Sequence record: PP920552.1
Direction: 5' to 3' (one strand)
Length of the DNA stretch: 44,881 nucleotides
Origin: Escherichia phage SM_A2
Positions 1-44,881 of this stretch are shown piece by piece (positions within the stretch are counted from its first letter, which is position 1; the number at the start of each line of letters is the position of its first letter). The notes beneath the pieces are model-generated. The model worked only from the letters and a program-made list of their open reading frames with translations, made no database searches and was not told the DNA's origin. Made by a program: the position numbers and the translations under genes.

Positions 1-552
1 ATGGCAGAAATCAAAGTTAAGGGCCGACGCGCCAAACTGGACGGACGAGTGGCAGTAACCCCGCGCCGTAAACCAGGCGAGCAAACCGAGCATACCAATC
101 TCGGACCTGAGATCGAGTACGGCAAGCGCCGTAAAGGCGGCAAATGTGGACGCCCTACTGACTACCGATCTGTTTACTGCGACCAGCTTCGTCGCTATTT
201 TGCCGACGCCGACGCCTGGCAGGTCAATTACTCCGATAAAGGCGCTGCGCAGGTAATCCCTCGCAACAAAATGCCAACCTTCGGCAGATTTGCCGCGGAA
301 ATCGGTGTGGGCGTCGCTTGCCTGTATCGCTGGGCGCGCGCACATGAGGAGTTCGCCGAGGCTATGGCGGACGCAATGGAGTTGCAGAAAACTTTCCTGA
401 TGGAAGCTGGCGGCGTGACTATCGCGGCAGGCTTCGCGACCTTCCTGCTCAAAGCCAACCACGGCGTACGCGACGATATCCCACTGGATGACGACGAAGA
501 TGATAACGGCGACGTCGTTGTCGAACCTACCGGCAAAGGCCAGGGCGAATAA
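1..552 (+). CDS. terminase small subunit (putative)
   Basis: 183 aa ORF directly upstream of and overlapping (TAATG) the large terminase; HTH-like segment PTFGRFAAEIGVGVACLYRWARAHEEF; acidic C-terminus. Assignment by position and motif only. Confidence 0.6.
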   Translation: MAEIKVKGRRAKLDGRVAVTPRRKPGEQTEHTNLGPEIEYGKRRKGGKCGRPTDYRSVYCDQLRRYFADADAWQVNYSDKGAAQVIPRNKMPTFGRFAAEIGVGVACLYRWARAHEEFAEAMADAMELQKTFLMEAGGVTIAAGFATFLLKANHGVRDDIPLDDDEDDNGDVVVEPTGKGQGE

Positions 553-1937
553 TGCGTAACTATGCGGCAGAACACCGCGCACTGGAACGCGCGATCGCGA
601 AGCGCAACCGACCACCGCGCCCGACACGCGTTGCGCAGGCGGTGCGGCTTTACCAGCCTGATTGCCTACCGCACCAGGTCGAACTACTGCGGGACACGAA
701 GACTAAAATCCTCGGCCTGTGTTCCGGCTTCGGCGGCGGCAAGTCATGGGTCGCAGCCCGTAAGGTAATCCAGCTTTTAACCCTGAACCCGGGTCATGAT
801 GGCATCGTTACCGAACCGACTATTCCACTCCTGGTTAAAATCATGTATCCGGAATTGGAAAAGGCTTTCGACGAGGCTGGCTTCCGGTGGAAGTTCAACA
901 AGCAGGACAAGATCTATAGCGTTCTGGTGAAAGGCAAATGGACCCGCGTGATCTGTGAATCAATGGAGAACTATACCCGCCTGATCGGGGTCAACGCCGC
1001 GTGGATTGTTGCCGACGAGTTCGACACCACGAAACAAGACGTCGCGCTGGCGGCATATCACAAATTGCTAGGTCGTCTGCGTGCGGGCTTCGTCCGCCAG
1101 TTCGTCATCGTATCCACGCCTGAAGGCTACCGGGCGATGTATCAAATTTTCGAGGTGGAGAAGGATAGCCAAAAGCGCCTGATCCGGGCGAAGACCACCG
1201 ACAACCACCATTTACCGGCAGACTTTATCGACACGCTGCGCAGTCAGTACCCGGCGAACCTTATTGACGCGTACCTGAACGGCCTGTTTGTTAACCTTAC
1301 GTCGGGCGCGGTGTACAAGATGTTTAATCGCGAGGAGAACGCCAGCACCGAAGAAGTACAACCGGAAGACACGCTGATTATCGGTATGGACTTTAACGTC
1401 ACGAAAATGGCGGCGGTCGTGTATGTAAGACGGCAGCGTACCACCGAGAACAAGGAGTTCCGCGACGAGATTCACGCCGTGGATGAATTCGTGGACCTGT
1501 TTGATACCCCGGCTATGATTGAAGCGATCGAGGAGCGCTACCCCGATCATTGCGCTGCCGGTCGTGTTGTCGTGTACCCGGATAGCAGCGGCAAATCCCG
1601 CAAAACGGTTAACGCTTCGTCGTCCGATATCGCGCAACTGGAAGATGCGGGCTTCGAGGTGGAATACGACAGCGTTAACCCACCTGTGAAAGACCGATTG
1701 ATCGCGATGAATACGATGATGTGCAACTCGAAGGGCGTGCGCCAGTATTTTGTCAACCTGGATAAATGCCCTACACTAGCGAAATGCCTGGAACAGCAGG
1801 TTTACGACCTGAAGAAAGGCGAGCCGGATAAAACCGCCGGTGTGGACCACATGAACGATGCAGCGGGCTATCCGATTGCGCACCTGTTCCCAGTGATTCG
1901 TCCAATCGCCGCTGTTCCAACTGTCGACTTCTACTAA
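552..1937 (+). CDS. terminase large subunit
   Basis: 461 aa; P-loop-like GLCSGFGGGKS, Walker B-like VADEFD, C-terminal acidic nuclease-type motifs; sits between small terminase and portal. Confidence 0.85.
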   Translation: MRNYAAEHRALERAIAKRNRPPRPTRVAQAVRLYQPDCLPHQVELLRDTKTKILGLCSGFGGGKSWVAARKVIQLLTLNPGHDGIVTEPTIPLLVKIMYPELEKAFDEAGFRWKFNKQDKIYSVLVKGKWTRVICESMENYTRLIGVNAAWIVADEFDTTKQDVALAAYHKLLGRLRAGFVRQFVIVSTPEGYRAMYQIFEVEKDSQKRLIRAKTTDNHHLPADFIDTLRSQYPANLIDAYLNGLFVNLTSGAVYKMFNREENASTEEVQPEDTLIIGMDFNVTKMAAVVYVRRQRTTENKEFRDEIHAVDEFVDLFDTPAMIEAIEERYPDHCAAGRVVVYPDSSGKSRKTVNASSSDIAQLEDAGFEVEYDSVNPPVKDRLIAMNTMMCNSKGVRQYFVNLDKCPTLAKCLEQQVYDLKKGEPDKTAGVDHMNDAAGYPIAHLFPVIRPIAAVPTVDFY

Positions 1938-1947
1938 GGAAACGAAC

Positions 1948-3468
1948 ATGACCGTTAACGTTGACAACCAGCACCCACTCTATGCGCGTATCGCGCCAGA
2001 GTGGAAAATGATCCGGGATTGTGTAGCCGGGGAGCGCGCCGTTAAGGCGTGCGGCCCTTTATACCTGCCACATCCCGCCAGCGGCGACAATACCGACCCG
2101 AAATCACGGGCGCGGTATAAGGCGTATAAGCAACGCGCTGTATTCCTGAACGCCACCGCCCGCACACTTAACGCGCTGTTGGGCGTTGCCTTTGCAAAAC
2201 CGGTAAGTCTGGACCTTTCCGGGGCGATGGCTGACCTGATTGATGACGTAGACGGCAGCGGTATGCCATTGCCGCAACTCCTGCGCGGTGCTATGTCGGA
2301 AGTTCTGCAATCGGGCCGCGCTGGCTTTATGGTGGACTACGACCGCCAGGCCCACTTTGACGAACTGGGTAACGTAGTGCCGCAGACCGCCGCCGAGATG
2401 GCTGCGCACCGTCCGCTTATCCGCCTGTATACGGCAGAACAGATCATCAACTGGCGGCAGACCCACGGTGTTGACACGCTAATCGTGCTGAAGGAAACGG
2501 ATGAGATCAGCACCGAAGACCCGGACGACTTCGCAAACCACGAAGTAACCATCTGGACCGAGCTTCGCATGATTGACGGCAAGGCGCACGCCCGCCGCTG
2601 GTATTACAACGCTGACACGTCCGAGGTGCAAATGGACTTGCCGCGTGGCTTCACCCGCACCGACCTTGTGCCATTGGTGGATGCTTCCGGTAATGCGCTT
2701 ACGCAACTGCCATTTTGCTGGTGTGGCGCGGTGGACAACAACGCATCCCCTGACGCCGCGCCGCTGGCGGATATTGCGTCCATCAACATTAAGCACTACA
2801 ACGCCGAAGCGGACGTCGCCGAGATCGCGCACATTGTGGGCCAGCCGACCCTCGTTGCTACGGGCCTGACTCAATCATGGGCTGACAAAAACCTGAAGGG
2901 TGGCATTGCTCTCGGCGCAACTAAGGGCGTTATCCTGGGCCAGAACATGGACGCTAAACTTATTCAGGCCGAGGAGCGCAACTTGTCTGTTGCACTGTGT
3001 GAGCGCCGCGAGTTGCAAATGGCTAAACTTGGCGCGGCCCTGGTTGAGAAGGGGACCGCACCTAAGACGGCAACCGAAGCGGCCTACGATGCGCAGACTG
3101 ACAACAGTATCCTGTCACTGATTGCCGGTAACGTTGAGAAGGCTTTCAACCGGGCGCTGCAAATTGTCCAGCTATTCACTGGAGACACCGCCGACCAGCG
3201 CGTGACGCTGAACAAGTTCTACACCGAAATCTCGGTTGATGCGCAGCTTATGACTGCAATGATGGCGGGTGTGCAGACTGGTACGGTCCGACTTGCTGAC
3301 TTCATCAAGTGGATGATGGCGCAGGGCGTCATTGATGACTCGCAAACCGTCGAGCAGGTAGAAGACGAATTGCGAAATCAGAATCCATTGCCTCAAATGT
3401 CCACGGATGCGGTAGAATCTACCGAAGAAGACCCGGACAAGGTAGCGGACAATGGCGAGAACGATTAA
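1948..3468 (+). CDS. portal protein
   Basis: 506 aa ORF immediately after terminase with RBS AAGGAAACG before ATG at 1948; size and position typical of portal; acidic C-terminus. Confidence 0.75.
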   Translation: MTVNVDNQHPLYARIAPEWKMIRDCVAGERAVKACGPLYLPHPASGDNTDPKSRARYKAYKQRAVFLNATARTLNALLGVAFAKPVSLDLSGAMADLIDDVDGSGMPLPQLLRGAMSEVLQSGRAGFMVDYDRQAHFDELGNVVPQTAAEMAAHRPLIRLYTAEQIINWRQTHGVDTLIVLKETDEISTEDPDDFANHEVTIWTELRMIDGKAHARRWYYNADTSEVQMDLPRGFTRTDLVPLVDASGNALTQLPFCWCGAVDNNASPDAAPLADIASINIKHYNAEADVAEIAHIVGQPTLVATGLTQSWADKNLKGGIALGATKGVILGQNMDAKLIQAEERNLSVALCERRELQMAKLGAALVEKGTAPKTATEAAYDAQTDNSILSLIAGNVEKAFNRALQIVQLFTGDTADQRVTLNKFYTEISVDAQLMTAMMAGVQTGTVRLADFIKWMMAQGVIDDSQTVEQVEDELRNQNPLPQMSTDAVESTEEDPDKVADNGEND

Positions 3469-4555
3469 TCAACATCTGGCGGATCGCATGATCCGCCGTC
3501 ACATTTTCACCCAGCGCCTGAGCAATGACCAGGCGCGAAGGGTGCTGGCTATGTGGGAGAAGTTCCGACCCACGCTACTGGGGAAGCTGACCGAGTTACT
3601 TGATGGCAAAAAGGCCATGAATAACAAGGCGCTTACCACACTGTTGACGCAACTCGATAAGACCGTTAAGACGGAACTGCGCACCGAGTTTAAGGCGCTG
3701 GCGGAAAGCCTTCAGGAGTTTGCCGACTCGGAGGCCGATTATCTTGTCGATACACTAACGGCAGCGATCCAGCCCGCGGTCGCCGTGCCTGCGGTCGAGG
3801 TAGTGGGCGTTGTGACCGGTGCGCAGATTGCAGCGACGGCTATGAAAAACCCGTTCCAGGGCAATACGATGATGCAATGGCCTGACTCACTCTCTGAGTG
3901 GACCAGGACGCAGATCGGCAATCAGGTGCGCGCGGGCTTCATCCAGGGCAAGCCGACTATGGAAATAATTGCGGACGTAAGGCGCGCGCTCGGCGGTCGT
4001 AGTGCGCAGGCCATCTCAAGCGTGGTTAAGTCCGCAGTCAACCACTATGCGGCGACCGCCCGCGAATTAATGGTGAAAGCAAATGACGATATTCTCGAAG
4101 GTCGCCAATGGTTGGCTACATTGGACACTCATACCTCCCCTATGTGCCAGCTACGCGATCGCCTGTTTTATCCTGTTGACGTCACTCCCGACACCAAAGG
4201 GAAGCGCGGCGGAAAAGTGGTGGCTGGATCGCAGTATGGCGCTGGCCCGGGCAAGCTGCATTATTGCTGCCGTTCGACTGAGACGTGGAAAGTCAAAGGT
4301 ATGGAAGATTGGCCCAGTGGTAAGCGTCCGGCACTGAAGGCTGACGCGGGTCGATTGCTGAGTGAGCAAGTCGACGCGCAGACTGATTTCTTCTCATGGG
4401 TGCAGCGCCAGCCGCGCCATATTCTGGAGGAATTATACGGGGTGCAGCGCGCGGACCAGATTATGCGCGGCGTGAAAGTGCCGAAGATGTTCACCGACAC
4501 AGGCGAACTAATGACTATTGCACAGCTTAAAAACCGGGGGTTATGGCGTGATTAA
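3452..4555 (+). CDS. head morphogenesis protein (Mu F / SPP1 gp7-like, putative)
   Basis: 367 aa ORF overlapping the portal 3' end by 17 nt; conserved position between portal and scaffold. Confidence 0.6.
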   Translation: MARTINQHLADRMIRRHIFTQRLSNDQARRVLAMWEKFRPTLLGKLTELLDGKKAMNNKALTTLLTQLDKTVKTELRTEFKALAESLQEFADSEADYLVDTLTAAIQPAVAVPAVEVVGVVTGAQIAATAMKNPFQGNTMMQWPDSLSEWTRTQIGNQVRAGFIQGKPTMEIIADVRRALGGRSAQAISSVVKSAVNHYAATARELMVKANDDILEGRQWLATLDTHTSPMCQLRDRLFYPVDVTPDTKGKRGGKVVAGSQYGAGPGKLHYCCRSTETWKVKGMEDWPSGKRPALKADAGRLLSEQVDAQTDFFSWVQRQPRHILEELYGVQRADQIMRGVKVPKMFTDTGELMTIAQLKNRGLWRD

Positions 4556-4856
4556 ATACGCAGCGATTGGATTGGTTATCGGCCTGGCGGTTGGCTTCTG
4601 GCTGGGGGACTCCTACCGTGCGGGCGTTGTGGCGAGAGCGGCGCAGGAAGCGCAAGCGAAAGCCCAACGGCAGCAAACTAAGGCTGTCGAGGGGACAGTG
4701 CAGGCCGAACAGGCCCGCGATGTGGAATACCGGACTATCACTAAAGAGGTTGTGAAATATGTTACGCGTCCTGACCGTACTGATTGCAGTTTTGATGATG
4801 AGCGCGTGCGGATCAAGCAACGTGCCATCGACGCCGCTAACCGAGTCGGTTTATAG
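4548..4856 (+). CDS. i-spanin (Rz-like inner-membrane spanin, putative)
   Basis: N-terminal TM helix YAAIGLVIGLAVGFWLG followed by a charged, coiled-coil-like periplasmic region; probable GTG start at 4548 with GGGGG 8 nt upstream (ORF track opens at TTG 4518); contains the embedded start of a lipoprotein gene in another frame. Confidence 0.5.
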   Translation: MIKYAAIGLVIGLAVGFWLGDSYRAGVVARAAQEAQAKAQRQQTKAVEGTVQAEQARDVEYRTITKEVVKYVTRPDRTDCSFDDERVRIKQRAIDAANRVGL

Positions 4857-4989
4857 ACCGCCTTGCACTTTTGAGAATGCCTCGGCAGATCCAGACGAAG
4901 ACTTGCTGGTTGATGTTAAAAATATGGAATGCGGGGCTAAGCTAAGGGCGCAAGTGCTGGAGTTGCAGAAAATAATTAGGGGGCCGTAA
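4759..4989 (+). CDS. o-spanin (Rz1-like outer-membrane lipoprotein, putative)
   Basis: ATG at 4759 with RBS AAGAGG; signal peptide MLRVLTVLIAVLMMSAC with lipobox-like Cys; short Pro/Cys-containing mature part; starts inside the i-spanin ORF in a different frame (overlapped Rz/Rz1 architecture). Confidence 0.55.
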   Translation: MLRVLTVLIAVLMMSACGSSNVPSTPLTESVYRPPCTFENASADPDEDLLVDVKNMECGAKLRAQVLELQKIIRGP

Positions 4990-5005
4990 TGGCCCCTTTT
5001 TTTTT
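4979..5005. terminator. bidirectional intrinsic terminator
   Basis: GGGGCC-GTAAT-GGCCCC hairpin followed by T9; lies between the convergent plus-strand spanin genes and minus-strand gene 5007-5771. Confidence 0.8.
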
Positions 5006-5006
5006 G

Positions 5007-5771
5007 TTAGCGCGGAATACCGCAGATTTCGTTTAACGTCTTCACGTCCAGCGCCACCGCCGTGGACTTCGGCTTGTCCTGGTATGGAATAAACTGTTCA
5101 ACTTCAGGCCACGCCTTGATCAGCTTCTTATCGGTATTGTGCATATCCAGCACGCCGGTAACAGTTAGTTTGAACGCATCATACTTAGCACGCAACTCGC
5201 GGCGGGCTTTGTCGTTACGGTCCAGGCGCTTACAGAAATCATGGTCTGCCGGGCAGTCTATACGACCGCGTGGCTTATATATCGGCAGCGCTTTCCCGTC
5301 GTCGTCGACTTCGCACACTGACGCTAACAAAATTTCCTCATACCCAGGCACAATATCGCCGAGGTCTGGAGACAGCTTATTCATGTATTTATACTCCCAG
5401 TATCCGCGATGTACTCGGAATCGGTACCCGTCTCCGCTCAATGACACGGTACGGACGTTTCCGCCTGCGTTGATTTCGAAAGTGGCGTCATAAACGCTGC
5501 CAATACCTTTTGGGCGGTCGGAGTCGAAACGATATGTAGCCTTATTGGTGTATACGCAAACGCCGTACATCTGCGACGGGTCATCGCCGATTGCTTCAAT
5601 GCGCGCACGTAGCTCGGCGAACGTATGAATGCCTACAGGCATACAGCGCAACGCAATGTCATACGCCAGGTCGCGAGAGTCCATCATGATTTTTTTGGCT
5701 TCAGTAGTGATTTCGTGGTCGCGCAGGATGTTAGCCAGAATCTGGTTTTTAATGTCTTTTGTCAGTCTCAT
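5007..5771 (-). CDS. hypothetical protein (accessory gene in head module)
   Basis: 254 aa ORF on the opposite strand to the surrounding structural genes; ATG at 5771 with GAGGA RBS; no motif recognised. Confidence 0.6.
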   Translation of the reverse strand: MRLTKDIKNQILANILRDHEITTEAKKIMMDSRDLAYDIALRCMPVGIHTFAELRARIEAIGDDPSQMYGVCVYTNKATYRFDSDRPKGIGSVYDATFEINAGGNVRTVSLSGDGYRFRVHRGYWEYKYMNKLSPDLGDIVPGYEEILLASVCEVDDDGKALPIYKPRGRIDCPADHDFCKRLDRNDKARRELRAKYDAFKLTVTGVLDMHNTDKKLIKAWPEVEQFIPYQDKPKSTAVALDVKTLNEICGIPR

Positions 5772-5815
5772 TTTCGTGTCCTCGTTGTTGGGGCTTTCGC
5801 CCCGTTTGGCTTGGT

Positions 5816-6130
5816 TTAGTTAAACTTGATGTTGCCACCGGTGGAAGTTAAGCGAGCGCATACGGCTTCAACGGCATCGACGCACATGAAATCGTTAAAG
5901 GCTTCTACCAGGGATTTGATGAAAGATGCCGGAACCAGACCGCAAGCCGGGTTATCGAAGGTTGCGGAATTGATTGCGGCCTTCGCTGCTTCAGTAGCAT
6001 TCATGCTCTGGCACAGATTCAGCGCTTCGGCGTTACGCATAGCATGAAAGGTGAAGGTTTTAGCTACGGTAGCTTTATTGAAACGGGTCATTGCTACGTC
6101 TACTGGAGTTGCTACGGTCATGTTAGTCAT
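5816..6130 (-). CDS. hypothetical protein (accessory gene in head module)
   Basis: 104 aa from the ATG at 6130, which has an AAGGA RBS 7 nt upstream (the ORF track extends to 6181); own promoter upstream; no motif recognised. Confidence 0.5.
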   Translation of the reverse strand: MTNMTVATPVDVAMTRFNKATVAKTFTFHAMRNAEALNLCQSMNATEAAKAAINSATFDNPACGLVPASFIKSLVEAFNDFMCVDAVEAVCARLTSTGGNIKFN

Positions 6131-6165
6131 CTTGTTTTCCTTCATATCTCTGTTGGTGTGCAACC

Positions 6166-6195
6166 AATATATTGCAACCAATACCCATATTGCAA
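6166..6195 (-). promoter_or_regulatory. sigma70-like promoter with ATTGGTTGCA motif (leftward)
   Basis: Read on the minus strand: TTGCAA (-35, fwd 6190-6195), 18-nt spacer containing ATTGGTTGCA, TATATT (-10, fwd 6166-6171); a second TGCAACCAAT copy at 6159-6168; upstream of gene 5816-6130. Confidence 0.5.
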
Positions 6196-6284
6196 GCGAA
6201 TTTTGCGATTATTTTTATCGCTGATAATATTAAGGCGTGAAGTCGAGCGGGTGGCCCGCTCTGCCACAATCCCAGGGGGATAGC

Positions 6285-6986
6285 ATGAAACTTACTAAAG
6301 CAGAATATGACGCGTTGCCGGAAGGTATGAAGGCGCTTTTTGTTGCCGATGGTGACGGGTATAAATCAACGTTCATGACCGCCGAAGAAGTACAGGCGGA
6401 GATCAAGGGTCTGAAAGACAACAACGCGAAGCTGGTGAGCGAGAAGAAAGCAGAAGCCGAACGCCGCGCCGAAGCTGAGCGCCTTGCGAAAGAGAAAGAG
6501 GAAGCCGCCGCGCGCAAAAATGGCGACCTCGAAGCGATCGACAAGTCCTGGAAAGATAAGTTTGCAAAACACGAAGCAGACACATCGGGAAAAATCGAAG
6601 CCTACCGCAAGCAGATCCACGATCTAACCATCGGCAGCGCTGCCAAAGACCTGGCGTCGAAGCTGTTCGGTAAGAATGCGGGCATCATGCAACGCCACGT
6701 AATGGACCGCCTGACGCTGGAAGACGGCGAAGACGGCAGCTTGAAAGTGCGTGTCTTGCAGGATGGCAAACCGTCCGCGCTGACTATGGAAGAGCTTGAA
6801 AAAGAGTTCCGTAATAACGCCGATTTTGCATCCGTCCTGGCTGGCACGCCAGCCGGTGGTGCGCCGAGCAAACCGACGCATGTTGTCGAAGATGTGAAGT
6901 CGAAAATCTCTATGGGCCACAGCTTCGGCATCACCGATCTGACGAAACAGGCTGGTGAAATCATCGCTAAAATGGGCGACGAGTAA
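6285..6986 (+). CDS. scaffolding protein (putative)
   Basis: ATG at 6285 with GGGGGA RBS; highly charged, coiled-coil-like sequence (KKAEAERRAEAERLAKEKEEAAARK); immediately upstream of the major capsid gene. Confidence 0.65.
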   Translation: MKLTKAEYDALPEGMKALFVADGDGYKSTFMTAEEVQAEIKGLKDNNAKLVSEKKAEAERRAEAERLAKEKEEAAARKNGDLEAIDKSWKDKFAKHEADTSGKIEAYRKQIHDLTIGSAAKDLASKLFGKNAGIMQRHVMDRLTLEDGEDGSLKVRVLQDGKPSALTMEELEKEFRNNADFASVLAGTPAGGAPSKPTHVVEDVKSKISMGHSFGITDLTKQAGEIIAKMGDE

Positions 6987-6990
6987 GCAA

Positions 6991-7016
6991 ATTGCCCGCG
7001 AAAGCGGGCAATTTTG
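6991..7016 (+). terminator. hairpin / partial terminator between scaffold and capsid genes
   Basis: ATTGCCCGC-GAAA-GCGGGCAAT perfect 9-bp stem followed by TTTTG. Confidence 0.5.
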
Positions 7017-7083
7017 CGAGCGCGTAAATCTAAGGTAACATTAACGGTACTGGGCGAATGCTCACAACTCAAAGGATTTCGAT

Positions 7084-8184
7084 ATGTCTTTAACAGTGTT
7101 CCAGCGTAAACTCGTCACCGCGGTTACGCAAATGATCCCCGACAACCTGAACGTGTTCAACGCTGCCGCTAACGGTGCTGTTGTTCTCGGTACGGGTGAA
7201 GTGCTGAAGGATGTTGTAGAAAAAATGTCCGTAGGCTTGATCGCCAACCTCGTTACCGACCGTAACGCCTACGCCCCTGTAGGTACTCCGGCGACCGCAA
7301 AAGTGCTGGCGCGTATGCTGACCAACTCAGTTAACCTTTCCGCGAAAGTGGGTCCGGTAGCAATCACTAAGGCTATGATGGCTAAGATCGAAACCAACGT
7401 TAACAGCGTTGCGGCTGAGATCGCGGCCCAGGCTACTCAAGCGATTATGCTGCACTACCTGAAAGCGGGTATCGGTGCGGGCAAAGCGGCTATCGAAAGC
7501 AACGCAGCGGCAAACTACACCCAACCGGCGCGCGTTGACGGCGTTGGCGGTCGTACCTTCCCGACCCTGGCAGACTTCCCGCTGGCAGCTTCCAAGTTCG
7601 GCGATCAGGCGTCTTTGATTAAATCCTGGTTTATGGACGGCGTTACCTGGGCAAACTTCATCGCATACCAGGCGCTCCCATCTGCCGAGCAGGTATTCGC
7701 GATCGGCGATCTGCAGGTAATGGGCGACGGCCTGGGTCGCCGTTTCATTATCTCCGATGCCGCGGCTGACGCGATGGGCGCGGGTAAAATGCTGGGTCTG
7801 GTCCCTGGCGCGGTTGCAGTTACCACCAACGGCCTTGATATGCTGGCGCAGGAAAAAGGCGGTAATGAGAACATCGAGCGCTGGTGGCAGGGCGAGTTCG
7901 ACTTCAACGTGGCTGTTAAAGGCTACCGTCTGAAGGCGTCCGCTCGTACCCCGATCGAAGGCGTCCGCTCGTTCAAGCTGTCAGATATCACCACTAAGGA
8001 TAACTGGGAGCTTGACCATGGCCAGGTAGACAACGCACCGGCAACCGTGCAGGACGTTGGCGCGGTGGGTGACGGCGATACTAAAGGCCGTCGTAAGACC
8101 CAGGCCGCGCAGGAAGTGCCGACCCGTAACATCAAGGAAACGGCTGGCGTACTGGTTACGCTGACTGCGACCACTGCGTCCTAA
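7084..8184 (+). CDS. major capsid protein
   Basis: 366 aa ORF after the scaffold gene and before a strong terminator; size and position typical of a major capsid protein. Confidence 0.8.
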   Translation: MSLTVFQRKLVTAVTQMIPDNLNVFNAAANGAVVLGTGEVLKDVVEKMSVGLIANLVTDRNAYAPVGTPATAKVLARMLTNSVNLSAKVGPVAITKAMMAKIETNVNSVAAEIAAQATQAIMLHYLKAGIGAGKAAIESNAAANYTQPARVDGVGGRTFPTLADFPLAASKFGDQASLIKSWFMDGVTWANFIAYQALPSAEQVFAIGDLQVMGDGLGRRFIISDAAADAMGAGKMLGLVPGAVAVTTNGLDMLAQEKGGNENIERWWQGEFDFNVAVKGYRLKASARTPIEGVRSFKLSDITTKDNWELDHGQVDNAPATVQDVGAVGDGDTKGRRKTQAAQEVPTRNIKETAGVLVTLTATTAS

Positions 8185-8201
8185 TCGGCGCAAATCCCAA
8201 A

Positions 8202-8228
8202 GGGGCGGGCTTATGCCCGCCTTTTTTA
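8202..8228 (+). terminator. intrinsic terminator after capsid gene
   Basis: GGGGCGGGC-TTAT-GCCCGCC hairpin followed by T6. Confidence 0.8.
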
Positions 8229-8242
8229 TAGGAGCGAATAAA

Positions 8243-8743
8243 ATGTATGGCGACCCGCAAACCTTTGTCGATTATGCCGCTGCGCGAGGTGTTGAAGTCA
8301 CGCTGAGCGATGCAACGCGACACCTTACCGTCGTTAATGACTTCCTTAATGGGATCAACTGGATCGGCGAACCCGCAGACCAGACCGGCATCGACGCATG
8401 GCCCCGCGTCAACTACCCGTCAGACGGTAAGCCGGTGCAAAACACGCTTACTGAAGATTTGGCAGTAGTCCCCGCGGGGCAGATCGTAGACTTCGCCTCA
8501 ACCCCCGTTGCCGTTGAACAAGCCGTTTACCGGCTGGCGATGCTGGTGGCTGACGATGTTGATATTTCTCCGATCGGCGATGGAAAGGAGACTATCCGCG
8601 AAACGGTAGGCCCGATCACGATGGAGTATGACGCTGCGTCGATTGGTAGCGGGGTGTCTTTCCCGTGGTGGGATGGATTGCTGGGCTACTGGGTGAACAC
8701 TGACGGCAACGCCGCCGGTAACTTTGACGTATACAGGGGTTAA
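8243..8743 (+). CDS. hypothetical head/connector-associated protein
   Basis: ATG at 8243 with AGGAG RBS; 166 aa; position between capsid and neck genes. Confidence 0.4.
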   Translation: MYGDPQTFVDYAAARGVEVTLSDATRHLTVVNDFLNGINWIGEPADQTGIDAWPRVNYPSDGKPVQNTLTEDLAVVPAGQIVDFASTPVAVEQAVYRLAMLVADDVDISPIGDGKETIRETVGPITMEYDAASIGSGVSFPWWDGLLGYWVNTDGNAAGNFDVYRG

Positions 8744-8744
8744 C

Positions 8745-9188
<444 letters not shown>

Positions 9189-9215
9189 CATGGCGGGATT
9201 TAACTACGCAGGCTT

Positions 9216-9285
<70 letters not shown>

Positions 9286-9300
9286 CGAAGGGGGAGTAAC

Positions 9301-9654
9301 ATGGCGGGATTTAACTACGCAGGCTTGAAGCGGAAAGTAAATCCGCTGATTAAAAAATACGGCATGACCGTTAAGGTGACGCGTCCGGGGTCTGTTGACC
9401 GCGTAGACGGCGAAGAAGTGGTTATCCCGCCAACGTCGTTTGATGTCATCGGTCTTCGCGAGGAGTACAAGCCCAGCGAGATCGACGGGACTCGTATCAT
9501 TGCCGGTGACGTTAAGTTCTTATGCCAGGCATCGGAGCAAGTGCAGGTAGGCGATCTGGTTAACCTGAATAGCACGGACTACCGTGTTATCAATCCAAAT
9601 CCACTGCAACCGGCGGGAACTACCATGCTGTTTCAATTACAGCTAAGGGGCTAA
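9301..9654 (+). CDS. head-tail joining protein (putative); alternative in-frame start at 9190
   Basis: ATG 9301 preceded by AAGGGGGAG; an identical RBS+ATG lies 111 nt upstream (9190) in the same frame, which would add MAGFNYAGL-(SQ)11-SRRGSN. Confidence 0.4.
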   Translation: MAGFNYAGLKRKVNPLIKKYGMTVKVTRPGSVDRVDGEEVVIPPTSFDVIGLREEYKPSEIDGTRIIAGDVKFLCQASEQVQVGDLVNLNSTDYRVINPNPLQPAGTTMLFQLQLRG

Positions 9655-9655
9655 T

Positions 9656-10249
9656 GTGGCTGAGGTATACTCGTTCGCCGCCACCATCGCCACCTGGGTG
9701 GATAAGACGAAGGAGAATAACGACAAGGCGGTGCGGGCGACCGGTATGCAAATACTCGGACGCCTGATTGAGATTTCCCCGGTGGGCGACCCCCGCCGGT
9801 GGAAGATTAACAGGGCGTTCGCGATGGCCCGCCAGCACGCGAACAAGGTGAACGCCGCACAGCGCCGCAAGAATGGCGGCAAACTGAAGCGCGGGCAGAA
9901 GAAACACGCAAGTGTGCTCGTCTCGTTTAAGACTAAAGACGGCAACGTCACATTTCACCAGCGTGGCTGGGCCGCGAAGAATTACACCGGCGGACGCTTC
10001 CGGGGAAACTGGCAGGTGACTTTCGACCGTCCGGCTGTCGGCGCTATCGACAGAGTGGACAAGGCTGGAACGGCAACATTAGCCGCAGGGCGTGACGTGC
10101 TGGCGCATTACGATTCTGGCGAATACGGATCGATCTGGTTTACTAATAATGTGCCGTATGCGCAGCGACTGGAGTATGGCTGGAGTAAACAAGCGCCAGC
10201 GGGGATTGTTCGCGTTGTGGCGGCAGAAATCAATTCTAAGGTGAAATAA
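9656..10249 (+). CDS. neck / tail-terminator-like structural protein (putative)
   Basis: GTG start at 9656 with AAGGGG RBS; 197 aa; position in neck module. Confidence 0.4.
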   Translation: MAEVYSFAATIATWVDKTKENNDKAVRATGMQILGRLIEISPVGDPRRWKINRAFAMARQHANKVNAAQRRKNGGKLKRGQKKHASVLVSFKTKDGNVTFHQRGWAAKNYTGGRFRGNWQVTFDRPAVGAIDRVDKAGTATLAAGRDVLAHYDSGEYGSIWFTNNVPYAQRLEYGWSKQAPAGIVRVVAAEINSKVK

Positions 10250-10671
10250 TGAGCAATACTCTAATCCGCAAGGCGCTTAACAGCGTAGTAGAAGAATTGG
10301 CGGTTAGCCTGAGCACTAACCAGCGTCCGATCCAGGTTAACTGGGAGAACGTGAAGGGCGACCACGCAAACGGCAATGGCGTATACCTTGAGCCGTACCT
10401 GCTACCGGCCCCGACCCAGTTTGCGGGCTTACAGCAGAAGGGCCGGATCTATGCTGGCGTATATCAGGTTGCCTTGGTGTTCCCGGCTGGCACTGGCACA
10501 CAGTACGCGAGCGAACTGGCGGACGCCATCACTACGTCTGATAAGTGGCTGGCGGTGAAGATTTCCGGTGCGTCATTTCAGCTTCAGGACGCGCCATACA
10601 CCAGTTCAGTGATTGAAGACGTTGATCGCGCCCGCATCGTGGTTACAGTACCCTACACCTGTTGCGCCTGA
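10249..10671 (+). CDS. tail completion protein (putative)
   Basis: ATG overlapping the previous stop (TAATG); 140 aa; position just upstream of the major tail gene. Confidence 0.4.
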   Translation: MSNTLIRKALNSVVEELAVSLSTNQRPIQVNWENVKGDHANGNGVYLEPYLLPAPTQFAGLQQKGRIYAGVYQVALVFPAGTGTQYASELADAITTSDKWLAVKISGASFQLQDAPYTSSVIEDVDRARIVVTVPYTCCA

Positions 10672-10732
10672 TTTGGCGCTATTCTGCGCGTGCTGTATCA
10701 TTAAACCGTATATCTAAACAGGAGTGTTCATT

Positions 10733-11458
10733 ATGGGTTATCAACTTCCTAACGGGTCTAGCGTCCAGATTGGGTCCGTACTGGGCAGCGGCATCGCTGT
10801 TACGGCAGCTACCAACGCCGCCGCGTCGATCTCTGATCTTACGAAAGGTTGCGTTATCACCTGCGCGGCTTCTCATGGCCTGCAAGTTGGTGACGTGGTT
10901 ATGTTCACTAAAACCCCGTGGGTCCGTGCGCTGAACCGCGCGTTCATCGTGGGTAAAGTGGCGACTAACGACGTTACGCTGGCGCGCTTCGACACCTCGG
11001 ACGTTACCAAATATCCTACCGGTGCTTTCGGCGTAGGCACACCAGGCGAGGTGGTGAAGGTGTCGAGCTTTATCGACTTCCCGTTTATCACTAACGTCGC
11101 CGTGTCTGGTGGCGACCAGCAGACTACTACCTTCCAGCCGTTGCAGGTGAATACCGCGATTAGTCTGAACACCACGAAAAACCCGTTGGTCCAGACTTAC
11201 ACCTTCACCCATGACGAAGAAGACCCGATCCGCCCAATCCTGGAAGACCTGGACGACACACAGAAAACCACTGTGATTAAGTTCACTAACCCAGCGGCAG
11301 CAAGCGGCAAAGGTGAGATTCGCATTTACCCGGCTAAGGTGTCTTTCCGGAAGATTCCATCGGCTGAAGTAAACAACGTGGAGACGGTGGAGTCCACTCT
11401 GACCATGCAATCCGATATGGTTATTTACCGTAAGGACCTGGTTGAAGCGCTGTCGTAA
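10733..11458 (+). CDS. major tail protein (putative)
   Basis: ATG 10733 with AGGAG RBS; 241 aa; followed by a strong terminator; position upstream of the chaperone and tape measure genes. Confidence 0.6.
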   Translation: MGYQLPNGSSVQIGSVLGSGIAVTAATNAAASISDLTKGCVITCAASHGLQVGDVVMFTKTPWVRALNRAFIVGKVATNDVTLARFDTSDVTKYPTGAFGVGTPGEVVKVSSFIDFPFITNVAVSGGDQQTTTFQPLQVNTAISLNTTKNPLVQTYTFTHDEEDPIRPILEDLDDTQKTTVIKFTNPAAASGKGEIRIYPAKVSFRKIPSAEVNNVETVESTLTMQSDMVIYRKDLVEALS

Positions 11459-11488
11459 TTTGGTCGCTTAAATAGCGGGTGTTAATAT

Positions 11489-11512
11489 GGGGCCAGTACG
11501 GCCCCTTTTTTA
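11489..11512 (+). terminator. intrinsic terminator after major tail gene
   Basis: GGGGCC-AGTAC-GGCCCC hairpin followed by T6. Confidence 0.8.
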
Positions 11513-11527
11513 TTGGAGAATACTACA

Positions 11528-11890
11528 ATGGCAAAAGCACCACTCTTTACACTTGACCCTAAGCCGACTTTTAAGCTGCCGATTGAAATACCGCGCCCTG
11601 GAGAAAACGAACCGGGAAAAATGACGTTTACCGTGCGCCACCGCCCGATCGACGAATTTTCGCAGACCATGCAGGATACTGAGCGCAAGTTGTCGGAGTA
11701 TGACGACAATGACCCTGACGGCTTTAACGTTATGGTCGAGGCCATAATGCACGTCGCAGAAGGCTGGAATCTGCCGGACGAATTTAACGCAGAGAACGTC
11801 CGCCGCCTGGTGGTCAACTATCCGCGTGCGTTCGGCGTGTTCCACACTTCGTACTATCTCGAACTGATGGGATTGCGTGAAAAAAACTAA
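11528..11890 (+). CDS. tail assembly chaperone (gpG-like)
   Basis: ATG 11528 with GGAGAA RBS; acidic 120-aa protein immediately upstream of the tape measure region; ends in a slippery heptamer. Confidence 0.7.
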   Translation: MAKAPLFTLDPKPTFKLPIEIPRPGENEPGKMTFTVRHRPIDEFSQTMQDTERKLSEYDDNDPDGFNVMVEAIMHVAEGWNLPDEFNAENVRRLVVNYPRAFGVFHTSYYLELMGLREKN

Positions 11891-12204
11891 TTGAGGCGGC
11901 GCGACGCTTTTATGGCCCGCCGCCACCATCCGAAGATTTAGCCGCGAGTTTATGGGGCGCGACCCCTGAAGACGTTTGCCCTCCGGTTGCACTATGGCCA
12001 GACAATGCGAAGGTAGTCGCAGTCTTCACAGATTGCTCCACGCAATGGCGTACCGGATTCGGTGGCGCATACGGCATCGACTACGGCGTACTGGAATGGC
12101 TATTTAAGATGCACGGCATCGAAAACGCGCAACGTGCGTTTAAAGATATCAAGCTAATGGAACGCGTTGCGCTGGATGAAATGGCGCGGCAGAACCCCGC
12201 ATAA
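11528..12204 (+). CDS. tail assembly chaperone frameshift product (gpGT-like, via -1 shift at 11881-11887)
   Basis: The -1 frame is open from the slippery site A_AAA_AAC (11881-11887) to TAA at 12202-12204 (about 105 further codons) and has no start codon of its own. Confidence 0.6.
11881..11887 (+). other. programmed -1 ribosomal frameshift slippery heptamer A_AAA_AAC
   Basis: X_XXY_YYZ heptamer at the last codons of the chaperone ORF, 1 nt before its stop; -1 frame continues open downstream. Confidence 0.6.
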
Positions 12205-12588
12205 CGGAGCGGGACAGGCGGGACGTCCCGTTTTGCCCCGCACCTCTAAAACTGCATATTTACGCACCACAATTGCATAAATTAAAAGCGGGACAGGCGG
12301 GACGCCCCGTTTTGTCCCACCCCCAAAATGTGAATGTCTATTCAGTTTTAGTGCATAAACTAAGCGGGACAAAAAGCGGGACAGAATGAGGCGGGACAAA
12401 GCGGGACAGCACCCCCGTCCCCACCAGTGCTGCCGCGGTTTTTAGCCGATCGGGACAGGCGGGACAAAGCCCAGTCTTTCAGACTAGACGGGGGTCAATG
12501 GCCCCCCTCGTCTGAGACTGAATAAGGTTTGTTTTAAATTCGCTGATACAATGACAAACGGCAACTGCATAAAAAGGGGGACTGCATA
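12205..12588. repeat. non-coding iteron/hairpin element, copy 1
   Basis: 384-bp gap with no convincing ORF; about 10 copies of GCGGGAC(A); two 35-bp direct repeats (12209-12243 and 12288-12322); a long imperfect hairpin at 12472-12520; A(C/T)TGCATAA copies. Confidence 0.8.
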
Positions 12589-15231
12589 ATGGCAGATCAG
12601 GCAGCGGGCATCACGCTCAAGGCGGACGTCGCGCAAATTAAAACGGCGAATACTGTGCTGGACACATTTGCGCAGAAATCCGAGAACACAGAACAGAAAG
12701 TCAAAAAATTAAACGACACCCTCGGCAAGTCGAAAAAGGTCACGGGTGACGCCGCTGGCGGAATGGAAAAGTTAGCGACTGAATCTCAGCGTGCCGCCGA
12801 CGGCATGACGAAACAGGAGCGACTCGCCAGCCGATTAGGCATGTCGACCAAAAACCTGGGATTCGCATCGCGGAACGCCGCATTCCAGTTACAGGATATC
12901 GCGGTTACGCTTGAGATGGGTATGCCGGTGCACCGCGTCATGCTTCAGCAGCTACCACAGCTAACCGGCGCATTTGGCGGACTAGGTAACACGCTGCGTT
13001 ATGTTGCAGGCTTCCTCGGCCCCGTAGGGATCGGCCTTGCCGCCGTAACGGCGACGTTAGGCGTGGGTGTTGCAATTACGTCCCGAGCAGAGAACCAGGT
13101 AGCGGCGCTTAATAAGACGCTGGCACTTTCCGGTAACATTTCCGGCCTGACGGCAAACCAGATCCTGGTGCTATCCGAGAACGCCGAGCGCATGGGTGGG
13201 TCGTTCCGCAAGACGCGTGACACAATCCAGGCGCTGGCGGCGGCGGGTGTGAAAGCGGGTGGTGACTTCGGCGCACTGGCGAAGGTAGTGAATGACTTCG
13301 CGAAGGTGTCCAGCCAGCCGATCGAGGATGTGGTAGCGGCGGTGGCGAAGCTGTCAACCGACCCCGTTGGCGGACTGCGTGCGCTGGCGGATAAGTATCA
13401 CGTCGTAAACGAAGCGCAGATCCAGCAGGTACAGTCGCTCGTTGATGCGGGTCGTGAGACAGACGCAGTTGCGTTGGCTAACAAAACAGCCGCTGCGTCG
13501 TTCACCAGCATGACCAATGAGATCAAGGCGAACATGGGTACGCTTGAGCGATCTATGAACGTCGTCACATCGGCAGCCAAATCAATGTGGGATGCCATCC
13601 TGGATGTGGGCCGCGCGCAGTCCTCCAATGAATCCGAGATGAAAGCGCGCGAATCACTGCAGCGGCTGACCACGGCTTACTATGCCGAGATGAAAGCGGT
13701 AAACGCTGCCGGTGGGGTAATGACTGAAGCGCAGAAAGCACGTATTAACATGCTTTACAGCGAACTGGTCGCCCAGGAAAAAGTGGTGGCGTCGCTCACC
13801 CTTCGTAACCGTGCGGAGCGAGACAACGCCCGCGCCGCAGACGAATCCGCAAAGGCGAACGAGGAGGCCAACCGCACTGCCCGTGACCGCGCCGCGTTCG
13901 AGAAGGAATACGCCACCAACGCTAAGAAGCGCGCCGACGAGATCGCCCGCCTCAATTTGCTGAATAAGCGCGGCGTTATTGATGAGAAAGAACTAGCCGA
14001 GGCGGTGAAGCAGGTAAACGAGCGGTACAAAGACCCAGCCCCGAAAAAGGCCGCGGCGGTTCGCGTGGATGCCGGTATGAAAATGCTGGAAGTCGCACGG
14101 AGCGAACTGGCCCAGCTTCGAGAATCCGGCAAGCAGATCGAAGCCAACGCGTCTACGCAGACCCGCACGCAACGCGCTCAAGCGGCCTTAAACAAGCTGA
14201 TCGCCGACAATGAGCAGTTAATCGCTGCGAGCAAAGAAAGAGCGCTAACGGCAGCAGAAAAGCAGCAATTAGTCGAGTTCGGGCGCGTGAAGGAAGTCCG
14301 CGAGCAGATCGTCGAAGAAGCCAAATTGCTGGATGCGAAAGAGCAGCAGGTTAAGGCGCACGCGCAGATCGATGCCTTCGTTAAGAACCAGAACGCCGAA
14401 CTAAAAGCCACCGCCGCGGGGTATGCGCTTTCCACTCGCGAAGCGGCAAACCTGCGCGAAGAATTGCAGCTAATTGACCGCCTGAAGCGGGTTGGCGCTA
14501 ACGATACCGATATTGATAAGGCGGTGTCTAAGCTGCGAGAAGTGCAGGAAGCACAGACCGGCGCTAACGCCTCGTTATGGGATGGATTCAGTCGCGGGCT
14601 TAAGGATAGCGTGGATGAAATGGGTAACGGATATACGCAGATGGCGTCTCTCACGAAATTCACATTCAGCGCTATGCAGGACACGATGAACGAGTTTTTC
14701 GAGACTGGCAAGCTGAACGCAAAGGATATGGTTAAGTCCATCCTGAGCGAATTAATCAAGCTGGCTACCTCGCAGGCGTTCAAGTCCATCGTTAGCGCTT
14801 TCGGTGGCGACGGCGGCAAAAACGGATTGTTCGGCGCTATCTTCTCGGGCCTCACCAAGAATGCGGACGGCGGAGCGTACGCAGGAGGCAATCTCGCGGC
14901 CTATTCTGGGAAAGTGGTAAGCCAGCCTACCTTTTTCAGTTATGGCGTCCAGGCGTTCGCTAAGGGCGCAGGATTGATGGGCGAGGCTGGTCCCGAGGCC
15001 ATCATGCCGCTGAAGCGCGGGCCGGACGGGAAACTGGGCGTTGCCGCGTCTGGCGCAGGCGGTGGTATGGTCGTGACGACTAACGTTTACACGGGGACCG
15101 GTAAAACGGATACCAGTGTCAGCGGGCCGGATCCCCGTACCGCGCAGGCGTTCGGCAAGCAAATCACCGAGGCGGTGAAGGCCGAGATCGTGAAGGCGAC
15201 GAAACCGGGTGGTGTACTTTACAAACGATGA
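12589..15231 (+). CDS. tail tape measure protein
   Basis: 880 aa; long alpha-helical, Ala/Gln/Lys-rich sequence with a Gly-rich C-terminal part; ATG with AAGGGGG RBS; follows the G/GT chaperone. Confidence 0.9.
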   Translation: MADQAAGITLKADVAQIKTANTVLDTFAQKSENTEQKVKKLNDTLGKSKKVTGDAAGGMEKLATESQRAADGMTKQERLASRLGMSTKNLGFASRNAAFQLQDIAVTLEMGMPVHRVMLQQLPQLTGAFGGLGNTLRYVAGFLGPVGIGLAAVTATLGVGVAITSRAENQVAALNKTLALSGNISGLTANQILVLSENAERMGGSFRKTRDTIQALAAAGVKAGGDFGALAKVVNDFAKVSSQPIEDVVAAVAKLSTDPVGGLRALADKYHVVNEAQIQQVQSLVDAGRETDAVALANKTAAASFTSMTNEIKANMGTLERSMNVVTSAAKSMWDAILDVGRAQSSNESEMKARESLQRLTTAYYAEMKAVNAAGGVMTEAQKARINMLYSELVAQEKVVASLTLRNRAERDNARAADESAKANEEANRTARDRAAFEKEYATNAKKRADEIARLNLLNKRGVIDEKELAEAVKQVNERYKDPAPKKAAAVRVDAGMKMLEVARSELAQLRESGKQIEANASTQTRTQRAQAALNKLIADNEQLIAASKERALTAAEKQQLVEFGRVKEVREQIVEEAKLLDAKEQQVKAHAQIDAFVKNQNAELKATAAGYALSTREAANLREELQLIDRLKRVGANDTDIDKAVSKLREVQEAQTGANASLWDGFSRGLKDSVDEMGNGYTQMASLTKFTFSAMQDTMNEFFETGKLNAKDMVKSILSELIKLATSQAFKSIVSAFGGDGGKNGLFGAIFSGLTKNADGGAYAGGNLAAYSGKVVSQPTFFSYGVQAFAKGAGLMGEAGPEAIMPLKRGPDGKLGVAASGAGGGMVVTTNVYTGTGKTDTSVSGPDPRTAQAFGKQITEAVKAEIVKATKPGGVLYKR

Positions 15232-15265
15232 TAAAATGGCCCTCACTACAACGTGGGGGCTTTTT

Positions 15266-15865
15266 ATGTCACAAGGTACAATCACACTAACGAAAGGAAG
15301 TAAGACCGTCACGGGCGCGGGAACGGCGTTCCTTAGCGAGATCGGGAAGGTACTCGTATTCGCCCGCATCGACGGCAACGACTACACCGGCAAAATTGCG
15401 GCATTCAACTCGAACACGGTCATTACTCTGAAAGATAACTGGGCCGGTCCGACGAAATCCGGTGCGGCATATGAGCTAATCGAAGCACACGACCCGCGAT
15501 CAAACGAATGGCCCTATTACTGGCACATGCAATTGCAAGGCGGCGGAGACGTGCAGTTGTCTTTCCGGTCCGAGGAATTGCAATTTGGTAACGGTTACGG
15601 ACAGAACATCGCGGACGGCCCGAACGCCGAAACGAAACAGTTCCCCGTGCAATTCGTCGGGCTGACTACGGACAAATGGTGCGACCCTAAACTGGTTTAC
15701 AACTTCCTTCGCGGTCACTTCGTAAAACCGTTTGTCGTCACAGCACCAGATGGCGAAACAGGTTTATTCGTGGTCGAGCGTTCGAGCTTGTCGTACACGG
15801 ACAACGGGCACTACACGGCAACGGTATCCGCCACCCTTAAGACTGCTATTGGATTCGTAAGATGA
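15266..15865 (+). CDS. minor tail protein (gpM-like, putative)
   Basis: ATG 15266 with GGGGG RBS (an in-frame ATG at 15236 is an alternative); position directly after the tape measure gene. Confidence 0.55.
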   Translation: MSQGTITLTKGSKTVTGAGTAFLSEIGKVLVFARIDGNDYTGKIAAFNSNTVITLKDNWAGPTKSGAAYELIEAHDPRSNEWPYYWHMQLQGGGDVQLSFRSEELQFGNGYGQNIADGPNAETKQFPVQFVGLTTDKWCDPKLVYNFLRGHFVKPFVVTAPDGETGLFVVERSSLSYTDNGHYTATVSATLKTAIGFVR

Positions 15866-16650
15866 ATAAACTTTATCGCGAGGCGACGCGCTTTGACCCA
15901 TCGGGCCGCGTTCGCCTGATTCACATTGACGCGCAGGACGTGGAACCAGGCGACGGCGCGATCGGAGCGGGCCATCACTATTTTCATTACTGCTTCATTC
16001 CGCACACTGCCGAGGATATTGCTGCCGCTGGTGGTGACGAGGATAAGCTAAAACCTAAATCCATCTTCTTCGGCGGGCAGGAGTTCGAATTCTGGCCCTT
16101 CGATTTGTCCGGCCTTAACTTCTCCACCTCGACGGCGGCAGAACCGCAACTAACAATCGTCGATATTGGCGGCATAATAACCCGGCTGTCGCTGAACCAC
16201 GACCAGCTACTTGGCGCGAAGGTTGAGATCATTGATACGTTCGCGAAGTTCCTGGATAACGGCTCGGACCCAGACCCTACGCAAAAGCGAGTCCAGGAGT
16301 ATTACATCGACTCGCAGGTCGGGCGCAATCCGGGCAAGCAAATTACCTTCGCACTATCCTCGCCTGCGGATATGGAAGGGCAGGTCGTTCCCCGTCGCCA
16401 AATCATGAATATGTGCGAATGGGCGCTCAACGGGAAGTACGCCAGCGGGGACGGGTGCACCTGGAACCTTGCGAGGCCCGGTATCAAGTATTACGACGAG
16501 CGAGGTAATGAAGTCATTGCGATGAATATGGACCGATGCGGCGGCTGTTTGTCCGACTGTTATCTTCGATTTGGGCAAGGGCTTGCGGACCCTAAAGCGG
16601 CGGTGCTTGACTTCGGCGGCTTTCCGGGGTCCAGATTAATTAAGGGGTAG
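15862..16650 (+). CDS. minor tail protein L-like
   Basis: 262 aa; C-terminal cysteine cluster (CGGCLSDC) consistent with the Fe-S site of lambda gpL-family proteins; conserved M-L-K-I-J order. Confidence 0.8.
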   Translation: MNKLYREATRFDPSGRVRLIHIDAQDVEPGDGAIGAGHHYFHYCFIPHTAEDIAAAGGDEDKLKPKSIFFGGQEFEFWPFDLSGLNFSTSTAAEPQLTIVDIGGIITRLSLNHDQLLGAKVEIIDTFAKFLDNGSDPDPTQKRVQEYYIDSQVGRNPGKQITFALSSPADMEGQVVPRRQIMNMCEWALNGKYASGDGCTWNLARPGIKYYDERGNEVIAMNMDRCGGCLSDCYLRFGQGLADPKAAVLDFGGFPGSRLIKG

Positions 16651-16652
16651 TT

Positions 16653-17393
16653 ATGTTAACGAAAAAGGTTAAAAGCGATATCGCCGCACACGTTGCGGCG
16701 TGTCTGCCGGAAGAAGCCTGTGGCCTGGTTGTCATGGTGGGTCGTAAGCAAGTGTTCGTCCCATGTCTGAACGTATTCGAAGACCCGACCGGCGTGCGCT
16801 CCCGCAAAGACGCTTTTACGATTAGTGATATGGCCTGGATGGATGCCGAGGATATGGGCGACGTCGTGCGCGTAGTCCACTCACACCCGGGTCAGCGCGA
16901 GTTAACCCCCTCACTGGGCGACGTTAACGGATGCAACGGCAGCGGCGTAGTGTGGACCATCACTAACGAATATGGCGACTTTATTGAGATTGACCCGGAA
17001 GACCCGCCGCTGGTAGGCCGCCGATTTGTTCTCGGAATTACGGATTGTTACGGCCTCGTCATGGACTGGCACAAAAAGCAGGGAGTAAATTTGCCAGACT
17101 TCCGCGTGCCGTATAACTGGTGGGAGACAGGCGAAAATCTGTATATGGATAACTGGTACGGCGCGGGATTCAGGGAATGCGAGGAGAATACGCCGGGGGC
17201 GATGGTCATCATGCAGATTAGCGCGCCAGTGCCTAACCACGCCGGGATATTCCTTCCGGGCAACCAACTCCTACACCATATCTACGGCAGTCTGTCGAGC
17301 GTGATACCCTTCCGGTCAGGATTTTTCCGGGACAATGTGGTTAAATGGGTACGTCATAAAGACCTACCGGGGAATATAACAGAATGGCAATGA
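16653..17393 (+). CDS. tail assembly protein K-like (JAB/MPN + NlpC/P60 domains)
   Basis: JAMM motif HSHPGQRELTPSLGD (HxHx7Sx2D) and NlpC/P60-type Cys in DCYGLV. Confidence 0.85.
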   Translation: MLTKKVKSDIAAHVAACLPEEACGLVVMVGRKQVFVPCLNVFEDPTGVRSRKDAFTISDMAWMDAEDMGDVVRVVHSHPGQRELTPSLGDVNGCNGSGVVWTITNEYGDFIEIDPEDPPLVGRRFVLGITDCYGLVMDWHKKQGVNLPDFRVPYNWWETGENLYMDNWYGAGFRECEENTPGAMVIMQISAPVPNHAGIFLPGNQLLHHIYGSLSSVIPFRSGFFRDNVVKWVRHKDLPGNITEWQ

Positions 17394-18001
17394 CCACATT
17401 TAAATTATACGGCGTTTTAGGACGTCGATTCGGTAAAGTGCATAAGCTGGACTGCTTCACTCCGGGCGAGGGTATCACCGGCCTGTGCGTGAAGTTACCC
17501 GGCTTACAGGACTTTCTAATGTCGGCCCACCTGGACAATATGATGTTCAAGGTGCGCAAAGGCGACCACACGATGACCGGCTATGATGAGCTGGGCGAGT
17601 TCCACGGCAACCGCGTAGTTACCATCGCGCCGGTTATGACGGGCGCAAAAAGAGGGTTGGGACAATTGCTGGCGGGTGTCGCGATCGTAGTGGCGTCGTT
17701 CTATACGGGCGGACTTGCTACTGCCGCTTTCGGGGCTTCGGCTGCAACCGCTGCCGCTATCGGAACGGCGACGTTTTCGTTCGGGATGTCGATGGCGCTG
17801 GGTGGCGTTATGCAATTGCTGTCGCCACAACCGAAAGGATTGCAGACAAGGCAGGACGTGGATAACAAAGCGTCGTACGCGTTCGGCGGGCCAGTGAATA
17901 CAACAGCGCAAGGCACGGCGCTTGGTGTATTATGGGGCGAGCGTGAGATCGGCGGCGCTATTATTTCAGCCGGAATCGTAACCGAGGACTTGAACGAATG
18001 A
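17384..18001 (+). CDS. tail assembly protein I-like
   Basis: 205 aa; C-terminal Ala/Gly-rich hydrophobic segment (GLATAAFGASAATAAAIGTATF) typical of gpI-family proteins; position between K-like and J-like genes. Confidence 0.8.
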   Translation: MAMTTFKLYGVLGRRFGKVHKLDCFTPGEGITGLCVKLPGLQDFLMSAHLDNMMFKVRKGDHTMTGYDELGEFHGNRVVTIAPVMTGAKRGLGQLLAGVAIVVASFYTGGLATAAFGASAATAAAIGTATFSFGMSMALGGVMQLLSPQPKGLQTRQDVDNKASYAFGGPVNTTAQGTALGVLWGEREIGGAIISAGIVTEDLNE

Positions 18002-21000
18002 CGATTATCTACGACGTCACAGGGCATAAAGGCGGCGGCGGCAAACAGCACACCCCGCAGGAGACGCCCGATAGCCTGCATTCGCTGGCTAAAATCCGCA
18101 TCTTGCTTGCGCTGGGGGAAGGGGAATTCGAAAGTATTACCAGCGCCAGCGAATTGCGGCAGCGTGTATATCTGGACGGGACACCGATCCAGAACGCGGA
18201 CTTGTCCGAAAACTTCCCCGGCGCGCGTGTGGAGTTCCGCCCCGGAACACAGCACCAGGATGTGATCCACGGATTTTCAGCGGTGGAAAGTGAGCAATCT
18301 GTCGGCGTAAAACTGGAAAACGGCACGCCGTGGGTGCGCCAGATTAACGACACCAGCTTGGACGCCGTGCGCATTCGCATCGGCATTCCGGCACTGTACA
18401 CAAACGAAGATAATGGCGACCTGGTGGGCGGGCGCATCGACTATAAGATCGTTGTGTATACGGATAACGCCGACCCGCGTGAGTTCAGATTCGCCGCCGT
18501 TGGTAAAACAATGTCGCTATATGAGCGCGACCACCGCATCGAATTACCTCCGAACGTTAACACCGGCTGGCGCGTGGAGGTGCACCGCATAACGGCAGAC
18601 TCCACATCGGCGAAAGTGGTTAATGATATCCGGGTGCAGTCCATCACTGAGATTATTGACGCCCGCCTGCGTTACCCGCTAACCGCGCTGTTGTTTGTGG
18701 AGTTCGACGCCAAAGCGTTCCAGAACATCCCGCGCGTGTCCATTAAGTGCAAAGGTCGCAAAGTTCTAATACCGAACAACTACGACCCGATCAATCATAC
18801 CTATGCCGGGTACTGGGACGGCACGTTTAAACGCGCATGGACGGATAACCCTGCGTGGCACTGGTACGATATTTGTATTACTGAGCGCTTCGGCCTCGGT
18901 CGGCGTATCAAACCGCAAATGCTAAACCGATACGCGCTCTACCAGATTGCACAGCGCTGCGATCAGTTGGTCAGCGACGGCAACGGCGGACGGGAAATCC
19001 GATTTAAGAATGATATGTACATCCAGTCGCAGACAGACGCCTGGACCGTGCTTAAGGATTTAGCTGCCATCTTCGCTGGGATGACCTGGTGGGGAAACCA
19101 AATGTTGAATATCGTCAGTGACCAACCGGTCGCAGCAGTGTCGCACACTATCACCAACGCCTCGGTTATTGATGGCCGATTCGACTACGCATCTGGCAGC
19201 CAGAAAACGCGGTATTCCACTTTCGCGGTAGCATACGGCAACCCGAAAAACCACTATGATGACGCTATCGCAACGGGCCAGCGCGTCGAACTGGTGCGCC
19301 GCCATAAGATTAACCGTCTTGATATTACGGCGATCGGCTGTACGCGCGAGTCAGAAGCGCAACGCCGGGGGCACTGGGCGCTAATCTCAAACCAGCTTGA
19401 CCAGCAAGTTAGTTTTAAGGTTGGCATGGAGGGGTTATTCTTTATCCCCGGTAGCGTAGTCGCGATCGCAGATACAAACATTTCTGGCGGATTCGAGACT
19501 CGTGGCGGACGACTGTTGTCGGACCCCGGAACGCGTACCGTGCTGAACACGGACAGCGAAATCACGTTCCGCCCTGGCGATAAGTTCCTGGTGCGCACCG
19601 ATAGCGGTAATGTGGAGACTCGCGAGATCGCCAGCGTCAACGGCAACAAGGTCACGCTAAAAACCGCACTGGATGCCGACCCGATTCCAGACCAACCGTT
19701 TTGCGTTGATGGCGATGATATCCAGTTGCAAAAATTCCGCATCACCGATCTGGAGTATGACGACTCTACGAGCACTTTCTCGGTGCGCGGGATTGAATAC
19801 AACGATAGCAAGTATGATGCCGTTGATAATGGCGCTCGCCTTGATCCTGGTATCTTCACGCAAGTGCCCGACGGGGTAATGAAGGGGCCGGAATCCGTGA
19901 CCATCACCCCGTCGCAGATTTCATCGCAAGGACAGCTAATCACCAACGTGGATATTGTTTTCCCGCCGGTGAAGGACGCCGTGGTGTATGAAATCCAGTG
20001 GCGACGCACCAGCTTGCAGAATATGGAAATCCAGTGGGGTAACGACTGGGTGAATATCCCGCGCACGGCATCGAACGGTGCGCACATCCCTAACGTGTTC
20101 TCAGGTAACTACCAGGCACGCGTCCGCGCAATTGGCATGGGCGAAATCTCGTCACCGTGGGTGTCTTCCGCAATCACGCCGGTTGAAGGACGCCTCGGCG
20201 GTCTTAACGCGCCTATCATCACCAACGCGATTTCGGGTCTGCACCAGATTCTATGGAAGTGGAACCACAACAACGCCGCTACGGATATCTCATACACCGA
20301 GCTTGAAGTGCGCAAGACGGGTGAGACGGAATGGAAATTTCTAACAAACGTCCCATATCCGGGGGCGGAGTATGCGCAAACATCGCTGGAGTTCGGAATT
20401 TACCAGCAGTTGCGCGCCCGTGTAGCGGATAAAATCGGCAACCTGTCGGACTGGTCGGCCCCGTTTGAAGGGCAGGTGAGTGACAAAGTTGACGAGTACA
20501 TGAAGGGGCTTGATGACGAGTTCTTGACTTCCGAGGATGGTAAACGCTTCCAGGAAGCAATCAACACGATCCCGCAGGGTATTTACGAGGCGATGCTCAC
20601 CGACGCGCAGCAATTGTTCAACGCCCGCGCCGAGTACAAGGGTATTTATGCGGAAATCTCGGTCGCGTATAACGTGGCGGCGGACGCCCACAAGGCGGTC
20701 GCTCAACTGGAGACGTTGATCGGCACGCGACTTGATGACGCGGAAGCTGCGATCCACACGTTGCAGACGGCGCAGAGTACGCAGGAACAAGCGTTCGCCC
20801 AGTACCAGCAAACTGTTGCCGCTAAGTTTTCGGAACAGGAAGCCGCCATCCAGTCAGTGCAAACGGCAACGGCGGACGTGGCAGGCGCACTGGCGGAGTA
20901 CAAGACCCAGGTCGCGGCACAGTTCGGTCAGCAGTCCGCCGCAATCGAGCAGAAGATGACGTCTACGTTTAACCACTCCGGTGGTAACGCTACATACAGC

Positions 21001-21417
21001 CTTAAGGCTGGCGTGACGTATAACGGGACTTACTACGATGCGGGTATGCAGATCTCCGTCGTGACGTCTGGCAACGCGGTTAAATCGCGTATTGCGTTCA
21101 AGGCGGACCAGTTCTACATCATGCATCCGTCCAATGGGACGCTGTCGTCTGCGTTTATTGTGGACGGTGGCGCGGTGTATATCGACACGGCACGCATCAA
21201 GAACGCGTCCATCAACTTCGCGCAGATAACAGACACGCTGCAATCGAATAACTACGACGGCAGCACGCGCGGCTGGCGCTTAGGGAAAGATGGAACGTTT
21301 ATCAACCTGGGCACCGGTAGCGGCGGCGGGATGAAACAGACGAACACAAGAATCAGCGTGAAGGACGGAAACGGCGTTCTCCGCGTGCAGATTGGTGAGC
21401 TTACTGATAGCTGGTAG
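17998..21417 (+). CDS. central tail fibre / host specificity protein J-like
   Basis: 1139 aa ORF following the L-K-I genes; size and position typical of the gpJ family. Confidence 0.9.
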   Translation: MTIIYDVTGHKGGGGKQHTPQETPDSLHSLAKIRILLALGEGEFESITSASELRQRVYLDGTPIQNADLSENFPGARVEFRPGTQHQDVIHGFSAVESEQSVGVKLENGTPWVRQINDTSLDAVRIRIGIPALYTNEDNGDLVGGRIDYKIVVYTDNADPREFRFAAVGKTMSLYERDHRIELPPNVNTGWRVEVHRITADSTSAKVVNDIRVQSITEIIDARLRYPLTALLFVEFDAKAFQNIPRVSIKCKGRKVLIPNNYDPINHTYAGYWDGTFKRAWTDNPAWHWYDICITERFGLGRRIKPQMLNRYALYQIAQRCDQLVSDGNGGREIRFKNDMYIQSQTDAWTVLKDLAAIFAGMTWWGNQMLNIVSDQPVAAVSHTITNASVIDGRFDYASGSQKTRYSTFAVAYGNPKNHYDDAIATGQRVELVRRHKINRLDITAIGCTRESEAQRRGHWALISNQLDQQVSFKVGMEGLFFIPGSVVAIADTNISGGFETRGGRLLSDPGTRTVLNTDSEITFRPGDKFLVRTDSGNVETREIASVNGNKVTLKTALDADPIPDQPFCVDGDDIQLQKFRITDLEYDDSTSTFSVRGIEYNDSKYDAVDNGARLDPGIFTQVPDGVMKGPESVTITPSQISSQGQLITNVDIVFPPVKDAVVYEIQWRRTSLQNMEIQWGNDWVNIPRTASNGAHIPNVFSGNYQARVRAIGMGEISSPWVSSAITPVEGRLGGLNAPIITNAISGLHQILWKWNHNNAATDISYTELEVRKTGETEWKFLTNVPYPGAEYAQTSLEFGIYQQLRARVADKIGNLSDWSAPFEGQVSDKVDEYMKGLDDEFLTSEDGKRFQEAINTIPQGIYEAMLTDAQQLFNARAEYKGIYAEISVAYNVAADAHKAVAQLETLIGTRLDDAEAAIHTLQTAQSTQEQAFAQYQQTVAAKFSEQEAAIQSVQTATADVAGALAEYKTQVAAQFGQQSAAIEQKMTSTFNHSGGNATYSLKAGVTYNGTYYDAGMQISVVTSGNAVKSRIAFKADQFYIMHPSNGTLSSAFIVDGGAVYIDTARIKNASINFAQITDTLQSNNYDGSTRGWRLGKDGTFINLGTGSGGGMKQTNTRISVKDGNGVLRVQIGELTDSW

Positions 21418-21420
21418 TAT

Positions 21421-21441
21421 AGGGGCTTCGGCCCCTTTTTA
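21421..21441 (+). terminator. intrinsic terminator after J-like gene
   Basis: GGGGC-TTCG-GCCCC hairpin followed by T5. Confidence 0.8.
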
Positions 21442-21453
21442 ACGAGGTTATTT

Positions 21454-21756
21454 ATGGCATTCGGTATCGCAACGTGGGACGCGCAAGGACGCCCAAACAA
21501 CTACGGCATTAAACCGGTAAGCGTGATCGGAAGGATTCATCTTGCGGAAGGACAAAAATCAGGCGCATGGTCATTCCCTGTACCGGCGGGGATGAAGGTC
21601 GGATACGTGGTCGCACTGGATAAAGGCGCGGTCGGGCCAGGACGCAGAATATCTGCCAGCGGGAACACTATCACGGTTTCCGCGGCAAGTGCAGTAGGTG
21701 GCGGGGTTTACTCCGCATCTGAATGTGACGTTATTGTTTTTGTGGAGCGAGCATAA
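21454..21756 (+). CDS. hypothetical protein (tail-region)
   Basis: 100 aa ORF with ACGAGG RBS; no motif recognised. Confidence 0.5.
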   Translation: MAFGIATWDAQGRPNNYGIKPVSVIGRIHLAEGQKSGAWSFPVPAGMKVGYVVALDKGAVGPGRRISASGNTITVSAASAVGGGVYSASECDVIVFVERA

Positions 21757-22430
21757 TGGCTAATTACGGCGCGTTGATTGACTTACCAAACGGCAACCCG
21801 TTTATCACGCCAGAATCGACGCCGTTTTGTCTCTTCCGCCGTGTGGTTGTTGGGTCTTCGGCTAACGGCACTGCGCAGTCGGCGGCTGCCGATATTAATT
21901 TGGGTGGTGACTACCCTGCAATAGCGTTTGTTAAAACTACGCACACCGCCCAGCCGACCGTCGTAGGGTCTTCTCGCGTTGGTAATGTGGTGAAGGTGAG
22001 CGCCAGCAATCCATTCGGGCAGGGCTTCACGATGACGGCTTACATCTTTGCTATATTCCCACAGACCCTTCCGCGGTGGGGCTTCGCTATTTGGGATAAG
22101 ACGGGGAAGCTAGTGCTTACTAATGAGAGTCGCGTACTAAGTGATTTAGTTACCGTCGGATCGCCAGGCGCTAACGGGGGGATTAACATTGACCAGACGC
22201 TAAACGGCAGCTACGCCGTCGCTCCGGGCATATTGGGGTCTACGCTGATCCGGTTTTTTGTGCAGGGCCAGCCGCAAGTAATATCGGTAACGGCGTACAC
22301 GGGGGCCAGATTTGATGGGTCGCGAACTCGTATATCGGCAGCGTCGTCGGGGAACGCCACGGGGGATGTGGTGGGGTATACTAACAACGGCAACGCGATT
22401 ATGGCGATTAACACCGCCAATTACGATTGA
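21756..22430 (+). CDS. hypothetical tail-associated protein
   Basis: 224 aa ORF, ATGA-coupled to the previous gene; Gly/Ser/Thr-rich; no motif recognised. Confidence 0.5.
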   Translation: MANYGALIDLPNGNPFITPESTPFCLFRRVVVGSSANGTAQSAAADINLGGDYPAIAFVKTTHTAQPTVVGSSRVGNVVKVSASNPFGQGFTMTAYIFAIFPQTLPRWGFAIWDKTGKLVLTNESRVLSDLVTVGSPGANGGINIDQTLNGSYAVAPGILGSTLIRFFVQGQPQVISVTAYTGARFDGSRTRISAASSGNATGDVVGYTNNGNAIMAINTANYD

Positions 22431-22433
22431 AGA

Positions 22434-22451
22434 AAGCCCCGAAAGGGGCTT
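22434..22451. terminator. hairpin between convergent genes (weak bidirectional terminator)
   Basis: AAGCCCC-GAAA-GGGGCTT perfect hairpin; the T-tract is weak on both sides. Confidence 0.5.
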
Positions 22452-22668
22452 ATTTGCAGGTTGTGCTTTTGAAGTGGTCGACCGACACATACTGGAAGTT
22501 GAACGGATACCCCGCCTTGAGCATTTTGTGCCCGCTAAAGTCGGTGACACCGAACACCGGTACAGAATACTCCATACCACTATTCACATATGTTGCGTCG
22601 CAGATTTTTGATGGCATGTCGGCGCAGCCGGTCAAAAGAACAGCACAAATCATAATTAAGGTTTTCAT
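22450..22668 (-). CDS. small lipoprotein (Cor/Llp-like superinfection exclusion candidate)
   Basis: ATG at 22668 with AGGAGAT RBS; signal peptide MKTLIMICAVLLTGC with classical lipobox LLTG-C; about 57-aa mature part; minus-strand with own promoter, between J-like and tail fibre genes. Confidence 0.6.
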   Translation of the reverse strand: MKTLIMICAVLLTGCADMPSKICDATYVNSGMEYSVPVFGVTDFSGHKMLKAGYPFNFQYVSVDHFKSTTCK

Positions 22669-22699
22669 GTTATCATCTCCTGTATTGGGTTGAGTTTTA

Positions 22700-22727
22700 G
22701 TATTACACCGCTCAACCACGAATGCAA
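22700..22727 (-). promoter_or_regulatory. sigma70-like promoter with ATTGGTTGCA motif (leftward, lipoprotein gene)
   Basis: Read on the minus strand: ATTGGTTGCAT supplies TTGCAT (-35), 16-nt spacer, TAATAC (-10, fwd 22700-22705), about 30 nt upstream of the lipoprotein ATG. Confidence 0.5.
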
Positions 22728-22747
22728 CCAATTTATGAGGATTTAGC

Positions 22748-24341
22748 TATGGCAGCGGGTACTCTATCCGTAACGAATAACAGCAAGGCGGTTGTAGGGG
22801 TCGGCACAACGTTTACCGCGTACAAGGCTGGTGACTTCTTAACGCTGGTGGTAGGACAAGTCCCCTACACCGTAGCGATCGCGTCCATTGAAAGCGCAAC
22901 CGCGCTCACGCTGGTGTTACCGTTCGACGGCCCAACGGCAACCGGCCTTGCGTGGGACGGCGTTAAACGCGATACCATGTCACTGGCAACGATGGGCGTT
23001 ACCGTCCAGGCACAGAAAGCATTGCGTTTGATGATTGCAGATGAAAACAACTGGCGCGCAATCTTCGGCGACGACGAGCAGATCACGGTAACGCTGCCGA
23101 ATGGGCAAGTCATGCAGGGTATGTCATGGGGATATCTGTCACAGTTAATGAAGCAGATCGACCCGGAGGAAATTCTCAACCTGCAACAGCAAGCCGCCGC
23201 GTCTGAAGCCGCCGCGAAAGGATTCCGTAACGAGGCCGAAGGCTTCAAGAATGACACTAACACGATTAAGACGCAGACTAACCAGATTAAGACGGATACC
23301 GGTGCTATTCGCGACCAGGCCAACACCGCGAAGACTGCCGCGCAAGATGCCCGAGATGCCGCGCAAGATGCCCGAGATGCCGCGCTGGGATACCGGGATG
23401 AAGCTGAACAATTCAAGAATGAGATCGCCACGTCGCAATTTCCAAAGCTGGGCAGCAAGAATAGATTCACACAGCCGCAGGAGTTTTTCGCACCATACCC
23501 AGGCCTCAACCTGACGTCTACTGCCGTGGGTGAGGATTATCTTGGTCGAACTATCCTGATTGAGAACATCACAGGCAATAGGCTTAACTTCTTCTACACG
23601 AAGCAAGGCGACAACACCGGGCGCTACACTATCAGTCTTCCGAAGCCAGAAAATACGCAGGTTATGACGATCGGCCTTGATGGTGGTTTATCGCTTAACG
23701 GCGACTCATATAACGCCGGGGAAGGTAGCGGAGTAGACTTCAGTGTCGGGCAGCAAGGGTGGCGTCAGGTAGCAGGACCGTGGTCAAACGGCCCGATAAG
23801 CGGCAATATGTACGGAGCATTGTTCTCGCAATGCGTGCAGGGGCTAAACGTTGGCCCCTACGGTGCCAACGGAACGCAGGGCAGATGGTTTATGCAGCGC
23901 TTTTACGACACATCAGCGAATATCTTCACGCGCGTGCAAACTAACGCGACACCGTGGCAAAACTGGTATAAAGTCACCACGTCCGCGGTATCGGATGAAC
24001 GCCTGAAGGATATCAAGGGCAATCTCAATGTGGAGGGTGCACTGGATAACATCAACCGCATGGAGTTTAAACTCTTCTCATTTAAAAATGAGAAGTCAGA
24101 AAGCAAACAGCCTATTACGCGTCGCGGTGTTATCAGCCAGCAGATCCGTCTTATTGACAAAGAGTACACAACCGAAGTAGGCGGATTCTACCACTTGGAT
24201 CAGACCCCGATGCTGTTAGATGGCCTGGCGGCGATCAAAGCATTGCGTGCGCGTGACGAAGCGAATAAGGCTGAAATCGCGGAATTGAAAGCTGCCGTTG
24301 AGGATTTGAAAGCCGCGGTCGCGGCACTGACAAAAGCATAA
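22748..24341 (+). CDS. tail fibre protein with C-terminal intramolecular chaperone domain
   Basis: ATG 22748 with GAGGA RBS (ORF track opens at 22722); coiled-coil segment with a 21-bp tandem repeat (AQDARDA x2); C-terminal SDERLKDIKG-type motif typical of self-cleaving chaperone domains. Confidence 0.8.
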
Positions 24342-24347
24342 TGAGAA

Positions 24348-24369
24348 GGGGCCGTATGGCCCCTTTTTT
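24348..24369. terminator. bidirectional intrinsic terminator
   Basis: GGGGCC-GTAT-GGCCCC hairpin followed by T6; between the tail fibre gene and the first minus-strand gene. Confidence 0.8.
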
Positions 24370-24943
24370 AGTTTGAGTTTTCCCAGTCCATTTTGCGCCG
24401 CACTAGCGGGCTTTCGTAATACTCCTTCCCATCCACTTCCACTAAGGGCCAGTCATTAACAATGACGTAAGGCTCTGCGATATCCTCGATCACGCCGTGC
24501 GCGCTATGTTGCCCGAAATCTACACCCACCAGGATAACCCCGGCAACTCGACGAGCAAGATATTCGCGGGCGCAACGCGCCTCTACCAGTCCGCGACGGA
24601 TGCCGCTGGTAGCTTTGACCTCGTAGGTCCAGACGGCATCGATCACATGCTCGCGGAAGTCGGGGCCGGATTTAACCTTGCGCTTGCCAACCATGATAAT
24701 ATCGCCGCGGTCGATAGTGTTAGCGCTAAACAGGCCGGTACGCATTAGCAAACCTTGCGGGATACAGCTACGCCCGCCCGCCTGCCCTTCGAGGTACATG
24801 CCTGCAAACATTTCGCCCAGCACACCGACGAGTCTGCTTTGCTTGCACGCGTCGGATTTATACCGCCACTGGTCAAACTCGATGCTTGCTATCATTGCCG
24901 CCAGGTGGAATTGTTTACCAGATATTTCATATTCGCCGTACAT
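24368..24943 (-). CDS. hypothetical protein with possible PD-(D/E)XK nuclease signature
   Basis: 191 aa; segment SGPDFREHVIDAVWTYEVKATSG fits PD-x12-E-V-K. Weak, motif-only assignment. Confidence 0.35.
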   Translation of the reverse strand: MYGEYEISGKQFHLAAMIASIEFDQWRYKSDACKQSRLVGVLGEMFAGMYLEGQAGGRSCIPQGLLMRTGLFSANTIDRGDIIMVGKRKVKSGPDFREHVIDAVWTYEVKATSGIRRGLVEARCAREYLARRVAGVILVGVDFGQHSAHGVIEDIAEPYVIVNDWPLVEVDGKEYYESPLVRRKMDWENSN

Positions 24944-24985
24944 TGTGTGGTCCTCATTGATGCGGGCCGAAGCCCGCGATTAGAA

Positions 24986-25540
24986 TTATTTAAGTGCGCC
25001 AGTTACCAGTGTTTTTTCCATGTTACGGAAATCTTCCGGCGTCATGCAGATTTTCGACCCGTCTTCGCCGGTGAGCACGACCATAGGCTGGACGTCCTGG
25101 GCTACAACTCCAAAATTGGCGGCCCTAACAGTCTTGCCGAAAGAGGCCACCGTGTCCTCCGCAACGCGAATTGCGCTGTTATACGCATTAATCTCACCGT
25201 CAAGGCGCACGGACAGGCCTTTGAGGCTGTCGAATTGTGCTGCCGTTGTATCGATCTGAGTCTCGTCATGCACGGTCATGTAAGACTCGCCCAGCAGGGC
25301 GGCATACGCCACCAGATCCACGATGTTATCTTCCTGGTGCTTACGGTGCTGGCGCACCAGCTTCAGGCAGATCAGGAAGGTCCAGGCTTCTTGCTCGGAC
25401 AGGTCGCGACCGGTAAGCGCGTTAAACACGGCGGCGATTTGTTTAGCGCTGCGTTCTTCTTTCGCGTTGTCATAGCCGTTTTCTTTCCCGCGCTGTTCCA
25501 TAGTGGTGGCGGCGTTTTTGCAGTATTCGTATGCTTTCAC
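24986..25540 (-). CDS. hypothetical protein
   Basis: 184 aa; probable GTG start at 25540 with AAGGG RBS; no confident motif. Confidence 0.5.
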   Translation of the reverse strand: MKAYEYCKNAATTMEQRGKENGYDNAKEERSAKQIAAVFNALTGRDLSEQEAWTFLICLKLVRQHRKHQEDNIVDLVAYAALLGESYMTVHDETQIDTTAAQFDSLKGLSVRLDGEINAYNSAIRVAEDTVASFGKTVRAANFGVVAQDVQPMVVLTGEDGSKICMTPEDFRNMEKTLVTGALK

Positions 25541-25587
25541 AGTATTACCCTTTTTAGCGAGGGGGCTGTATTGCCCCCGACACGTTT

Positions 25588-25617
25588 ACTATAGTGCAAC
25601 CAACCTATTGGTTGCAA
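25588..25617 (-). promoter_or_regulatory. sigma70-like promoter with palindromic TGCAACCAA-N4-TTGGTTGCA motif (leftward)
   Basis: Minus-strand reading: TTGCAA (-35, fwd 25612-25617), 18-nt spacer, TATAGT (-10, fwd 25588-25593); overlaps the stop of gene 25605-26075; followed by hairpin GGGGGC-AATACA-GCCCCC (25561-25578). Confidence 0.5.
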
Positions 25618-26075
25618 GTGAATTTTGCAACGTTTATTGCGTAAATTTTCGGGACCAAATCACCACACGCCCGACGAATTGCCGCGATGTTCTTCTCGCA
25701 ATCTTCAATGATGACCAGTTCCGACACGTCCGCATAGCAGACCATTTTGAACACGGCGCACGCCTTAAACTCTGGCGGCGGGGTGTCGTCCAGCATGTGG
25801 CGCATAAACAACCGGCCTGTCGGGAATACCTCCAGTTGTTCGGCGGTGGTTTCCCAGCATTCCCGCTGCCGGTTGGTCAGATACGCGATTTCGAAGCCTT
25901 GCTCTTTGTACATGGTCAGCAGCGGCAGCATATCCATGTTCAGATCTTCGCGGACGTGCGCCTTGTGCCACTTCGCCCAAAAGGTGGATTTAGTTTTTAT
26001 GCCCGGCACAAGGTCGGCGCGCGCATCGCTTGATCCATTAATAACGCCATCCAGATCACAAATCAGTAATTTCAT
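25605..26075 (-). CDS. HAD-superfamily phosphatase (putative nucleotidase)
   Basis: N-terminal motif LICDLDGVI (DxDG[TV], HAD motif I); 156 aa; downstream motifs consistent with HAD fold. Confidence 0.6.
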   Translation of the reverse strand: MKLLICDLDGVINGSSDARADLVPGIKTKSTFWAKWHKAHVREDLNMDMLPLLTMYKEQGFEIAYLTNRQRECWETTAEQLEVFPTGRLFMRHMLDDTPPPEFKACAVFKMVCYADVSELVIIEDCEKNIAAIRRACGDLVPKIYAINVAKFTCNQ

Positions 26076-26269
26076 TTCAATTCCTCAATCAAATTTGCAC
26101 GAACAGTACGGGCGGAAAACGTGTCACACACAAGATGCCAGCTGGCAGTCATTACAAGCCAGCCAGTAAGGTCCATGCCCAGGAGGTGTTCTGGCCGTGA
26201 CACGCGACGCACTTTGTTCTCCCTCGGGTTGATTTGGTAGCGTTTAACAATTTCGTCCACGACGCGCAT
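26072..26269 (-). CDS. hypothetical small protein
   Basis: 65 aa from ATG 26269; ATGA-type overlap with the downstream HAD gene; no RBS seen; start uncertain (ORF track opens at 26305). Confidence 0.3.
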   Translation of the reverse strand: MRVVDEIVKRYQINPRENKVRRVSRPEHLLGMDLTGWLVMTASWHLVCDTFSARTVRANLIEELK

Positions 26270-26276
26270 ACTGCGA

Positions 26277-26762
26277 TCAACGATTAAGATATTCACGTAG
26301 CTCACTCTCGCTCATTATTTCAATTTGTGCGCCGCCGGTGGGCGGCGCTTCGTCAAAGATTATCAATTGCTGGCACTTGTTATTGCTCGGCCCGACTTCA
26401 CCGGTGACTGCATGTATGAATCGGACCCGCCAGTCCAGAAGAATTATCAGGTTTGCAGTCTTCCTGGCCAACCGCGCCCACTTTGTCGACGTGTCCTGAT
26501 TCAGTAGCATGACGGTCCGACGTCCATGCGCTGCGCACTTGACCCACGGCAGCGGATCGGAATACGGCGGGTTGCACCACTTCCACCCTTTCAACTCTGA
26601 CCAGTCCGCATCGAGCGCGCTGTGCTCTGCCGTGAAGTAACGCGGTAGAAGGTGGTTGTCATCGCTCGCCGCCATGTCATATCGGAATCGGTACTTCCGG
26701 CGCAGCGGTTTAAATAAAGCTGGCGGCGTGCGCCAGCTATCCTTCTGTTCACTCTTCAGCAT
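26277..26762 (-). CDS. DNA N6-adenine methyltransferase (phage Dam-type)
   Basis: Motifs WRTPPALF near the N-terminus, DMAASDDNH, and catalytic NPPY (WCNPPYSD); 161 aa, typical of small phage Dam-family enzymes. Confidence 0.8.
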   Translation of the reverse strand: MLKSEQKDSWRTPPALFKPLRRKYRFRYDMAASDDNHLLPRYFTAEHSALDADWSELKGWKWCNPPYSDPLPWVKCAAHGRRTVMLLNQDTSTKWARLARKTANLIILLDWRVRFIHAVTGEVGPSNNKCQQLIIFDEAPPTGGAQIEIMSESELREYLNR

Positions 26763-27207
26763 GGCCTGGGTCTATCGCGTATAAAGGGACTTTATTGCCG
26801 GTTTTCATAATGCGCTGGACGCGCTTTGACTCCTCGGCGCTAAGCGGTCGGCAATCGGAGTGGTAGCTACCGTTTGCGCGCCACGCCATAAGCACCAGGT
26901 CTTTCCGGTCGATCTTAGACTGGCGACCTTTGGGGCGCACGTACTCCTCGGCACGTTTGCAATGCTCACGCAAACCATCGGCAGTGATGCGGTTTAGTGC
27001 AACGCTGGTTGTGTATCCGGTGCGCTGCATAATCCCCATCAATTCGAAAAGCAGTTCTAAGCGCTCCTCTAACTCCTTGCGCATCTTTTCCTCGCCTTCA
27101 TAGCTCGCCAGGTAGGTATCCGCCAACGCGTTCGCACGTTCGGCCTGTTCGCGGGCTTCGAGGCATTGCGCGGCCCAGTAATTTTTCTCTTCTTGTAAAA
27201 TTTTCAT
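26749..27207 (-). CDS. hypothetical protein
   Basis: 152 aa; ATG 27207 with GGAGA RBS; charged coiled-coil-like N-terminus; no motif recognised. Confidence 0.5.
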   Translation of the reverse strand: MKILQEEKNYWAAQCLEAREQAERANALADTYLASYEGEEKMRKELEERLELLFELMGIMQRTGYTTSVALNRITADGLREHCKRAEEYVRPKGRQSKIDRKDLVLMAWRANGSYHSDCRPLSAEESKRVQRIMKTGNKVPLYAIDPGHAEE

Positions 27208-27254
27208 CGTGTTGTCTCCAGGTATTAAAAAGGGCGTCCAAACCGGACACCCTC

Positions 27255-27288
27255 AATATAATGCAACCAATATGATTATGCAACCAAT
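27255..27288 (-). promoter_or_regulatory. sigma70-like promoter with tandem ATTGGTTGCA motifs (leftward)
   Basis: Minus-strand reading: ATTGGTTGCAT (-35 = TTGCAT, fwd 27278-27283), 17-nt spacer containing a second ATTGGTTGCA, TATATT (-10, fwd 27255-27260); a near-complementary hairpin plus T-run follows in the leader (fwd 27228-27250). Confidence 0.55.
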
Positions 27289-27612
27289 TCACGCATAAAA
27301 ATTTGGGTCGCGCGCTACGTCTACCAGGTAAAGGTTGCTTATGCGGTTGCCGTAGTGCCCTGGGGTGCGCTGGCGGCATACAACGGCGAAGCCTGGGGGG
27401 ATTGTATTGCCTGTCGCAATAATCCACGCCACGCGTGCGCCAGATAGCGTCTTGCCATTATATTCGATACGTGTGCCCCCATCGGCGGTATTGATGTTAC
27501 CAATTTTGCAGCCGGTGGACTTCAGACGAATGACGCCGGTTTTGCTGTCGTAGGAGAATAACTGGTTAGTCATTGCAACCGAAAAATCAATGGCTTCGAA
27601 TGTAGTATTCAT
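27289..27612 (-). CDS. degenerate HNH-like domain protein
   Basis: Segment IEYNGKTLSGARVAWIIATGNTIPPGFAVVCRQRTPGHYGNRISNLYLV resembles phage HNH-type layout, but the expected catalytic His positions are Ala/Arg; ATGA-coupled to the upstream MTase-like gene. Confidence 0.45.
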   Translation of the reverse strand: MNTTFEAIDFSVAMTNQLFSYDSKTGVIRLKSTGCKIGNINTADGGTRIEYNGKTLSGARVAWIIATGNTIPPGFAVVCRQRTPGHYGNRISNLYLVDVARDPNFYA

Positions 27613-28319
27613 TTTAAATTTTCCTCATTGACTGCTATCGCGAAGCCGCGCGGGGTGAGCGACCGGATTAATTTTGTGCGGGCGGACTTGCCTCCGAGGC
27701 GACTATACTGCTTCGAGTACCCTTTTTCAACGAATACAGGCTTTTTCTCAGGCATACGAAAGCCGTTGCCGGTCCATAAGCAGGTCAGCTTCGGATATGA
27801 ATCGCGGGCGTTGATGTATTCCGGGAAGAGCGGGTGCGCGTCATCCTCCGGCAGATAGCCGCCATACTCCCACGGATCAAACGAGTGGTCTGGCTTGCGC
27901 CACTGGGTGGAAAGCACACTGCGCGGATTCTCAATCATATACGGAACCTCAAAGAAGTCCCCCAGAAAAGCGGCGATCTTCGCGGTGCGCACTGCCTTAA
28001 GCTGAAAGGCGGGGTCTTTTGCACGCTTGCGCGGGAAAGCAGGCGCGCCGCTCACTGCCAGATCCGTGCACGGTGGAAACGCATAGATGATATCTGGCGT
28101 ACCGAAATCGCCATTCATCGCACGGTCTACAAAGTCCAGATCGATAAACTCATTGCGATACCGGATTCCGCGACCATAAATCCGGTAGTCCAGATAAGAC
28201 CCATGATCGGCTTCGGAGTAGTTGAAACAGTAGCATTTGTGCCCCATTTCGGCAGCACGCTCGATCATCAAGCCGCTGCCGTCAAACAACGACCAGATAG
28301 TCATTTTTGCAATAGTCAT
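27609..28319 (-). CDS. compact C5-cytosine methyltransferase-like protein
   Basis: Motif I LFDGSG (FxGxG), motif IV FPPC (Pro-Cys), motif VI ENP (ENV-like); only 236 aa, so no obvious room for a full target-recognition domain; ATGA-coupled to the helicase stop. Confidence 0.55.
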   Translation of the reverse strand: MTIAKMTIWSLFDGSGLMIERAAEMGHKCYCFNYSEADHGSYLDYRIYGRGIRYRNEFIDLDFVDRAMNGDFGTPDIIYAFPPCTDLAVSGAPAFPRKRAKDPAFQLKAVRTAKIAAFLGDFFEVPYMIENPRSVLSTQWRKPDHSFDPWEYGGYLPEDDAHPLFPEYINARDSYPKLTCLWTGNGFRMPEKKPVFVEKGYSKQYSRLGGKSARTKLIRSLTPRGFAIAVNEENLK

Positions 28320-29740
28320 TTGCGCGCCTTTTTAGCTTTCATGTATTCCATCAAGTCGTCCTGAATATCTCGCTTACTGTCGCGACGCTCGGCGACCAAT
28401 TCGTCCAGTGTCCCGCGCGCCTGGATAATGTAGACGAATACCGGACGTGGGTGTCCGGCTTGCATCTGGCGAACCGGCCCGATACGTTCAACAATCTGCG
28501 AAAAGTGCTCAAAGTTCCAGGTATCAGAGAAGATTGCCAGGTGATGCCCGCCGTCCTGCAAGTTAAGGCCGTGGCCTGCCGATGCCGGGTGTGCAAACAT
28601 GATGGGGATCTCGCCCCTGTTCCACGCTTCCATATCCTTATTGCCCTGCTTACCTTTACCCAACGCGACGCCGTGTGGAAATTTCTTCTTAAGACGTGCC
28701 AGGTCATGCTTATACTGATACGCAACGAGCAACGGCGCACCGTTCAATTCCTCCACGATACTTTCCAGTGCGTCCAGCTTCGCGTCGTGAATCTTCACCC
28801 ACTCGTCGGTCCGTTCGCCGTCTTCGTCCACCTTATACACAGCGCCGGAAGCAAGCTGAAGGCACTTAATTGTCTTCGATGCCGCGTTCGCCGCTTCCAC
28901 TGTTCCGCTTTCCAGTTCGGCAAATAGCTCGCTTTCAAACTGGTCGTAAATCTTGCGGGCTTTCTTCGGCAGGTCCACAACAACCGGCGTATAGATTGGC
29001 TTGTCGCACCCGAAGTATTCAGCCGCGTCAACGGTGAGGGATACATCTGACAGACGTTGTTGTATCTCTTTCTCGGAGTTCTTTAGCGGAGCGTGCTGCA
29101 TAGTGAAGCTGCCCGGCTTAACAGGCTTGCTAATGAACCAGCGGTCGGTAAATGCCTTATAGCTACTGCCGAGGCGTTCGCCACCGTCGACAAACCACGT
29201 CTGACCCCATAAGTCTTTCAGCCCGTTGGGTGCGGGTGTGCCGGTAAGGTTAATCCAGCGCTTGACGTGTTTATGTGCAATCGCTGCCAGTGCGCGGGCG
29301 CGCTTGCTCCCCTGCTTGCTACGATAGCCTTTCAGCTTAGTCGATTCATCGGCAACAACGACCGTAAAGGGCCACGCATCGCCGTAATAGTCGACCAGCC
29401 ACTCAACCACATCGTAGTTAACACAAACCACGTTAGCGTCGCTCTCAAGCGCGGCAATACGGTCCTTCTCCGGTCCGGTGCCGTCTACGACCAGCAGGGA
29501 TGAGAACCGCCATTTCTCCTGTTCCGGGGGCCATGTGCCGGAGGCAACGCGTAGCGGGGCCAGCACCAGTACGCGGTCCTCATGATGGGACAGGACGCCA
29601 GTCTGGAACATTTTATTCAGCGCCCACATTGTCGCGCCGGTTTTACCGGATCCCATTGTCGCCCATATATTACATCGCTTATGCTTGAGGATGAACGCGG
29701 TTATCAACTTCTGATATTCGCGGCGTCGGAATCGTGCCAT
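28316..29740 (-). CDS. SNF2/DEAD-like superfamily-2 helicase
   Basis: Walker A GSGKTG, DExx-like VVADEST, C-terminal helicase region; probable start at MARFRRREYQ (29740) rather than the track start 29830. Confidence 0.85.
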   Translation of the reverse strand: MARFRRREYQKLITAFILKHKRCNIWATMGSGKTGATMWALNKMFQTGVLSHHEDRVLVLAPLRVASGTWPPEQEKWRFSSLLVVDGTGPEKDRIAALESDANVVCVNYDVVEWLVDYYGDAWPFTVVVADESTKLKGYRSKQGSKRARALAAIAHKHVKRWINLTGTPAPNGLKDLWGQTWFVDGGERLGSSYKAFTDRWFISKPVKPGSFTMQHAPLKNSEKEIQQRLSDVSLTVDAAEYFGCDKPIYTPVVVDLPKKARKIYDQFESELFAELESGTVEAANAASKTIKCLQLASGAVYKVDEDGERTDEWVKIHDAKLDALESIVEELNGAPLLVAYQYKHDLARLKKKFPHGVALGKGKQGNKDMEAWNRGEIPIMFAHPASAGHGLNLQDGGHHLAIFSDTWNFEHFSQIVERIGPVRQMQAGHPRPVFVYIIQARGTLDELVAERRDSKRDIQDDLMEYMKAKKARK

Positions 29741-29744
29741 TTCT

Positions 29745-29963
29745 TTATTCCGCCTTTTTCCAGACTTCGGTTTCACTGTTCCAGTTCCTTTTTGTAGCGT
29801 CGTAGTTGGTGGCGTGTCCGATGTGCACACTGGTAGCCCGGAAGCTCTTGAATTTTTGCCAGCACACCGTCAACGGCAGCGGATCATTCATGCCCGCGAT
29901 AAACCATACGCGATCGCCCGGTTTACATTCGCCCAGCTTGGTGAGTCGGTAATGTTCTTTCAT
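29745..29963 (-). CDS. hypothetical small protein
   Basis: 72 aa from ATG 29963 with GGGAGA RBS; preceded (in transcription direction) by hairpin GGCGGG-ACAAG-CCCGCC. Confidence 0.4.
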   Translation of the reverse strand: MKEHYRLTKLGECKPGDRVWFIAGMNDPLPLTVCWQKFKSFRATSVHIGHATNYDATKRNWNSETEVWKKAE

Positions 29964-30006
29964 CGTCATGTCTCCCAAAAATGGCGGGACAAGCCCGCCG
30001 TATTAA

Positions 30007-30180
30007 TTATTTTTGTTCTGCACGGTAGCGGCGCTGCCGTTCGCGCTCTTTCTTATTGCGGCACGATTTGCACTCTGCCCGATACCCGTCTGGACTGCGC
30101 GCAGTCTTACCGGTGTATTTGTGGAACTGGGATAGCGGCTTGACACATCCGCAATTACTACAACGTTTTTCTTCAATCAT
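30007..30180 (-). CDS. small zinc-ribbon protein (putative)
   Basis: 57 aa from ATG 30180; CxxC...CxxC (CSNCGC ... CKSCRNKK) and basic C-terminus; the track ORF 30007-30315 is trimmed to avoid overlap with the VRR-NUC gene. Confidence 0.45.
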   Translation of the reverse strand: MIEEKRCSNCGCVKPLSQFHKYTGKTARSPDGYRAECKSCRNKKERERQRRYRAEQK

Positions 30181-30211
30181 CTCTAAAATCCTCGATATGG
30201 CTAACCGGCAC

Positions 30212-30250
30212 ACTATACCGCTATGCGACCAATTCAGCAACCAATAAATC
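30212..30250 (-). promoter_or_regulatory. sigma70-like promoter with tandem ATTGGT(T/C)GC motifs (leftward)
   Basis: Minus-strand reading: ATTGGTTGCTG (-35 = TTGCTG, fwd 30235-30240), 17-nt spacer containing ATTGGTCGCA, TATAGT (-10, fwd 30212-30217); lies inside the 3' end of the VRR-NUC gene. Confidence 0.45.
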
Positions 30251-30499
30251 GCAGTCGGATATGCTGTCGATAACGCGAACGTCAGCACCGCGGCGGGCCA
30301 TTCGCTCATGTTCACGTACCTGGTGCGGCTTAGGTTTTCCTCCGGGGCGCTTCACTTCGACGAACACTATTTTGCCGTTGATGATAATAATCAGGTCGGG
30401 CGCACCCGCGCGCCCCTCCCATGCAAGTTTTCGGCAGAATCCGCCGACCTCTTTCACCCGTTTCATCAGGTGACTTTGAATCTTGCCTTCTGGTGTCAT
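30221..30499 (-). CDS. VRR-NUC domain nuclease
   Basis: 92 aa; PD...(D/E)xK-type core APDLIIIINGKIVFVEVKRPG characteristic of VRR-NUC. Confidence 0.75.
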   Translation of the reverse strand: MTPEGKIQSHLMKRVKEVGGFCRKLAWEGRAGAPDLIIIINGKIVFVEVKRPGGKPKPHQVREHERMARRGADVRVIDSISDCDLLVAELVA

Positions 30500-32790
30500 T
30501 ACTTCCTGTACCTGTACATAATGTCGCCTTCGGCGGCAAGTGGGAAGCCTTTAGCCCAAATAGGCAGGTCGCACATCAGCGCGCAAAGCTCCTCGGTAGT
30601 GTAGTCGTCGGTGTCCGGCACTTCTGTGATCAATTCGTCGTGTACTGACAGGACGATTTCATACCCCGCAGCTTCAACGCCAGGCATGGACCATGCGAGA
30701 ATATCGCGACACAACGCCTGTACGATGTTCTCCGTCAGTTTGCCGCCGTAGGTATACTGGAATCCCCACTGGCGCGTCGTCTGATTCTCGCCCTGATATT
30801 TAATGCGTGTGCTGGTGCGCTTCTTGCCGGTGTCTTCGTCAATCTCGGTCGTGACCGACAGCGCGATGCCTGGGTAGCTCATGATGCGCCCGGACGGCAA
30901 CTCGATTTTCAACCACCACCCCGCGGCGTTCGGGTCGTCGCGCTCCTCGTCGAAGGTTGGGTCGTGCTTCGCCTTCGTGCGGACTATCTTGAGCGCTTTC
31001 TTACCATCCGGGCGAACGTTCGCGCCAGCCCAGTACGCTTTGCCAGGATTGCGGATTGCACACAACACCGCGTCCTCAAGCTCGGCCCAAAAGGCTACCG
31101 TCTTCGGGTGAGCCTCGCGCCACATGCGTTTAATCGCATCACACGTAAGCCATACGTTTTTCGGCAGTATGTAAGTCGGGCGCTCGTCCTTCTTGCCAGG
31201 CTTCGGCGGTCGCTTCGCTTCGTTAATGCGGGCGTACTCATAACCCCGTTTAGCCGCTGCCCAAATGTGATCGGGGAATGTGCCTTTCATGACGTCCGCC
31301 ATCGCGTAAAGGTCGAGGCCCAGGTTTTTAGCAAACTGCAGGAACGCGGCAACGCCGCCACCATAACCCAGTCCCAATTCGCACGCCTTACCAATCTGGC
31401 GTAAGTCTTTTCGGTTGGCTTTGATGTATTCCGGGTCGAGGCCAAACATCTTACCGGCAGTTTCACAATAGATATCGCGACCCGCCCTAAACACCATTAG
31501 CGCGGTTTTCTCACCAGCGATCCAGGCAAGCCCGCGACCTTCCACGTTAGAATAGTCAGCTACAACAAACTTCTTGCCCTTAGCCGGGATAATGCACCCG
31601 CGAACGGTCGAGGCCGTTAACTTCGATATGTCATACGCCCAGTGCGCTGTCCCGCGTAACAGGGAGTTGATGCCGTTGGTGAGCATGTGCGACCGGACCC
31701 AAAAAGAAACGTCGCTCTCGCCTTCACGGCGCTTAATCTTCCCTTCGTGGTCGTCGCTATACTCGCCGCGTGCCAGGTTTTGCGGCTGGAAGCCCTTACC
31801 GGCCCAGCGTAGCGTGCGTTTCGCCCCGCCATACTGGAGACACCCACGACGGCGACCATCTGCGGATAAGCCATTAACGAGCGGATTGTACTTAGTCGAT
31901 GCCGTTGATGACGCACCGAGGCGCATCTCGATAAGCACTTTGCCCTCGTCGGGGAAGTCCGGGTCTTCCAGCAGGTCGTTAAGCGTGGATTTCTGCGCGT
32001 TGTGGATTGTGAACGCAGGCGCGAGGTCGCGCAGCGCTGGCAGGAAGTCATTGCCTGTCAGCTTACCGCCGAAGCGCTCCCATGCTTCTTCCTTCAATTC
32101 TTCCTTATGCGCCTGCACCGCTTTGATCGCGGCGTTCGCCAGGTCAACGTCCACATAGAAGCCGCGGTCGTTGATCAACTGGTCAATAAGCAGGATTTCA
32201 TCTTCCTTCGGCGTGTTACCCCAGTCCGGTATGCGCCAATAGACTTCCCTCATCGCTATAATATCCAGTGCGGCATAGCGCAGGAATTTAGCCCACTCCT
32301 CGGGGTGCGTCTCGCGCGTGTAGCGGCGGATTTTGTAGGTCTTGGGGGTTGGCTTACAGAATCGTTTGATCAGCGCCTTGCCCGCCTTATCCTTCGCGTG
32401 CTCTGCGTCGACGCCCAACACCTGGCACTGCATATCGAGGCTACCCGGCAGCGCGTGGCGAAAGGCCATAATCATGGTATCCTCGATCTGGCCTACCGGC
32501 AGGTCAATGCCCCACTTCTCGCGAATAACCAGGCGGTCAAACAGGAGGCCGTTAGCCATCACTATTTTTGCTTTCTTGCGGGATACCTGGCGGAGCGCCT
32601 TGCGCAGTTCACGCGGCATTGTTGGGGACTCGGTGCAATCCCATGTCTGCACGCGGCCCTCGTCTATGGCGTACGTGCAAATCATAATCTCGGTTGTTGG
32701 GTGTTCTGCGTAGGCGTATGCGCCCACTTTCTTCAGGTCCACCCCGCTAAATGTCTCGGTATCGAGAAAAAGGCGTTCGAAGTCTTTCAT
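30499..32790 (-). CDS. DNA polymerase I-like (family A) with 3'-5' exonuclease domain
   Basis: 763 aa; N-terminal exo motif LFLDTETFSG (DxE); C-terminal polymerase motif C-like SVHDELITEV; basic finger-like segments. Confidence 0.9.
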   Translation of the reverse strand: MKDFERLFLDTETFSGVDLKKVGAYAYAEHPTTEIMICTYAIDEGRVQTWDCTESPTMPRELRKALRQVSRKKAKIVMANGLLFDRLVIREKWGIDLPVGQIEDTMIMAFRHALPGSLDMQCQVLGVDAEHAKDKAGKALIKRFCKPTPKTYKIRRYTRETHPEEWAKFLRYAALDIIAMREVYWRIPDWGNTPKEDEILLIDQLINDRGFYVDVDLANAAIKAVQAHKEELKEEAWERFGGKLTGNDFLPALRDLAPAFTIHNAQKSTLNDLLEDPDFPDEGKVLIEMRLGASSTASTKYNPLVNGLSADGRRRGCLQYGGAKRTLRWAGKGFQPQNLARGEYSDDHEGKIKRREGESDVSFWVRSHMLTNGINSLLRGTAHWAYDISKLTASTVRGCIIPAKGKKFVVADYSNVEGRGLAWIAGEKTALMVFRAGRDIYCETAGKMFGLDPEYIKANRKDLRQIGKACELGLGYGGGVAAFLQFAKNLGLDLYAMADVMKGTFPDHIWAAAKRGYEYARINEAKRPPKPGKKDERPTYILPKNVWLTCDAIKRMWREAHPKTVAFWAELEDAVLCAIRNPGKAYWAGANVRPDGKKALKIVRTKAKHDPTFDEERDDPNAAGWWLKIELPSGRIMSYPGIALSVTTEIDEDTGKKRTSTRIKYQGENQTTRQWGFQYTYGGKLTENIVQALCRDILAWSMPGVEAAGYEIVLSVHDELITEVPDTDDYTTEELCALMCDLPIWAKGFPLAAEGDIMYRYRK

Positions 32791-32957
32791 TGCTTAATCC
32801 TCACTACGGCGTCAGCGCTGCCGATCATGGAGAAGATGCCGTCAGACAGGGCAATCTCTTCGCCATTGTTGCGAATCTCGGCAACGGTGAAATACTCGCC
32901 CAGCAATTTGGACCATACCTGCATTCCGACTTTTACTTCGCTGGCTTTAATGCGCAT
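32787..32957 (-). CDS. small hypothetical protein (not in ORF track)
   Basis: 56-aa ORF (MRIKASEVKVGMQVWSKLLGEYFTVAEIRNNGEEIALSDGIFSMIGSADAVVRIKQ) whose TGA overlaps the polymerase ATG; weak RBS; sits between a terminator and the polymerase gene. Confidence 0.35.
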   Translation of the reverse strand: MRIKASEVKVGMQVWSKLLGEYFTVAEIRNNGEEIALSDGIFSMIGSADAVVRIKQ

Positions 32958-32970
32958 TTCTCATTGTCCT

Positions 32971-32997
32971 ATTAAAAAGCCCGCATTAAGCGGGCTT
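32971..32997 (-). terminator. intrinsic terminator (minus strand)
   Basis: AGCCCGC-ATTA-GCGGGCT hairpin followed on the minus strand by a T-run (TTTTAAT). Confidence 0.6.
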
Positions 32998-33015
32998 GAA
33001 TAGTGGGCCTTGCCC

Positions 33016-33816
33016 TTAACGGCGGCGACGTTTGCGTGGCGCTTCGTCTTCGTCGTCGTCCTCATCATCTTCGTCATCGCGTGGCTTACGACGTTTGCGA
33101 GGTGTTTCATCTTCGTCGTCGTCATCGCGGCGCTTGGACTTTTTGGACTTGCGCGGCTTGTCGTCTTCGTCATCGTCATCACGACGTTTTGACTTTTTGG
33201 ACTTACGCGGGCTTTCGTCTTCGTCGTCGTTATCCAGGTCTTCGTCGGAACATGAAGACCCGCCACCGCCGAAGGCTTCGCCGTCTTCACGGAATCGCAG
33301 ACCCAGCAAGCCCGCCCCGAGTCCCTTGCCGTTGGTATTGTTCCATGCCCAAATATCAAGGGACACGTTGCAATAACAACCGGGGTAGATCTCCTGGCCT
33401 TCGATCTCGTCGCCTTCTACGGTCAGACCTTGTTCAGTCTGCTTCTCGCCGAGTGACGTTTGGATGATAGGCTGTTTGAACGATTTGGCGTTGATATACA
33501 ACATGCCTTCGAATTCTTCGGTTACTTCGTCGCGCTCGTCACCGTCGCGGACTGCGCATTCCTTAGAATCCTGGGCGTAGTGGCGGTCCATCCACTTATC
33601 GGCATTCTTCTCGGATTTCAGCTTGTCGGTGAGCACTGCGCGCGCTGCCGCTTCCACTTTGTCCACCTGCGGATCTTCTTTATCAAGAAGAATCACGGCG
33701 CGGTATGCCGGTTTTTGTCCATCCTGTTTAGGGGTATCACGTTCCCAAATTTTCAGGAAACATACGCGCACATTTTTCAGGTTGACTTTAGCCATTTTCC
33801 AATTCCTCATTTTCAC
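33016..33816 (-). CDS. ssDNA-binding-like protein (DUF2815-type, putative) with charged repeat tail
   Basis: 266 aa; location next to the DUF2800-like nuclease and polymerase matches the conserved phage replication module; C-terminal about 70 aa alternate poly-acidic and poly-basic blocks from tandem DNA repeats (about 33040-33235). Confidence 0.5.
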   Translation of the reverse strand: MKMRNWKMAKVNLKNVRVCFLKIWERDTPKQDGQKPAYRAVILLDKEDPQVDKVEAAARAVLTDKLKSEKNADKWMDRHYAQDSKECAVRDGDERDEVTEEFEGMLYINAKSFKQPIIQTSLGEKQTEQGLTVEGDEIEGQEIYPGCYCNVSLDIWAWNNTNGKGLGAGLLGLRFREDGEAFGGGGSSCSDEDLDNDDEDESPRKSKKSKRRDDDDEDDKPRKSKKSKRRDDDDEDETPRKRRKPRDDEDDEDDDEDEAPRKRRRR

Positions 33817-33885
33817 ATGTATCGGGGTTATTGGAAGCCACCCCGTTCGGCTTGGTTGCTAATCTACTTGGTTGCGCCTACGCGG

Positions 33886-34128
33886 TCAAGCATTTTCATT
33901 AAAAAGATTTCTGGTCACGTAGTTGGTAGCGTTCTCGATCCAGCTTAGCGGCGGGCGTTCGATGTTCTTTTCCACCCAATCGACGGCAACTTCGCTATAT
34001 CCGTCATCCAGCCAGCGGGTCGGATGGCGAATCATCCACGCCACCATTAACACGCCTTGCACGCAATGCAGGATAAAGCCCAGCGCGCCGAGCAAAAACA
34101 TCAATAAGATTGCGAATACTTTATTCAT
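33886..34128 (-). CDS. small membrane protein (hypothetical)
   Basis: 80 aa; two hydrophobic helices (VFAILLMFLLGALGFIL, GVLMVAWMI). Confidence 0.45.
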   Translation of the reverse strand: MNKVFAILLMFLLGALGFILHCVQGVLMVAWMIRHPTRWLDDGYSEVAVDWVEKNIERPPLSWIENATNYVTRNLFNENA

Positions 34129-35551
34129 TGCTTAAGTCCTCGTCAGTAGCTTCCGACCACGCAGGGCGCGGGTCGTCGATTGGAGCTAACACCGGTTTGG
34201 CAGGTGCGCGCGTGATTTTATCACACAGCTTCGCCCACACTTTCGGTTTTTCGTCCTTCAGTACCTTCTCGGCATCCGTAGGGCTGAGCAATGTTTCTTT
34301 GTACATCACATCGCGCTTGATCCGGGCCTTCGTGAAGATTTCAATCACTTCGCTCTCGTCCGCCCACTTACGGATCCCTTCCTTACCGGCAACCATCTTG
34401 AGGCCCAGCGATTCGCCATCGCCCGCCATGACCGCCTTGAATACCGCGGACTCGATAGCCTTGATGTGCTGGCGCATTGCGTCCAGGCCTTCATAAGCCT
34501 TGCGCAGTTCCGCAGCGCTCATAGCACCGGGGGCCGCTTCTTTCTTGCCACGCTTCGCACGTCGGGCCGCCTTCCGGGCTTCGCGGGCCATATTGCGGTC
34601 GTGATTGGCGCATTCTTCCTCGGTCGCCACGCTCACGTCGTCGCCCAGGTCTTCGTCGGTTGCCGTTGGAGGTGTCATCGTGTCGATTGCGGCCTTAGCG
34701 CGGGCACTACACTGATCCGCAAATCGGCACCACTGGCACGCATCAACGCTGGGACGGAAGTCGGCACGGGTAAGTCCCTTCTTGCCTCGGGAATACGCCT
34801 CCAGTGCGGCAATAGCGCGCTTGGATGCAAACTTCGCGAATATCTCCAGCGCTTCTACCGAAATATCCCACTCCGACGCCCCGCCGCAATACGGCTGGAA
34901 GATAACCAGGCGCACGGTCGTAATGTCGTACATAGTTTGCAGCTTGCGCAGCAGGCCGAGCGCGTACAACATAAGCTGTTTGTTTTCTTTCGCCTCGACC
35001 TTATGCCTCCCGGTCTTCAGGTCGCCAACAATCAGCATGTACGTCCCATCGGTCTTTTTCATGACCATGACCATATCGGCAGTACCGAACGTTTTAATCC
35101 TGTTGCCGTCGATCTCGTAGCCTGAGTGAAGGACGCGGGTCAGATCGGCGCGCATCTCAAGCTGGACAAACTCCGCCACTTCGAGGAGCGGTCGCCAGTG
35201 GTCGATGTACGCGTCGCACTGTTTCACCATGTCGTCGTTGACCAGTACGCCGCCTTTCGGTGCTTTAGGGTGTGCCTTCACTGGCCCCTTGCCTTCGTTC
35301 TCGACGTAGCACCCTTTATACGTCTTCGCGGTTATCAGCTTCTCACCGGCGATAATGCGGTTTAGCACCACCTCAGATACGGTGTGCATACTCGTACCGT
35401 TAATCGCGGCTTGCCCGGATTCGTTCGGGATATCTTTTTCCACCACCAGGGCAGCAGGGCAACCCATCCACTTTTTAGCACCGGATGGCCCAAGTAATGA
35501 GTGTTCTGTATTGCTACCGGATTGCGTTTTACGTTTTGGTTTAATCGCCAT
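34121..35551 (-). CDS. DUF2800-type PD-(D/E)XK nuclease (Cas4-like, Fe-S cluster)
   Basis: 476 aa; N-terminal LLGPSGAKKWMGCPA; nuclease core (IVGDLKTGRHKVEAKENKQLMLYALGL); C-terminal Cys cluster CQWCRFADQC consistent with a 4Fe-4S site. Confidence 0.7.
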   Translation of the reverse strand: MAIKPKRKTQSGSNTEHSLLGPSGAKKWMGCPAALVVEKDIPNESGQAAINGTSMHTVSEVVLNRIIAGEKLITAKTYKGCYVENEGKGPVKAHPKAPKGGVLVNDDMVKQCDAYIDHWRPLLEVAEFVQLEMRADLTRVLHSGYEIDGNRIKTFGTADMVMVMKKTDGTYMLIVGDLKTGRHKVEAKENKQLMLYALGLLRKLQTMYDITTVRLVIFQPYCGGASEWDISVEALEIFAKFASKRAIAALEAYSRGKKGLTRADFRPSVDACQWCRFADQCSARAKAAIDTMTPPTATDEDLGDDVSVATEEECANHDRNMAREARKAARRAKRGKKEAAPGAMSAAELRKAYEGLDAMRQHIKAIESAVFKAVMAGDGESLGLKMVAGKEGIRKWADESEVIEIFTKARIKRDVMYKETLLSPTDAEKVLKDEKPKVWAKLCDKITRAPAKPVLAPIDDPRPAWSEATDEDLSNE

Positions 35552-35730
35552 TATTCCACCCGTGTAAACTGGACAATTACATATTTCACATTTGCCAGGC
35601 CCGCTTTTTCGACTCGGCGCTTAACTTCATTTTGCGCGTCCACAAAGCAATTGCTTGCGTTGGTGTTTTCAACAATAAAAGAAGTGTGGTCGTTTAATTC
35701 GTGGCATGTTGCCAGCACGAAGAATTTCAT
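35551..35730 (-). CDS. hypothetical small protein
   Basis: 59 aa from ATG 35730 with GGGAGA RBS; stop/start overlap with the upstream gene. Confidence 0.35.
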   Translation of the reverse strand: MKFFVLATCHELNDHTSFIVENTNASNCFVDAQNEVKRRVEKAGLANVKYVIVQFTRVE

Positions 35731-35981
35731 TATTTTGTCTCCCAGCGGTCGATCGTTCTTGCTTCGGACGCAACCGCAAAGCGAACATATTCCAGATTGG
35801 AGTCCGCCCAAATATAAAAGTCGGGGTTAGTAAAGGTGGTGCGCTTAATTTGCGCGGGTGTGTTACGGCGTTTATCTATTACGGCAACGCGGGATTGAAA
35901 GCTGCCGATGCGTTCGAATAGCCAATAGTACGGGCGCTGGTCGCGGGAATCCACCGCCTCGATTAGCGTGAAGCGTGCCAT
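35730..35981 (-). CDS. hypothetical protein
   Basis: 83 aa; ATG 35981 preceded by GAGGA RBS and a terminator hairpin. Confidence 0.45.
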   Translation of the reverse strand: MARFTLIEAVDSRDQRPYYWLFERIGSFQSRVAVIDKRRNTPAQIKRTTFTNPDFYIWADSNLEYVRFAVASEARTIDRWETK

Positions 35982-35991
35982 TGTCTCGTCC

Positions 35992-36021
35992 TCTAAAAAT
36001 AGGCCCGCAGATTAGCGGGCC
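35992..36021 (-). terminator. intrinsic terminator (minus strand)
   Basis: GGCCCGC-AGATTA-GCGGGCC hairpin followed on the minus strand by TATTTTTAG. Confidence 0.6.
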
Positions 36022-36029
36022 GGATAATA

Positions 36030-36641
36030 TTAATCTTCCAGTTCGAAATAAGTTTCGACGATTTCTTTAAGATCTTTGTGGAAGTCTTCGACGTCGTCAT
36101 CTTCCAGCTTGGCGATTGATTTGATCTCGAACGATTCCAGCAGGTCGTCGAATTCGTCGTTGGCATCGTCGTCGTCACCACCAGCGATAATAGCGGCGTA
36201 TTGTTTGATCTCATCGCGCATCTCCGCCAGCGGATCGGCATCTTTCTTGCCTTTGCCTTTCGCCGGGGCTTTTTTAGATTTAGCCGGTTTTTCGTCTTCG
36301 GCGTCATCGTCGTCATCTTCTTCTACGACTTCTTTTTTGGCCTTACCTTTCGCCGGGGCTTTTTTAGATTTAGCCGGTTTTTCGTCTTCGGCGTCATCGT
36401 CGTCATCTTCTTCTACGACTTCTTTTTTCGCCTTACCTTTCGCCGGGGCTTTTTTAGATTTAGCCGGTTTTTCGTCTTCGGCGTCATCGTCGTCATCTTC
36501 TTCTACGACTTCTTTTTTCGCCTTAGACGGCTTCTTGTCTTCCTGCTTACCAACGGCAGCGCCAACGGTTTCATAATGCTTAGCGATGGTTTCCAGTGCT
36601 ACTACGCCGCGAGTAATCAGGTTTACGATTTGTTCAAACAT
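36030..36641 (-). CDS. charged-repeat protein, first gene of leftward operon
   Basis: 203 aa; three tandem 38-aa repeats (KKEVVEEDDDDDAEDEKPAKSKKAPAKGKAKK) from 114-bp DNA repeats (about 36245-36530); strongly acidic C-terminus; GGAGAT RBS. Confidence 0.6.
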   Translation of the reverse strand: MFEQIVNLITRGVVALETIAKHYETVGAAVGKQEDKKPSKAKKEVVEEDDDDDAEDEKPAKSKKAPAKGKAKKEVVEEDDDDDAEDEKPAKSKKAPAKGKAKKEVVEEDDDDDAEDEKPAKSKKAPAKGKGKKDADPLAEMRDEIKQYAAIIAGGDDDDANDEFDDLLESFEIKSIAKLEDDDVEDFHKDLKEIVETYFELED

Positions 36642-36846
36642 GTTTTATATCTCCGATTGGTTAAGTTTAGGTGTCGGCAGTTAACTTCGTCGGTGGCCTT
36701 AACATATTGCCAGGTTGCGCGTTCTCCCGTTCGGGTAGTGGACCGGGTTATATATTCACGGTTGGGAATCCTGACACTTCGATCCGGCCCCTGCGTTGCC
36801 CCTCTCCAGTTTGCGTCCTGCATCCTGTCGACGGGGTGAATAATAG

Positions 36847-36879
36847 ATTGGTTGCAGGATGGGTGTCAACAACTAATTT
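36847..36879 (+). promoter_or_regulatory. sigma70-like promoter with ATTGGTTGCA motif (rightward)
   Basis: ATTGGTTGCAG (-35 = TTGCAG 36852-36857), 16-nt spacer, TAATTT (-10, 36874-36879). Confidence 0.4.
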
Positions 36880-36985
36880 CAAAAAAAAAGCGCCGAGGCA
36901 AAATGCGACGGCGCTAACCAATAAGAGACAATGAGACGGGAATTATTATTACACGCGTGCGCGCCCGTTTCAATATCCAAAGGAT

Positions 36986-37014
36986 TTGACACCTTGCGGT
37001 TTTAGGTGTAGTTT
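36986..37014 (+). promoter_or_regulatory. sigma70-like promoter (rightward)
   Basis: TTGACA (36986-36991), 17-nt spacer, TAGTTT (37009-37014); about 30 nt upstream of ATG 37046. Confidence 0.5.
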
Positions 37015-37045
37015 CATTGGTCATTAACCAACTGGGGACATAACA

Positions 37046-37375
37046 ATGAATGTAAACGACGCAATCGAAATGTTAACGAAGACTGTTAGCAGTGAAACAA
37101 GCCGGTCATGGGCTTATACCGATGCCGTTGGGGCGGTGCTGTTTGAGGTCGAGCGCCTGCGCAGTGTAGAAAAAGAATTACGCGCCAGGCTGGAATTGCT
37201 CAACGGTACTGCAGCAAGCAAGCTGCAAAAGCACAATGAAGAAATGGAAGAATACAAAAAACAGGTTATCCGTTTGCGCGCCGAGGGCAAATCCTGGGCG
37301 ATGATTGCCGAGTTGACCGGAATTAATCGGAGCACAGTGCGCTCCTGGGTACGCAATAATAAAACTTCTAAGTAA
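37046..37375 (+). CDS. HTH DNA-binding regulator (putative)
   Basis: 109 aa; coiled-coil N-terminal half; C-terminal HTH resembling sigma-70 region 4/LuxR type (GKSWAMIAELTGINRSTVRSWVRNN); first gene of the rightward operon. Confidence 0.55.
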   Translation: MNVNDAIEMLTKTVSSETSRSWAYTDAVGAVLFEVERLRSVEKELRARLELLNGTAASKLQKHNEEMEEYKKQVIRLRAEGKSWAMIAELTGINRSTVRSWVRNNKTSK

Positions 37376-37385
37376 GGCCACGGCA

Positions 37386-39650
37386 ATGAGCTTAATTAAA
37401 TTCGCTGTAACAAGACCCGCTAAAAAAGGCGAAAAAGCCAGGGCGGAAAACTTCCAGATGACCACCGATGAATTTTTCGAATTTATCAATGATGCGAAAG
37501 AAATCTCCTCGGTGCATATCAACAAGACGGAAGATAAAGCCGAGTATGCGCGCCGCAAGCGTAAGGCCGACGGCATCGTGGCGTATACCAGTGACGGATT
37601 GCGTCGTAAGACCAGTGCGGTGGACCGCTCGATCCTGTTCTTCGATATTGACCGCACCGACACCCGCACCCTACGCCGCTGCCGTAAGGCGTTCATTGAC
37701 GCGGGTCTGGAGCACGTCTTCCACACCACAACCGGCGACCGTCACCCACTGAAAGGCGGCACGCGTTGCGCTCGATTCCTGGTGCTCACTGACAAGCCTG
37801 TACCGGCTGAAGACCTGGGCCGCGTCCAGTATGCACTATTACACCAACTGGGTCTGTCAGATGTGGACTTCGACGATTGCACGAAAGACACAAACCGCCT
37901 GATGTACCTGCCACACCAGCAGTCTGTTATTAAGTGCCACTATGGCAAGCGCGCCCGCGTCCGTCGTCTGCTCCTCCTGGCTGACAAGCTGGGAGTTGAG
38001 AAAGAGGAAGTCCGTCGCGAACTGACCCAGGGCGACGACGCAGTGGCAGACGGCATTCTGGACTGGTGCTTCCAGGCAGGATTCGAGGAGTTATCTTCAG
38101 GGCGGGGCTATGAAGTGCCGTGCCCGAACGAACATCTGCACAGCGGCGAAGGGTCGACGGCTATCATGGTTAAGGATGGCGAGATCCGTTTCAAGTGTAT
38201 GCACACCGGCAACGAGTGTTGCTCGGAGCTGAACAGACACCAGCACCTGGCGCTACGTCTTATCGGGATCCCGGACCACCTGAACGTCGAGCCACACAAT
38301 ATGTCCCGTAAGCAAATCGCCGCCATCCTTCCGGGGCTGGACGTCGAGGAAGTCGAATCCTTATATGAACATATTGTTGATGCGGTTGGCGACGGCGAAG
38401 AATACGGCGTGTGCACCGATGCGGATCTGGATAACGAGCCGGTTGCGCTGTTCAGTAAGCACGACCCGATTATCGAGGGGTTGATTAACTTTAAATCGAC
38501 CTGGTATATGGCGGGTGAGTCGAATATCGGTAAGTCTTTCTACGTGCTGGGCCAGATGGGCGCGGTTGCCGCCGGTATTCCGTTTGGCGGTGCGAAGGTC
38601 GTACAGTCTCATTGCTTCTATTTCGACGCGGAAGGTGGCGAAGCCTCCAACCAGCGTAAAGAAGCATTGCAGATTAAATACGAGCACGACCTGGACAAGC
38701 TGCACATTATAGACCTGCAGTCACGCGGCTGGGATATCACCAGCAAATCGGGCTTGCGCGAAGTTATCAGCTTTATCAACCGCACCGCTAACGGCGAACC
38801 GGTTGGCCTGGTGGCGTTCGACTCACTCAACCAGACTGTTGCGTTGCGGTCCGCCGAGGCTAAACCGTTCGACGAGAACAACGCCAGCGATATGGGCGAA
38901 GTGGTCAAAGCGCTGAAGGCCATCGCGGAAAATACAGGTGGCAGTGCGGGCGTCATCCACCACCCGGCTAAAGGTGCAAACGGCAGCAGAACGCCACGCG
39001 GGTCCGGCGCGCTGCATGGTGCTGTCGATTCTGCGTTCTTCCTGGAACAGCCGGACGACAACCAGCCCGGACAATTGAACCTGTATCATGAGAAGTCACG
39101 TAACGGCATCAAGCAAGCGCCGCGCGGCTTCGTCCTGCTTAAGTGCAAGGTGAAGGTGGATCTCCGCAAGTCAGAAGCGTTCGAGGCGCACCAGTCCACC
39201 AGCACCGGTCCAGACTTCGGCGACGTGGTTGCCGGATGGGACGTCAAGCCGATCGCCTCCACGCCACGCGACGAGACTCTCTACCTCGTACCGGTTGCCC
39301 TGGCACCTTTCGCTATTGAACAGGCGAAGGCAGCAGGCAAGGCCGCGGTTAAGGAAGAGAACACCGCCGGGCCGCGCAACGAAAAAGAGAAAGTGCTTTA
39401 TGCGGCACTGGAAAAACTGATGGAAGATAACCCGGACCATACTGGATTCAGTAAATCGGCAATTGTCCGCCAGGCGGGACTCGCGAAAGGCGGCACTTCG
39501 ACGAAGGCAATCGACGATATGGTGGAGCGCGGAGTGATAGGTTTCTATACCGATCCGCACACCGGGGCCATCTATGGGTCGTCTAATTTGGTCATAAAAA
39601 CGGATATACCAATCACGCTTTCGGCGACCGACGAAGACTTGAAAGATTAA
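37386..39650 (+). CDS. DNA primase / helicase (primase-polymerase N-domain + P-loop NTPase)
   Basis: 754 aa; N-terminal acidic motif ILFFDIDRTD; Cys/His cluster (CPNEHLH...CMHTGNECC); Walker A GESNIGKS and Walker B-like LVAFDS. Confidence 0.8.
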   Translation: MSLIKFAVTRPAKKGEKARAENFQMTTDEFFEFINDAKEISSVHINKTEDKAEYARRKRKADGIVAYTSDGLRRKTSAVDRSILFFDIDRTDTRTLRRCRKAFIDAGLEHVFHTTTGDRHPLKGGTRCARFLVLTDKPVPAEDLGRVQYALLHQLGLSDVDFDDCTKDTNRLMYLPHQQSVIKCHYGKRARVRRLLLLADKLGVEKEEVRRELTQGDDAVADGILDWCFQAGFEELSSGRGYEVPCPNEHLHSGEGSTAIMVKDGEIRFKCMHTGNECCSELNRHQHLALRLIGIPDHLNVEPHNMSRKQIAAILPGLDVEEVESLYEHIVDAVGDGEEYGVCTDADLDNEPVALFSKHDPIIEGLINFKSTWYMAGESNIGKSFYVLGQMGAVAAGIPFGGAKVVQSHCFYFDAEGGEASNQRKEALQIKYEHDLDKLHIIDLQSRGWDITSKSGLREVISFINRTANGEPVGLVAFDSLNQTVALRSAEAKPFDENNASDMGEVVKALKAIAENTGGSAGVIHHPAKGANGSRTPRGSGALHGAVDSAFFLEQPDDNQPGQLNLYHEKSRNGIKQAPRGFVLLKCKVKVDLRKSEAFEAHQSTSTGPDFGDVVAGWDVKPIASTPRDETLYLVPVALAPFAIEQAKAAGKAAVKEENTAGPRNEKEKVLYAALEKLMEDNPDHTGFSKSAIVRQAGLAKGGTSTKAIDDMVERGVIGFYTDPHTGAIYGSSNLVIKTDIPITLSATDEDLKD

Positions 39651-39741
39651 ATTTTGCGCGCATTGGTTGCCATTTTGCGTGCTTTTAGGTGGTCGCATTG
39701 GTTGCCGCGTAGTGTAAATATGATGAATAGTTATGCAATAA

Positions 39742-39914
39742 AACTGCATAAAACAAACGGGACAAAAAGCGGGACAAACAGGGGGCGGGACAAAGCGGGA
39801 CAGCACCCCTGTCCCGCCCCGGATGACGCGGCCTGGCGAGGAGCGGGACAGCGGGACAGCACCCCAGTCTTTCAGACTAGACGGGGGGTCTGGCACCCCC
39901 CTCGTCTGAGACTG
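39742..39914. repeat. non-coding iteron/hairpin element, copy 2
   Basis: Paralogue of 12361-12520: about 6 GCGGGACA copies, A(C/T)TGCATAA copies and the conserved long hairpin (39865-39914); lies in the 480-bp gap after the primase-helicase gene. Confidence 0.8.
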
Positions 39915-40068
39915 CATAAAATCCGGGATTGCATAATACACGGCAACAAGATGCAAATTGCGGTCGTCGATGAACTAGGCAACCAATGCGAGCTGCAGAA
40001 TGGCGGGTGAAAAATGCAGTTTGCAGTTACAGCAGATAGCGATCAACTTTTTCATGCGCGTGATTAAT

Positions 40069-40102
40069 ATTGGTTGCATTCACCCTGGCACCCTGCTATT
40101 TT
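40069..40102 (+). promoter_or_regulatory. sigma70-like promoter with two ATTGGTTGCA-type motifs (rightward)
   Basis: ATTGGTTGCAT (-35 = TTGCAT 40074-40079), 17-nt spacer, TATTTT (40097-40102); a second motif TTTGGTTGCAC overlaps the -10/+1 region; about 20 nt upstream of the AAGAGGA RBS of gene 40131. Confidence 0.55.
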
Positions 40103-40130
40103 GGTTGCACACCAACAAGAGGACTGAACG

Positions 40131-40436
40131 ATGAGAGCTTTAATCTGGAATTACACAATAGCGGTGGCGAAGCTGTATGAAGCGAAGCACACAGACGGCA
40201 ACGCAGACGACGCGCGCCAGGTTGTCATCCTGGCCCAGCAGGGAATCATGAACGCGTTCGACGATATGTTTGCCAGCCTGGACGAACTGGAACCGCTGCG
40301 CGTGGCAATCTGCGAATATGCGATGGCTTTTGCCCGCGAGCGCCTGGCGTATCGCTTCGGGATCGGTGAGACGGCAGTGACAAACGTCGCCCGGATTAAA
40401 GCCCAGCGCGAACTATTCGCCCAGCTTGCGAAATAA
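40131..40436 (+). CDS. hypothetical protein
   Basis: 101 aa; AAGAGGA RBS; no motif recognised. Confidence 0.5.
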   Translation: MRALIWNYTIAVAKLYEAKHTDGNADDARQVVILAQQGIMNAFDDMFASLDELEPLRVAICEYAMAFARERLAYRFGIGETAVTNVARIKAQRELFAQLAK

Positions 40437-40445
40437 GGGGCCAAA

Positions 40446-40715
40446 ATGGACCGCAGACGCGCAAAACGCCTTTCATGGCGTATTCCACTGCATTGCATAC
40501 GAATATGGGCTAAGAATGCGAATGAGGGCGATTCTGTGTTCTGGTGCTACAGCGATGATGTGAAGCCATTAACGCAGACCCGCTACTTGCGCCAGTTCGC
40601 CAGGGAGCATGGGTTAGCCATAAAAACGTCCTTGCAACCAATTGGCATTCGTATTACATTACGCCGGAAGCCCGCCGTTGAGCGGGTAGGCAAACACTGG
40701 AGACTGAGCAAATGA
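40446..40715 (+). CDS. hypothetical protein
   Basis: 89 aa; AAGGGG RBS; basic; ends in the duplicated junction GGAGACTGAGCAAATGA. Confidence 0.5.
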   Translation: MDRRRAKRLSWRIPLHCIRIWAKNANEGDSVFWCYSDDVKPLTQTRYLRQFAREHGLAIKTSLQPIGIRITLRRKPAVERVGKHWRLSK

Positions 40716-40864
40716 TCCGAGTCAAGAGCAAGGCCACCGGATTGATTTATCTCGTGGTGTGGGAAGGGAACGGAAGCGTTACGCTCATGCACCCAAAAAC
40801 CAAATCCCGCCACACTATCAGCCAATTTACCCTGAACAATAACTATCGGAGACTGAGCAAATGA
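40712..40864 (+). CDS. hypothetical small protein
   Basis: 50 aa; ATGA-coupled at both ends; both junctions carry the same 17-mer GGAGACTGAGCAAATGA. Confidence 0.35.
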   Translation: MIRVKSKATGLIYLVVWEGNGSVTLMHPKTKSRHTISQFTLNNNYRRLSK

Positions 40865-41013
40865 CACCAATGCAAAGAGCGCTAATGGCTGGATTCTCGC
40901 AGAAGTTTATTTCAGTAGACGCCTGCATAGCTGATTATGAGATGGACGGCATCGCTACGGTATGCGATGGCGACTATAAGACTGTTGACGAGATTGAGGA
41001 GACAGAACAATGA
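40861..41013 (+). CDS. hypothetical small protein
   Basis: 50 aa; ATGA-coupled start and stop; acidic. Confidence 0.35.
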   Translation: MTPMQRALMAGFSQKFISVDACIADYEMDGIATVCDGDYKTVDEIEETEQ

Positions 41014-41567
41014 AATTACTATTCCGCCGTAAGCACGATGGTCGTATTCTGAAGCCGATCCAGACCCTGGATTCCTACGTCCGCCTACAAAACGCGGCAG
41101 GCAATCGGGTGTGGCGGGCACCGAAACACACGCTGCCGCAGTTCTTCGACGTACTCACGCACGATATTGAGCGCGGCGATGTGCTGCGTGATATCCGCGA
41201 CGGTAGTATGTGGATCGTTGAATATGTCGGTCTTCATGGCCTGCGTATGCAATCCCGCAAGGATGGCGTAGCAGGTATGACTTACTTCGGGCTGGTCAAC
41301 TACGAGCGAGTGGGCCGAAAATACTGCCTTCGTGACCGCCAGCCGCATGAGCGCGTTGAGTTCCGCAAGACACAACACGCCTACGCAACCTACGACTCCC
41401 ACCAGGCGCAATCGAAGATGGAGCGTACCGCGCACGAAATCATAAATCGCTTTGATGCCGTGACGAATGCTCAGCGCCATGCGCAGGAATATGGCGTTGG
41501 ATTCATCCGGGTGGAACAAGACGGCAGCATGAAGGCCATCGACCCGCGCTCGGTGATTCTGAAATGA
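41010..41567 (+). CDS. hypothetical protein
   Basis: 185 aa; ATGA-coupled; no motif recognised. Confidence 0.55.
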   Translation: MKLLFRRKHDGRILKPIQTLDSYVRLQNAAGNRVWRAPKHTLPQFFDVLTHDIERGDVLRDIRDGSMWIVEYVGLHGLRMQSRKDGVAGMTYFGLVNYERVGRKYCLRDRQPHERVEFRKTQHAYATYDSHQAQSKMERTAHEIINRFDAVTNAQRHAQEYGVGFIRVEQDGSMKAIDPRSVILK

Positions 41568-41710
41568 GTGCGACGATCCGGGATATGCTGATGCATAACC
41601 GCTTTGAGATAGGCGGTCGGGTATTTCGCAATTACTTCGTGGCGCGTGCCTGGGCGCGTCATATTGGCAAACCGGAAGGGGCAATTCGATGCTATACGTC
41701 TTCGCGGTAG
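41564..41710 (+). CDS. hypothetical small protein
   Basis: 48 aa; ATGA-coupled start; not in ORF track (below size cut-off). Confidence 0.3.
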   Translation: MSATIRDMLMHNRFEIGGRVFRNYFVARAWARHIGKPEGAIRCYTSSR

Positions 41711-41786
41711 TATGTGGCGGTAGTCTGGCGGCCCTGGTGCTGTTGGCGTCGGTTATTAGTCTGGTTAAATACCTATGGGGCAGATT

Positions 41787-42074
41787 ATGATTCATGATGT
41801 GATTTATTGGTTTGGTTTGATCTGCGGGCTGTGCCTGCTTACCGCGGTGCTGTTGGGCGTCCTGATGTTTGTAGTATGGCCCGCCGTGGAAGCCGCCAGC
41901 ATTACCCGCATGACGTTCCAGATATACAAGCGCCGTGGAATCACGGAGCACCCGACCCGGTTGCGCATGTGGTGGCTGTGGTATCGGGATATGGTTGGGG
42001 GCCGGATGTTCGAGGCAGTCCGATCGGAAGGATGGGAATGGAGAGGCGTCGGCAAGTGGTCCATTTTCGATTAA
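41787..42074 (+). CDS. hypothetical membrane protein
   Basis: 95 aa from ATG 41787; N-terminal TM helix (VIYWFGLICGLCLLTAVLLGVLMFVVW); Trp/Arg-rich C-terminus; a 33-codon TM-peptide ORF (41689-41790) overlaps upstream. Confidence 0.4.
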   Translation: MIHDVIYWFGLICGLCLLTAVLLGVLMFVVWPAVEAASITRMTFQIYKRRGITEHPTRLRMWWLWYRDMVGGRMFEAVRSEGWEWRGVGKWSIFD

Positions 42075-42091
42075 TTATGCAAGCGTGATAT

Positions 42092-42126
42092 AGTCCCAGT
42101 GAGCTAAAACTTACTGGGACTTTTTT
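42092..42126 (+). terminator. intrinsic terminator directly abutting the holin start codon
   Basis: AGTCCCAGT-(12-nt loop)-ACTGGGACT hairpin followed by T6, ending 1 nt before ATG 42127. Confidence 0.6.
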
Positions 42127-42417
42127 ATGGATAAGCTAAACGAGTGGTTATTCGCCCTTGCGTGTCTTGCTGGTGGCTTCGTAGGCGCACGCATTCATGG
42201 CGAGGCAACGAAAGGGCCGTTGAACTTCGTTTTGTATGTGGTAGTTGGCTTCCTGTGTGCCATATTTGGCGCACCGGCTATTGCCGAGTGGGCTGGTTTG
42301 TCTGGTGAGCGCACTGTTGCCGGTTTGGGCTTCGTAACTGCCATCTTCTGGATGCCAATAGCTGACCGGATCCGGGAGACTATTGCGTCGTTCCGACTTC
42401 CGGGGGGTGCAAAATGA
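42127..42417 (+). CDS. holin (putative)
   Basis: 96 aa with three predicted TM helices; immediately upstream of a second membrane protein and the endolysin. Confidence 0.6.
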   Translation: MDKLNEWLFALACLAGGFVGARIHGEATKGPLNFVLYVVVGFLCAIFGAPAIAEWAGLSGERTVAGLGFVTAIFWMPIADRIRETIASFRLPGGAK

Positions 42418-42659
42418 TTATCTCCGTCCTGTTGTTTGTTATCATAGGGGCTTCGTCCCTGTTTAACGTGTATGCGCCGTCCGTTCAGGATGGCTTCTTC
42501 GGTCGGGTGTTATATCTGCTAACAGCAATGACCTGTATTGTCGGGCTGTTGCAAACAGGAGACGTATCAGATACCACCTGGACCGCGTTAATCTGGCTGT
42601 TTGCATTGCGCACCCTGCGTAATGCTGTTTTGAATGGGGTAAAACATGCGATTCAGTGA
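42414..42659 (+). CDS. second holin / antiholin-like membrane protein
   Basis: 81 aa, 2-3 hydrophobic helices; ATGA-coupled to the holin; overlaps the endolysin start. Confidence 0.5.
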   Translation: MIISVLLFVIIGASSLFNVYAPSVQDGFFGRVLYLLTAMTCIVGLLQTGDVSDTTWTALIWLFALRTLRNAVLNGVKHAIQ

Positions 42660-43137
42660 TAACGGTCTACGATTTACGGCAGCCTGGGAGACTTTCAGCC
42701 CGGTGCCGTACTTCGCGACCAAGAAAGAGCAGGCCCGCGGCCTGTACACCTGGGGTTATGGGCACACCGGCACTAATCCGCCTCGAAGCATTACCCGTGC
42801 TGAAGCTCTGGAACTACTCAAGCGAGATGTGGCGTATGCCGAGGACTGGGTGAACAAATACGCACATCCGAGCATTAACCAGGCGCAATTCGACGCGCTG
42901 GTGGACCTGGTAATCAATGCCGGTCCTGGTCCGATCGTGCCGGACAACATTGCCAACGACTTTGACGATGCGGTGCGACTGGGAGACTGGGCGAAGGTCC
43001 GTGCTACTCTGCCGCAGTTCCGCAAGCAAGGCGGGTCGGTGCTCTTAGGTCTGGTGCGCCGTGCAATCGGCAGACAGGCGTTGTTTGATGGTAAGCAGTG
43101 GGACGTTGCCGAGAAAATCGGGCGAAACGCCGCATAA
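42646..43137 (+). CDS. endolysin (phage lysozyme-type)
   Basis: 163 aa; N-terminal catalytic-region pattern (WETF ... GLYTWGYGHTG) typical of T4/P21-type lysozymes; no signal sequence seen. Confidence 0.85.
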   Translation: MRFSDNGLRFTAAWETFSPVPYFATKKEQARGLYTWGYGHTGTNPPRSITRAEALELLKRDVAYAEDWVNKYAHPSINQAQFDALVDLVINAGPGPIVPDNIANDFDDAVRLGDWAKVRATLPQFRKQGGSVLLGLVRRAIGRQALFDGKQWDVAEKIGRNAA

Positions 43138-43152
43138 TACGAGGAACACAGT

Positions 43153-43320
43153 ATGTTAAAAAGCATTCTTGATCATAACGCCGACGCACTTGCTGCACTG
43201 GCTAAAACAGAAGATCCGGGCGCGCGAGCTATCATCGCGGATACTATCAACCACGCTGGGGTCTTCGATGCGAAGCTGCCAAGCCCACCCCCACCGGAAG
43301 ACCCAGTCCCCGCCGCGTAA
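43153..43320 (+). CDS. hypothetical small protein
   Basis: 55 aa ORF after the endolysin, Pro-rich C-terminus; below the ORF-track size cut-off. Confidence 0.3.
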   Translation: MLKSILDHNADALAALAKTEDPGARAIIADTINHAGVFDAKLPSPPPPEDPVPAA

Positions 43321-43327
43321 ACTATCA

Positions 43328-43351
43328 AGCCCGGTTAATTCCGGGCTTTTT
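43328..43351 (+). terminator. intrinsic terminator after lysis cassette
   Basis: AGCCCGG-TTAATT-CCGGGCT hairpin followed by T4-5. Confidence 0.75.
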
Positions 43352-43412
43352 ATTGCTTGACTCGGGACCGTGGTATATTGTCCTCTGACCAATAACCAGG
43401 AAGTTAATTAAT

Positions 43413-44555
43413 ATGCACCCGCAAACTAAAATCACCGACGAGCAATTGATCGCCGAGTTGCAATCCGGCACTACCTCGAAAGATATTGCGAAGAAATACG
43501 GGATTGCCCTACGCAATGTCTATATGCGGAAAGCCCGCCTATCGAAGAAAGGGATTGGACACGGCAACGATGCCGTAATCCGCAAGCGCGTTGCCGATGG
43601 CTTTGGGGTTAAGCGCGTATCGGCCCTGGTGCGCGGCAATGGCGAAGAGGTCATGTCGTGGGTTATTACGGAGCAGGACAAGGAGCGCCAACTCGAAGCT
43701 ATGCGCGCTGTTGTCGCGGGTATGAACAGCGAAATCACACCGGCAGCGCCAGTAAACGCCCCTCCAGTACCGATCCAGGCGCTCGACTTGCTCAACCTGT
43801 ACACCGTGTCAGACTTCCACTTGGGCATGTTGGCATGGGGCGAGGAGACTGGCGAAGACTGGGATATGGCGATCGCCGAAGACCTGTTCTACCGCTGGTT
43901 TGTAGAAGCCTTCGCACGCGCACCAGACGCAGGCACTGCCGTAATTAATATCCTCGGGGATATGGCCCACTTTGATAGCCTCGATGCTGTCACTCCGGCA
44001 AGTGGTCACGTACTGGACGCCGACACCCGCTACCAGAAACTGGTCCGATACATGATTCGCATGGTGCGCAACGTCGTCGAACTGGCGCTGCAAAAACACC
44101 ACAAAGTCAAACTGCTAATCGTCCAGGGAAATCATGACGAGTCGGGTATGATTTGGCTGGCTGAGATGTTCAATACTCTGTACGAGAACGAGCCGCGCGT
44201 CGATGTAGATACGTCACCGGACGTATACAAGATGGTGCAGCACGGTAAGACCACGCTGTTTTTCCACCACGGGCACAAAGCGCGATTCGATGCTATCGAG
44301 CCGGTTATGATTTCTAAATTCAGACAGGCTTTCGGGTCCAGTGAGTATAGCTACGCGCACGTAGGCCACTTGCACCACCAGAAGATTGTAGAATCCCGCA
44401 ACATGATTGTTGAACAGCACCGGACGCTCGCAGCGAAAGACGCCTACGCCAGTCGTGGCGGTTGGATGTCAGGTCGTAGTGCCAACGTCATTACCTACAG
44501 CGCCAACTACGGCGAAGTTGCACGCTTAACCATTAGCCCGGAAATGTTGAAATGA
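43413..44555 (+). CDS. calcineurin-like metallophosphoesterase with N-terminal HTH-like domain
   Basis: 380 aa; phosphoesterase motifs VSDFHLG (D-x-H), ILGDMAHFD (GD-x-x-D), QGNHDE (GNH[DE]) plus later His pairs; N-terminal 40 aa HTH-like. Confidence 0.7.
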   Translation: MHPQTKITDEQLIAELQSGTTSKDIAKKYGIALRNVYMRKARLSKKGIGHGNDAVIRKRVADGFGVKRVSALVRGNGEEVMSWVITEQDKERQLEAMRAVVAGMNSEITPAAPVNAPPVPIQALDLLNLYTVSDFHLGMLAWGEETGEDWDMAIAEDLFYRWFVEAFARAPDAGTAVINILGDMAHFDSLDAVTPASGHVLDADTRYQKLVRYMIRMVRNVVELALQKHHKVKLLIVQGNHDESGMIWLAEMFNTLYENEPRVDVDTSPDVYKMVQHGKTTLFFHHGHKARFDAIEPVMISKFRQAFGSSEYSYAHVGHLHHQKIVESRNMIVEQHRTLAAKDAYASRGGWMSGRSANVITYSANYGEVARLTISPEMLK

Positions 44556-44764
44556 TTAGACAAATATTCATGAGCACGCAGGCCGATCGCCTGAAAGAAC
44601 TACGCAAACAACTCGAAGGCTTGCGCCGATTCGAACGAACGGCAGCGGCGGTAGGCATGTCTATCAGCGAACGGATCGAGATACTATCGCAAATACGCTA
44701 CACAGAAGGCGCGATAAGAGAAGTACAAAGCATGTTAACCCGATACTACGGGCGTGACGTTTAA
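44552..44764 (+). CDS. hypothetical protein
   Basis: 70 aa; ATGA-coupled to the phosphoesterase; coiled-coil-like; followed by a T-rich putative terminator (about 44768-44797). Confidence 0.45.
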   Translation: MIRQIFMSTQADRLKELRKQLEGLRRFERTAAAVGMSISERIEILSQIRYTEGAIREVQSMLTRYYGRDV

Positions 44765-44881
44765 CCCTCCCAGCCTGCCGATTTGGTGGGCTTTTTTGTG
44801 CCTGTTATAATCCCAATTAGATGGCAGGGCCGTCTCCTATGTTGCCGATGGTCGGCGCATATGCACAAAAGGGCTTATATC

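Follow-up and report, generated by a model that had tools for sequence, protein, structure and literature searches.

A protein of 236 residues encoded on the minus strand of the DNA analysed here (the window, a stretch of 44,881 nucleotides from a Dhillonvirus coliphage) has the fold and the catalytic residues of a DNA C5-cytosine methyltransferase (C5-MTase), belongs to a phage family of such small enzymes, and is orthologous to the experimentally studied enzyme of phage K42/KarlJaspers. The best explanation of the evidence as a whole, to which we assign a probability of roughly 85%, is that it is a stand-alone, SAM-dependent DNA C5-MTase of a phage 'mini-Dcm' family that probably protects phage DNA. 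The family is known, annotated and backed by published experiments, and the gene, a typical representative of it, is in this respect largely already known. The features of the locus are as follows.

27609–28319, minus strand: coding sequence of the mini 'Dcm-like' C5-cytosine DNA methyltransferase, 236 aa (open reading frame).
28316–29830, minus strand: upstream SNF2-type helicase, 504-aa open reading frame (PF00176, E 1.8e-10; PHROG 62, E 5e-157).
28316–28319, minus strand: ATGA overlap of the helicase TGA with the methyltransferase ATG (sequence).
27609–27612, minus strand: ATGA overlap of the methyltransferase TGA with the ATG of the downstream HNH-like gene (sequence).
27289–27612, minus strand: downstream HNH-like open reading frame, 107 aa (PHROG 99 'HNH endonuclease', E 2.7e-16; Pfam HNH_3, E 0.11).
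26277–26762, minus strand: Dam-type N6-adenine DNA methyltransferase, the second DNA methyltransferase of the phage (PF05869, E 4.3e-36).
25605–26075: HAD/PNK-type phosphatase (PF03767, weak; PHROG 415).

The open reading frame that the original prediction had placed at 27609–28319 is present at full length, on the minus strand, which that prediction had not given. An AAAGG element resembling a Shine-Dalgarno sequence (28327–28331) lies 7 nt before the first ATG, which favours this start, and with it the 236-aa form, over Met6, the second in-frame ATG, located 15 nt downstream at 28304. Over the 4 kb surrounding the gene, the window shows 92–94% identity to Sodalis phage SO-1, EK99P-1, welsh and Gluttony, and about 150 further Dhillonvirus genomes match it at the same level. 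The methyltransferase is a core Dhillonvirus gene and ordinary for this phage group. GenBank already contains proteins with 97–99% identity to the window protein, and in Dhillonvirus records the gene goes by the names 'C-5 cytosine-specific DNA methylase', 'DNA methyltransferase' or 'hypothetical protein'; the gene had been treated as uncharacterised in the original prediction, which is at odds with these annotations and with the published work on the 54%-identical K42/KarlJaspers relative described below.

The predicted ATGA coupling to the helicase and to the HNH-like gene could be read in the sequence at both ends of the methyltransferase gene, and the neighbours named alongside it, an SNF2 helicase, a Dam-type methyltransferase and a HAD phosphatase, were matched by PF00176, PF05869 and PF03767 (weakly) or PHROG 415, respectively. 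The true start of the helicase is probably the ATG at 29740, and the helicase is annotated as 1,425 nt in relatives. Describing the downstream gene as a degenerate HNH gene was fair, given its clear PHROG 99 match as against only the marginal one to Pfam HNH_3. In T1-like and rV5-like phages, the methyltransferase homologue is flanked by other genes, indicating that the ATGA coupling to these two neighbours is a peculiarity of the genus. One family member is a fusion with a D12 N6-adenine DNA methyltransferase.

Direct sequence searches of Pfam, NCBIfam and PDB sequences returned no methyltransferase match for the window protein; the sole match, to a ToxD kinase at E 0.65, was spurious. The C5-MTase profile PF00145 (gathering score 22 bits) likewise gave no match to the window protein, even at E values up to 10, while 30 of 48 close relatives matched it weakly and three of the ten tested passed the gathering score; the relatives P0023, P0026 and P0052 scored 24.7–28.5 bits, over profile positions 4–94 of 324 only, corresponding to motifs I–IV. 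Aligning the family profile to the verified DNMT3A sequence with hhalign gave a probability of 73.6%, again over motifs I–IV, and a much weaker result for M.HhaI. The window protein matches PHROG 757 'DNA methyltransferase' at E 3e-83, and pVOG 4567 is common to the close Dhillonvirus relative welsh_20 and the T1-like aaroes gene.

This family, clustered at 90% identity, forms more than 2,800 clusters. Homologues turned up in 1,511 out of 50,697 phage records, or about 3% of the phage genomes sequenced, including phages of Escherichia, Klebsiella, Salmonella, Shigella, Campylobacter, Vibrio and Arthrobacter. Nearly all of 2,028 representatives (50% identity, E up to 1e-3) are 200–260 aa long and align with the profile along its whole length, which shows that the short length is the normal state of the family and not a truncation.

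The predicted motifs LFDGSG, FPPC and ENP can all be read in the translation, and conservation counted over 76 diverse family members showed that the catalytic Cys and Glu are invariant.

28272–28292, minus strand: motif I, SAM-binding loop SLFDGSG, residues 10–16 (hhalign to DNMT3A SLFDGIATG and M.HhaI DLFAGLGG).
28047–28079, minus strand: motif IV, catalytic loop FPPCTDLAVSG, residues 81–91 (aligned with DNMT3A SPCNDLS and M.HhaI FPCQAFS).
27924–27932, minus strand: motif VI, ENP (a variant of ENV), residues 130–132 (conservation).
27765–27791, minus strand: motif VIII-like strand KLTCLWTGN, residues 177–185 (AF2 strand 179–184; hand alignment).

Motif I reads F12-D-G14-S-G16 in the window protein, in keeping with the FxGxG pattern of the superfamily, and F-D-x-(T/S)-G in the wider family, where L11, D13 and G16 are conserved. 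In motif IV, which lies in the context AFPPCTDLAVSG (residues 80–91), P83 and C84 form the Pro-Cys pair, and the predicted nucleophile Cys84 (codon 28068–28070) is found in 76/76 members. Motif VI, within IENP at residues 129–132, is nearly as constant (E130 in 76/76, N131 in 74/76, P132 in 76/76), and hhalign matched it weakly to DNMT3A FENV. Besides C84, E130 and P132, the residues P149, Y175, W182 and P190 are present in every member, and at least 90% conservation was found for L11, G26, position 33, F81, P82, L87, G91, K98, A109, N131 and D173 and, toward the C-terminus, for K177, T179, R219, P223, G225 and A229. The acidic Glu of motif II, which contacts the SAM ribose, is absent: position 33 is Asn in the window, K42, KarlJaspers and AAS23 proteins, and Asp in 72/76 members of the wider family. 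Aligned by hand, the stretch K177-x-T179-C-L-W-T-G-N resembles R-A-R-Y-F-W-G-N of DNMT3A, so that K177 (75/76) and T179 (75/76), close to W182 (76/76), appear to stand in place of the two arginines of the motif VIII pattern QxRxR; this mapping was made by hand, and hhalign, significant for motifs I–IV only, gives no supported alignment past motif VI.

The predicted structure of the window protein has the seven-stranded Rossmann-like catalytic domain of C5-MTases, the fold of the superfamily, and its closest structures are DNMT3A and DNMT3B, at a sequence identity of 12–16%. Two further elements of the family stand out in the structure and the conservation pattern.

27792–27854, minus strand: family-specific insertion LPEDDAHPLFPEYINARDSYP between strands beta6 and beta7, residues 156–176, 21 residues (AF2, pLDDT above 90).
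27630–27698, minus strand: C-terminal conserved block LGGKSARTKLIRSLTPRGFAIAV, residues 208–230 (conservation).

The insertion, in which D173 and Y175 are invariant or nearly so, appears from a hand alignment to be missing from both DNMT3A and M.HhaI. Only about 23–25 residues (185–207) separate strand beta7 from the C-terminal helices, where the target-recognition domain (TRD) and motif IX would be expected, whereas the equivalent stretch occupies about 90 residues in DNMT3A and about 120 in M.HhaI (verified sequences). Structure prediction and conservation thus bear out the earlier observation that a full TRD is lacking; the small domain comprising the TRD and motif IX is essentially missing, and the enzyme essentially consists of the catalytic large domain.

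The C-terminal block is probably the motif X helix together with a terminal helix, and R219, P223, G225 and A229 within it are each conserved in at least 90% of members. It resembles LLGRSWSVPVIRHLFAP of DNMT3A or, alternatively, the motif IX pattern RxLTPRE, and two forced alignments contradict each other: in one reading L-G-G-K211-S corresponds to DNMT3A LLGRS and is a candidate motif X, in the other RSLTPRG represents motif IX and the protein has no motif X. The Asn of motif X is not evident in the window protein.

Direct experimental evidence comes from orthologues. The window protein is 54% identical to bas06_0055 of KarlJaspers (Bas06) (236 vs 236 aa, E 3e-86), encoded by a 711-bp gene annotated as 'Dcm-like C5 cytosine methyltransferase'. 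Escape mutants of the T1-like phage K42 (KarlJaspers strain) that evade retron Ec86 all disrupt this 711-bp dcm gene (10.1101/2023.08.16.553469). The authors superposed an AlphaFold model of K42 Dcm on DNMT3A and took C82, E128, K175 and K176 as catalytic or substrate-binding residues, with K175 and K176 falling at the DNMT3A substrate-binding site (10.1101/2023.08.16.553469). This numbering is exact in the orthologue and corresponds to C84, E130, K177 and L178 in the window protein; position 178 varies across the family (K in 30, R in 14 and T in 6 of 76 members). Wild-type K42 Dcm raised 5mC on msDNA, as measured by LC-MS, and activated the retron, whereas the quadruple mutant did neither; altering the CCTGG site in the msDNA stem-loop abolished retron defence, and the enzyme was active when expressed alone (10.1101/2023.08.16.553469). 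Later papers cite the K42-type enzyme as an established trigger of Eco1. A second orthologue, gp52 of Pantoea phage AAS23, is 51% identical to the window protein and was identified by HHpred only; EcoRII digestion is reported to have shown AAS23 DNA to be Dcm-methylated, but the AAS23 host may itself have Dcm, which renders the EcoRII resistance ambiguous.

The same experiments bear on what the substrate is and whether the protein acts alone. The protein could instead methylate RNA (tRNA) cytosines at C5, in the manner of DNMT2, or be half an enzyme whose target recognition is supplied in trans by a partner, but we consider either scarcely credible: the orthologue methylated msDNA when expressed by itself, the neighbouring genes vary between phage groups, one relative is fused to a DNA adenine methyltransferase, and the downstream open reading frame matches HNH endonucleases and carries no methyltransferase motifs. 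A TRD supplied in trans by the coupled HNH-like protein was examined separately and rejected, since the gene neighbourhood varies and K42 Dcm needs no partner.

The chemistry of the reaction can be addressed in a similar manner. The original prediction had allowed for a different cytosine modification chemistry, and one concrete form of it would be a carboxymethyltransferase that uses host carboxy-SAM (E. coli CmoA) to produce 5-carboxymethylcytosine, as do CmoX and the engineered M.MpeI E45D/N374K. In structure, CmoX is a close match to the window protein, a Lys may occupy the decisive motif X position, and Asp or Asn is found at motif II. However, K42 Dcm shares the GGKS and FN residues and yet yields 5mC by LC-MS, a product that is lost in the catalytic mutant; DNMT3A, which uses SAM, has Arg at the motif X position in a hand alignment; and K211 is present in only 36/76 members, in a motif X whose assignment is itself uncertain. 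CmoX of Synechococcus phage S-B43 (PDB 8yf3; PMC12783734) is moreover a protein of 372 aa that has a TRD and, besides its SPPC signature, the hallmark residue Arg350, and it is accompanied by a phage CmoA and usually by an amide ligase. The window protein has Phe before PPC in place of the Ser of the 'SPPC' signature of CmoX, and the annotations of EK99P-1 and of the gene neighbourhoods inspected include neither CmoA nor an amide ligase; nor are a TET enzyme or a glycosyltransferase annotated in EK99P-1, a related complete genome. Together, these observations speak against a departure from 5mC formation, and we regard the use of carboxy-SAM as very improbable.

Among characterised enzymes, K42/KarlJaspers Dcm is the nearest to the window protein, sharing its length (711 bp, 236 aa), PHROG, pVOG, DNMT3A-like predicted fold and catalytic Cys, Glu and Lys. 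It differs in coming from a Hanrivervirus (Drexlerviridae) and not a Dhillonvirus, in having K176 where the window protein has Leu178, and in its gene neighbours. DNMT3A, in contrast, retains motif IX together with a target-recognition loop (about 50–65 residues), both lacking in the window protein, carries the two motif VIII arginines, and acts as an oligomer with regulatory domains. The Dcm proteins of E. coli and Shigella (M.EcoRII-type; PDB 3lx6, 3me5) have 472 aa and a full TRD, and no match to the E. coli Dcm/M.EcoRII type was obtained at the sequence level from the window protein or its profile. 'Dcm-like' is a functional label that does not denote close homology to E. coli Dcm.

For these enzymes, a CCWGG site like that of Dcm is what the published data suggest, and we infer the same specificity for the window protein. 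The CCWGG specificity in the retron study was assumed from E. coli Dcm, and MG1655 has a host Dcm, yet methylation of msDNA was poor unless the phage enzyme was present (10.1101/2023.08.16.553469), suggesting that K42 Dcm and host Dcm may differ in their sites or in substrate preference. At 54% identity, the specificity of the window enzyme could also differ from that of K42. The window contains 150 CCWGG sites, 0.91 of the expectation under a maximal-order Markov model, showing no avoidance of the site; an apparent over-representation against dinucleotide shuffles (150 vs 71) disappeared under this model.

Relaxed or very short specificity, with many or most cytosines methylated and broad cover against restriction, had been offered as one possible role, and the lack of a conventional TRD, as well as the fact that the closest structures, DNMT3A and DNMT3B, read a dinucleotide only, would suit it. 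Overexpressed K42 Dcm also showed some toxicity in BL21, according to the authors (10.1101/2023.08.16.553469). Against this, K42 Dcm caused no marked growth defect in McrBC-positive MG1655 lacking the retron, and these phages grow on K-12. Abundant R-5mC is expected to be restricted by McrBC, and any 5mC pattern other than C-5mC-WGG would be risky in McrBC-positive K-12. Dhillonviruses and Drexlerviridae are, in addition, comparatively sensitive to type I–III restriction systems. In the window, 6-bp palindromes are depleted to 0.67, compared to 1.01 for non-palindromic hexamers, and nine palindromes with an expectation of at least 10 are absent altogether, compared to two of 3,452 non-palindromes; such strong avoidance suggests that these sites are unprotected by modification. 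We therefore judge relaxed specificity to be distinctly unlikely.

A further reading is that the family selects its targets in an unconventional manner, through a DNMT3A-like homodimer, through the beta6–beta7 insertion, or by acting on hairpin or replicating single-stranded DNA, at a site that is perhaps not CCWGG. We consider this rather unlikely. It includes, as a smaller possibility, that the motif X Lys together with the motif II Asp or Asn would also allow the use of carboxy-SAM.

For the preferred reading, a stand-alone mini-Dcm enzyme acting on phage DNA, the course of the reaction can be outlined by applying the established C5-MTase mechanism to the residues that are conserved. Cys84 would attack C6 of a flipped-out cytosine and Glu130 would protonate N3; the SAM methyl group would then be transferred to C5, and beta-elimination would free the 5-methylcytosine. 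The target would probably be the inner cytosine of CCWGG, as for E. coli Dcm, on replicating phage DNA. Methylation would shield roughly 150 CCWGG sites from EcoRII-type restriction while remaining unseen by McrBC, and its cost to the phage would be that the same activity is sensed by retron Ec86/Eco1. Circumstantial support for protection at a Dcm-like site comes from the CCWGG sites that are not avoided, the purging of 6-bp palindromes as a class, the risk that other 5mC patterns would carry in K-12 hosts, and the lack of marked toxicity of K42 Dcm in MG1655 without the retron. Protection against restriction is a proposed role, and the manner in which the enzyme finds its site is likewise a proposal. 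Dhillonviruses are still sensitive to several restriction-modification systems, and in the BASEL study carrying methyltransferase genes bore no simple relation to how well phages resist restriction.

At about 230 aa, the members of this family are among the smallest known C5-MTases, and they have no recognisable TRD. Were the unconventional selection of targets or the use of carboxy-SAM to prove true, the enzyme would be the smallest known sequence-selective C5-MTase and would embody a new principle of recognition. The gene is at the same time a liability for the phage, as retron Ec86/Eco1 senses the activity of the enzyme. The family could help in understanding minimal methyltransferases and could yield a compact tool enzyme.

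Two observations concern the translational start of the 236-aa Dcm-like C5-cytosine DNA methyltransferase (mini C5-MTase) gene and that of the SNF2 helicase gene overlapping it directly upstream.

28290-28319, minus strand: start of the methyltransferase gene, with two in-frame ATGs 15 nt apart
28316-29830, minus strand: SNF2 helicase, mechanical ORF of 504 aa with a GTG start at 29830

Both in-frame ATGs of the methyltransferase gene fall inside the duplicated ATGACTAT, and the shorter, 231-aa form is the counterpart of many homologues. Translation of the helicase probably begins at the ATG at 29740 (MARFRRREYQ), because the coding sequence annotated in relatives is 1,425 nt (474 aa) long.

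Within the mini C5-MTase family, the domain also occurs in larger proteins. One 563-aa member (P0266) joins it to a D12-class N6-adenine DNA methyltransferase (PF02086, E 2.5e-48), and several others (P0241, P0254, P0263) are extended at the N-terminus by 170-200 aa, a stretch for which a Pfam search returned no match.

Three further ORFs are also of note.

24986-25540, minus strand: DUF6378 protein (PF19905, E 1.2e-9)
26749-27207, minus strand: 152-aa ORF, labelled 'DNA ligase' from PHROG 10530 and RefSeq
30007-30315, minus strand: 102-aa ORF, PHROG 'Lar-like restriction alleviation' (E 1.9e-18)

The 'DNA ligase' name looks like a propagated annotation: Pfam and NCBIfam give it no support, 152 aa is far below ligase size, and the depositor of one record remarked 'Possible DNA ligase but no evidence'. 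The 'phosphofructokinase' label on PHROG relatives of the DUF6378 protein is probably annotation drift. The 102-aa ORF, which also matched endonuclease VII / HNH PHROGs and whose locus in relatives carries an annotated CDS of only 174 nt, may be a further anti-restriction or zinc-ribbon nuclease-like gene.

Across the whole window (1-44881), 6-bp palindromes are strongly avoided, with an observed/expected ratio of 0.67 for palindromic and 1.01 for non-palindromic hexamers. GGCGCC, GCCGGC, AAGCTT, GGGCCC, CGGCCG, GCATGC, CACGTG, CTCGAG and AGTACT are absent altogether (10-45 expected, both strands), and the ratio for CTAG is 0.19. CCWGG (0.91) and GATC (0.81) are not purged from the window, consistent with phage-encoded Dcm-like and Dam methyltransferases.

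What the first reader, a model, noticed from the sequence alone, without database searches (positions are those of the whole stretch)
27289..27612. HNH-like domain with catalytic histidines apparently replaced
The layout resembles phage HNH-type domains (GxR-x-x-W ... G-NR-x-NL-x-LV) but the expected first catalytic His is Ala (GARVAW) and the expected metal-binding His region reads VCRQRTPGH. This could be a domesticated DNA-binding remnant of a homing endonuclease acting as an accessory factor for the coupled MTase-like gene.
Basis: inference. Interest (0 to 1): 0.45.

Follow-up and report, generated by a model that had tools for sequence, protein, structure and literature searches.

The report
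Disabled homing-endonuclease relic kept by phage
A small gene in this E. coli phage genome, usually labelled "HNH endonuclease", descends from a DNA-cutting enzyme but has lost its cutting residues, yet the phage family keeps it under strong selection, most likely as a DNA-binding protein of unknown role.

Summary

The active site is gone. I-HmuI D74-H75 is V78-C79 here (Leu or Pro in relatives). The conserved HR is A59-R60. The protein ends 9 residues after the last beta-strand, so the helix that carries the Asn metal ligand is missing. Structural residues (R60, W63, N89-R90, N93-L94) and the N-terminal beta-sheet remain.

It is not a decaying relic. dN/dS is about 0.05-0.09. It is present in about as many Dhillonvirus records (157) as the helicase. 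It sits at the same place, downstream of the SNF2 helicase, in three other phage lineages.

Shigella phage EP23 and two distant lineages lack that MTase next to the gene, and the MTase family occurs in about 1,350 phage records that lack this protein.

Most likely it is a non-cutting DNA-binding pseudo-nuclease. Its target and role are unknown. It is a new variant of a known kind and of modest interest.

The parts
27289..27612 (-). 107-aa ORF: truncated, catalytically degenerate I-HmuI/HNH_3-type protein (pseudo-nuclease). Orthologue of SO-1 gp31, KarlBarth gp35 and SM_S22 CDS0036.
27442..27558 (-). Residues 19-57: N-terminal antiparallel beta-sheet module. It corresponds to the N-terminal part of I-HmuI within the aligned region. 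pLDDT is about 90 or higher in the second model.
   Evidence: conserved Y21, T25, G26, R29, G38, G45, G46, N52, K54
27412..27441 (-). Residues 58-67: helix GARVAWIIAT. The conserved HNH_3 'HR' is A59-R60 here, so the His is lost while the Arg and W63 are kept.
27376..27381 (-). Codons V78-C79, at the position of the metal-ligand Asp and general-base His of HNH_3 (I-HmuI D74-H75). Position 79 is Cys in 17 of 18 orthologues, Leu in L020 and Pro in P0009.
27343..27375 (-). Residues 80-90, RQRTPGHYGNR: the former loop of the His-Me finger with a 2-residue insertion (G85-H86). It is invariant in all 18 Dhillonvirus-type orthologues. H86 and R90 are invariant across all four lineages.
27292..27336 (-). 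Residues 93-107: the retained structural N93-L94 and last beta-strand (94-98), then a 9-residue coil tail (VARDPNFYA). The alpha-helix that carries the metal-binding Asn in I-HmuI (N96) is absent.
27609..27626 (-). ATGA stop/start overlap with the upstream Dcm-like MTase ORF, and the GAGGAA ribosome-binding site (27621-27626).
   Evidence: read directly from the sequence
27227..27287 (-). Immediately 3' of the stop: two TTGGTTGCAT copies (27278-27287, 27261-27270), TATATT (27255-27260), then a GC-rich 10-bp hairpin plus U-run. This marks the operon end and the next promoter. The arrangement is conserved after the gene in Dhillonvirus, L020, L017, L021 and L022. Whether it belongs functionally to the protein is unknown.

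Best explanation
The ORF encodes a small basic protein that descends from an I-HmuI/HNH_3-type homing endonuclease. It has lost its nuclease chemistry and its C-terminal DNA-binding modules.

What it keeps: the N-terminal beta-sheet module, the following helix, and the beta-hairpin scaffold of the His-Me finger (R60, W63, N89-R90, N93-L94).

What it lacks: the general-base His (now C79), the neighbouring Asp metal ligand (now V78), and the alpha-helix that carries the Asn metal ligand.

It is not mobile. It is a fixed gene under purifying selection, lying at or near the end of the SNF2-helicase operon in Dhillonvirus and in three related siphovirus lineages.

The most likely mode of action is DNA binding without cleavage. 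The retained beta-sheet and the newly fixed, Arg-rich RQRTPGHYGNR loop would be the binding surfaces, and the protein would serve phage DNA metabolism or gene regulation rather than homing.

Shown here: homology, fold, loss of catalytic residues, selection, synteny, and independence from the MTase. Inferred: DNA binding, absence of cleavage, and the biological role.
For: - Residue loss: H56->A59, D74->V78, H75->C79 (C/L/P across the family), and no helix after strand 94-98.
- Function retained: NG86 dN/dS 0.09 by ratio of means and 0.054 by median over 18 distinct orthologues with dS of about 0.72. This compares with helicase 0.058, Dam 0.11 and anti-Tmn 0.16.
- Not mobile: 157 phage records hold it at 80% identity or more, and 157 hold the helicase at 90% or more. 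It is always at the same locus.
- Synteny downstream of the SNF2 helicase in eiAU, L021 and L022.
- Extra DNA-binding pieces survive in relatives: a NUMOD-like fragment in eiAU gp17 (E=3e-4) and a weak C-terminal HTH in P0009.
- Precedents for dead His-Me fingers that keep DNA binding: Smad MH1 (PMC5714182).
Against: - No experiment or direct computation shows DNA binding.
- An invariant His (H86, with Y87 in three of the four lineages) sits in the enlarged loop of the former active site, and D102 aligns without gaps with I-HmuI N96. A non-canonical active site is therefore not excluded. PacI uses a loop Tyr (PMC5714182).
- I could not inspect model coordinates.
- The family is tiny: 5 clusters at E<=1e-10 among 1.84 billion representatives, one of them the frameshifted SSL-2009a copy. 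The comparative evidence therefore rests on four lineages.
- No biological role can be named from context alone.
Confidence: 0.6

Rival explanations
1. It is still a nuclease or nickase with a rebuilt active site. H86 and/or Y87 in the enlarged loop would replace the lost general base (as the loop Tyr does in PacI), and D98, D102 or N104 would hold the metal.
For: H86 is invariant in all four lineages and the whole RQRTPGHYGNR stretch is invariant in 18 orthologues. D102 aligns without gaps with I-HmuI N96. There is precedent for His-less His-Me nucleases (PMC5714182).
Against: [quoted passage not shown] The acidic or amide residue is not in register across lineages. Y87 is Ala in P0009. The Asp next to the general base is hydrophobic. 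Pfam HNH_3 is not reached.
Confidence: 0.12
2. One reading: it is an accessory DNA-binding or target-recognition subunit for the translationally coupled 236-aa Dcm-like methyltransferase.
For: There is an ATGA overlap with the MTase ORF in most Dhillonviruses. The MTase is short and has no Pfam hit.
Against: EP23 has the helicase followed by this gene with no MTase. In L021 the gene overlaps the helicase stop. L022 has no MTase nearby. The eiAU MTases gave no BLASTP match (E<=1e-5) to the 236-aa one. The MTase family is in 1,511 phage records of many genera, against 162 for this protein.
Confidence: 0.06
3. It works through protein contacts rather than DNA. It could be a cofactor of the SNF2 helicase it follows (compare the pseudo-nuclease modules attached to SF2 motors such as FANCM). 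Or it could be a decoy that blocks a host HNH-type defence nuclease, given that it sits in an anti-defence-rich stretch.
For: It is always downstream of the SNF2 helicase and directly coupled to it in L021 and EP23. Its neighbours are a Dcm-like MTase, the experimentally shown anti-Tmn (82% identical), Dam, and a Lar-like protein in SM_S22.
Against: The helicase family occurs in 1,517 phage records, mostly without this protein. Its dN/dS is low and uniform, unlike the faster-evolving anti-Tmn. Coupling of adjacent genes is the default in phage operons. There are no interaction data.
Confidence: 0.17
4. It is a functionless, decaying remnant of a homing endonuclease gene.
For: The catalytic residues and C-terminal modules are lost. 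A truly decayed 46-aa fragment of an HNH_3 gene sits at the same position after the helicase in Kagunavirus phage 26. One orthologue (SSL-2009a) is frameshifted.
Against: dN/dS is 0.05-0.09 at dS of about 0.7. The reading frame is intact in all the other orthologous loci examined and tblastn matches about 157 records at 80% identity or more, nearly all over the full length. An 11-residue stretch is invariant. The gene is retained across lineages with only about 40% identity.
Confidence: 0.03

Closest known systems
I-HmuI (PDB 1U3E) and Pfam HNH_3 (PF13392); His-Me finger group 2 of Jablonska et al. 2017 (PMC5714182)
   Different: It has no D74-H75 equivalent (V78-C79), no H56 equivalent (A59), and no metal-binding helix (N96). 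It has no C-terminal helical, HTH or AP2 modules. It has a 2-residue insertion with an invariant His. It is not mobile and falls below the Pfam cut-off.
Smad MH1 domain (inactive His-Me finger turned into a DNA-binding transcription-factor domain)
   Same: It is a His-Me finger that lost the catalytic His and was kept. For MH1, DNA binding is documented (PMC5714182).
   Different: It belongs to an unrelated branch of the superfamily, is eukaryotic, and has a zinc-stabilised loop. For the phage protein DNA binding is untested.
Tandem HNH_3(-AP2) proteins with a degenerate first copy (P0013, P0014, P0015, P0018, P0020)
   Same: In the N-terminal copy the DH pair is lost in all five and the first His in four (P0014 keeps it). 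Examples are P0015 'LARIAW...VSFRNGN...NL' and P0020 'AARVAY...VQVVDGN'. This shows that dead copies of this module are repeatedly kept.
   Different: There the dead copy is fused to an intact copy. The window encodes no other HNH_3-type ORF that could serve as an active partner, and those copies lack the GHY insertion.
PacI restriction endonuclease (His-less His-Me finger using a loop Tyr)
   Same: The general-base His is lacking, and a candidate residue (H86/Y87) sits in an enlarged loop (PMC5714182).
   Different: According to the published descriptions (not examined here), PacI keeps the beta-beta-alpha-metal helix, its metal ligands and zinc sites. This protein lacks the helix altogether.
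Homing endonucleases with secondary non-cleavage roles (I-TevI autorepression; LAGLIDADG maturases) - from general knowledge, not tested here
   Same: The idea that a homing-endonuclease scaffold can be used for binding rather than cutting.
   Different: They belong to different nuclease families. Those proteins are, or were recently, active endonucleases in mobile contexts.

Membership tests
HNH_3 / I-HmuI-type His-Me finger endonucleases | Detectable sequence homology to family members | tested here: met
   PHROG 99 E=2.7e-16. hhalign 99.4%, E=3.7e-21 against relatives that pass Pfam HNH_3.
HNH_3 / I-HmuI-type His-Me finger endonucleases | Score at or above the Pfam PF13392 gathering threshold | tested here: not met
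   12.6 bits against a 24.8 cut-off. Only profile positions 5-21 are matched.
HNH_3 / I-HmuI-type His-Me finger endonucleases | Shared fold (N-terminal sheet plus beta-hairpin of the His-Me finger) | tested here: met
HNH_3 / I-HmuI-type His-Me finger endonucleases | General-base His at the end of beta-1 (I-HmuI H75) | tested here: not met
   C79 in 17 of 18 orthologues, Leu in L020, Pro in P0009.
HNH_3 / I-HmuI-type His-Me finger endonucleases | Asp metal ligand preceding the His (I-HmuI D74) | tested here: not met
   V78, with Thr or Arg in relatives.
HNH_3 / I-HmuI-type His-Me finger endonucleases | Structural Asn of the H-N-N motif (I-HmuI N87, the 'NL') | tested here: met
   N93-L94 are invariant in all sequences, active or not.
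HNH_3 / I-HmuI-type His-Me finger endonucleases | Alpha-helix carrying the Asn metal ligand (I-HmuI N96) | tested here: not met
   The model has only coil after strand 94-98 and the protein ends at residue 107 with P103. D102 aligns without gaps with N96 but is not in register in the other lineages.
HNH_3 / I-HmuI-type His-Me finger endonucleases | DNA cleavage or nicking activity | not testable with these tools
   This needs an in vitro nuclease assay.
Free-standing homing endonuclease genes (mobile) | Sporadic presence or absence among close relatives, and a variable locus | tested here: not met
   About 157 records hold it at 80% identity or more and 157 hold the helicase at 90% or more, at the same locus in every locus inspected.
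Free-standing homing endonuclease genes (mobile) | Additional DNA-binding modules (NUMOD, HTH, AP2) | tested here: not met
   None are present in the 107-aa protein. There are weak remnants in eiAU gp17 (NUMOD-like, E=3e-4) and P0009 (HTH_23, E=0.04).
MTase accessory / specificity subunit | Obligate co-occurrence with the partner MTase | tested here: not met
   EP23, L021 and L022 lack the MTase. The MTase is in 1,511 records against 162 for this protein.

The most novel reading that the evidence does not exclude
The protein is a homing endonuclease domesticated into a sequence-specific regulator that recognises the (T)TGGTTGCA repeats marking the phage's promoters and operon ends.

That 8-mer is strongly over-represented in exactly the lineages that carry the protein: 11 against 1.7 expected in the window, 16 against 1.3 in eiAU, 2 in the 1-kb L021 and 3 in L022. 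It is not over-represented in a Kagunavirus that has the homologous helicase but only a decayed HNH fragment (1 against 1.35).

A tandem pair of the motif starts within about 20 nt of the gene's stop codon in three of the four lineages.

If true, this would be a phage counterpart of the Smad MH1 or AP2 story, in which a nuclease scaffold becomes a transcription or replication factor.
Probability: 0.12. Interest if true: 0.6.

Novelty: new variant of a known kind. Interest (0 to 1): 0.35.

Why it matters
About 160 phage genome records carry this gene, and many of them label it 'HNH/homing endonuclease'. The evidence says it cannot work as a canonical HNH nuclease, so that label should change.

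It is a clean, small example of a selfish nuclease gene captured by its host virus and kept for another purpose. There is enough natural variation to test what that purpose is: EP23 lacks the MTase, SM_A8 lacks anti-Tmn, and four lineages are available for comparison.

If the target turns out to be the conserved TTGGTTGCA promoter repeats, it would identify a regulator for a phage genus widely used in defence-system screens (the BASEL collection) and in phage engineering.

Tried and rejected
- PDB sequence search with the Dhillonvirus-only profile found nothing. It worked only after active relatives were added.
- NCBIfam gave no hit.
- The word-indexed protein search found only near-identical orthologues. 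The exhaustive search was needed to reach eiAU gp17, P0007 and P0009.
- Literature searches found no functional study of this gene. A Retron-Eco7 paper reports escape mutations in an unnamed Dhillonvirus gene of unknown function, but its supplement is not held, so I could not check whether it is this gene.
- A zinc site built on C79 was considered and rejected. C35 and C79 are the only cysteines and both vary.
- An in-genome active HNH_3 partner was looked for and not found.
- The consensus terminator scan did not list the hairpin after the gene. Folding shows a 10-bp stem followed by a U-run.
- Rfam gave no hits in the window.
- I could not examine side-chain geometry around H86 because model coordinates are not exposed.

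Full report
**What is there.** The window is a complete genome-length stretch of a Dhillonvirus (an HK578/SO-1-like E. coli siphovirus). The 2.2 kb around the finding matches 157 phage records at about 80-95% identity.

The finding coincides exactly with a 107-aa minus-strand ORF at 27289-27612. Its ATG overlaps the stop codon of the upstream 236-aa Dcm-like methyltransferase ORF as ATGA, and a GAGGAA ribosome-binding site lies 8 nt upstream. Public records annotate the orthologue variously as 'putative HNH endonuclease', 'putative homing endonuclease' or 'hypothetical protein'.

**Is it HNH-like beyond chance?** Yes.
- Pfam HNH_3 is only grazed: 12.6 bits against a 24.8 cut-off, matching only the part of the model before the catalytic Asp-His.
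- PHROG 99 ('HNH endonuclease') matches at E=2.7e-16.
- An exhaustive HMMER search of 1.84 billion representatives found 24 proteins at E<=0.001. The distant ones are classic HNH_3(+AP2) phage endonucleases that pass Pfam's threshold.
- A profile of the degenerate subfamily aligns to a profile of those active proteins with 99.4% probability (E=3.7e-21, 88 columns).

**State of the active site.** Alignment through the mixed profile to I-HmuI fixes the numbering.

| I-HmuI | This protein | Note |
|---|---|---|
| H56-R57 | A59-R60 | His lost, Arg kept |
| D74-H75 | V78-C79 | metal ligand and general base lost |
| N83 | N89 | kept |
| N87-L88 | N93-L94 | kept |
| N96 | D102 (ungapped only) | not in register in other lineages |

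The functional assignment of H75 as general base and of D74 and N96 as metal ligands comes from my recollection of Shen et al. 2004. The H-N-N classification of I-HmuI is stated in PMC2761285.

Position 79 is Cys in 17 of 18 Dhillonvirus-type orthologues, Leu in the most divergent one (L020), and Pro in P0009. It is therefore not a conserved substitute.

The protein ends 9 residues after the last strand (VARDPNFYA, with a Pro), and the confident model shows coil there. [quoted passage not shown]

The Ala in GARVAW replaces the conserved 'HR' His, not the general base. The general-base position is the Cys in VVC.

What has been gained is an 11-residue stretch, RQRTPGHYGNR (80-90), that is invariant in all 18 orthologues. 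It includes a 2-residue insertion, and its His (H86) is invariant in all four lineages.

**Relic or working gene?** I extracted 18 distinct orthologous coding sequences from fetched loci and computed Nei-Gojobori rates. Mean dN is 0.067 and mean dS is 0.72, giving a ratio of 0.09 (median pairwise 0.054). The neighbouring genes compare as follows.

| Gene | dN/dS |
|---|---|
| this ORF | 0.09 (median 0.054) |
| Dcm-like MTase | 0.04 |
| SNF2 helicase | 0.06 |
| Dam | 0.11 |
| downstream 152-aa gene | 0.16 |

tblastn finds the protein at 80% identity or more in 157 phage records. The helicase is found at 90% or more in 157 records, and the MTase at 80% or more in 154. These are record counts, not matched one to one. 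A mobile homing endonuclease gene would be sporadic. This gene is fixed at one locus.

**Context and the methyltransferase idea.** The subfamily is tiny: P0003 (Dhillonvirus), a frameshifted SSL-2009a copy, P0007, P0008 (Edwardsiella phage eiAU gp17) and P0009. In every lineage the gene lies downstream of a homologous SNF2-family helicase.
- In P0007's contig it overlaps the helicase stop codon directly.
- In eiAU the order is helicase, this gene, then two MTases that gave no BLASTP match (E<=1e-5) to the Dhillonvirus 236-aa one.
- In P0009's contig the order is helicase, a 60-aa ORF, then this gene, with no MTase nearby.
- Within Dhillonvirus, Shigella phage EP23 has the helicase (4479-5996) followed at once by this gene (5998-6315) with no MTase.
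- Conversely, the 236-aa MTase family is present in 1,511 phage records of many genera that lack this protein.

The ATGA coupling is real, but the MTase looks like a later insertion between the helicase and this gene. An obligate accessory role is not supported. The helicase family is itself far wider (1,517 records), so the protein is a lineage-specific addition to that module and not a universal partner.

**Origin.** Several observations fit one scenario.
- A 46-aa N-terminal fragment of an HNH_3-type gene sits right after the helicase in Kagunavirus phage 26.
- eiAU gp17 carries an N-terminal piece resembling the I-HmuI NUMOD-like module (E=3e-4, below threshold).
- P0009 carries a weak C-terminal HTH.
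- Several active relatives are tandem proteins whose first copy is degenerate in the same way (P0013-15, P0018, P0020).

The scenario is that an HNH_3 homing endonuclease landed downstream of the helicase, lost catalysis and its accessory modules, and was retained in some lineages. The window has no other HNH_3-type ORF that could act as an active partner.

**Mechanism.**
- Shown: homology, fold, loss of the catalytic apparatus, purifying selection, a fixed syntenic position, and independence from the MTase.
- Inferred: the protein binds DNA without cutting it. It would use the retained beta-sheet module (which I recall as a major-groove reader in I-HmuI; this was not checked here) and the basic invariant loop.

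Precedents for dead His-Me fingers that keep DNA binding exist, such as Smad MH1 (PMC5714182).

The main caveat is the invariant H86 (and Y87) in the enlarged loop. PacI shows that a loop residue can replace the His (same paper). I could not inspect model coordinates. The missing helix and missing metal ligands make a working nuclease unlikely, and I put it at about 0.12.

**A lead on the target.** Directly after the stop codon lie two TTGGTTGCAT copies, a TATATT, and a 10-bp hairpin with a U-run.
- The 8-mer TGGTTGCA occurs 11 times in the window (1.7 expected; 0 of 100 shuffles reach that), and 16 times in eiAU (1.3 expected).
- It occurs only once in Kagunavirus phage 26 (1.35 expected).
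- The sites are mostly intergenic and often paired. They overlap sigma-70-like TTGCA(T/A)-N17/18-TATAxT promoters.
- A tandem pair follows the gene's stop within about 20 nt in Dhillonvirus, L020, L017, L021 and L022. In eiAU a single copy sits at the end of the same operon, after Dam.

This co-occurrence is suggestive only. It may simply mark an operon end plus a shared promoter type. Another candidate binder exists: a 109-aa protein with weak HTH similarity at 37046-37375.

**Verdict.** It is a homologue but not a functional member of the HNH_3 endonucleases. It is a new variant of a known kind (a pseudo-nuclease) and of moderate interest.

Noticed in passing
window 26749-27207 (-): The 152-aa gene immediately downstream is labelled 'DNA ligase' by PHROG 10530. 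It is 82% identical to SM_S22 CDS0035 (ORF35), the experimentally demonstrated anti-Tmn anti-defence protein (PMC11846954). It is absent in SM_A8 and HK578. The 'ligase' label looks wrong.
   Followed up: partly
window 6159-6180, 22723, 25595-25616, 27262-27286, 36849, 40071-40109, 40633 (and one-mismatch copies of TTGGTTGCAT at 30223, 39977, 40787): The motif (T)TGGTTGCA is over-represented: 11 against 1.7 expected in the window, 16 against 1.3 in Edwardsiella phage eiAU, and 1 against 1.35 in a Kagunavirus control. It is mostly intergenic and paired, overlapping sigma-70-like -35/-10 boxes. Some copies form inverted repeats (TTGCAACCAA-N4-TTGGTTGCA at 25595-25616). It is probably a promoter or operator element. 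The protein that binds it is unknown.
   Followed up: partly
window 27227-27254 (-): A 10-bp GC-rich hairpin followed by a U-run lies right after the TTGGTTGCAT pair and TATATT, so it looks like a terminator just downstream of a promoter-like element. The same layout is seen in L020, L017 and L021. The consensus terminator scan missed it.
   Followed up: partly
window 27609-28319 (-): The 236-aa Dcm-like MTase has FxGxG and PC-type motifs by eye (not checked against a C5-MTase profile) but no Pfam hit. Its family (PHROG 757) is in 1,511 phage records across many genera. It is missing from Shigella phage EP23, where the helicase is followed directly by the HNH-like gene.
   Followed up: partly
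L026 2998-3138 (Escherichia phage 26, Kagunavirus): A 46-aa ORF annotated 'HNH endonuclease' is only the N-terminal fragment of an HNH_3-type protein. It overlaps the helicase stop, and appears to be a decayed copy at the same site.
   Followed up: partly
proteins P0013, P0014, P0015, P0018, P0020: These are tandem two-copy HNH_3(-AP2) endonucleases. The first copy has lost the catalytic D-H pair and the second is intact. This looks like a recurrent pseudo-nuclease plus nuclease architecture.
   Followed up: no
L003 3360-3815 (eiAU gp17) and P0009 (L022 3112-3594): Distant members of the degenerate subfamily carry extra pieces. eiAU gp17 has an N-terminal NUMOD-like fragment (GVSQVLQGHKKSHRGYVFRR in the P0008 representative; GVTQVLLGRKKSHRGFVFRR in eiAU gp17). 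P0009 has a C-terminal HTH-like tail.
   Followed up: partly
L018 (Escherichia phage SSL-2009a), orthologue of the ORF: The orthologue is frameshifted after about residue 75 (P0006 has a different C-terminus). This could be a sequencing error or a genuine inactivation.
   Followed up: no
window 36756-36807: A 52-nt stretch is 92-94% identical to unannotated DNA in phages with about 51-kb genomes (slyngel, swan01, XY3 and others) that share nothing else with this 25-kb query. I took them for T1-like Drexlerviridae but did not check their taxonomy. Rfam has no match.
   Followed up: no
window 37046-37375 (+): A 109-aa protein (PHROG 9366, with a weak match to an HTH DNA-binding PHROG at E=8e-5) lies just downstream of a TGGTTGCA site and upstream of the primase-helicase. 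It is an alternative candidate for the motif-binding factor.
   Followed up: no
window 22450-22662 (-): A Cor-like superinfection-exclusion gene (PHROG 1119, E=2e-25) sits among the tail genes on the opposite strand. It has its own TTGGTTGCAT-N17-AATACT promoter-like element.
   Followed up: no

Follow-up and report, generated by a model that had tools for sequence, protein, structure and literature searches.

The ssDNA-binding protein (SSB) of Escherichia phage SM_A2 has, judging by its sequence and predicted structure, a disordered, net-acidic and blocky polyampholyte where such proteins usually end in a short acidic tail. The gene lies in a stretch of 44,881 nt (PP920552.1), called here the window. 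A second protein of the same replication/recombination module, encoded at 36030-36641, has a linker of matching character and an end domain whose charge is opposite to that of the SSB tip. A charge-coded interaction between the SSB tip and this partner, with multivalent disordered linkers, has in our estimate close to an even chance of being the correct explanation.

The SSB and its OB-fold domain

The gene and its folded domain are located as follows.

33016..33795, minus strand: SSB gene, 259 aa from the ATG at 33795, with PF10991, PHROG 112 and PDB matches
33259..33795, minus strand: OB-fold domain of the SSB, residues 1-179 counted from MAKV (AlphaFold2, Foldseek)

The mechanically called ORF (33016-33816, minus strand) has 266 aa and a GTG start. 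The true start is likely the ATG at 33795 (MAKVNLKN), which has an AGGA 9 nt upstream. The SSB matches the PF10991 profile with 105.5 bits (cut-off 26, E=3.2e-30) over residues 10-200 and PHROG 112 with E=1.6e-52, and among PDB sequences it matches 4klk, 4jg2 and 5odj at about 1e-11. Residues 1-172 were modelled by AlphaFold2 with pLDDT above 90. In Foldseek the model matched 4klk (3e-13), the Enc34 SSB with ssDNA (5odl, 9e-13) and T7 gp2.5 (1je5, 5e-7), and the T7-type OB-fold variant was supported by a probability of 1.00 to 4klk, 5odl, 5odj, 4jg2 and 1je5. There is a motif IYPGCYCN, in which Gly139 is invariant and Tyr137 and Cys140 are nearly invariant, aligned with VYSGVY / VYSGCY in 4klk and 4jg2. 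The aromatic stacking residue that opens strand beta-4 is Trp150 in Enc34 and Tyr158 in T7. Dhillonvirus orthologues of the 33016-33795 product carry the SSB annotation.

By sequence and model, the product is a T7 gp2.5/Enc34-type SSB from a Dhillonvirus-like coliphage. The SSB-like N-terminal domain that the earlier note on this DNA had proposed is thus borne out by PF10991, PHROG 112 and a predicted structure matching Enc34 SSB and T7 gp2.5. The protein is already known through its SECphi4 orthologue, a documented Gp2.5-family SSB that triggers Retron-Eco8 (bioRxiv 10.1101/2022.08.27.505566). We found no published description of its charge-striped tail in the literature.

Architecture of the tail

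The tail and its parts are listed below in the order of the protein, followed by the underlying DNA repeat.

33019..33249, minus strand: polyampholyte tail of the SSB, 77 aa, four acid-x-P-base units, net charge -8
33181..33246, minus strand: tail unit 1, DEDLDNDDEDE-SPRKSKKSKRR; its acidic block is conserved in every Dhillonvirus SSB
33127..33180, minus strand: tail unit 2, DDDDEDD-KPRKSKKSKRR; internal, presence varies among relatives
33079..33126, minus strand: tail unit 3, DDDDEDE-TPRKRRKPR; internal, presence varies among relatives
33019..33078, minus strand: tail unit 4, DDEDDEDDDEDE-APRKRRRR, with the basic C-terminal tip
33105..33234, no strand assigned: DNA tandem repeat, 54-nt period, 2.4 copies, 84% matches (Tandem Repeats Finder), underlying units 1-3

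The C-terminus of the SSB reads SDEDLDNDDEDE-SPRKSKKSKRR-DDDDEDD-KPRKSKKSKRR-DDDDEDE-TPRKRRKPR-DDEDDEDDDEDE-APRKRRRR-stop. It contains four copies of the unit [D/E]7-12-x-P-[K/R]6-9, with APRKRRRR last. The stretch 33016-33235, to which the tail had been assigned, comprises the stop codon and the final 72 codons, while the full tail is 33019-33249.

The tail has 35 D/E and 27 K/R in 77 residues, being 81% charged. Its same-sign charge runs number 8, whereas 2000 shuffles gave 31.5±3.9 and never fewer than 19, which confirms the alternation of acidic and basic repeat blocks noticed earlier. Its kappa is about 0.62, and this combination of a high charged fraction and strong charge segregation is that of blocky polyampholyte IDRs. 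In AlphaFold2 the tail has a pLDDT of about 50 and no secondary structure, and it is predicted to be disordered. An ER/K single alpha-helix (SAH) domain was considered and rejected on account of the Asp-rich blocks of 7-12 residues, the proline at nearly every acid-to-base junction and the lack of a helix in the AlphaFold2 model. The short, purely acidic tail with a hydrophobic or aromatic end is absent, the K/R residues of the SSB being distributed over four blocks and its sequence ending in RKRRRR. The bacterial SSB-Ct tip (acidic residues then I/L-P-F) is absent as well, the C-terminus being APRKRRRR.

The tail had been described as encoded by tandem DNA repeats. This holds for units 1-3, with their 54-nt period, but not for unit 4, which has diverged; only the first three units form a recognisable tandem repeat, because the repeat spans 33105-33234. 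Comparison of units 2 and 3 shows 10 changed positions in 54 nt, with 7 synonymous and 2 non-synonymous codon differences. Among the ORFs of the window, at least three alternating charge blocks were found in the SSB and in 36030-36641 only.

Frame and stop of the tail

The tail is real and in frame, as far as the sequences of the phage and its relatives can tell. One further feature bears on this point.

32970..32997, minus strand: intrinsic-terminator-like hairpin, AAGCCCGC-TTAAT-GCGGGCTT then T5, read from the sequence

A wrong frame or a wrong stop could have produced a fictitious tail, an annotation artefact to which we give next to no chance. All three frames are open over the tail repeat, and two database clusters, P0005 (phage vB_EcoS-22664B1) and P0008, carry a different, frameshifted tail. 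However, the 22664B1 record contains a single-nucleotide indel, and the DNA downstream of it encodes a perfect DDDDEDEAPRKAKKSKRR...APRKRRRR-stop in the normal frame. Frame and stop are kept in 19 distinct tails from Dhillonvirus and in over 100 clusters of homologues, the homologues being where the earlier note had advised looking for an artefact, and large within-gene length differences among relatives are multiples of 3. The hairpin begins about 20 nt past the SSB stop codon, is conserved in phage 22664B1 and also argues for the stop; it is not among the entries of a consensus terminator scan. On the 22664B1 indel and the 19 Dhillonvirus tails an artefactual frame or stop is rejected.

Overprinted genes across the repeat (among the open frames 33032-33376 on the plus strand, poly-Ser, and 32961-33359 on the minus strand) were also rejected, being mirror or shifted readings of GAN/AAR codon repeats. 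In the databases, ORFs in other frames over the repeat match frameshifted SSBs only.

The tail among relatives

The PF10991 family was surveyed by phmmer with the OB domain alone, which gave 1835 relatives. A first homologue list was enriched in similar tails, its candidates having been picked by shared 5-residue words, and the OB-domain-only search corrects this. In that search of a representative library about 10% of the PF10991 family representatives bear alternating tails, so the polyampholyte tail is not particular to this phage. Among the 150 nearest family representatives the majority show the canonical form, which is short, purely acidic and ends in a hydrophobic tip, in agreement with the short acidic tip that had been given earlier for canonical SSBs. 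A search with a tail-dominated alignment returned low-complexity matches only.

In the Dhillonvirus sequences the tail consists of a conserved first acidic block, 0-3 near-neutral [D/E]n-x-P-[K/R]n cassettes, a last acidic block and the basic APRKRRRR tip. This tip is invariant in 18 of the 19 distinct tails, the exception being KAPRKRRRR, and in the final 12 codons there are 5 synonymous alternative codons and 1 non-synonymous. Synonymous changes exceed non-synonymous ones both between units (7:2) and in the tip (5:1), as would be expected of selection at the peptide level. The tail-length comparison among homologues that had been suggested gave 1-4 units in the SSB and 0-3 in the partner. 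Unit count is therefore not critical, since copy number ranges from 1 to 4 within the genus; net charge stays between -3 and -10 at any unit number. Gain and loss of cassettes are in frame and fit unequal recombination or slippage on the 54-nt DNA repeat.

Across the alternating tails proline stands at +2 in 265 of 318 acid-to-base junctions (83%) against 9 of 101 base-to-acid junctions, which are direct; proline makes up 4% of tail residues. The block pattern persists in homologues with OB domains 24-35% identical, whose tails are unalignable and yet keep the block grammar. Three distant PF10991 homologues (P0088, P0098 and P0111) combine alternating cassettes with an IPF-type tip. In some distant members of the family the C-terminus is IPF or APF. 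A poorly resolved NJ tree of 195 OB domains has about 17 changes of tail state, which suggests more than one origin or loss of alternating tails.

The partner protein and its gene neighbourhood

The partner, its parts and the surrounding genes of the module are as follows.

30499..32790, minus strand: family A DNA polymerase, downstream of the SSB
34121..35551, minus strand: DUF2800 / PD-(D/E)XK exonuclease, between the partner and the SSB
36030..36641, minus strand: partner protein, 203 aa, PHROG 3127 at E=3.6e-53
36570..36638, minus strand: partner N-terminal helix, residues 2-24 (FEQIVNLITRGVVALETIAKHYE), AlphaFold2 pLDDT about 69
36237..36569, minus strand: partner polyampholyte linker, residues 25-135, disordered, three 30-aa units
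36045..36233, minus strand: partner C-terminal three-helix bundle, residues 137-199, AlphaFold2 pLDDT 89-95
37386..39650, plus strand: replicative helicase-primase (AAA_25), divergent from the partner gene

The charge pattern of this second protein had been likened to that of the SSB tail, and the likeness is real. A 90-nt DNA repeat (36241-36525, 3.2 copies, 97% matches) encodes KKEVVEEDDDDDAEDEKPAKSKKAPAKGKA three times, and the linker has 10 charge runs against 33.7±4.1 in shuffles. The view that the protein is unrelated to the SSB has to be abandoned: in the gene neighbourhoods compared it is conserved, keeps synteny with the SSB and belongs to the same replication/recombination module.

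No significant match to the partner was found in Pfam, NCBIfam or PDB fold searches, and in BFVD it matches uncharacterised phage proteins only. The N-terminal helix is conserved across lineages (pN HMM, 42 hits). The bundle is strongly acidic, with a net charge of -18 in the last 55 aa; it has no significant PDB fold match, so that no structural relative backs a peptide-binding role. Dhillonvirus homologues have 0-3 linker units and 115-239 aa. An alignment of 8-12 lineages shows a conserved layout of N-terminal helix, linker and C-terminal helical domain, upstream of the DUF2800 exonuclease. In Dhillonvirus, Eiauvirus, Cornellvirus, Jerseyvirus and Kagunavirus the partner gene is located 1.1-2.9 kb upstream of the SSB gene, and it is also present in distant metagenomic lineages with different primases; syntenic homologues were found in all lineages examined. 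The gene order exonuclease / polymerase / primase-helicase around the SSB recurs at distant loci.

Ksap1, the KpAvs2 trigger of Dhillonviruses, was considered as the second protein and discarded, having 74 aa and being encoded elsewhere in the genome. A nucleotide local alignment of the SSB repeat with the partner repeat scored 23, against a codon-shuffle maximum of 21, with the shared motif EDE-x-P-x-KSKK. This is weak evidence for a recent DNA transfer between the two repeats, which is not established.

Covariation of the SSB tail and the partner

The partner HMM matched at all 40 alternating-tail loci with enough upstream sequence. A restriction of the partner to alternating-tail phages, as in the first result (40/40 vs 0/64), was rejected after a broader HMM brought up weakly matching syntenic homologues in phages with canonical tails, where the linkers are uncharged. 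The matches in these canonical-tail clades are weak (E 1e-4 to 0.08), and 83 canonical loci have none. The covarying features are linker type and charge, not the presence of the partner gene.

Partner linkers with at least two charge blocks occur at 43 of 59 alternating-tail loci and at 2 of 30 canonical-tail loci. After clustering at 70% OB identity the counts are 13/22 and 2/13 (Fisher p=0.016), and the mean net charge of the partner C-domain is -11.3 at alternating-tail loci and 0.0 at canonical-tail loci. The charge of the final 8 residues of the SSB is anticorrelated with that of the partner C-domain, in statistics that, like those for the linkers, ignore phylogeny and cover 17-35 clusters, a modest number of independent lineages, with a Spearman coefficient of -0.77 for 89 loci, -0.74 for 35 clusters and -0.79 (p=1.4e-4) for 17 clusters at 50% identity. 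Composition fails as the cause of this covariation between tip and partner, because the charges in the two proteins are opposite.

Two alternating-tail lineages (L139 and L143) have partner linkers that are only weakly charged. Within the genus, BLAST span lengths gave no pattern of copy-number covariation between the SSB and the partner, the partner-region spans being confounded by other indels; phage welsh has 1 SSB unit, yet a long partner region. Multivalency is thus not strictly required, since copy number varies freely (1-4 in the SSB, 0-3 in the partner).

A proposed mechanism and its alternatives

The C-terminal tails of SSBs are hubs that recruit replication, recombination and repair proteins. 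To our knowledge this hub is acidic in every bacterial and phage system studied. In SM_A2, the matching linkers and the charge-matched end domain suggest that the SSB and the partner work together. In the charge-coded interaction that we favour, the acidic blocks would keep the canonical gp2.5/Enc34 role as ssDNA mimics occupying the OB cleft, in cis or in trans, and this occupancy would tune ssDNA versus dsDNA binding and offer a handle for replisome proteins. Removal of the acidic tail of Enc34 ORF6 allows dsDNA binding (PMC5686142), and in T7 gp2.5 the tail is a competitor of ssDNA at the OB fold and also a binding site for the polymerase and the helicase (PMC10359462). The basic tip would be a docking peptide in place of the canonical acidic-hydrophobic tip, and its candidate target is the acidic three-helix bundle of the PHROG 3127 partner in the same operon; the peptides relevant to this proposal are DEDEAPRKRRRR and DDKPRKSKKSKRR. 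The tail cassettes and the matching cassettes of the partner linker may act as multivalent electrostatic stickers. These would cluster SSB-coated ssDNA with the partner and, through it, with the exonuclease, polymerase and primase module, in an assembly that would be salt-sensitive and possibly condensate-like. Condensation through a disordered linker and tip is documented for E. coli SSB (PMC7584906, PMC12143593), and in Caulobacter the alternating charge blocks of RNase E drive BR-bodies (PMC12510024).

A shared interaction or condensation module had already been suggested for the two proteins. This putative module receives comparative support from the covariation of linker type and charge. 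A broader version, possible but doubtful, has the SSB tail and PHROG 3127 as a charge-coded pair that organises the DUF2800/PF10991/PolA module, with a polarity of tip and bundle that flipped in evolution. Docking would have two polarities, an acidic tip on a neutral or basic bundle in some lineages and a basic tip on a strongly acidic bundle in others. With the flip both proteins would also have gained [D/E]n-x-P-[K/R]n cassettes, making the pair multivalent, and condensation of SSB-coated ssDNA by these cassettes may form a phage replication or recombination compartment.

Several other explanations were weighed against the charge-coded interaction. The tail may be a tolerated low-complexity expansion, produced by slippage or unequal recombination in the purine-rich repeat DNA of a permissive disordered spacer, with the alternation only keeping it soluble and roughly net acidic; the likeness of the partner linker would then reflect shared ancestry, mutational bias or genome composition. 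We consider this fairly unlikely. The units are indeed encoded by DNA tandem repeats, viable close relatives range over 1-4 units in the SSB and 0-3 in the partner, copy numbers show no clear covariation within the genus, and composition is a possible confounder, as the phages of the canonical-tail clades are for the most part environmental and of high GC content, with partner linkers rich in Ala and Pro. However, mere tolerance does not account for a block grammar that outlasts OB divergence to 24-35% identity, including the +2 proline at 83% of acid-to-base junctions, nor for the excess of synonymous over non-synonymous changes between units and in the tip, the invariance of the tip within the genus, and a covariation of opposite sign between the SSB tip and a folded partner domain, which goes beyond composition. 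Also unlikely is a reading of the tail as a regulator acting in cis only, in which the acidic blocks auto-inhibit the OB cleft and the basic ones aid annealing through non-specific affinity for DNA or through charge screening. The partner would be uninvolved and its similar linker a coincidence. The control of ssDNA/dsDNA discrimination by the Enc34 tail (PMC5686142), the modulation of on and off rates by the T7 gp2.5 tail (PMC10359462), the annealing-protein annotation of PHROG 112 members and the conserved net negative charge of the tail all fit such a regulator, but it leaves unexplained why the linker and bundle charge of the partner track SSB tail type and tip charge, and why conservation along the tail is highest at its very end.

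Evasion of host defence appears very improbable. A variable tail might escape systems that sense SSBs (Retron-Eco8, Hachiman, ShosTA, AbpAB) or avoid host proteins that bind a DDDIPF-type tip, and the Dhillonvirus SSB is a known Retron-Eco8 trigger, with a tail of hypervariable length within the genus and a basic tip that differs from the host SSB tip. Against this, the escape mutations in the published supplement (T56P, N152H and F106V) are all in the OB domain, deletion of the T7 C-tail leaves Retron-Eco8 activation unaffected (PMC13402713), and the tip and the first acidic block are conserved rather than diversifying.

These results point to a widespread natural class of T7-type SSBs with a basic tip and a polyampholyte linker, and to a conserved partner, annotated without a function, that appears to have co-evolved with them. 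If the pairing is true, PHROG 3127 and its relatives, a group found in many siphophage replication modules, would receive their first assigned function, and the result would bear on defence systems sensing phage SSBs. It would also give a simple, genetically tractable system for asking how the charge pattern of a short disordered region governs the clustering of proteins on ssDNA in bacteria; E. coli K-12 is a host of Dhillonviruses, and variants with 0-4 cassettes occur in nature. If the pairing is false, the tail would be a clean case of a tolerated, fast expanding and contracting repeat in an essential protein.

Comparison with known systems

The SSB of SECphi4/SECphi18 (Dhillonvirus) is an orthologue, with the four-unit architecture in the SECphi18 tail and no essential difference from the SM_A2 protein. 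The SECphi4 SSB was assigned to the Gp2.5 family from an AlphaFold model of residues 1-186, which omitted the flexible C-terminal residues and left the tail undescribed (bioRxiv 10.1101/2022.08.27.505566). The ORF6 SSB of Enc34, an Enterobacter/Hafnia phage, shares the Pfam family PF10991 (formerly DUF2815) and the predicted OB-fold variant (5odj, 5odk, 5odl), with an OB-domain identity of only about 22%. It has the same gene neighbours, a DUF2800 exonuclease and a family A polymerase, and its unstructured C-terminal segment also opens with an acidic block. However, the tail of Enc34 is a short and purely acidic one, 16 of its last 29 residues being D/E (PMC5686142), while that of SM_A2 has 77 aa, four acid/base units and a basic tip.

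T7 gp2.5 is of the same fold class (1je5, E=5e-7) and likewise has an OB domain and a flexible, net-acidic C-terminal tail. By analogy, the same roles would be expected of both proteins, in ssDNA coating, annealing and replisome organisation. The T7 tail has 26 aa and is purely acidic, unlike the SM_A2 tail with its 27 K/R and RKRRRR end. Contacts of gp2.5 with the polymerase and the helicase depend on its C-terminal Phe. We know of no PHROG 3127 homologue in T7. For the partner, there is some likeness to lambda Red-beta, whose C-terminal three-helix bundle binds lambda Exo and the SSB C-terminal peptide. Both are small three-helix bundles encoded beside an exonuclease and an ssDNA-binding/annealing protein, and the binding by Red-beta is of the sort that the partner bundle would carry out under our proposal. 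The match of the Red-beta bundle (6m9k) to that of the partner in Foldseek (E=5.9, probability 0.12) is a lead only; the proteins have no sequence similarity, and the partner has an N-terminal helix and a long linker instead.

Disordered alternating positive and negative blocks, as in the SSB tail, are found in the C-terminal domain of Caulobacter RNase E (PMC12510024) and in Ki-67 (PMC9106583). With 77 aa the SSB tail is far smaller than these regions; it also differs in being joined to an SSB and has no homology to them. E. coli SSB also consists of an OB domain, a disordered linker of variable length and a short docking tip, and its multivalent linker/tip contacts lead to phase separation and partner recruitment (PMC7584906, PMC12143593). 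It differs from SM_A2 SSB in OB fold type and oligomeric state. Its linker is Gly/Gln/Pro-rich and nearly uncharged and its tip is acidic-hydrophobic, whereas in SM_A2 81% of the linker residues are charged and stand in blocks, and a basic tip follows.

Genomic context

The window (44.9 kb) is in essence one whole genome, that of a Dhillonvirus-like siphophage of E. coli; a 1.5-kb query around the SSB tail retrieved 154 phage records, almost all of them from Escherichia or Shigella Dhillonviruses (top identity 95.8%). The SSB gene lies in a leftward operon, from which a helicase-primase gene diverges:

from 37386, divergent: helicase-primase
36641 to 36030 (-): partner protein, 203 aa
35551 to 34121 (-): DUF2800 / PD-(D/E)XK exonuclease
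between exonuclease and SSB: 80-aa ORF
33795 to 33016 (-): SSB
after SSB: terminator hairpin
between hairpin and polymerase: 56-aa ORF
32790 to 30499 (-): family A DNA polymerase

A sigma-70-like promoter match (TTGACC, 17 nt spacer, TAGATT; 33861-33889, -), one consensus match not above shuffle expectation, is found ~65 nt ahead of the SSB start, within the 3' end of the 80-aa ORF. The polymerase is ~900 nt longer in some relatives (L003, EP23; L005, SO-1; L014, Ent1), where it is annotated with an intein or intron; that of the window (763 aa) has no insertion.

The SSB and its tail

Residues 10-200 of the SSB match Pfam PF10991 (Enc34_ssDNA-bd, formerly DUF2815; E=3e-30), and the protein matches PHROG 112 (Gp2.5-like SSB/annealing protein; E=1.6e-52) and the PDB sequences 4klk, 4jg2 and Enc34 ORF6 5odj (~1e-11). 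In an AlphaFold2 model with 40 homologues, residues 1-172 have pLDDT >90, while the tail (~50) is without secondary structure. Foldseek returned DUF2815 proteins, ssDNA-bound Enc34 SSB and T7 gp2.5, each with probability 1.00. All these approaches agree with the ssDNA-binding-like protein read from the sequence in the earlier note. The SSB itself is already known: the SECphi4/SECphi18 orthologue is a published Gp2.5-family SSB, whose 'flexible C-terminal residues' were omitted there.

The disordered tail is composed of four acidic/basic units, ending in a conserved basic tip:

unit 1: DEDLDNDDEDE-SPRKSKKSKRR
unit 2: DDDDEDD-KPRKSKKSKRR
unit 3: DDDDEDE-TPRKRRKPR
unit 4: DDEDDEDDDEDE-APRKRRRR

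The tail is net-acidic (35 D/E and 27 K/R in 77 residues) and blocky: kappa is ~0.62, and its residues form 8 same-sign charge runs, where 2000 shuffles gave 31.5±3.9 (minimum 19). The underlying DNA repeat (33105-33234) has a 54-nt period, 2.4 copies and 84% matches by Tandem Repeats Finder. Among the window ORFs scanned, none besides the SSB and the partner has at least three alternating charge blocks. Thus the repeat blocks ending the SSB, and the tandem DNA repeats said to encode them, were correctly seen and placed, and are far beyond chance. An ER/K single alpha-helix was ruled out for the tail by its proline, its Asp-rich blocks and the AlphaFold2 model.

An annotation artefact (a wrong stop or frame) has next to no probability as the source of the tail, since the reading frame is intact in 19 distinct Dhillonvirus tail sequences and a hairpin with a T-run, seen by direct sequence reading, follows the stop codon by ~20 nt. 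Two database entries with a differing tail, cluster P0008 and vB_EcoS-22664B1 (L145, MZ234008.1, 386-1195), are frameshifted. The latter carries a single-nucleotide indel, GACGCGATGAC in place of GACGACGATGAC, so its annotated tail is Thr/Lys/Met-rich and runs 55 nt beyond the normal stop; past the indel the normal frame still encodes a perfect ...APRKRRRR*, and the frameshift is probably a sequencing error.

Another repeat, of the hexamer (GCCAGA)n, was found at 9077-9328, where ORF 8724-9188 (+) thereby ends in ~20 Pro-Glu dipeptides. The repeat, together with the ribosome-binding site and opening codons of the following gene, is copied by an exact tandem duplication of 111 nt (9105-9328, 100% match), so that ORF 9190-9654 (+) reads MAGFNYAGL-(SQ)12-SRRGSN-MAGFNYAGLKRK... 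Either the junction is truly duplicated or the assembly is at fault, and the true start of ORF 9190-9654 is probably the second ATG.

Tail variation within and beyond the genus

Within Dhillonvirus the tail has one unit (welsh, DEDLDNDDEDE-APRKRRRR, 28 aa counting from the FGGGG motif that closes the OB domain), two (EP23), three (HK578, Envy, CHD5UKE2) or four (window, SO-1, rolling, SECphi18). All share the first acidic block and the APRKRRRR tip, internal cassettes being gained and lost, and net tail charge stays at -3 to -10 irrespective of unit number. Alternative codons in the last 12 codons are synonymous in 5 cases and non-synonymous in 1; window units 2 and 3 differ at 10/54 nt, and of their codon differences 7 are synonymous and 2 non-synonymous. 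Purifying selection thus acts on the tail peptide, but cassette number is not critical.

A first homologue search gave ~110 alternating-tail clusters, the most divergent at 24-35% identity, and was biased toward similar tails because candidates had been pre-selected through shared 5-residue words. A phmmer search free of this bias, run with only the OB domain against 1.84 billion representatives, found 1835 relatives. Most of the best 150 are 175-205 aa long, and their short acidic tail closes with a hydrophobic tip (DDDIPF, DDLV or similar); ~12-16 (roughly 10%) have an alternating tail or a basic tail preceded by an acid block. An NJ tree of 195 OB domains, itself poorly resolved, places the basic-block tails in two large clades and numerous small ones, which takes at least 17 Fitch changes; from this we read only that there was not a single origin. 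The [D/E]n-x-P-[K/R] grammar is kept across all alternating-tail lineages compared. Proline stands at +2 after the acidic run in 265/318 junctions, against 9/101 in the base-to-acid junctions, which are direct, and 4% of all tail residues.

A conserved partner protein

The second protein with a similar charge pattern does carry one: its repeat (36241-36525, 90-nt period, 3.2 copies, 97% matches) shows charge segregation comparable to that of the SSB tail. It had been taken as unrelated, but it is a conserved, syntenic partner. HMMs of its N-helix and C-domain match 40/40 alternating-tail loci with sufficient upstream sequence. It matches PHROG 3127 (E=3.6e-53), and no Pfam or NCBIfam family. 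The AlphaFold2 model has three parts:

residues 2-24: N-terminal helix
residues 25-135: disordered linker
residues 137-199: three-helix bundle, confident (pLDDT 89-95)

No PDB fold was significant (top match E=0.42), the Red-beta C-terminal domain at E=5.9 being a lead only; BFVD matches were uncharacterised phage proteins, including eiAU Gp46 and the MB78 'late protein'. Dhillonvirus linkers hold 0-3 thirty-residue cassettes, in proteins of 115-239 aa. Several records (homologues P0271, P0337, P0352) annotate a 59-aa N-terminal extension (MQDANWRGAT...); these longer forms (231-239 aa) are probably start-codon mis-annotations, because in the window the same stretch is a separate overlapping 66-aa ORF (36623-36823, -).

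A protein of this architecture lies 1.1-2.9 kb upstream of the SSB, between primase/helicase and exonuclease. It was found in Eiauvirus, Cornellvirus, Jerseyvirus and Kagunavirus, in three distant metagenomic phages whose SSB tails alternate, and in five other lineages, also distant, one being an element of a Labrenzia genome. This element (L139, Labrenzia sp. contig AXCE01000011.1, ~4778-14695) is a compact gene set in a bacterial chromosome, beside flagellin and ABC-transporter genes. It encodes a Prim-Pol primase, the partner, DUF2800, an SSB whose tail has 17 blocks, a protein of 620 aa and an SNF2 helicase. Phage structural genes are absent within 10 kb, and it may be a satellite or defective element. 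Its partner ends in its own acid-APKARRR-DDL tail.

Covariation of the two proteins

An initial absence of the partner from canonical-tail loci (0/64) was overturned by a broader C-domain HMM, which detected weak syntenic homologues (E 1e-4 to 0.08; Bacillus phage Carmen17 gp29, 2.6e-10). These share the N-helix (MSLEQAL...) and the C-domain (...GRDAAVAVLSKFGAAKLPDVKPEQF...), with an uncharged, Ala/Pro/Thr-rich linker; what covaries is therefore protein character, not gene presence. Carmen17 gp29 (L019, 6594-7514; canonical SSB tail) has 306 aa and apparently carries the C-terminal-domain motif three times in tandem (...FAEFNIASVVGLPESDLRKF..., ...LDKLGVKKLSDLSEDQYATF..., ...LKEFGAVSLTKIPKDQYSDF...), which suggests that the bundle itself may be multiplied instead of linker cassettes.

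The comparison covers 89 loci with a complete SSB and a detectable partner; the HMM is weak in canonical clades, where 83 loci gave no match.

Partner features by SSB tail type (statistics ignore kinship)
Linker with at least 2 charge blocks: alternating 43/59; canonical 2/30
Same, clustered at 70% OB identity: alternating 13/22; canonical 2/13; Fisher p=0.016
Mean net charge of three-helix bundle: alternating -11.3; canonical 0.0

Bundle charge is anticorrelated with the charge of the eight C-terminal SSB residues (Spearman, again with kinship ignored throughout, -0.77 over all loci; -0.74 in 35 clusters; -0.79 in 17 clusters at 50% identity, p=1.4e-4). The trend is also present inside the alternating group, where basic tips (window +6, L011 +5, L037 +5) occur with very acidic bundles (-17 to -21) and acidic tips (L144, L140, L009) with bundles of +1 to -6. 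Genome composition cannot produce opposite charges in two proteins. As exceptions, the alternating-tail lineages L139 and L143 have weakly charged partner linkers, each partner ending in a small acid-x-P-base tail of its own. The partner's linker grammar matches that of the SSB tail, and its folded domain is charge-complementary.

Proposed mechanism and comparison with known systems

The acidic blocks may still occupy the OB cleft, as they do in gp2.5 and Enc34: removal of the Enc34 tail permits dsDNA binding (PMC5686142), and the T7 tail is a competitor of ssDNA that also touches the polymerase and the helicase (PMC10359462). The basic tip would be a docking peptide for the acidic bundle of the partner, and the cassettes of both proteins could act as multivalent electrostatic stickers, clustering SSB-coated ssDNA with the enzymes of the module. 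We put this mechanism forward tentatively, as a whole at somewhat below an even chance. A tolerated repeat expansion with no specific role, favoured by the changing cassette number and opposed by the selection on the peptide, is unlikely. Slightly less probable is a regulator of DNA binding and annealing acting purely in cis. A decoy driven by defence seems improbable: the SECphi4/SECphi18 SSB does trigger Retron-Eco8, but T56P, N152H and F106V, the escape mutations that the supplement shows, all fall in the OB domain.

Neither the tail type nor its covariation with PHROG 3127 is described in the Enc34 and retron papers, and full-text literature on DUF2815 or polyampholyte SSBs gave nothing on this tail type, an absence of evidence bounded by the literature covered. 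The proposed mechanism offers a first functional hypothesis for the conserved partner. Its sticker step has analogues in E. coli SSB condensates (PMC7584906, PMC12143593) and in the charge-block scaffold of Caulobacter RNase E (PMC12510024). The alternating tail does not amount to a new kind of system; it departs clearly and widely from the 'acidic SSB tail' rule, and it is amenable to experiment.

Follow-up and report, generated by a model that had tools for sequence, protein, structure and literature searches.

In phage lambda (gam-bet-exo) and in T7 (5.9-6), an inhibitor of RecBCD is encoded beside the phage exonuclease and annealing genes. The acidic tails of the T7 gp2.5 SSB and gp4 helicase dock on the T7 DNA polymerase, and the gp2.5 tail has the usual, purely acidic form. 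The duf2800-gp2.5-polA module, an established cassette of phages (PMC8093625), is among the most widespread phage replication/recombination cassettes, and its proteins are recurrent triggers of immune systems, including retron type IX, retron Eco8, Hachiman, and Borvo. Researchers have found that the Dhillonvirus nuclease is RecB/AdnA-like, that Bas14 escape mutants with a truncated nuclease were recovered, and that the Bas14 nuclease ortholog is the trigger of retron type IX (bioRxiv 10.64898/2026.07.14.737667). The protein studied here resembles lambda Gam and T7 gp5.9 in being small, non-enzymatic, and acidic, in being encoded upstream of an exonuclease and an annealing/SSB pair, and in being expressed early and probably oligomeric via a helix. 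It differs from them in its long disordered polyampholyte tether and in having distant relatives that are not strongly acidic.

The window is the whole stretch of DNA analyzed, 44,881 nt from Escherichia phage SM_A2 (PP920552.1). A 2-kb query around the gene matched 175 phage records, nearly all of them E. coli or Shigella phages of the genus Dhillonvirus, with StarDew as the best match (95.6% identity), and the gene order of complete Dhillonvirus genomes agrees with that of the window. Thus, the window is an almost complete genome, of about 45 kb, of a Dhillonvirus, an E. coli siphophage. An Rfam search of the whole window gave no matches. The ORF of 203 codons at 36030-36641 on the minus strand is a real gene; it begins with ATG and is the first leftward gene beside a divergent intergenic region of about 400 bp, as the first-pass annotation had it, and a strong promoter lies in front of it. 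The features of the gene and of the two downstream module genes are as follows.

36030..36641, minus strand: coding sequence of 203 aa (ORF list), stop codon at 36030-36032, a member of phrog_3127
36651..36654, minus strand: ribosome-binding site GGAG, read from the sequence, with a 9-nt spacer to the ATG at 36641
36840..36869, minus strand: predicted sigma-70-type promoter TTGACA-18-TATTAT (promoter scan, 11/12 matches)
36002..36021, minus strand: intrinsic terminator-like hairpin GGCCCGC-TAATCT-GCGGGCC with a T-run (terminator scan, 7 G-C pairs)
36555..36641, minus strand: N-terminal hydrophobic/amphipathic helix, aa 1-29 (MFEQIVNLITRGVVALETIAKHYETVGAAV; AlphaFold2 helix 2-29)
36234..36554, minus strand: disordered, charge-balanced, blocky polyampholyte linker, aa 30-136 (AlphaFold2 coil, pLDDT < 50)
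36249..36518, minus strand: three full 90-bp/30-aa tandem units KKEVVEEDDDDDAEDEKPAKSKKAPAKGKA (TRF and self-shift analysis)
36033..36233, minus strand: C-terminal acidic three-helix bundle, aa 137-203, with an acidic tail that holds hydrophobic residues (ETYFELED)
34121..35551, minus strand: DUF2800/PD-(D/E)XK (Cas4/RecB-like) exonuclease, downstream of the gene (PF10926, E 2.7e-66; phrog_69, exonuclease)
33016..33816, minus strand: gp2.5/Enc34-type SSB/annealing protein (PF10991, E 3.2e-30; phrog_112)

The leader between the predicted promoter and the gene is about 190 nt long, and no unusual structure was found in it (z 0.68). The terminator-like hairpin occupies the 48-nt gap 3' of the gene; phage Siskin, too, has an annotated terminator behind its positional analog, and none was found after the gene in a divergent relative (L004), which has an equivalent terminator-promoter-leader arrangement. 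Longer forms of 207-247 aa, starting MQDANWRG..., are annotated in StarDew, EE09, Opt212, and others. These are ruled out, since in the window the MQDANWRG stretch belongs to a separate frame (ORF 36623-36823), so that the extension is an annotation artefact and the start is the ATG at 36641. In several deposited Dhillonvirus genomes, about 60 extra N-terminal residues of this kind are annotated, at L001 3031-3774, L003 34845-35543, and L015 35258-35884, likely through the same start-codon mis-call. [quoted passage not shown] By synteny and translation, CDS56, annotated with the false N-terminal extension, is the ortholog of the 36030-36641 gene, and CDS61 is the gp2.5-type SSB. The protein is therefore made and probably abundant.

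The first-pass annotation had described three near-identical 38-aa repeats encoded by 114-bp DNA repeats, each alternating a poly-acidic with a Lys/Ala-rich basic block, followed by a strongly acidic C-terminus. Three near-identical tandem units are indeed present, but the unit is 90 bp, or 30 aa. TRF reported an array at 36241-36525 with a period of 90, 3.2 copies, and 97% matches; a self-shift of 90 gave an unbroken identical run of 96 nt, whereas a shift of 114 gave nothing above background. The full units cover aa 42-71, 72-101, and 102-131 (36518-36249), and units 1 and 2, like units 2 and 3, are one synonymous base apart, except at the end of unit 3. The alternation of a poly-acidic block (EVVEEDDDDDAEDE) with a Lys/Ala/Pro block (KPAKSKKAPAKGKAKK) was confirmed, as was the acidic C-terminus, with 27 acidic and 6 basic residues among the last 70. 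The whole protein has 38 K/R and 65 D/E, a net charge of -27, and a pI of 4.46. Its charge segregation is far above chance (kappa 0.457 vs 0.128 ± 0.038, maximum 0.246, in 300 same-residue shuffles). The linker of aa 30-136 has a fraction of charged residues of 0.59 and a net charge per residue of -0.06. As a sequence feature, the repeat is an ordinary linker expansion.

AlphaFold2 was run on two proteins, the window protein and its shortest natural homolog (115 aa), and the two models agree. The three-helix bundle at 137-199 is predicted with confidence (pLDDT 89-95), the N-terminal helix has a pLDDT of about 72 in the model of the whole window protein and of about 44 in that of the 115-aa homolog, and every repeat lies inside the predicted coil. 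The N-terminal helix is nearly invariant in close homologs, its motif LLERFVVAHELIAAN recurs in distant relatives, and it probably serves for oligomerisation or docking. No informative structural neighbours of the bundle were found; sequence and profile searches of the PDB returned only designed helical bundles and one low-complexity match, so that no relative of the protein with a solved structure was found there.

The window protein has 104 homolog clusters, and 102 close clusters were compared after mis-called upstream starts had been corrected. Across these 102 clusters, there is almost no variation in the first 30 and the last 70 residues, and the length of the centre varies from 26 to 114 aa. 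Acid/basic modules number none in 4 clusters, one in 39, two in 58, and three in a single one, that of the window, which is the only three-module allele and the longest version. The net charge of the centre has a median of 0 and ranges from -7 to +7, indicating that modules are gained and lost as charge-balanced units. In relatives, the two copies are 87-94% identical, against 97% for the three in the window, which marks the third unit as a recent gain; the suggestion of recent expansion or variable copy number made in the first-pass annotation is thus supported. The repeats had also been put forward as the functional element, and this is where the data point elsewhere: they are predicted to be disordered, four natural variants have no central acidic block at all (for example, P0097 with 115 aa and P0082 with 122 aa), and conservation lies at both ends. 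Thus, the repeats are a length-variable disordered spacer and not the functional core.

A profile search placed the protein in phrog_3127, a family of hypothetical proteins from Dhillonvirus and Guernseyvirinae whose function is not assigned, with a full-length match (E 3.6e-53, 181.7 bits); in Pfam, no family scored above threshold. The C-terminal domain was turned into a profile, and an exhaustive HMMER scan with it gave 42 representative clusters, all of small proteins (31-267 aa, the shortest being fragments). The 35 of these 42 that were read have a helix, a charged linker, and a bundle where they are full length, and five clusters have two bundles (P0108, P0113, P0114, P0136, and P0141). 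A second, word-indexed search with the C-domain profile added only a dozen further proteins. The protein thus falls into a class defined in the present analysis, the helix-tether-bundle companion of the duf2800-gp2.5-polA module: AlphaFold2, the alignments, and the C-domain profile give it an N-terminal helix, a low-complexity linker, and the C-terminal motif F..LLE.[FY].[VI]....KL.D.DV..F. The three-module repeat is absent from every other retrieved member of the PHROG family.

The position of the gene is as constant as its architecture. A family member lies 0-4 small ORFs upstream of the DUF2800 PD-(D/E)XK nuclease, on the same strand, in 11 of 11 metagenomic loci, in the window, and in three named phages, and the metagenomic relatives checked reach down to the weakest matches (E of about 1e-4 for the C-domain). 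The two genes are separated by two small ORFs in the window. A gp2.5/Enc34-type SSB follows the nuclease wherever the sequence extends far enough, and usually DNA polymerase A comes next; the DNA polymerase gene of the window lies at 30499-32790. This placement extends to Jersey-, Chi-, BPP-1-, and APSE-type phages, in some of which the positional counterparts are too distant for BLAST (Chi-like Siskin gene 004, BPP-1 bbp35, and APSE-2 P53) and yet share architecture and motif; these three cross-match one web of unknown-function PHROGs. The distant positional analogs are contained in PHROGs 7721, 18562, 408, 3709, 6784, 33976, and 36047, which cross-match each other and, like phrog_3127, are listed with neither a function nor a Pfam model nor a solved structure. 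A tblastn search with one distant member reached 487 phage records, mainly of Salmonella and Escherichia phages and including Kagunavirus, and the DUF2800 nuclease matched 1221 phage records. Distant members are not strongly acidic, their tethers are T/K/G- or A/P/T-rich, and the acid/basic blocks are not conserved in them. The conserved property is therefore the bipartite tethered design and the position before the nuclease-SSB pair, not a DNA-like charge. This indicates that the module has a constant and abundant fourth partner, filed as scattered "hypothetical protein" PHROGs. Well over a hundred deposited genomes already contain the gene sequence itself, labelled "hypothetical protein", and we found no account in the searchable literature of the family as a constant, abundant companion of the recombination/replication module or of the three-module allele as the largest. 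Jersey-type homologs are labelled "13.88 kDa late protein", the name of a UniProt entry of phage MB78, which is presumably the source of the label.

The neighbouring module proteins show related charge patterns. The SSB at 33016-33816 (minus strand) ends in a blocky acid/basic tail, SPRKSKKSKRRDDDDEDD repeated 2.4 times and then ...APRKRRRR, which is encoded by a 54-bp tandem repeat at 33105-33234. With a kappa of 0.55 vs 0.10 ± 0.04 for shuffles, this tail is a polyampholyte as blocky as the linker of the 36030-36641 product, and the SSBs of related phages (L006, L011, and L014) have similar tails. Compared within single phages (the window and loci L004, L006, L016, and L017), nuclease, SSB, and helicase have a common C-terminal tail that is acidic, holds a hydrophobic residue, and co-varies from phage to phage: TDEDL for Dhillonvirus, D[DE]EV for Siskin, and DLV for BPP-1. 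The C-terminus of our protein is of a comparable class (YFELED in the window, EEDDV in Siskin), except that BPP-1 bbp35 lacks the resemblance, and the likeness of such short acidic tails could arise by composition. In a six-frame translation of the window, [ST]DEDL occurs at only four sites, 39627 (plus strand) and 34660, 34147, and 33249 (minus strand), all in replication proteins: the C-terminus of the primase-helicase (37386-39650), the DUF2800 nuclease (internally and at its C-terminus), and the linker of the SSB. Judged by these motifs, the shared tails suggest docking on a common hub. As in T7 gp2.5 and gp4, the acidic tail includes a hydrophobic residue close to the C-terminus; it is common to nuclease, SSB, and helicase and resembles the end of the small protein. 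In T7, however, it is a short motif on enzymes, whereas here a dedicated small protein, which has a folded bundle besides its N-terminal helix, carries it as well, and docking of that protein would be by analogy.

Our tentative reading of the protein, a possible one on which we would not yet insist, is that it is a tethered accessory or adaptor of the DUF2800 exonuclease/gp2.5-type SSB/DNA polymerase A recombination-replication module; we infer the partners and the adaptor role from the anatomy, the disorder, the variation in copy number, the abundance of the ortholog, and the gene neighbourhood. Abundant and non-enzymatic, it would be transcribed from a strong promoter of the host type and would consist of two conserved binding modules, the N-terminal hydrophobic helix and the acidic three-helix bundle with its acidic tail, and a flexible tether between them. 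The tandem repeats are that tether: each 30-aa unit adds one acidic and one basic block, so that the linker stays near neutral while its length varies, and this phage gained its third unit very recently. The helix may self-associate or dock on one partner, and the acidic bundle and tail may engage a basic DNA-binding surface of another, the likeliest candidates being the SSB with its basic-block tail, the nuclease, or a polymerase hub that would also receive their acidic tails. The effect would be to tether or regulate the machinery for end processing and annealing. The synteny among related replication modules could partly result from common descent rather than from functional coupling.

The same gene order can be read in another way, namely that the protein is a decoy of the Gam or T7 gp5.9 type, a super-acidic bundle oligomerised via the N-terminal helix that would mimic DNA and block RecBCD or another DNA-end nuclease, protecting the linear replication or recombination intermediates made by the adjacent exonuclease and annealase. 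The place of the gene ahead of an exonuclease and an annealing protein parallels gam-bet-exo and 5.9-6, the last 70 residues combine their acidic excess with a confidently predicted fold, high abundance fits a stoichiometric inhibitor, and the annotated Dhillonvirus records viewed held no other candidate RecBCD inhibitor. P2 OLD, a defence that the RecBCD inhibitors Gam and gp5.9 set off, gives robust protection against Dhillonvirus (bioRxiv 10.64898/2026.07.10.737580), which is consistent with such a decoy, although OLD is not strictly RecBCD-dependent. Nevertheless, we consider the decoy unlikely. Searches gave no sequence or profile match to the Gam family and no structural match to the Gam dimer, no sequence or structure similarity to T7 gp5.9, and nothing in sequence or fold that resembles Abc2 or a DNA mimic of solved structure. 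The distant members at the same genomic position are not markedly acidic, and the Lys-rich blocks would tend to neutralise a mimic. Eight Chi sites in the genome would be needless if RecBCD were fully silenced, with the reservation that their enrichment is modest under Markov models. Deciding between adaptor and decoy would complete the parts list of the module and help to show how cos-type siphophages such as Dhillonvirus, Jerseyvirus, and Chi cope with the RecBCD of their hosts. It would also account for the tolerance of a disordered linker of variable copy number in so highly expressed a protein.

Three further proposals give the charged centre itself a function. A blocky-polyampholyte scaffold would, together with the SSB tail and DNA, form a recombination/replication compartment by electrostatic co-condensation, with the number of modules tuning valency and the helix and bundle recruiting the DUF2800 nuclease and the replisome; we regard this as improbable. 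The first-pass annotation had proposed an anti-restriction DNA mimic or a nucleoid-targeting protein. An Ocr/ArdA-like mimic acting against Type I restriction-modification or BREX through its alternating acidic repeats would agree with the low pI, the net charge, and early expression as the first gene behind a strong early-type promoter. However, Ocr and ArdA mimic DNA with a rigid fold that sets out its charges on a structured surface, whereas the acidic repeats here are coil with pLDDT below 50 and dispensable; no similarity to such folds was found in Pfam or the PDB, and the family tracks the recombination module and not anti-defence islands. With neither sequence nor fold in its favour and distant members that are not highly acidic, this idea has to be given very little weight. 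A histone-H1-like or nucleoid-associated protein, whose K/A/P-rich blocks would attach to DNA non-specifically, either coating that of the phage or remodelling the nucleoid of the host, is suggested by KPAKSKKAPAKGKAKK, which we take to resemble the Lys/Ala/Pro repeats of H1-like bacterial proteins, and by the abundance of the protein. We think it quite improbable: H1-like, Hc1, and AlgP-type KAP proteins are net basic, whereas here the centre is charge-balanced and the whole protein strongly negative, which disfavours DNA binding; the number of basic blocks varies, and other linkers take their place in distant members; and a Pfam search gave no match to H1, Hc1, or HU families. The adaptor is the reading that we prefer.

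Two Dhillonvirus proteins known from defence studies were also compared and rejected as identities. Ksap1, the Dhillonvirus trigger of KpAvs2, has 74 aa and is encoded between methyltransferase and phosphatase genes, so that size and locus differ (PMC11564622). Anti-Tmn (ORF35 of phage SMS22) consists of N-terminal helices and a C-terminal three-stranded sheet, so that fold and locus differ, and it is an accessory gene, absent from phage SMA8 (PMC11846954). The SM_S22 homolog of the window gene is CDS0050.

The divergent intergenic region holds several further elements. A 16-20-nt box, TTAACCAAYNGGRGAYATAA, occurs at 36645-36664 and 37024-37043, directly before the start codon of each of the two divergent first genes and in inverted orientation, with a third copy in mid-spacer (36915-36930); it may be a shared operator or a translation-initiation element. 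A second promoter-like site, TTGAAA-17-AATAAT with an upstream TG (36973-36945, minus strand), is followed on the same strand by a hairpin with a T-run (36915-36889) and could give rise to an RNA of some 50-60 nt before the main promoter is reached; at the matching place in L004, the divergent relative, a terminator is likewise followed by a promoter. The divergent gene itself (37046-37375, plus strand, 109 aa) carries the GenBank labels "DNA recombination nuclease inhibitor gamma", "transposase", and "resolvase". We found no match to a Gam or transposase-catalytic family and only helix-turn-helix DNA-binding domains (HTH_23, HTH_28, and Sigma70_r4_2), so the gene probably encodes a regulator.

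Elsewhere in the window, Chi (GCTGGTGG) occurs at 7880, 8542, 16027, 22844, 42169, and 42897 on the plus strand and at 36185 and 39203 on the minus strand. These eight sites, six of them on the plus strand, compare with 1.36 ± 1.12 expected from dinucleotide shuffles and with 4-6 under third- to fifth-order Markov models, an enrichment of about 1.2-1.8-fold in the latter case; two other Dhillonviruses have 7-8 sites. One Chi site lies inside the 36030-36641 gene, at the conserved IAGGDDDD motif. Other repeats were also seen. At 9077-9328 (plus strand), a (GAGCCA)n array gives ORF 8724-9188 an (EP)n tail of about 21 dipeptides, and a tandem duplication of 111 bp with perfect copies (9105-9328) runs across the stop/start junction, so that the next gene begins MAGFNYAGL-(SQ)12-...-MAGFNYAGL. 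This duplication is either very recent or an assembly artefact, and the second gene may in truth start at the ATG at 9301. Short tandem repeats of 12 and 21 bp are found at 23326-23385 (plus strand) inside a 539-aa ORF (22722-24341), which is probably a tail-fibre gene by the matching positions in the EE09 and KarlBarth records.

Follow-up and report, generated by a model that had tools for sequence, protein, structure and literature searches.

A structured 161-nt RNA in the divergent promoter region of a Dhillonvirus recurs in unrelated enterobacterial siphophages

The stretch of DNA analyzed in this study (Escherichia phage SM_A2, PP920552.1; 44,881 nucleotides, hereafter the window) is a Dhillonvirus (HK578-like) genome, which 175 Dhillonvirus-type records match at 90-95% identity. 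It contains a leftward gene block at 24.4-36.6 kb and a rightward block from 37.0 kb. Their sole point of divergence in the genome is a 404-bp gap, bordered by the charged-repeat gene on the minus strand (start codon 36641) and the HTH gene on the plus strand (ATG at 37046). The leftward operon of about 12 kb carries replication and recombination genes, the rightward operon carries the HTH and helicase-primase genes, and the gap between these replication operons lies at the cumulative GC-skew minimum. The 109-aa HTH protein has a C-terminal HTH with matches to HTH_23 and Sigma70_r4_2, and a 20-nt inverted repeat is shared by the initiation regions of the two flanking genes. The initial annotation had proposed a divergent region between the two operons, which is borne out by the gene orientation and the top promoter matches; judged from its sequence, the gap is a real, compound promoter region of a virulent Dhillonvirus. 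The sequence features listed there can be read where they were placed, including the A9 tract (36881-36889), GCGCCG-N13-CGGCGC (36890-36914) and the GC-rich near-palindrome ACGCGTGCGCGC (36953-36964), although two of the listed features had been assigned to the wrong strand. The largest part of the gap, about 160 bp (36672-36832), had gone unmentioned and corresponds to a structured RNA. The features of the gap are listed in Table 1.

Table 1 Features of the gap and its flanking initiation regions (window positions; helices of the structured RNA are given in plus-strand coordinates).
Feature	Position	Strand	Signals or parts	Basis
Translation initiation region of charged-repeat gene and C/A-rich unstructured linker	36642..36671	minus	UAACCAA 36663..36657; SD GGAG 36654..36651; AUG 36641..36639	sequence read
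161-nt structured leader RNA	36832..36672	minus	six helices	covariance model, pair statistics, RNAalifold, cross-family blastn
P1	36825-36832 with 36673-36680	minus		
P2 hairpin	36812-36822	minus	loop AGGAC	
Unpaired segment	36800-36808	minus	GGAGAGGGG	
P3	36786-36791 (5' strand) with 36692-36698 (3' strand)	minus		
P4 hairpin	36756-36774	minus		
P5	36742-36747 with 36710-36715	minus		
P6 hairpin	36726-36735	minus		
P_L1, predicted leftward sigma-70 promoter	36840..36869	minus	TTGACA 36869..36864, 18 nt, TATTAT 36845..36840	
Leftward intrinsic terminator	36881..36914	minus	hairpin 36914..36890, then U9 36889..36881	
Candidate small RNA of about 57 nt	36881..36937	minus	single-stranded 5' part 36937..36915, then terminator	inferred from P_L2 and terminator
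P_L2, predicted second leftward promoter	36945..36973	minus	TTGAAA 36973..36968, 17 nt, AATAAT 36950..36945	
P_R, predicted rightward promoter of the HTH/helicase-primase operon	36986..37014	plus	TTGACA, 17 nt, TAGTTT	
HTH gene leader and initiation region	37015..37045	plus	TTGGT-N5-ACCAA inverted repeat 37017-37031; UAACCAA 37025-37031; SD GGGGA 37034-37038	sequence read, repeats

Promoters were scored on both strands of the whole window by the number of matches out of 12 to TTGACA/TATAAT with a spacing of 16-18 nt. A single site in the window scores 11/12 and two score 10/12; the gap, whose promoter signals are above chance, contains two of the three. P_L1 (11/12) is the top sigma-70 match of the entire window, and its predicted start at about 36833/36832 is the first base of P1, the closing helix of the structured RNA. 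In relatives, its hexamers are kept and its spacer of 17-18 nt drifts in sequence. P_L2 (10/12, shared rank 2) has an extended -10 (TG at 36953..36952), and its -35, spacer and -10 are all invariant (29/29 positions) across 17 distinct Dhillonvirus gaps. The ACGCGTGCGCGC palindromes sit inside the P_L2 spacer, whose invariance at 17 of 17 positions suggests an extra constraint; an invariant spacer with GC-rich palindromes would fit a candidate operator, though nothing ties it to the HTH protein, which the initial annotation put forward as a candidate autoregulator within a likely early switch.

The initial annotation had found no convincing leftward promoter and had placed a rightward one at 36847-36879. 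The latter, TTGCAG-16-TAATTT, reaches only 6/12 and overlaps the far better minus-strand site P_L1, for which reason the statement that a leftward promoter is lacking is wrong. The other proposed rightward promoter, P_R, has a perfect -35 and stands at the top of the 9/12 class in the window. It is supported by its hexamers, which are invariant in relatives around a variable spacer, and by the independent HK578 RefSeq record, in which two leftward promoters and one rightward promoter are placed at equivalent positions, by prediction only. The divergent locus L015 has TTGCAC-17-TATATT instead. We infer the transcription starts of P_L1, P_L2 and P_R from these promoter sequences. The arrangement recalls the PR/PRM-type divergent early control region of temperate phages such as lambda: P_L2 and P_R stand back to back with their -35 boxes 12 bp apart, beside a small HTH gene. 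Unlike that region, the gap belongs to virulent phages, has two tandem leftward promoters split by a terminator, and is accompanied by no identified repeated operator set and no repressor/Cro pair.

The hairpin and A9 tract read by the initial annotation as a generic control hairpin do exist, and on the minus strand they constitute a leftward intrinsic terminator ending in U9. The hairpin GCGCCG...CGGCGC has inner GC/GC pairs and a stability of -16.7 kcal/mol in the fold of the 57-nt RNA. Of its 25 columns, 23 are invariant among relatives. Locus L012 has UCCCCG...CGGGGA, in which two double compensatory changes keep the pairing, and at the divergent locus L015 an unrelated hairpin and A-run replaces it at the same position. 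'Terminator' is annotated under the matching segment in the CS16 record, and a simple terminator scanner missed 36914..36881 solely through its 8-nt loop limit.

P_L2 would thus direct synthesis of an RNA of about 57 nt ending at this terminator, and P_L1, directly past the terminator, would produce the leftward replication/recombination mRNA. The 57-nt candidate is predicted to fold into an unpaired 5' part of about 22-23 nt, the hairpin and U9, and 22 of the 23 positions of its 5' body are invariant. It is not coding because relatives carry 1-2-nt indels; a 24-codon plus-strand ORF at 36931 was also rejected, as the 1-2-nt indels of relatives are not consistently frame-restoring. Duplexes with the initiation regions of both flanking genes are predicted at -17.2 and -17.3 kcal/mol, stronger than 99.9% and 99.2% of shuffles, respectively. 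Both rank in the top 5 among 96 ORF starts, three other starts being equal or better, one of which belongs to a spurious ORF within the helicase-primase gene. No compensatory change in the pairing of the candidate with these putative targets was seen among relatives, and in Rfam neither c4 nor another sRNA family was matched, apart from weak terminator-driven hits. P1/P7 c4 RNA, P22 sar and lambda OOP are small antisense phage regulators. The candidate is similarly short, lies upstream of and on the same strand as an operon with a pairable RBS, and has a seed, terminator hairpin and U-run; it differs from them in being a predicted RNA with complementarity that extends beyond the two flanking genes.

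The covariance model R1 matches the window at 36832..36672 with 167 bits (E 9e-42). Each of 30 distinct element-bearing loci holds a single full-length match to the model, and deletion variants and chance loci hold none. In the model-fitted alignment of the 30 copies, which biases pair counts toward structure, standard pairs occupy 93.4% of helix pair cells compared with 25-50% when the partners are slid, and 16 of 35 pairs have changed on both sides in a compensatory manner. The covariation score is 0.403 versus at most 0.094 for slid partners, and none of 500 shuffles reaches 0.403. RNAalifold on a plain, unbiased MAFFT alignment independently recovers P3-P6, and P1 was found sequence by sequence, in at least seven compensating versions. 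The stability of the single-sequence fold is ordinary (z = -0.5). In the junctions and loops, about 70 nucleotides do not vary between unrelated phages. A pseudoknot of the P2 loop with GUCC/AUCC was considered and dropped because these bases already belong to P5.

It is highly improbable that the conserved 160 bp acts as DNA, providing the neighboring replication genes with operators or an origin of replication, or encodes a small protein, and such a reading is largely refuted. Its attraction lies in the position between the replication operons at the GC-skew minimum, in the adjoining primase or helicase genes of Arya, HeidiAbel and MQ-4, and in the 'hypothetical protein' annotated over the element in several public records. 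The compensatory changes, however, keep pairing rather than sequence, and G-U pairs, present in 17/30 and 18/30 copies at two P3 positions, are workable on the minus strand only. The element is always co-oriented with its flanking genes, and it is dispensable. As for a protein, no frame is open throughout (22 of 30 copies at best), lengths range over 158-161 nt with indels that are not multiples of three, and the variable columns have no 3-nt periodicity (30/32/32 by position mod 3).

By blastn, a sub-segment of the gap matches unannotated DNA of unrelated phages, always on the strand of the neighboring genes. A single copy of the element per genome is present in Dhillonvirus, Tempevirinae, Jilinvirus-like and Murrayvirus phages, and the element is 80-90% identical between unrelated phage groups whose flanks have no similarity. 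All lineages have a -10 box 7-9 nt ahead of P1, so P1 begins at about +1 to +4 of the predicted transcript throughout. Downstream of the element come a C/A-rich, G-poor linker of 20-50 nt, an SD and an ATG, and a terminator follows in none of 19 representative copies. The element heads arrays of small variable genes, and the first downstream ORFs are unrelated both across and within lineages: L027, L049 and L056 have an identical terminator-promoter-RNA unit, yet unrelated first ORFs. Matches to a two-anchor DNA pattern in L044, L046, L048 and L051, which are MAGs and marine contigs, were attributed to chance.

Natural loss of the element is also observed. The viable relatives Envy, YD-2008.s, JLBYU37 and Haito_Bas83 lack it but retain the promoter and RBS, with a small 5' hairpin precisely in its place, and the linker and initiation region of the charged-repeat gene are kept in such deletion variants. 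The replacement hairpin of L012, GUCG-AAA-CGAC, is P1 capped by a triloop. Presence and absence vary among phages of about 94% identity. These comparisons establish the existence, strand, structure, position, portability and dispensability of the 161-nt RNA. Across lineages, the element has no linked protein gene within 2.5 kb, and in a comparison of seven complete Dhillonvirus genomes (four without and three with the element) no protein gene co-varied with it, so a partner, if there is one, would be host-encoded. The tail-fiber allele is the only gene that tracks the element split, and it was set aside as a lineage effect.

The RNA is undescribed, strongly conserved and non-coding. The element had no match in the whole window searched against Rfam 15 at gathering thresholds, nothing fell within it when 36550-37100 was searched at E up to 10, and the loci of four other lineages were likewise without a match at E up to 1. 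Neither tRNA nor tmRNA genes were found in the window. A blastn comparison with 5,426 E. coli genomes and with PLSDB plasmids gave no match to the element, on which ground host mimicry and a prophage origin were rejected. Its sequence was not found in a full-text literature search, and papers on structured RNAs of phages, on put RNA and on the promoters of Dhillonvirus gave no description of it, a comparison outside which lie the 10,006 unnamed candidates of PMC10690425. In these searches, the domain is explained neither by a known RNA family nor by a host sequence or a protein partner from the phage. A paper on Dhillonvirus anti-Tmn concerns a different locus.

Every functional role discussed below for the 161-nt RNA is one that we infer. 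The one we prefer, tentatively and at somewhat below even probability, is a portable cis-acting 5' leader module. The leftward mRNA would fold into the six-helix domain from its first nucleotides, and the closing helix P1 would clamp the 5' end, serving as a 5'-terminal stem-loop that shields the transcript from 5'-end-dependent decay. The invariant core would bind a host component of the transcription, translation or RNA-decay machinery, with the result that the downstream genes, whatever they are, would have their expression raised or gated. Consistent with such a role, the element is promoter-proximal in all lineages and followed by a linker, SD and ATG, the downstream ORFs are unrelated, and a 5' hairpin is kept where the element is missing. 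5'-terminal stabilizer stem-loops are known from bacterial mRNAs, for example in the ompA 5' UTR. They share with the element a hairpin near the 5' end, P1 starting within about 1-3 nt of the predicted end, and the simple hairpin of element-less relatives is of this kind; by contrast, the tip of the element's hairpin bears a 145-nt domain with about 70 invariant nucleotides. A hairpin alone would suffice as a 5' stabilizer, which leaves these nucleotides unexplained and speaks against the cis role. Since the element is naturally dispensable, any benefit in cis would be non-essential.

Rather less probable, though a serious competitor, is a trans-acting accessory RNA, in which the cargo is the 161-nt domain itself, acting as decoy or inhibitor against a host factor or an anti-phage defense. 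Its synthesis would come first, from a strong early promoter, and cleavage within the A/U- and C/A-rich linker would free it. A patchy distribution among near-identical phages combined with transfer across unrelated families is a signature of accessory anti-defense or host-takeover functions and would favor a trans role, as would the high identity between groups whose flanks share nothing, the place at the head of small variable gene arrays and the absence from E. coli genomes and plasmids. The invariance of loops and junctions suggests that a specific partner is recognized. Sequences in the P2 loop (CAGGAUG/CAGGACG/CAAGGAU) and in P4 (CAGGAUU) resemble CsrA-type GGA hairpin sites, but by an informal estimate the number of GGA motifs is near the expectation from composition. 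Also against a free RNA, none of the 19 representative copies has a terminator or defined 3' end after the element, all of them running into an SD and ORF.

A riboswitch-like sensor appears unlikely. As such a sensor, the domain would bind a small molecule or ion indicative of host state in the manner of an aptamer and would gate downstream expression on the C-rich linker, by way of Rho loading or translation. Aptamer-like traits are the closing P1 beside the region under regulation, the nesting of three-way junctions, the high conservation of junction nucleotides and the covariation of helices, and the C/A-rich, G-poor linker that follows P1 in every lineage resembles a Rho-utilization site. 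However, the element lacks a recognizable expression platform: among the 19 representatives there is no conserved alternative pairing, terminator or SD-sequestering helix, and the linker is unstructured with the SD free. In Rfam, thresholds as permissive as E 10 yielded no known family, riboswitches included. The genes downstream are unrelated and belong to no single pathway, and hence give no clue to a ligand.

The put RNA of lambdoid temperate phages, about 70 nt long with two stem-loops, binds the beta-prime zinc-binding domain of RNA polymerase in HK022 and acts in cis. A processive antiterminator of this kind, in which the nascent domain would bind RNA polymerase and allow read-through of terminators in the 12-kb leftward operon, is a still more doubtful role for the element. 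It would suit a promoter-proximal element in all lineages of phages that use the host polymerase from sigma-70 promoters, and action independent of gene content fits the unrelated cargo. A strong terminator, GGCCCGC-N6-GCGGGCC with a T-run (36021..36002), stands right after the first leftward gene, and others occur further along the operon. The viable element-less isolates nevertheless keep an identical terminator, which argues against a requirement for the element in passing it, and coupling between the two was rejected. HK022 putL and putR are described as cis-acting antiterminator RNAs (PMC9378689). The element shares with them the position just past an early promoter, folding, dependence of the phage on host RNA polymerase, indifference to the downstream genes and no need for a phage protein. 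It differs in its occurrence in virulent siphophages and in its 161 nt and six helices, against two stem-loops, without sequence or structure similarity to put.

Beyond the portable leader as such, we put at about even chances a wider proposal, in which the element is a self-contained promoter-plus-RNA cassette, a new phage-specific RNA class that spreads horizontally among unrelated virulent enterobacterial siphophages. Such a cassette would bind a host machine or small-molecule signal and either license variable early cargo or neutralize a host factor or defense.

Current research on phage-host interaction and phage defense relies heavily on Dhillonviruses, T1-like Tempevirinae and Jilinvirus-like phages, as in the BASEL collection, and their early transcription is essentially uncharacterized. 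Whether it serves as expression module, decoy or sensor, the element would give virulent phages that depend on the host polymerase an additional, RNA-based level of early gene control or protection. The naturally occurring alleles with and without the element provide a ready experimental system, and a portable leader could find use in phage engineering. On the practical side, the 'hypothetical proteins' that several public genome records carry over the element are spurious.

The gap at 36642-37045 owes its interest chiefly to an undescribed structured leader RNA of 161 nt encoded on the minus strand, and to a lesser degree to a very highly conserved unit running from a predicted leftward promoter, P_L2, to a terminator. 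A 2-kb stretch around the gap matches 175 phage records, most at 90-95% identity and nearly all from Escherichia/Shigella Dhillonviruses (HK578, SSL-2009a, EK99P-1, and BASEL isolates). Genes run rightward over 1-24.3 kb, leftward over 24.4-36.6 kb, and once more rightward from 37.0 kb on, and the gap is therefore the single divergence point. The product of the first leftward gene, the charged-repeat protein, differs in length among relatives (203 aa in the window, approximately 171 aa in Envy, YD-2008.s, and JLBYU37, and 143 aa in HK578). It has zero Pfam matches, its PHROG family has no known function, and public records label it 'nuclease inhibitor gamma', 'prohead core protein', or hypothetical. 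Some phage records have doubtful-looking host labels (MG065648.1, MG065641.1, MG065687.1, and ON843697.1; 'Campylobacter phage A144, A14a, A136' and 'Pseudomonas phage Motto'); their sequences match coliphage Dhillonviruses or Tempevirinae, with A144 at 93.7% identity to the window across 2 kb.

Features in and around the divergent gap
Feature	Position	Strand	Description
Candidate internal promoter	27730..27702	-	TTGAAA-17-TATAGT
Terminator after first leftward gene	36021..36002	-	GGCCCGC-N6-GCGGGCC + T-run
Charged-repeat protein gene	36030..36641	-	First gene of leftward block; phrog_3127
Tandem repeats in charged-repeat gene	36255-36525		Three near-perfect 90-bp repeats (KKEVVEEDDDDDAEDEKPAKSKKAPAKGKA)
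DUF2800/PD-(D/E)XK exonuclease gene		-	Leftward block, after charged-repeat gene
Gp2.5-like single-strand-binding and annealing protein gene		-	Leftward block
Family-A DNA polymerase gene		-	Leftward block
Initiation region I1, two copies	36645-36664; 37024-37043		One at each divergent first gene
Leader RNA	36832..36672	-	Helices P1-P6
P_L1	36869..36840	-	TTGACA-18-TATTAT
Candidate small RNA	36937..36881	-	About 57 nt
Third I1-like copy	36915-36930		Non-coding, between terminator and P_L2
P_L2	36973..36945	-	TTGAAA-17-AATAAT, upstream TG
GC-rich palindromes	36951-36967		ACGCGT, GCGCGC
P_R	36986-37014	+	TTGACA-17-TAGTTT
Inverted repeat	37017-37031		TTGGT-CATTA-ACCAA, perfect 5-bp arms
109-aa protein gene		+	First gene of rightward block; C-terminal helix-turn-helix (HTH_23, Sigma70_r4_2)
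Helicase-primase gene		+	Next after the 109-aa HTH gene

The initial annotation had described a divergent control region with two candidate rightward promoters and no convincing leftward one. That region is real, if ordinary, and every feature listed is present at its given position in the sequence, but a promoter and a hairpin were read on the wrong strand. The supposed rightward promoter at 36847-36879 (TTGCAG-16-TAATTT) agrees with the consensus at 6 of 12 positions in a whole-window scan, and the consensus scan reported no plus-strand promoter there. The minus strand of the same DNA holds the leftward promoter that had been missed, P_L1, the sole 11/12 match on both strands of the 44.9 kb. 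P_L2 is one of two 10/12 matches in the window, and the other, inside the leftward block, is a candidate internal promoter. The second rightward promoter, P_R, stands, with a perfect -35 box and 9/12 overall. Whereas P_L1 and P_R have conserved hexamers and variable spacers (14 related gaps), all 29 positions of P_L2 from -35 to -10 are invariant in 17 distinct Dhillonvirus gaps, including the 17 spacer positions in which the GC-rich palindromes sit; this difference suggests that a putative protein-binding site overlaps P_L2. In RefSeq, the entry for the type phage HK578 predicts three promoters in the identical arrangement, two leftward and one rightward, and the layout is therefore ordinary and in effect already publicly predicted.

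A sensitive blastn search of the gap returned, besides Dhillonviruses, strong short matches (86-92% over 52-147 nt) in unannotated DNA of unrelated phages: Tempevirinae (swan01, tunus, PHB17, KMI8, and Motto), Jilinvirus-like phages (Arya and others), and Klebsiella phages. Reciprocal searches yielded MQ-4, sortkaff, HeidiAbel_Bas97, BUCT618, Lumpael, and IME279, and pattern scans yielded 12 metagenome contigs and one phage-size MAG contig. Every annotated match lies in a 200-270-nt gap of a gene array whose strand is that of the match's minus strand. Sequence types are discordant with phage taxonomy (PHB17 and Motto, both Tempevirinae, carry the Dhillonvirus-like type, and swan01 another). 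No match to the element was found in Rfam at permissive thresholds with five lineages, in 5,426 complete E. coli genomes and PLSDB plasmids, or in a full-text literature search for its sequence. Public 'hypothetical protein' CDSs drawn over it, such as Bas97_0052 (HeidiAbel, locus L038, 2502-2621) and those in many Dhillonvirus records, are probably spurious ORFs.

The element is a strand-specific, multi-helix RNA present in one copy per genome. In a four-lineage alignment, invariant blocks alternate with blocks of compensatory change, and RNAalifold, run on 21 copies aligned with plain MAFFT, recovered four helices, of which two show many double changes. A per-sequence search found at least seven compensating versions of the outer closing helix P1: GUCGACAG/CUGCCGAC, GUCGAC/GUCGAC, GACGGGC/GCCCGUC, GACGGGUG/CACCUGUC, GGGCG/CGCCC, GGGCGGCG/CGCCGCCC, and UGAGGCG/CGCCUUA. 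A covariance model of the full structure detected one full-length copy at each of the 30 distinct element-bearing loci (167 bits, E 9e-42 for the window copy) and had no match in five element-less Dhillonvirus loci or four chance loci. Standard pairs fill 93.4% of pair cells, versus 25-50% after sliding the 3' partners by 1-3 columns, both sides change in 16 of 35 pairs, and the covariation score is 0.403 versus at most 0.094 with slid partners, observed values that none of 500 shuffles reached; the alignment used for these statistics was model-fitted and leans toward the structure, while the RNAalifold/MAFFT and P1 searches are independent of it. The covarying helices are P1, P2, P5, and P6. 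The long-range helix P3 (GGGGCY paired with GGCYACC, plus extensions) and P4 (UCAGG-AUUCCCAA-CC.UGA) either stay invariant or show G-C/G-U changes only, and their G-U pairs identify the minus strand as the RNA strand. No reading frame stays open throughout the copies, which are 158-161 nt long, and the variable columns split 30/32/32 by codon position; together with the pair statistics, this essentially excludes coding or DNA-level readings.

Judged from predicted starts, the element occupies the very 5' terminus of a promoter-proximal transcript, directly before translated genes of any kind. In the window it starts at G36832, the first P1 base, 7 nt past the P_L1 -10 box. Other lineages have a -10-like box (CATAAT, TATAGT, or TATTAT) 7-9 nt upstream of P1, often with a good -35, and P1 is therefore predicted to begin at about +1 to +4 of its transcript in all lineages. 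In several of them an intrinsic terminator lies immediately upstream of the promoter. Conserved lineage-specific motifs precede the cassette's -10 box (loci L017, L040, L041, L042, and L050; L018, L023, L038, and L039): in Tempevirinae and Murrayvirus, an inverted repeat, TAGCAC-N5-TGYTA, 21-22 nt ahead of the box, and in Jilinvirus-like phages, TTGATAGGTANAAACGATT together with TTTAC-N3-GTAAA. Such motifs could be activator or operator sites and suggest that the cassette is under differing promoter control in different phages.

On the 3' side, P1 is followed by a C/A-rich, G-poor linker of 20-50 nt, a Shine-Dalgarno sequence, and ATG. The first ORFs are unrelated, encoding the charged-repeat protein in the window and lipoprotein-like, small membrane, or zinc-ribbon proteins elsewhere. 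Three related contigs (L027, L049, and L056) have an identical terminator (GGGGCTTCGGCCCC + T6), promoter (TTGACA-16-TATAGT), and leader RNA, each with a different first ORF, and the junction 3' of the leader looks like a gene-exchange hotspot. Across lineages the element is linked to no protein family, and the apparent 'shared ORFs' are all artefacts over the element itself. In a comparison of four complete genomes without the element and three with it, the only co-varying genes were such artefacts and a tail-fibre allele, the latter a lineage effect. A riboswitch-like sensor, perhaps operating via Rho on the C-rich linker, would suit the aptamer-like architecture; with neither of two defining riboswitch features found, an expression platform and a gene association, we consider it quite improbable.

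The element has been exchanged between unrelated virulent phages, has no phage partner, and is dispensable. A minority of Dhillonviruses of about 94% identity (Envy, YD-2008.s, JLBYU37, Haito_Bas83, and SP1; loci L001, L007, L009, and L012) lack exactly window ~36667/76-36823 and retain P_L1 and the ribosome-binding site. A small hairpin substitutes for the element, and that of L012, GUCG-AAA-CGAC, amounts to P1 with a triloop cap. The strong intrinsic terminator that directly follows the charged-repeat gene, at the head of the 12-kb leftward operon, does not differ between element-bearing and element-less relatives. Because viable element-less phages keep this terminator, a put-like antiterminator is quite improbable, slightly more so than the riboswitch-like sensor. 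In working mode the element would be closest to promoter-proximal phage leaders of the put kind or to 5' stabilizers, and it lacks defining features of the put RNAs.

We tentatively favor a portable cis-acting leader. P1 would be a 5'-terminal stem-loop shielding the mRNA against 5'-end-dependent decay. Stabilizing stems need to sit no more than a few nucleotides from the 5' end, a rule that the natural swap of the element for a bare hairpin fits; the working mode would be similar to that of known 5' stabilizers, although the element does not match them in every defining feature. The invariant core may bind a host component, so that expression of the downstream cargo would be raised or gated. 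Between P2 and P3, the exposed, invariant, Shine-Dalgarno-like GGAGAGGRG might, speculatively, be a ribosome standby site. A decoy or anti-defence RNA acting in trans would accord with the patchy, horizontally transferred distribution and with the invariance of the loops, among them CsrA-like CAGGAUG hairpin loops, but the element has no defined 3' end, and we regard this as unlikely. None of 19 representatives has a terminator after the element. While the promoters and terminator are typical of their classes, the leader RNA belongs to none of the families tested, a comparison that stops short of the unnamed candidates in a large computational catalogue of viral RNAs (PMC10690425).

Upstream of P_L1, the annotated hairpin and A9 tract are present and read on the minus strand as GCGCCG...CGGCGC followed by U9, an intrinsic terminator of leftward transcription (-16.7 kcal/mol). 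In the relative's gap L012 two double changes preserve the pairing (UCCCCG...CGGGGA), and the divergent L015 has a different, unrelated hairpin and A-run at this position. Because P_L2 lies upstream of the terminator, a small RNA of about 57 nt can reasonably be predicted. Its 23-nt single-stranded 5' part is invariant at 22 positions, a conservation above that of HTH-gene codon positions 1 and 2 (0.955) and far above that of position 3 (0.81); nearby 1-2-nt indels in relatives rule it out as coding sequence.

Both divergent first genes have a common 20-nt initiation region, I1 (UUAACCAAYNGGRGAYAUAA), and three of the four TAACCAA motifs in the window fall inside the 404-bp gap; the motif resembles the T7 gene 10 'epsilon' enhancer (UUAACUUUA). 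Since the third I1-like copy lies antisense within its body, the candidate RNA could pair with both flanking initiation regions. The predicted duplexes (-17.2 and -17.3 kcal/mol) exceed 99.9% and 99.2% of shuffles and are both in the top 5 among 96 ORF starts; three other starts are equal or better, one being a spurious ORF inside the helicase-primase gene. No compensatory change in this pairing was seen in related gaps. The perfect inverted repeat located roughly at +1 to +12 of the transcript predicted from P_R is invariant across Dhillonviruses except in L015 and may act either as an operator or, in the HTH mRNA, as a 5' hairpin.

Follow-up and report, generated by a model that had tools for sequence, protein, structure and literature searches.

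The 480-bp gap (39651-40130) that follows the primase-helicase gene of Escherichia phage SM_A2 probably contains an iteron-type replication origin, with its core at 39724-39947 and belonging to the primase-helicase gene directly upstream. The window analysed, the whole stretch of 44,881 nucleotides (PP920552.1), is a near-complete genome of a Dhillonvirus, an E. coli siphophage. Two separate motif systems, ATTGGTTGC boxes and GCGGGACA iterons, share the gap, and a sequence-only reading had treated them together as a candidate origin or else as late-promoter or regulator-binding sites. Our analysis divides these readings between the two systems. The origin reading has the most support for the core of GCGGGACA iterons, AT-rich element and palindrome, which is a conserved module with iterons particular to each lineage that are exchanged together with a winged-helix domain, and it fails for the ATTGGTTGC motifs, which are promoter-associated and not origin iterons; the late-promoter or regulator-site alternative holds for the boxes and is unlikely for the core. 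That replication initiates at this core we infer from sequence comparison and from analogy with characterised systems. The origin was previously undefined for Dhillonvirus and the related Cornellvirus- and Eiauvirus-type phages, which are common on E. coli, Salmonella and Edwardsiella and are used in therapy and model collections, and the candidate is now precise and testable, with coordinates, an iteron and a proposed reader domain.

Organisation of the repeat module and its second copy

The module behind the primase-helicase gene, here R1, consists of the AT-rich TGAATAGTTATGCA, direct and inverted iterons, a palindrome of ~50 bp and ACGGCAAC. Its features, those of its surroundings and its second copy (R2) are as follows.

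37386-39650, + strand: primase-helicase gene, 754 aa
39375-39605, + strand: C-terminal winged-helix domain of this protein (AF2 model and Foldseek)
39662-39670 and 39697-39705, + strand: two ATTGGTTGCC boxes of a genome-wide promoter-associated family
39724-39751, + strand: AT-rich element, made up of TGAATAGTTATGCA (39724-39737) and the inverted pair TTATGCA / TGCATAA
39757-39802, + strand: four direct iterons (A/G)CGGGACA, starting at 39757, 39769, 39785 and 39795
39795-39817: iteron palindrome GCGGGACAG-cacccC-TGTCCCGC, the fourth direct iteron against an inverted copy
39843-39858, + strand: two abutting iterons, GCGGGACA GCGGGACA
39865-39914: long imperfect palindrome, with a G6/C6 central hairpin between two copies of the short palindrome AGTCT-N3-AGACT
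39912-39947, + strand: CTGCATAA at 39912, TTGCATAA at 39929 and the family-wide conserved ACGGCAAC at 39940-39947
39979-39987, - strand: inverted ATTGGTTGC box
40069-40108, + strand: sigma-70-like promoter of the downstream operon, TTGCAT (40074-40079), 17 nt, TATTTT (40097-40102)
12205-12588, + strand: R2, non-coding copy of the module

All of the motifs that had been listed for the gap from its letters alone were found where they had been placed and lie far from chance expectation, and the gap indeed holds no convincing ORF, the 118-codon ORF at 39654-40010 having no family match. This frame was rejected as coding, being broken in related phages by stops at varying positions and by 1-nt indels. 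Exact GCGGGACA iterons start at 39769, 39785, 39795, 39810 (- strand), 39843 and 39851, agreeing with the earlier count of about six, and a ACGGGACA variant at 39757 brings the copies within 39757-39858 to seven, the first of them 107 nt past the primase-helicase stop codon. GCGGGACA is confined to two clusters, one in R1 (39757-39858) and one in R2 (12209-12466). Counting both strands, the genome has 32 occurrences of its core CGGGAC, 11 of them in 12210-12460 and 7 in 39758-39852, and the maximum density of 11 per 300 bp compares with no more than 4 in 300 Markov-simulated genomes. Exactly two CGGGAC clusters, at the same loci, are present in each of three Dhillonvirus genomes, and the layout of direct plus inverted iterons is also found in relatives. 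Variation among 13 Dhillonvirus R1 sequences is concentrated in spacers and loops; hardly any affects the iterons, the AT-rich element, the stems of the palindrome or ACGGCAAC.

The AT-rich element (GC = 0.35) is a candidate DNA-unwinding element, and its 13/14-mer is kept, often as two direct copies, in lineages with differing iterons. In R1 the iterons, present in both orientations, lie only to its right, the left side being occupied by the ATTGGTTGCC boxes; in R2 and in distant relatives iterons are found on both sides. The three reported A(C/T)TGCATAA copies are present at 39743, 39911 and 39928, together with an inverted TTATGCA at 39731, and CTGCATAA with up to one mismatch has 54 matches in place of the 31 +/- 5 expected, a number reached by 0 of 100 shuffles. 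At the position of ACGGCAAC the motif ACGGCA[AG]C stands in every lineage examined. The hairpin predicted at 39865-39914 was upheld, folding as DNA at -15.1 kcal/mol (z = -3.3, equalled by 1 of 200 shuffles), and its architecture is retained in other lineages despite a different sequence, as judged from per-sequence folds and direct reading; the MAFFT alignment mis-registers the stems.

The ATTGGTTGC motifs behave differently. Four exact copies were confirmed at 39662, 39697, 39979 (- strand) and 40069, with a TTTGGTTGC variant at 40100, and at least eight other intergenic sites in the genome carry such boxes. Twelve of the 13 exact copies are non-coding and mostly paired over sigma-70-like promoters, and with up to one mismatch 24 matches were found against 11.9 +/- 3.6 expected (24 reached by 0 of 100 shuffles). 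In 13 Dhillonvirus relatives the ATTGGTTGCC boxes at 39662-39705 do not vary. Two boxes (40069-40077 and 40100-40108) overlap the promoter at 40074-40102, which was read by eye and scores 8/12, under the consensus-scan threshold of 9/12; similar promoter arrangements, likewise read by eye, occur at six other box sites, and the box-plus-leader sequence of 40069-40108 recurs at 6151-6171 (- strand). Being genome-wide and promoter-associated, ATTGGTTGC was rejected as an origin iteron. The boxes are best read as operator- or promoter-type sites common to the other early promoters of the phage, those flanking the module framing the promoter that precedes the lysis and packaging operon.

R1 has no DnaA box (TTATNCACA, up to one mismatch) and no exact IHF consensus, R2 has one DnaA-like site with one mismatch, and a GATC scan was negative. 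Cumulative GC skew, which had been suggested as a check, leaves R1 unmarked: the minimum falls at ~36.5-37 kb and the maximum at ~24 kb, and because the whole curve follows gene orientation it is uninformative on R1 either way. The divergent region at the skew minimum (36642-37045), read directly, has a promoter and no iterons.

The near-copy noted at 12361-12520 is real and larger than described, with 39724-39919 matching 12331-12525 at ~75-80% identity. R2 lies ~27 kb from R1. It fills the interval from the stop codon of the frameshifted tail-chaperone product (12204) to the ATG of the tape-measure gene (12589), and comprises 11-12 iterons (12209-12466) flanking the AT-rich element, a palindrome (12472-12521) and ACGGCAAC (12558-12565). 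Of 158 matching phage records 149 contain it at >=80% coverage. Edwardsiella phage eiAU (Eiauvirus) also has two sites, after the primase-helicase gene and before the tape-measure gene, which share another repeat, CGCCCC(G). A conserved second copy of such a module within a tail gene cluster is unusual. Phage P4 requires two separated sites, ori and crr, with the same octamer iterons, and the two separated clusters of one iteron in each of the three Dhillonvirus genomes resemble this layout. We propose that R2 serves the same protein as a second origin or as a partner site acting in cis.

Joint exchange of the winged helix and the iterons

Three parts make up the 754-aa primase-helicase: a putative primase at the N-terminus, which has a Cys/His cluster, a hexameric-helicase core of the RecA fold (AAA_25, a DnaB/RepA-type ring) and a C-terminal winged helix. 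Neither Pfam nor a PDB sequence search nor the structural matches listed, which covered the helicase core only, revealed a primase fold at the N-terminus. For the C-terminus, structure prediction shows a winged-helix domain: the AF2 model has the order H-H-H-beta-beta with block-mean pLDDT of 81-94 over the fold, and its top-ranked Foldseek PDB matches are mostly winged-helix proteins (MarR/MepR, histone H1, ORC2, DnaD) at weak E values of 0.01-0.2. No other part of the protein is as poorly conserved.

Comparison with related phages, also proposed from the sequence alone, revealed the R1 module to be conserved beside homologous primase-helicase genes. In at least ten other lineages a module of this type stands just 3' of a primase-helicase homologue (37-48% identical), each with its own iteron, of which the following are examples.

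TCCGACA: lineages L024 and L034
GGGATAA: L025
GGGGATRA: L028
CGGACAA: L050 and L055
GGGGGAGA: the Cornellvirus L149
TCGCAA: L152
GGACAT: L066, after a helicase-plus-winged-helix protein lacking the primase part

Five pairs of relatives have proteins that are 98-99% identical over the first ~640 residues and only 44-64% identical in the winged helix. Between L034 and L050 the primase and helicase are 99% identical, the winged helix 53%, and the iterons differ; DNA similarity is lost at about codon 662 and returns immediately past the module, and the upstream regulator gene remains 93% identical. Four of the five discordant pairs were compared directly as DNA and in these the breakpoint coincides with the domain boundary, ~300 nt before the stop codon. 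Among 119 homologues we distinguished 37 winged-helix types, including further pairs 98-99% identical over residues 1-640. In four contigs from discordant pairs the iteron fits the winged-helix type wherever the iteron of that type is known (P0097, P0071, P0119), and in the backbone-matched pair P0030/P0071 the iterons differ.

The only coding sequence swapped together with the iterons is the winged helix of the helicase, and because domain and iteron are repeatedly replaced together in relatives the winged helix is the likely reader of the iterons, whose specificity appears matched to it. The HTH protein of 109 aa encoded upstream at 37046-37375 is disfavoured as iteron reader, its gene staying 93% identical where the iterons switch. 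The winged-helix coding segment adjoins the iterons and a single recombination could swap both without any functional link; the recurrent left breakpoint, as seen in the DNA comparisons, makes mere co-swapping by adjacency less likely. Winged helix and iterons would together form a 'specificity cassette' shuffled family-wide among near-identical replication proteins, a natural experiment from which a DNA-recognition code could be mapped and a practical concern when such phages are engineered or mixed.

Proposed mechanism and alternative explanations

In the initiation scheme that we propose the winged helix of the primase-helicase would read the 8-bp GCGGGACA iterons, as its replacement together with them suggests. 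By analogy with known initiators, several protomers on the close direct and inverted iterons could assemble the RecA-fold ring by TGAATAGTTATGCA, and the assembled ring could then melt this AT-rich element and load itself. The N-terminal domain would prime and the phage DNA polymerase extend, and the ~50-bp palindrome probably extrudes as a hairpin upon duplex opening, serving as a loading or priming signal.

Both modules stand just upstream of late gene blocks in the same orientation, the genes for lysis, packaging and head following R1 and those for tape measure and tail following R2, which fits a transcriptional role too. With the winged helix or another phage protein on the iterons, these and the palindrome might then switch on, attenuate or insulate late transcription and have no part in replication. 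A strong terminator (11489-11505) lies ahead of R2, in two lineages (L019 and L026) inserted genes part the module from the primase-helicase gene and the module stays with the downstream promoter, and in several lineages a -10-like hexamer (CATAAT, TACAAT, TATGCA) precedes ACGGCAAC by 2-5 nt. We nevertheless consider this reading unlikely, as the iterons are co-exchanged solely with the helicase winged helix while the upstream regulator gene is unchanged, and in all characterised cases cited, replicative helicases with a fused DNA-binding domain use that domain to read the origin (PMC9371898, PMC2777425). In addition the TTATGCA/TGCATAA motifs flip orientation between lineages, unlike a promoter element, the interval from R1 to the next gene already has a sigma-70-like promoter equipped with boxes of its own, and the sigma-70 consensus scan (threshold 9/12) passed no promoter inside R1 or R2. 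Combining the two roles, R1 and R2 could be replication-coupled switches at which primase-helicase loading fires replication and licenses late transcription, with the cassette as a determinant of replicon identity or incompatibility among co-infecting relatives; this we regard as quite unlikely.

A structured RNA, the module being the 3' end of the primase-helicase mRNA or a small RNA and its palindrome a terminator, stabilising hairpin or functional RNA, would account for the good folding of the region as RNA (z = -5.0), for a hairpin kept in structure while its sequence varies and for the T-rich TTATTCATTTAT tract that follows it in some distant relatives. It is improbable given that no family of Rfam 15 matches at the gathering score anywhere in the window, that the palindrome of this phage is followed by CATAAAATCC and not directly by the T-run of an intrinsic terminator, with none called on the + strand of 39300-40500 by the terminator scan, and that its opposite strand folds equally well; nor can base pairing account for six direct iteron copies, and the flanking motifs flip orientation between lineages and the iterons change along with a protein domain. 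There is a similarly slim chance that the repeats are a duplicated, MITE-like or recombination-prone block without function for the phage and R2 a chance insertion. With R2, 384 bp of extra non-coding DNA separate two genes that normally adjoin, Cornellvirus having neither such a gap nor a copy, and hairpin-loop variants common to R1 and R2 of different phages suggest gene conversion. Against this stand the near-invariance of the module elements in the 13 Dhillonvirus R1s beside variable spacers and loops, the retention of R2 in most records, the two-site arrangement of Eiauvirus with a different repeat and the restriction to two copies at constant loci in the three Dhillonvirus genomes. Short motifs in repeat arrays also characterise pac and centromere-like sites, but a packaging or partition-type site bound by the terminase small subunit or a segregation protein is hardly probable at all: the terminase genes are ~5 kb away at the start of the window, the repeats track the helicase winged helix and no packaging gene, and no partition genes are seen in the annotation of a related genome.

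Comparison with known replication systems

The literature library searched has no paper tying these phage genera to iterons or a replication origin. Both repeat regions are already flagged in the GenBank record of Sodalis phage SO-1 (GQ502199.1), of the same genus, where region B (480 bp) after the helicase/primase gene and region A (384 bp) before the tape-measure gene are annotated as direct, inverted and palindromic repeats that are mutually alike. These are the same two loci as R1 and R2 respectively, present there as a database note only.

In the oriV of RSF1010 (IncQ), served by RepA, RepB' and RepC, iterons occur together with an AT-rich stretch and hairpins that signal priming. There iteron binder, helicase and primase are three proteins whereas here they are fused, the iterons are ~20 bp, and two opposed priming hairpins are not evident in R1. 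By analogy, R1 is best read as an iteron-type origin to which its own helicase binds, like those of SaPI Rep, P4 alpha and pRN1 ORF904.

SaPI Rep ends in a winged helix, its rep gene is followed at once by 6-12 iterons arranged about an AT-rich centre, and the ori specificity varies between elements (PMC9371898). Common to both are an initiator that is a helicase reading its origin by a C-terminal winged helix, here putatively, and short iterons in both orientations 3' of the gene. The phage differs in its RecA-fold DnaB/RepA-type core as opposed to the SaPI Rep type, in iterons of 7-8 bp as opposed to 5-6 bp, in the additional structure-conserved palindrome, conserved ACGGCAAC and second copy 27 kb off, and in being a virulent enterobacterial siphophage.

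P4 alpha unites a DnaG-type primase, an SF3 helicase and a C-terminal winged-helix origin binder in one polypeptide (PMC2777425). The primase-helicase-winged-helix layout is the same here, with a RecA-fold helicase in place of SF3 and a putative primase for which the searches gave no fold.

ORF904 of pRN1 likewise carries primase, helicase and winged helix, and a stem-loop 3' of its gene, conserved in structure, is needed for replication (PMC4234260); no iterons were found (PMC2777425). A replicon of the ORF904 type has also been proposed for phage BIP-1. pRN1 differs in its SF3 helicase and archaeal host, and in a palindrome of 100 bp where the phage has one of ~50 bp plus iterons. It resembles the phage in the fusion protein, in a candidate origin just 3' of its gene and in a stem-loop of which the structure, not the sequence, is conserved between conserved flanks.

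The gap after the primase-helicase gene

For the repeat-dense gap R1 and its flanks, 158 phage records match at 80-95% identity, nearly all from E. coli Dhillonvirus (SSL-2009a, HK578, SO-1, BASEL phages), and the complete SSL-2009a genome is co-linear with the window.

Features of R1 and its neighbours
37386-39650, primase-helicase gene (754 aa), left neighbour
39662, 39697, 40069 (+) and 39979 (-), exact ATTGGTTGC boxes; 40100, one-mismatch copy
39724-39737, AT-rich element (GC 0.35) with TGAATAGTTATGCA, leftmost part of the core
39744, 39912, 39929, TGCATAA motifs; 39731, inverted copy
39757-39817, four direct iterons, next rightward, the fourth opposite an inverted copy
39757, iteron variant ACGGGACA
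39769, 39785, 39795, 39843, 39851 (+) and 39810 (-), exact iterons GCGGGACA
39843-39858, two abutting iterons, after a spacer of about 25 nt
39865-39914, imperfect palindrome of about 50 bp
right of the palindrome, CTGCATAA and TTGCATAA
39940-39947, ACGGCAAC, right end of the core
40131 onward, rightward, small genes, lysis genes, packaging and head genes, right neighbour

An earlier sequence-only reading had described a gap without a convincing ORF that holds four ATTGGTTGC motifs, about six iterons, three A(C/T)TGCATAA copies and a hairpin of roughly 50 bp, and each of these was recovered. The 118-codon ORF spanning the gap has no family match and was rejected as coding, as it is interrupted in relatives by stops and 1-nt indels. 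All four ATTGGTTGC copies are exact, the iterons number six exact copies plus the variant, the three TGCATAA motifs are joined by the inverted one, and the palindrome folds as DNA at -15.1 kcal/mol (z = -3.3), equally on the other strand. What did not stand was the view of one repeat hub: ATTGGTTGC occurs genome-wide whereas GCGGGACA and TGCATAA/TTATGCA are found in R1 and the second copy R2 only, making two distinct systems. The CGGGAC core has 32 genome copies, 11 in R2 and 7 in R1. The densest 300-bp stretch contains 11, as against 4 or fewer in each of 300 simulated genomes. In 13 Dhillonvirus relatives the R1 elements are nearly invariant and the spacers and hairpin loop variable.

Twelve of the 13 exact ATTGGTTGC copies in the genome are non-coding. 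The boxes are mostly paired at 14-35 bp spacing, overlap sigma-70-like -35/-10 hexamers of early or middle operons and recur away from R1; because of this sequence context we regard them as promoter or operator elements of the phage transcription programme, which a phage regulator probably uses as operators. The variants GTTGGCTGC, GTTGGCAGC, GTTGGCCGC and GTTGGTTGC occur in related lineages.

Box sites and associated hexamers
6160-6182 (-), 22724 (-), 25596 (-)/25607 (+), 27263-27288 (-), 30225-30245 (-), 36847 (+), 39662-40108, box sites
27288-27263 (-), TTGCAT-17-TATATT
25596 (-), TTGCAA-18-TATAGT
40074-40102, TTGCAT-17-TATTTT

A near-identical copy of the last box with its leader (40097-40117) lies at 6151-6171 (-). 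In some Dhillonvirus relatives (L007 and L013) a 54-bp duplication at the start of R1, directly after the primase-helicase stop codon, creates a third ATTGGTTGCC box. Between the inverted box and the downstream promoter, a strongly conserved segment contains a 17-codon ORF (MQFAVTADSDQLFHARD, 40014-40067); since the substitutions in relatives are not clearly synonymous, it may be the DNA sequence itself that is conserved.

A second copy before the tape-measure gene

The near-copy noted earlier at 12361-12520 is real and larger than claimed, and R2 is covered to at least 80% in 149 of the 158 matching records. Its iterons are more numerous than those of R1.

R2 and its counterparts
11881-11887, -1 slippery site A_AAA_AAC of the tail assembly chaperone, whose shifted frame runs 107 codons without interruption, as far as 12204
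12205-12588, R2 non-coding block, from 1 base after the frameshifted chaperone stop to the tape-measure ATG
12331-12525, segment aligning with 39724-39919 of R1
SO-1, GQ502199.1 11214-11597 and 40178-40657, repeat regions
Edwardsiella phage eiAU (Eiauvirus), L162 (KF772233) 1-221 and 26895-27300, repeat regions; 27014-27041/27240-27267, 28-nt inverted repeat

In the GenBank record of Sodalis phage SO-1 the depositors entered exactly these two loci under repeat_region, named 'region A' and 'region B', and noted direct, inverted and palindromic repeats that are mutually similar and a function given as 'possible ...'. Before the tape-measure gene the HK578 annotation has a terminator only and that of phage 'rolling' a short repeat only, and our literature search found no paper tying these phage genera to iterons or an origin.

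Cornellvirus has one module and no gap before the tape-measure gene. In eiAU one site again follows the primase-helicase gene and the other directly precedes the tape-measure gene; they share a 52-nt segment at 88% identity and a repeat, CGCCCC(G), unlike the Dhillonvirus iteron. As the repeats at the two sites change in step between genera, they point to one trans-acting reader serving both. R2, which lies inside the tail operon, may act as a second origin or as a partner site in cis; ori and crr of P4 are the closest analogy.

Hairpin-loop variants (window R1 39884-39896 against R2 12490-12502; L062 against L061) seen in the R1 of one phage also turn up in another phage's R2; tcaatgg, for instance, is a loop of the window's R2 and of R1 in the relative L015. 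This sharing suggests occasional gene conversion between the copies. Near-identical strong intrinsic terminators (GGGGCC-loop-GGCCCC, then a T-run) mark operon ends at 4977-5006, 11486-11515 and 24345-24374; the major tail gene is directly followed by one of them, some 700 bp upstream of R2. Tandem repeats of 90 bp (36236-36525) and 54 bp (33032-33246) within minus-strand genes encode, read from that strand, acidic Asp/Glu-rich repeats.

Exchange of winged helix and iterons among relatives

Pfam finds AAA_25 alone in the primase-helicase. In the N-terminal domain acidic and Cys/His motifs are conserved and PHROG primases match weakly, and as structural search gave no identification of its fold 'primase' is an annotation-level assignment. 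The last ~100 residues, where the family is least conserved, are modelled as helix-helix-helix-beta-beta (block-mean pLDDT 81-94 over the fold), and their top-ranked PDB matches are mostly winged-helix DNA-binding domains (MarR/MepR, histone H1, ORC2, DnaD) at weak E values of 0.01-0.2.

We fetched loci encoding primase-helicase homologues 37-48% identical and searched viral contigs with the 14-mer. The comparison with related phages proposed earlier showed the module kept in architecture and position, directly 3' of the primase-helicase stop codon, in many lineages with a different iteron; the exceptions are L019 and L026, where an insertion parts module from gene.

Iterons in distant relatives
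TCCGACA, L024 and L034
GGGATAA, L025
GGGGATRA, L028
CGGACAA, L050 and L055
GGGGGAGA, Salmonella Cornellvirus, L149
TCGCAA, L152
GGACAT, L066, where the upstream gene is a helicase with a C-terminal winged-helix-like tail only and the primase a separate downstream gene

Common to distant lineages are an AT-rich 13-mer that is often present twice in direct orientation, a central G/C hairpin and ACGGCA[AG]C; the iterons and outer short palindromes are lineage-specific. The plan of short palindrome, central GC hairpin and short palindrome is constant while its sequence differs. The orientation of TTATGCA/TGCATAA changes between lineages, which argues for its recognition as duplex DNA rather than RNA.

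Between loci L034 (TCCGACA) and L050 (CGGACAA), identity is 99% over the primase and helicase and 53% over the winged helix. Their DNA similarity falls at about codon 662, stays low across winged helix and iterons with islands only at the AT-rich 13-mer and central hairpin, and recovers at the downstream promoter, immediately past the module. Such shuffling of the C-terminal cassette is also seen in L149/L154, L155 and L156/L157; there are 37 winged-helix types among 119 full-length homologues, and further pairs share 98-99% identity over residues 1-640 and 44-64% in the winged helix. As a test of pairing, four contigs were fetched from these discordant pairs. P0097, which joins an L024-type winged helix to a Cornellvirus backbone, has TCCGACA, as does P0071; P0119, with an L050-like winged helix, has CGGACAA. 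P0030, 98% identical to P0071 in its backbone, has another winged helix and GGGACA, and counts as a switch rather than a prediction since its type had no earlier iteron assignment. All proteins whose predicted recognition helix begins with GDGGRRRPA pair with TCCGACA, whatever the backbone.

Winged-helix segment and iterons are adjacent and could have moved together by chance in one crossover. However the same left junction recurs, the breakpoint in the fetched contigs likewise lying about 300 nt before the stop codon, and the neighbouring upstream regulator gene is unchanged (93% identity between L034 and L050), so that functional pairing of winged helix with iterons is the more economical reading.

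Comparison with known origins

An iteron-type origin read by this winged helix is our main reading of R1. Against it, the R1 iterons lie on one side of the AT-rich element only, those of R2 and distant relatives flanking it on both, and in L019 and L026 the module stays with the downstream promoter. GC skew, put forward as a check for an origin, does not mark R1. Both R1 and R2 stand, in the same orientation, ahead of late gene blocks, and a transcriptional role may apply, alone or additional to an origin. DnaA sites (up to 1 mismatch) and IHF sites (exact) were absent from R1, and R2 has one DnaA-like site at 1 mismatch; the lack of such sites is consistent with a self-contained initiator.

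Under the origin reading, the winged helix would bind the iterons, the helicase ring would assemble and the AT-rich element melt, and the helicase would then load itself; priming would follow, with the extruded palindrome a likely loading or priming signal. We propose these steps because the layout matches known systems. This kind of element is well known: SaPI origins also combine a helicase carrying its own winged helix, short iterons that directly follow the helicase gene and an AT-rich centre, and the C-terminal winged helix of SaPI Rep binds the iterons, Rep loading itself (PMC9371898). P4 alpha and pRN1 ORF904 share the primase-helicase-winged-helix organisation of the phage protein (PMC2777425). 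A pRN1 stem-loop 3' of the gene is needed for replication and conserved in structure, not sequence (PMC4234260), and the R1 palindrome shows this pattern of conservation too. What these phages add is a new, well-delimited case in which the helicase is of a different class, the module has a conserved duplicate and the specificity cassette is shuffled.
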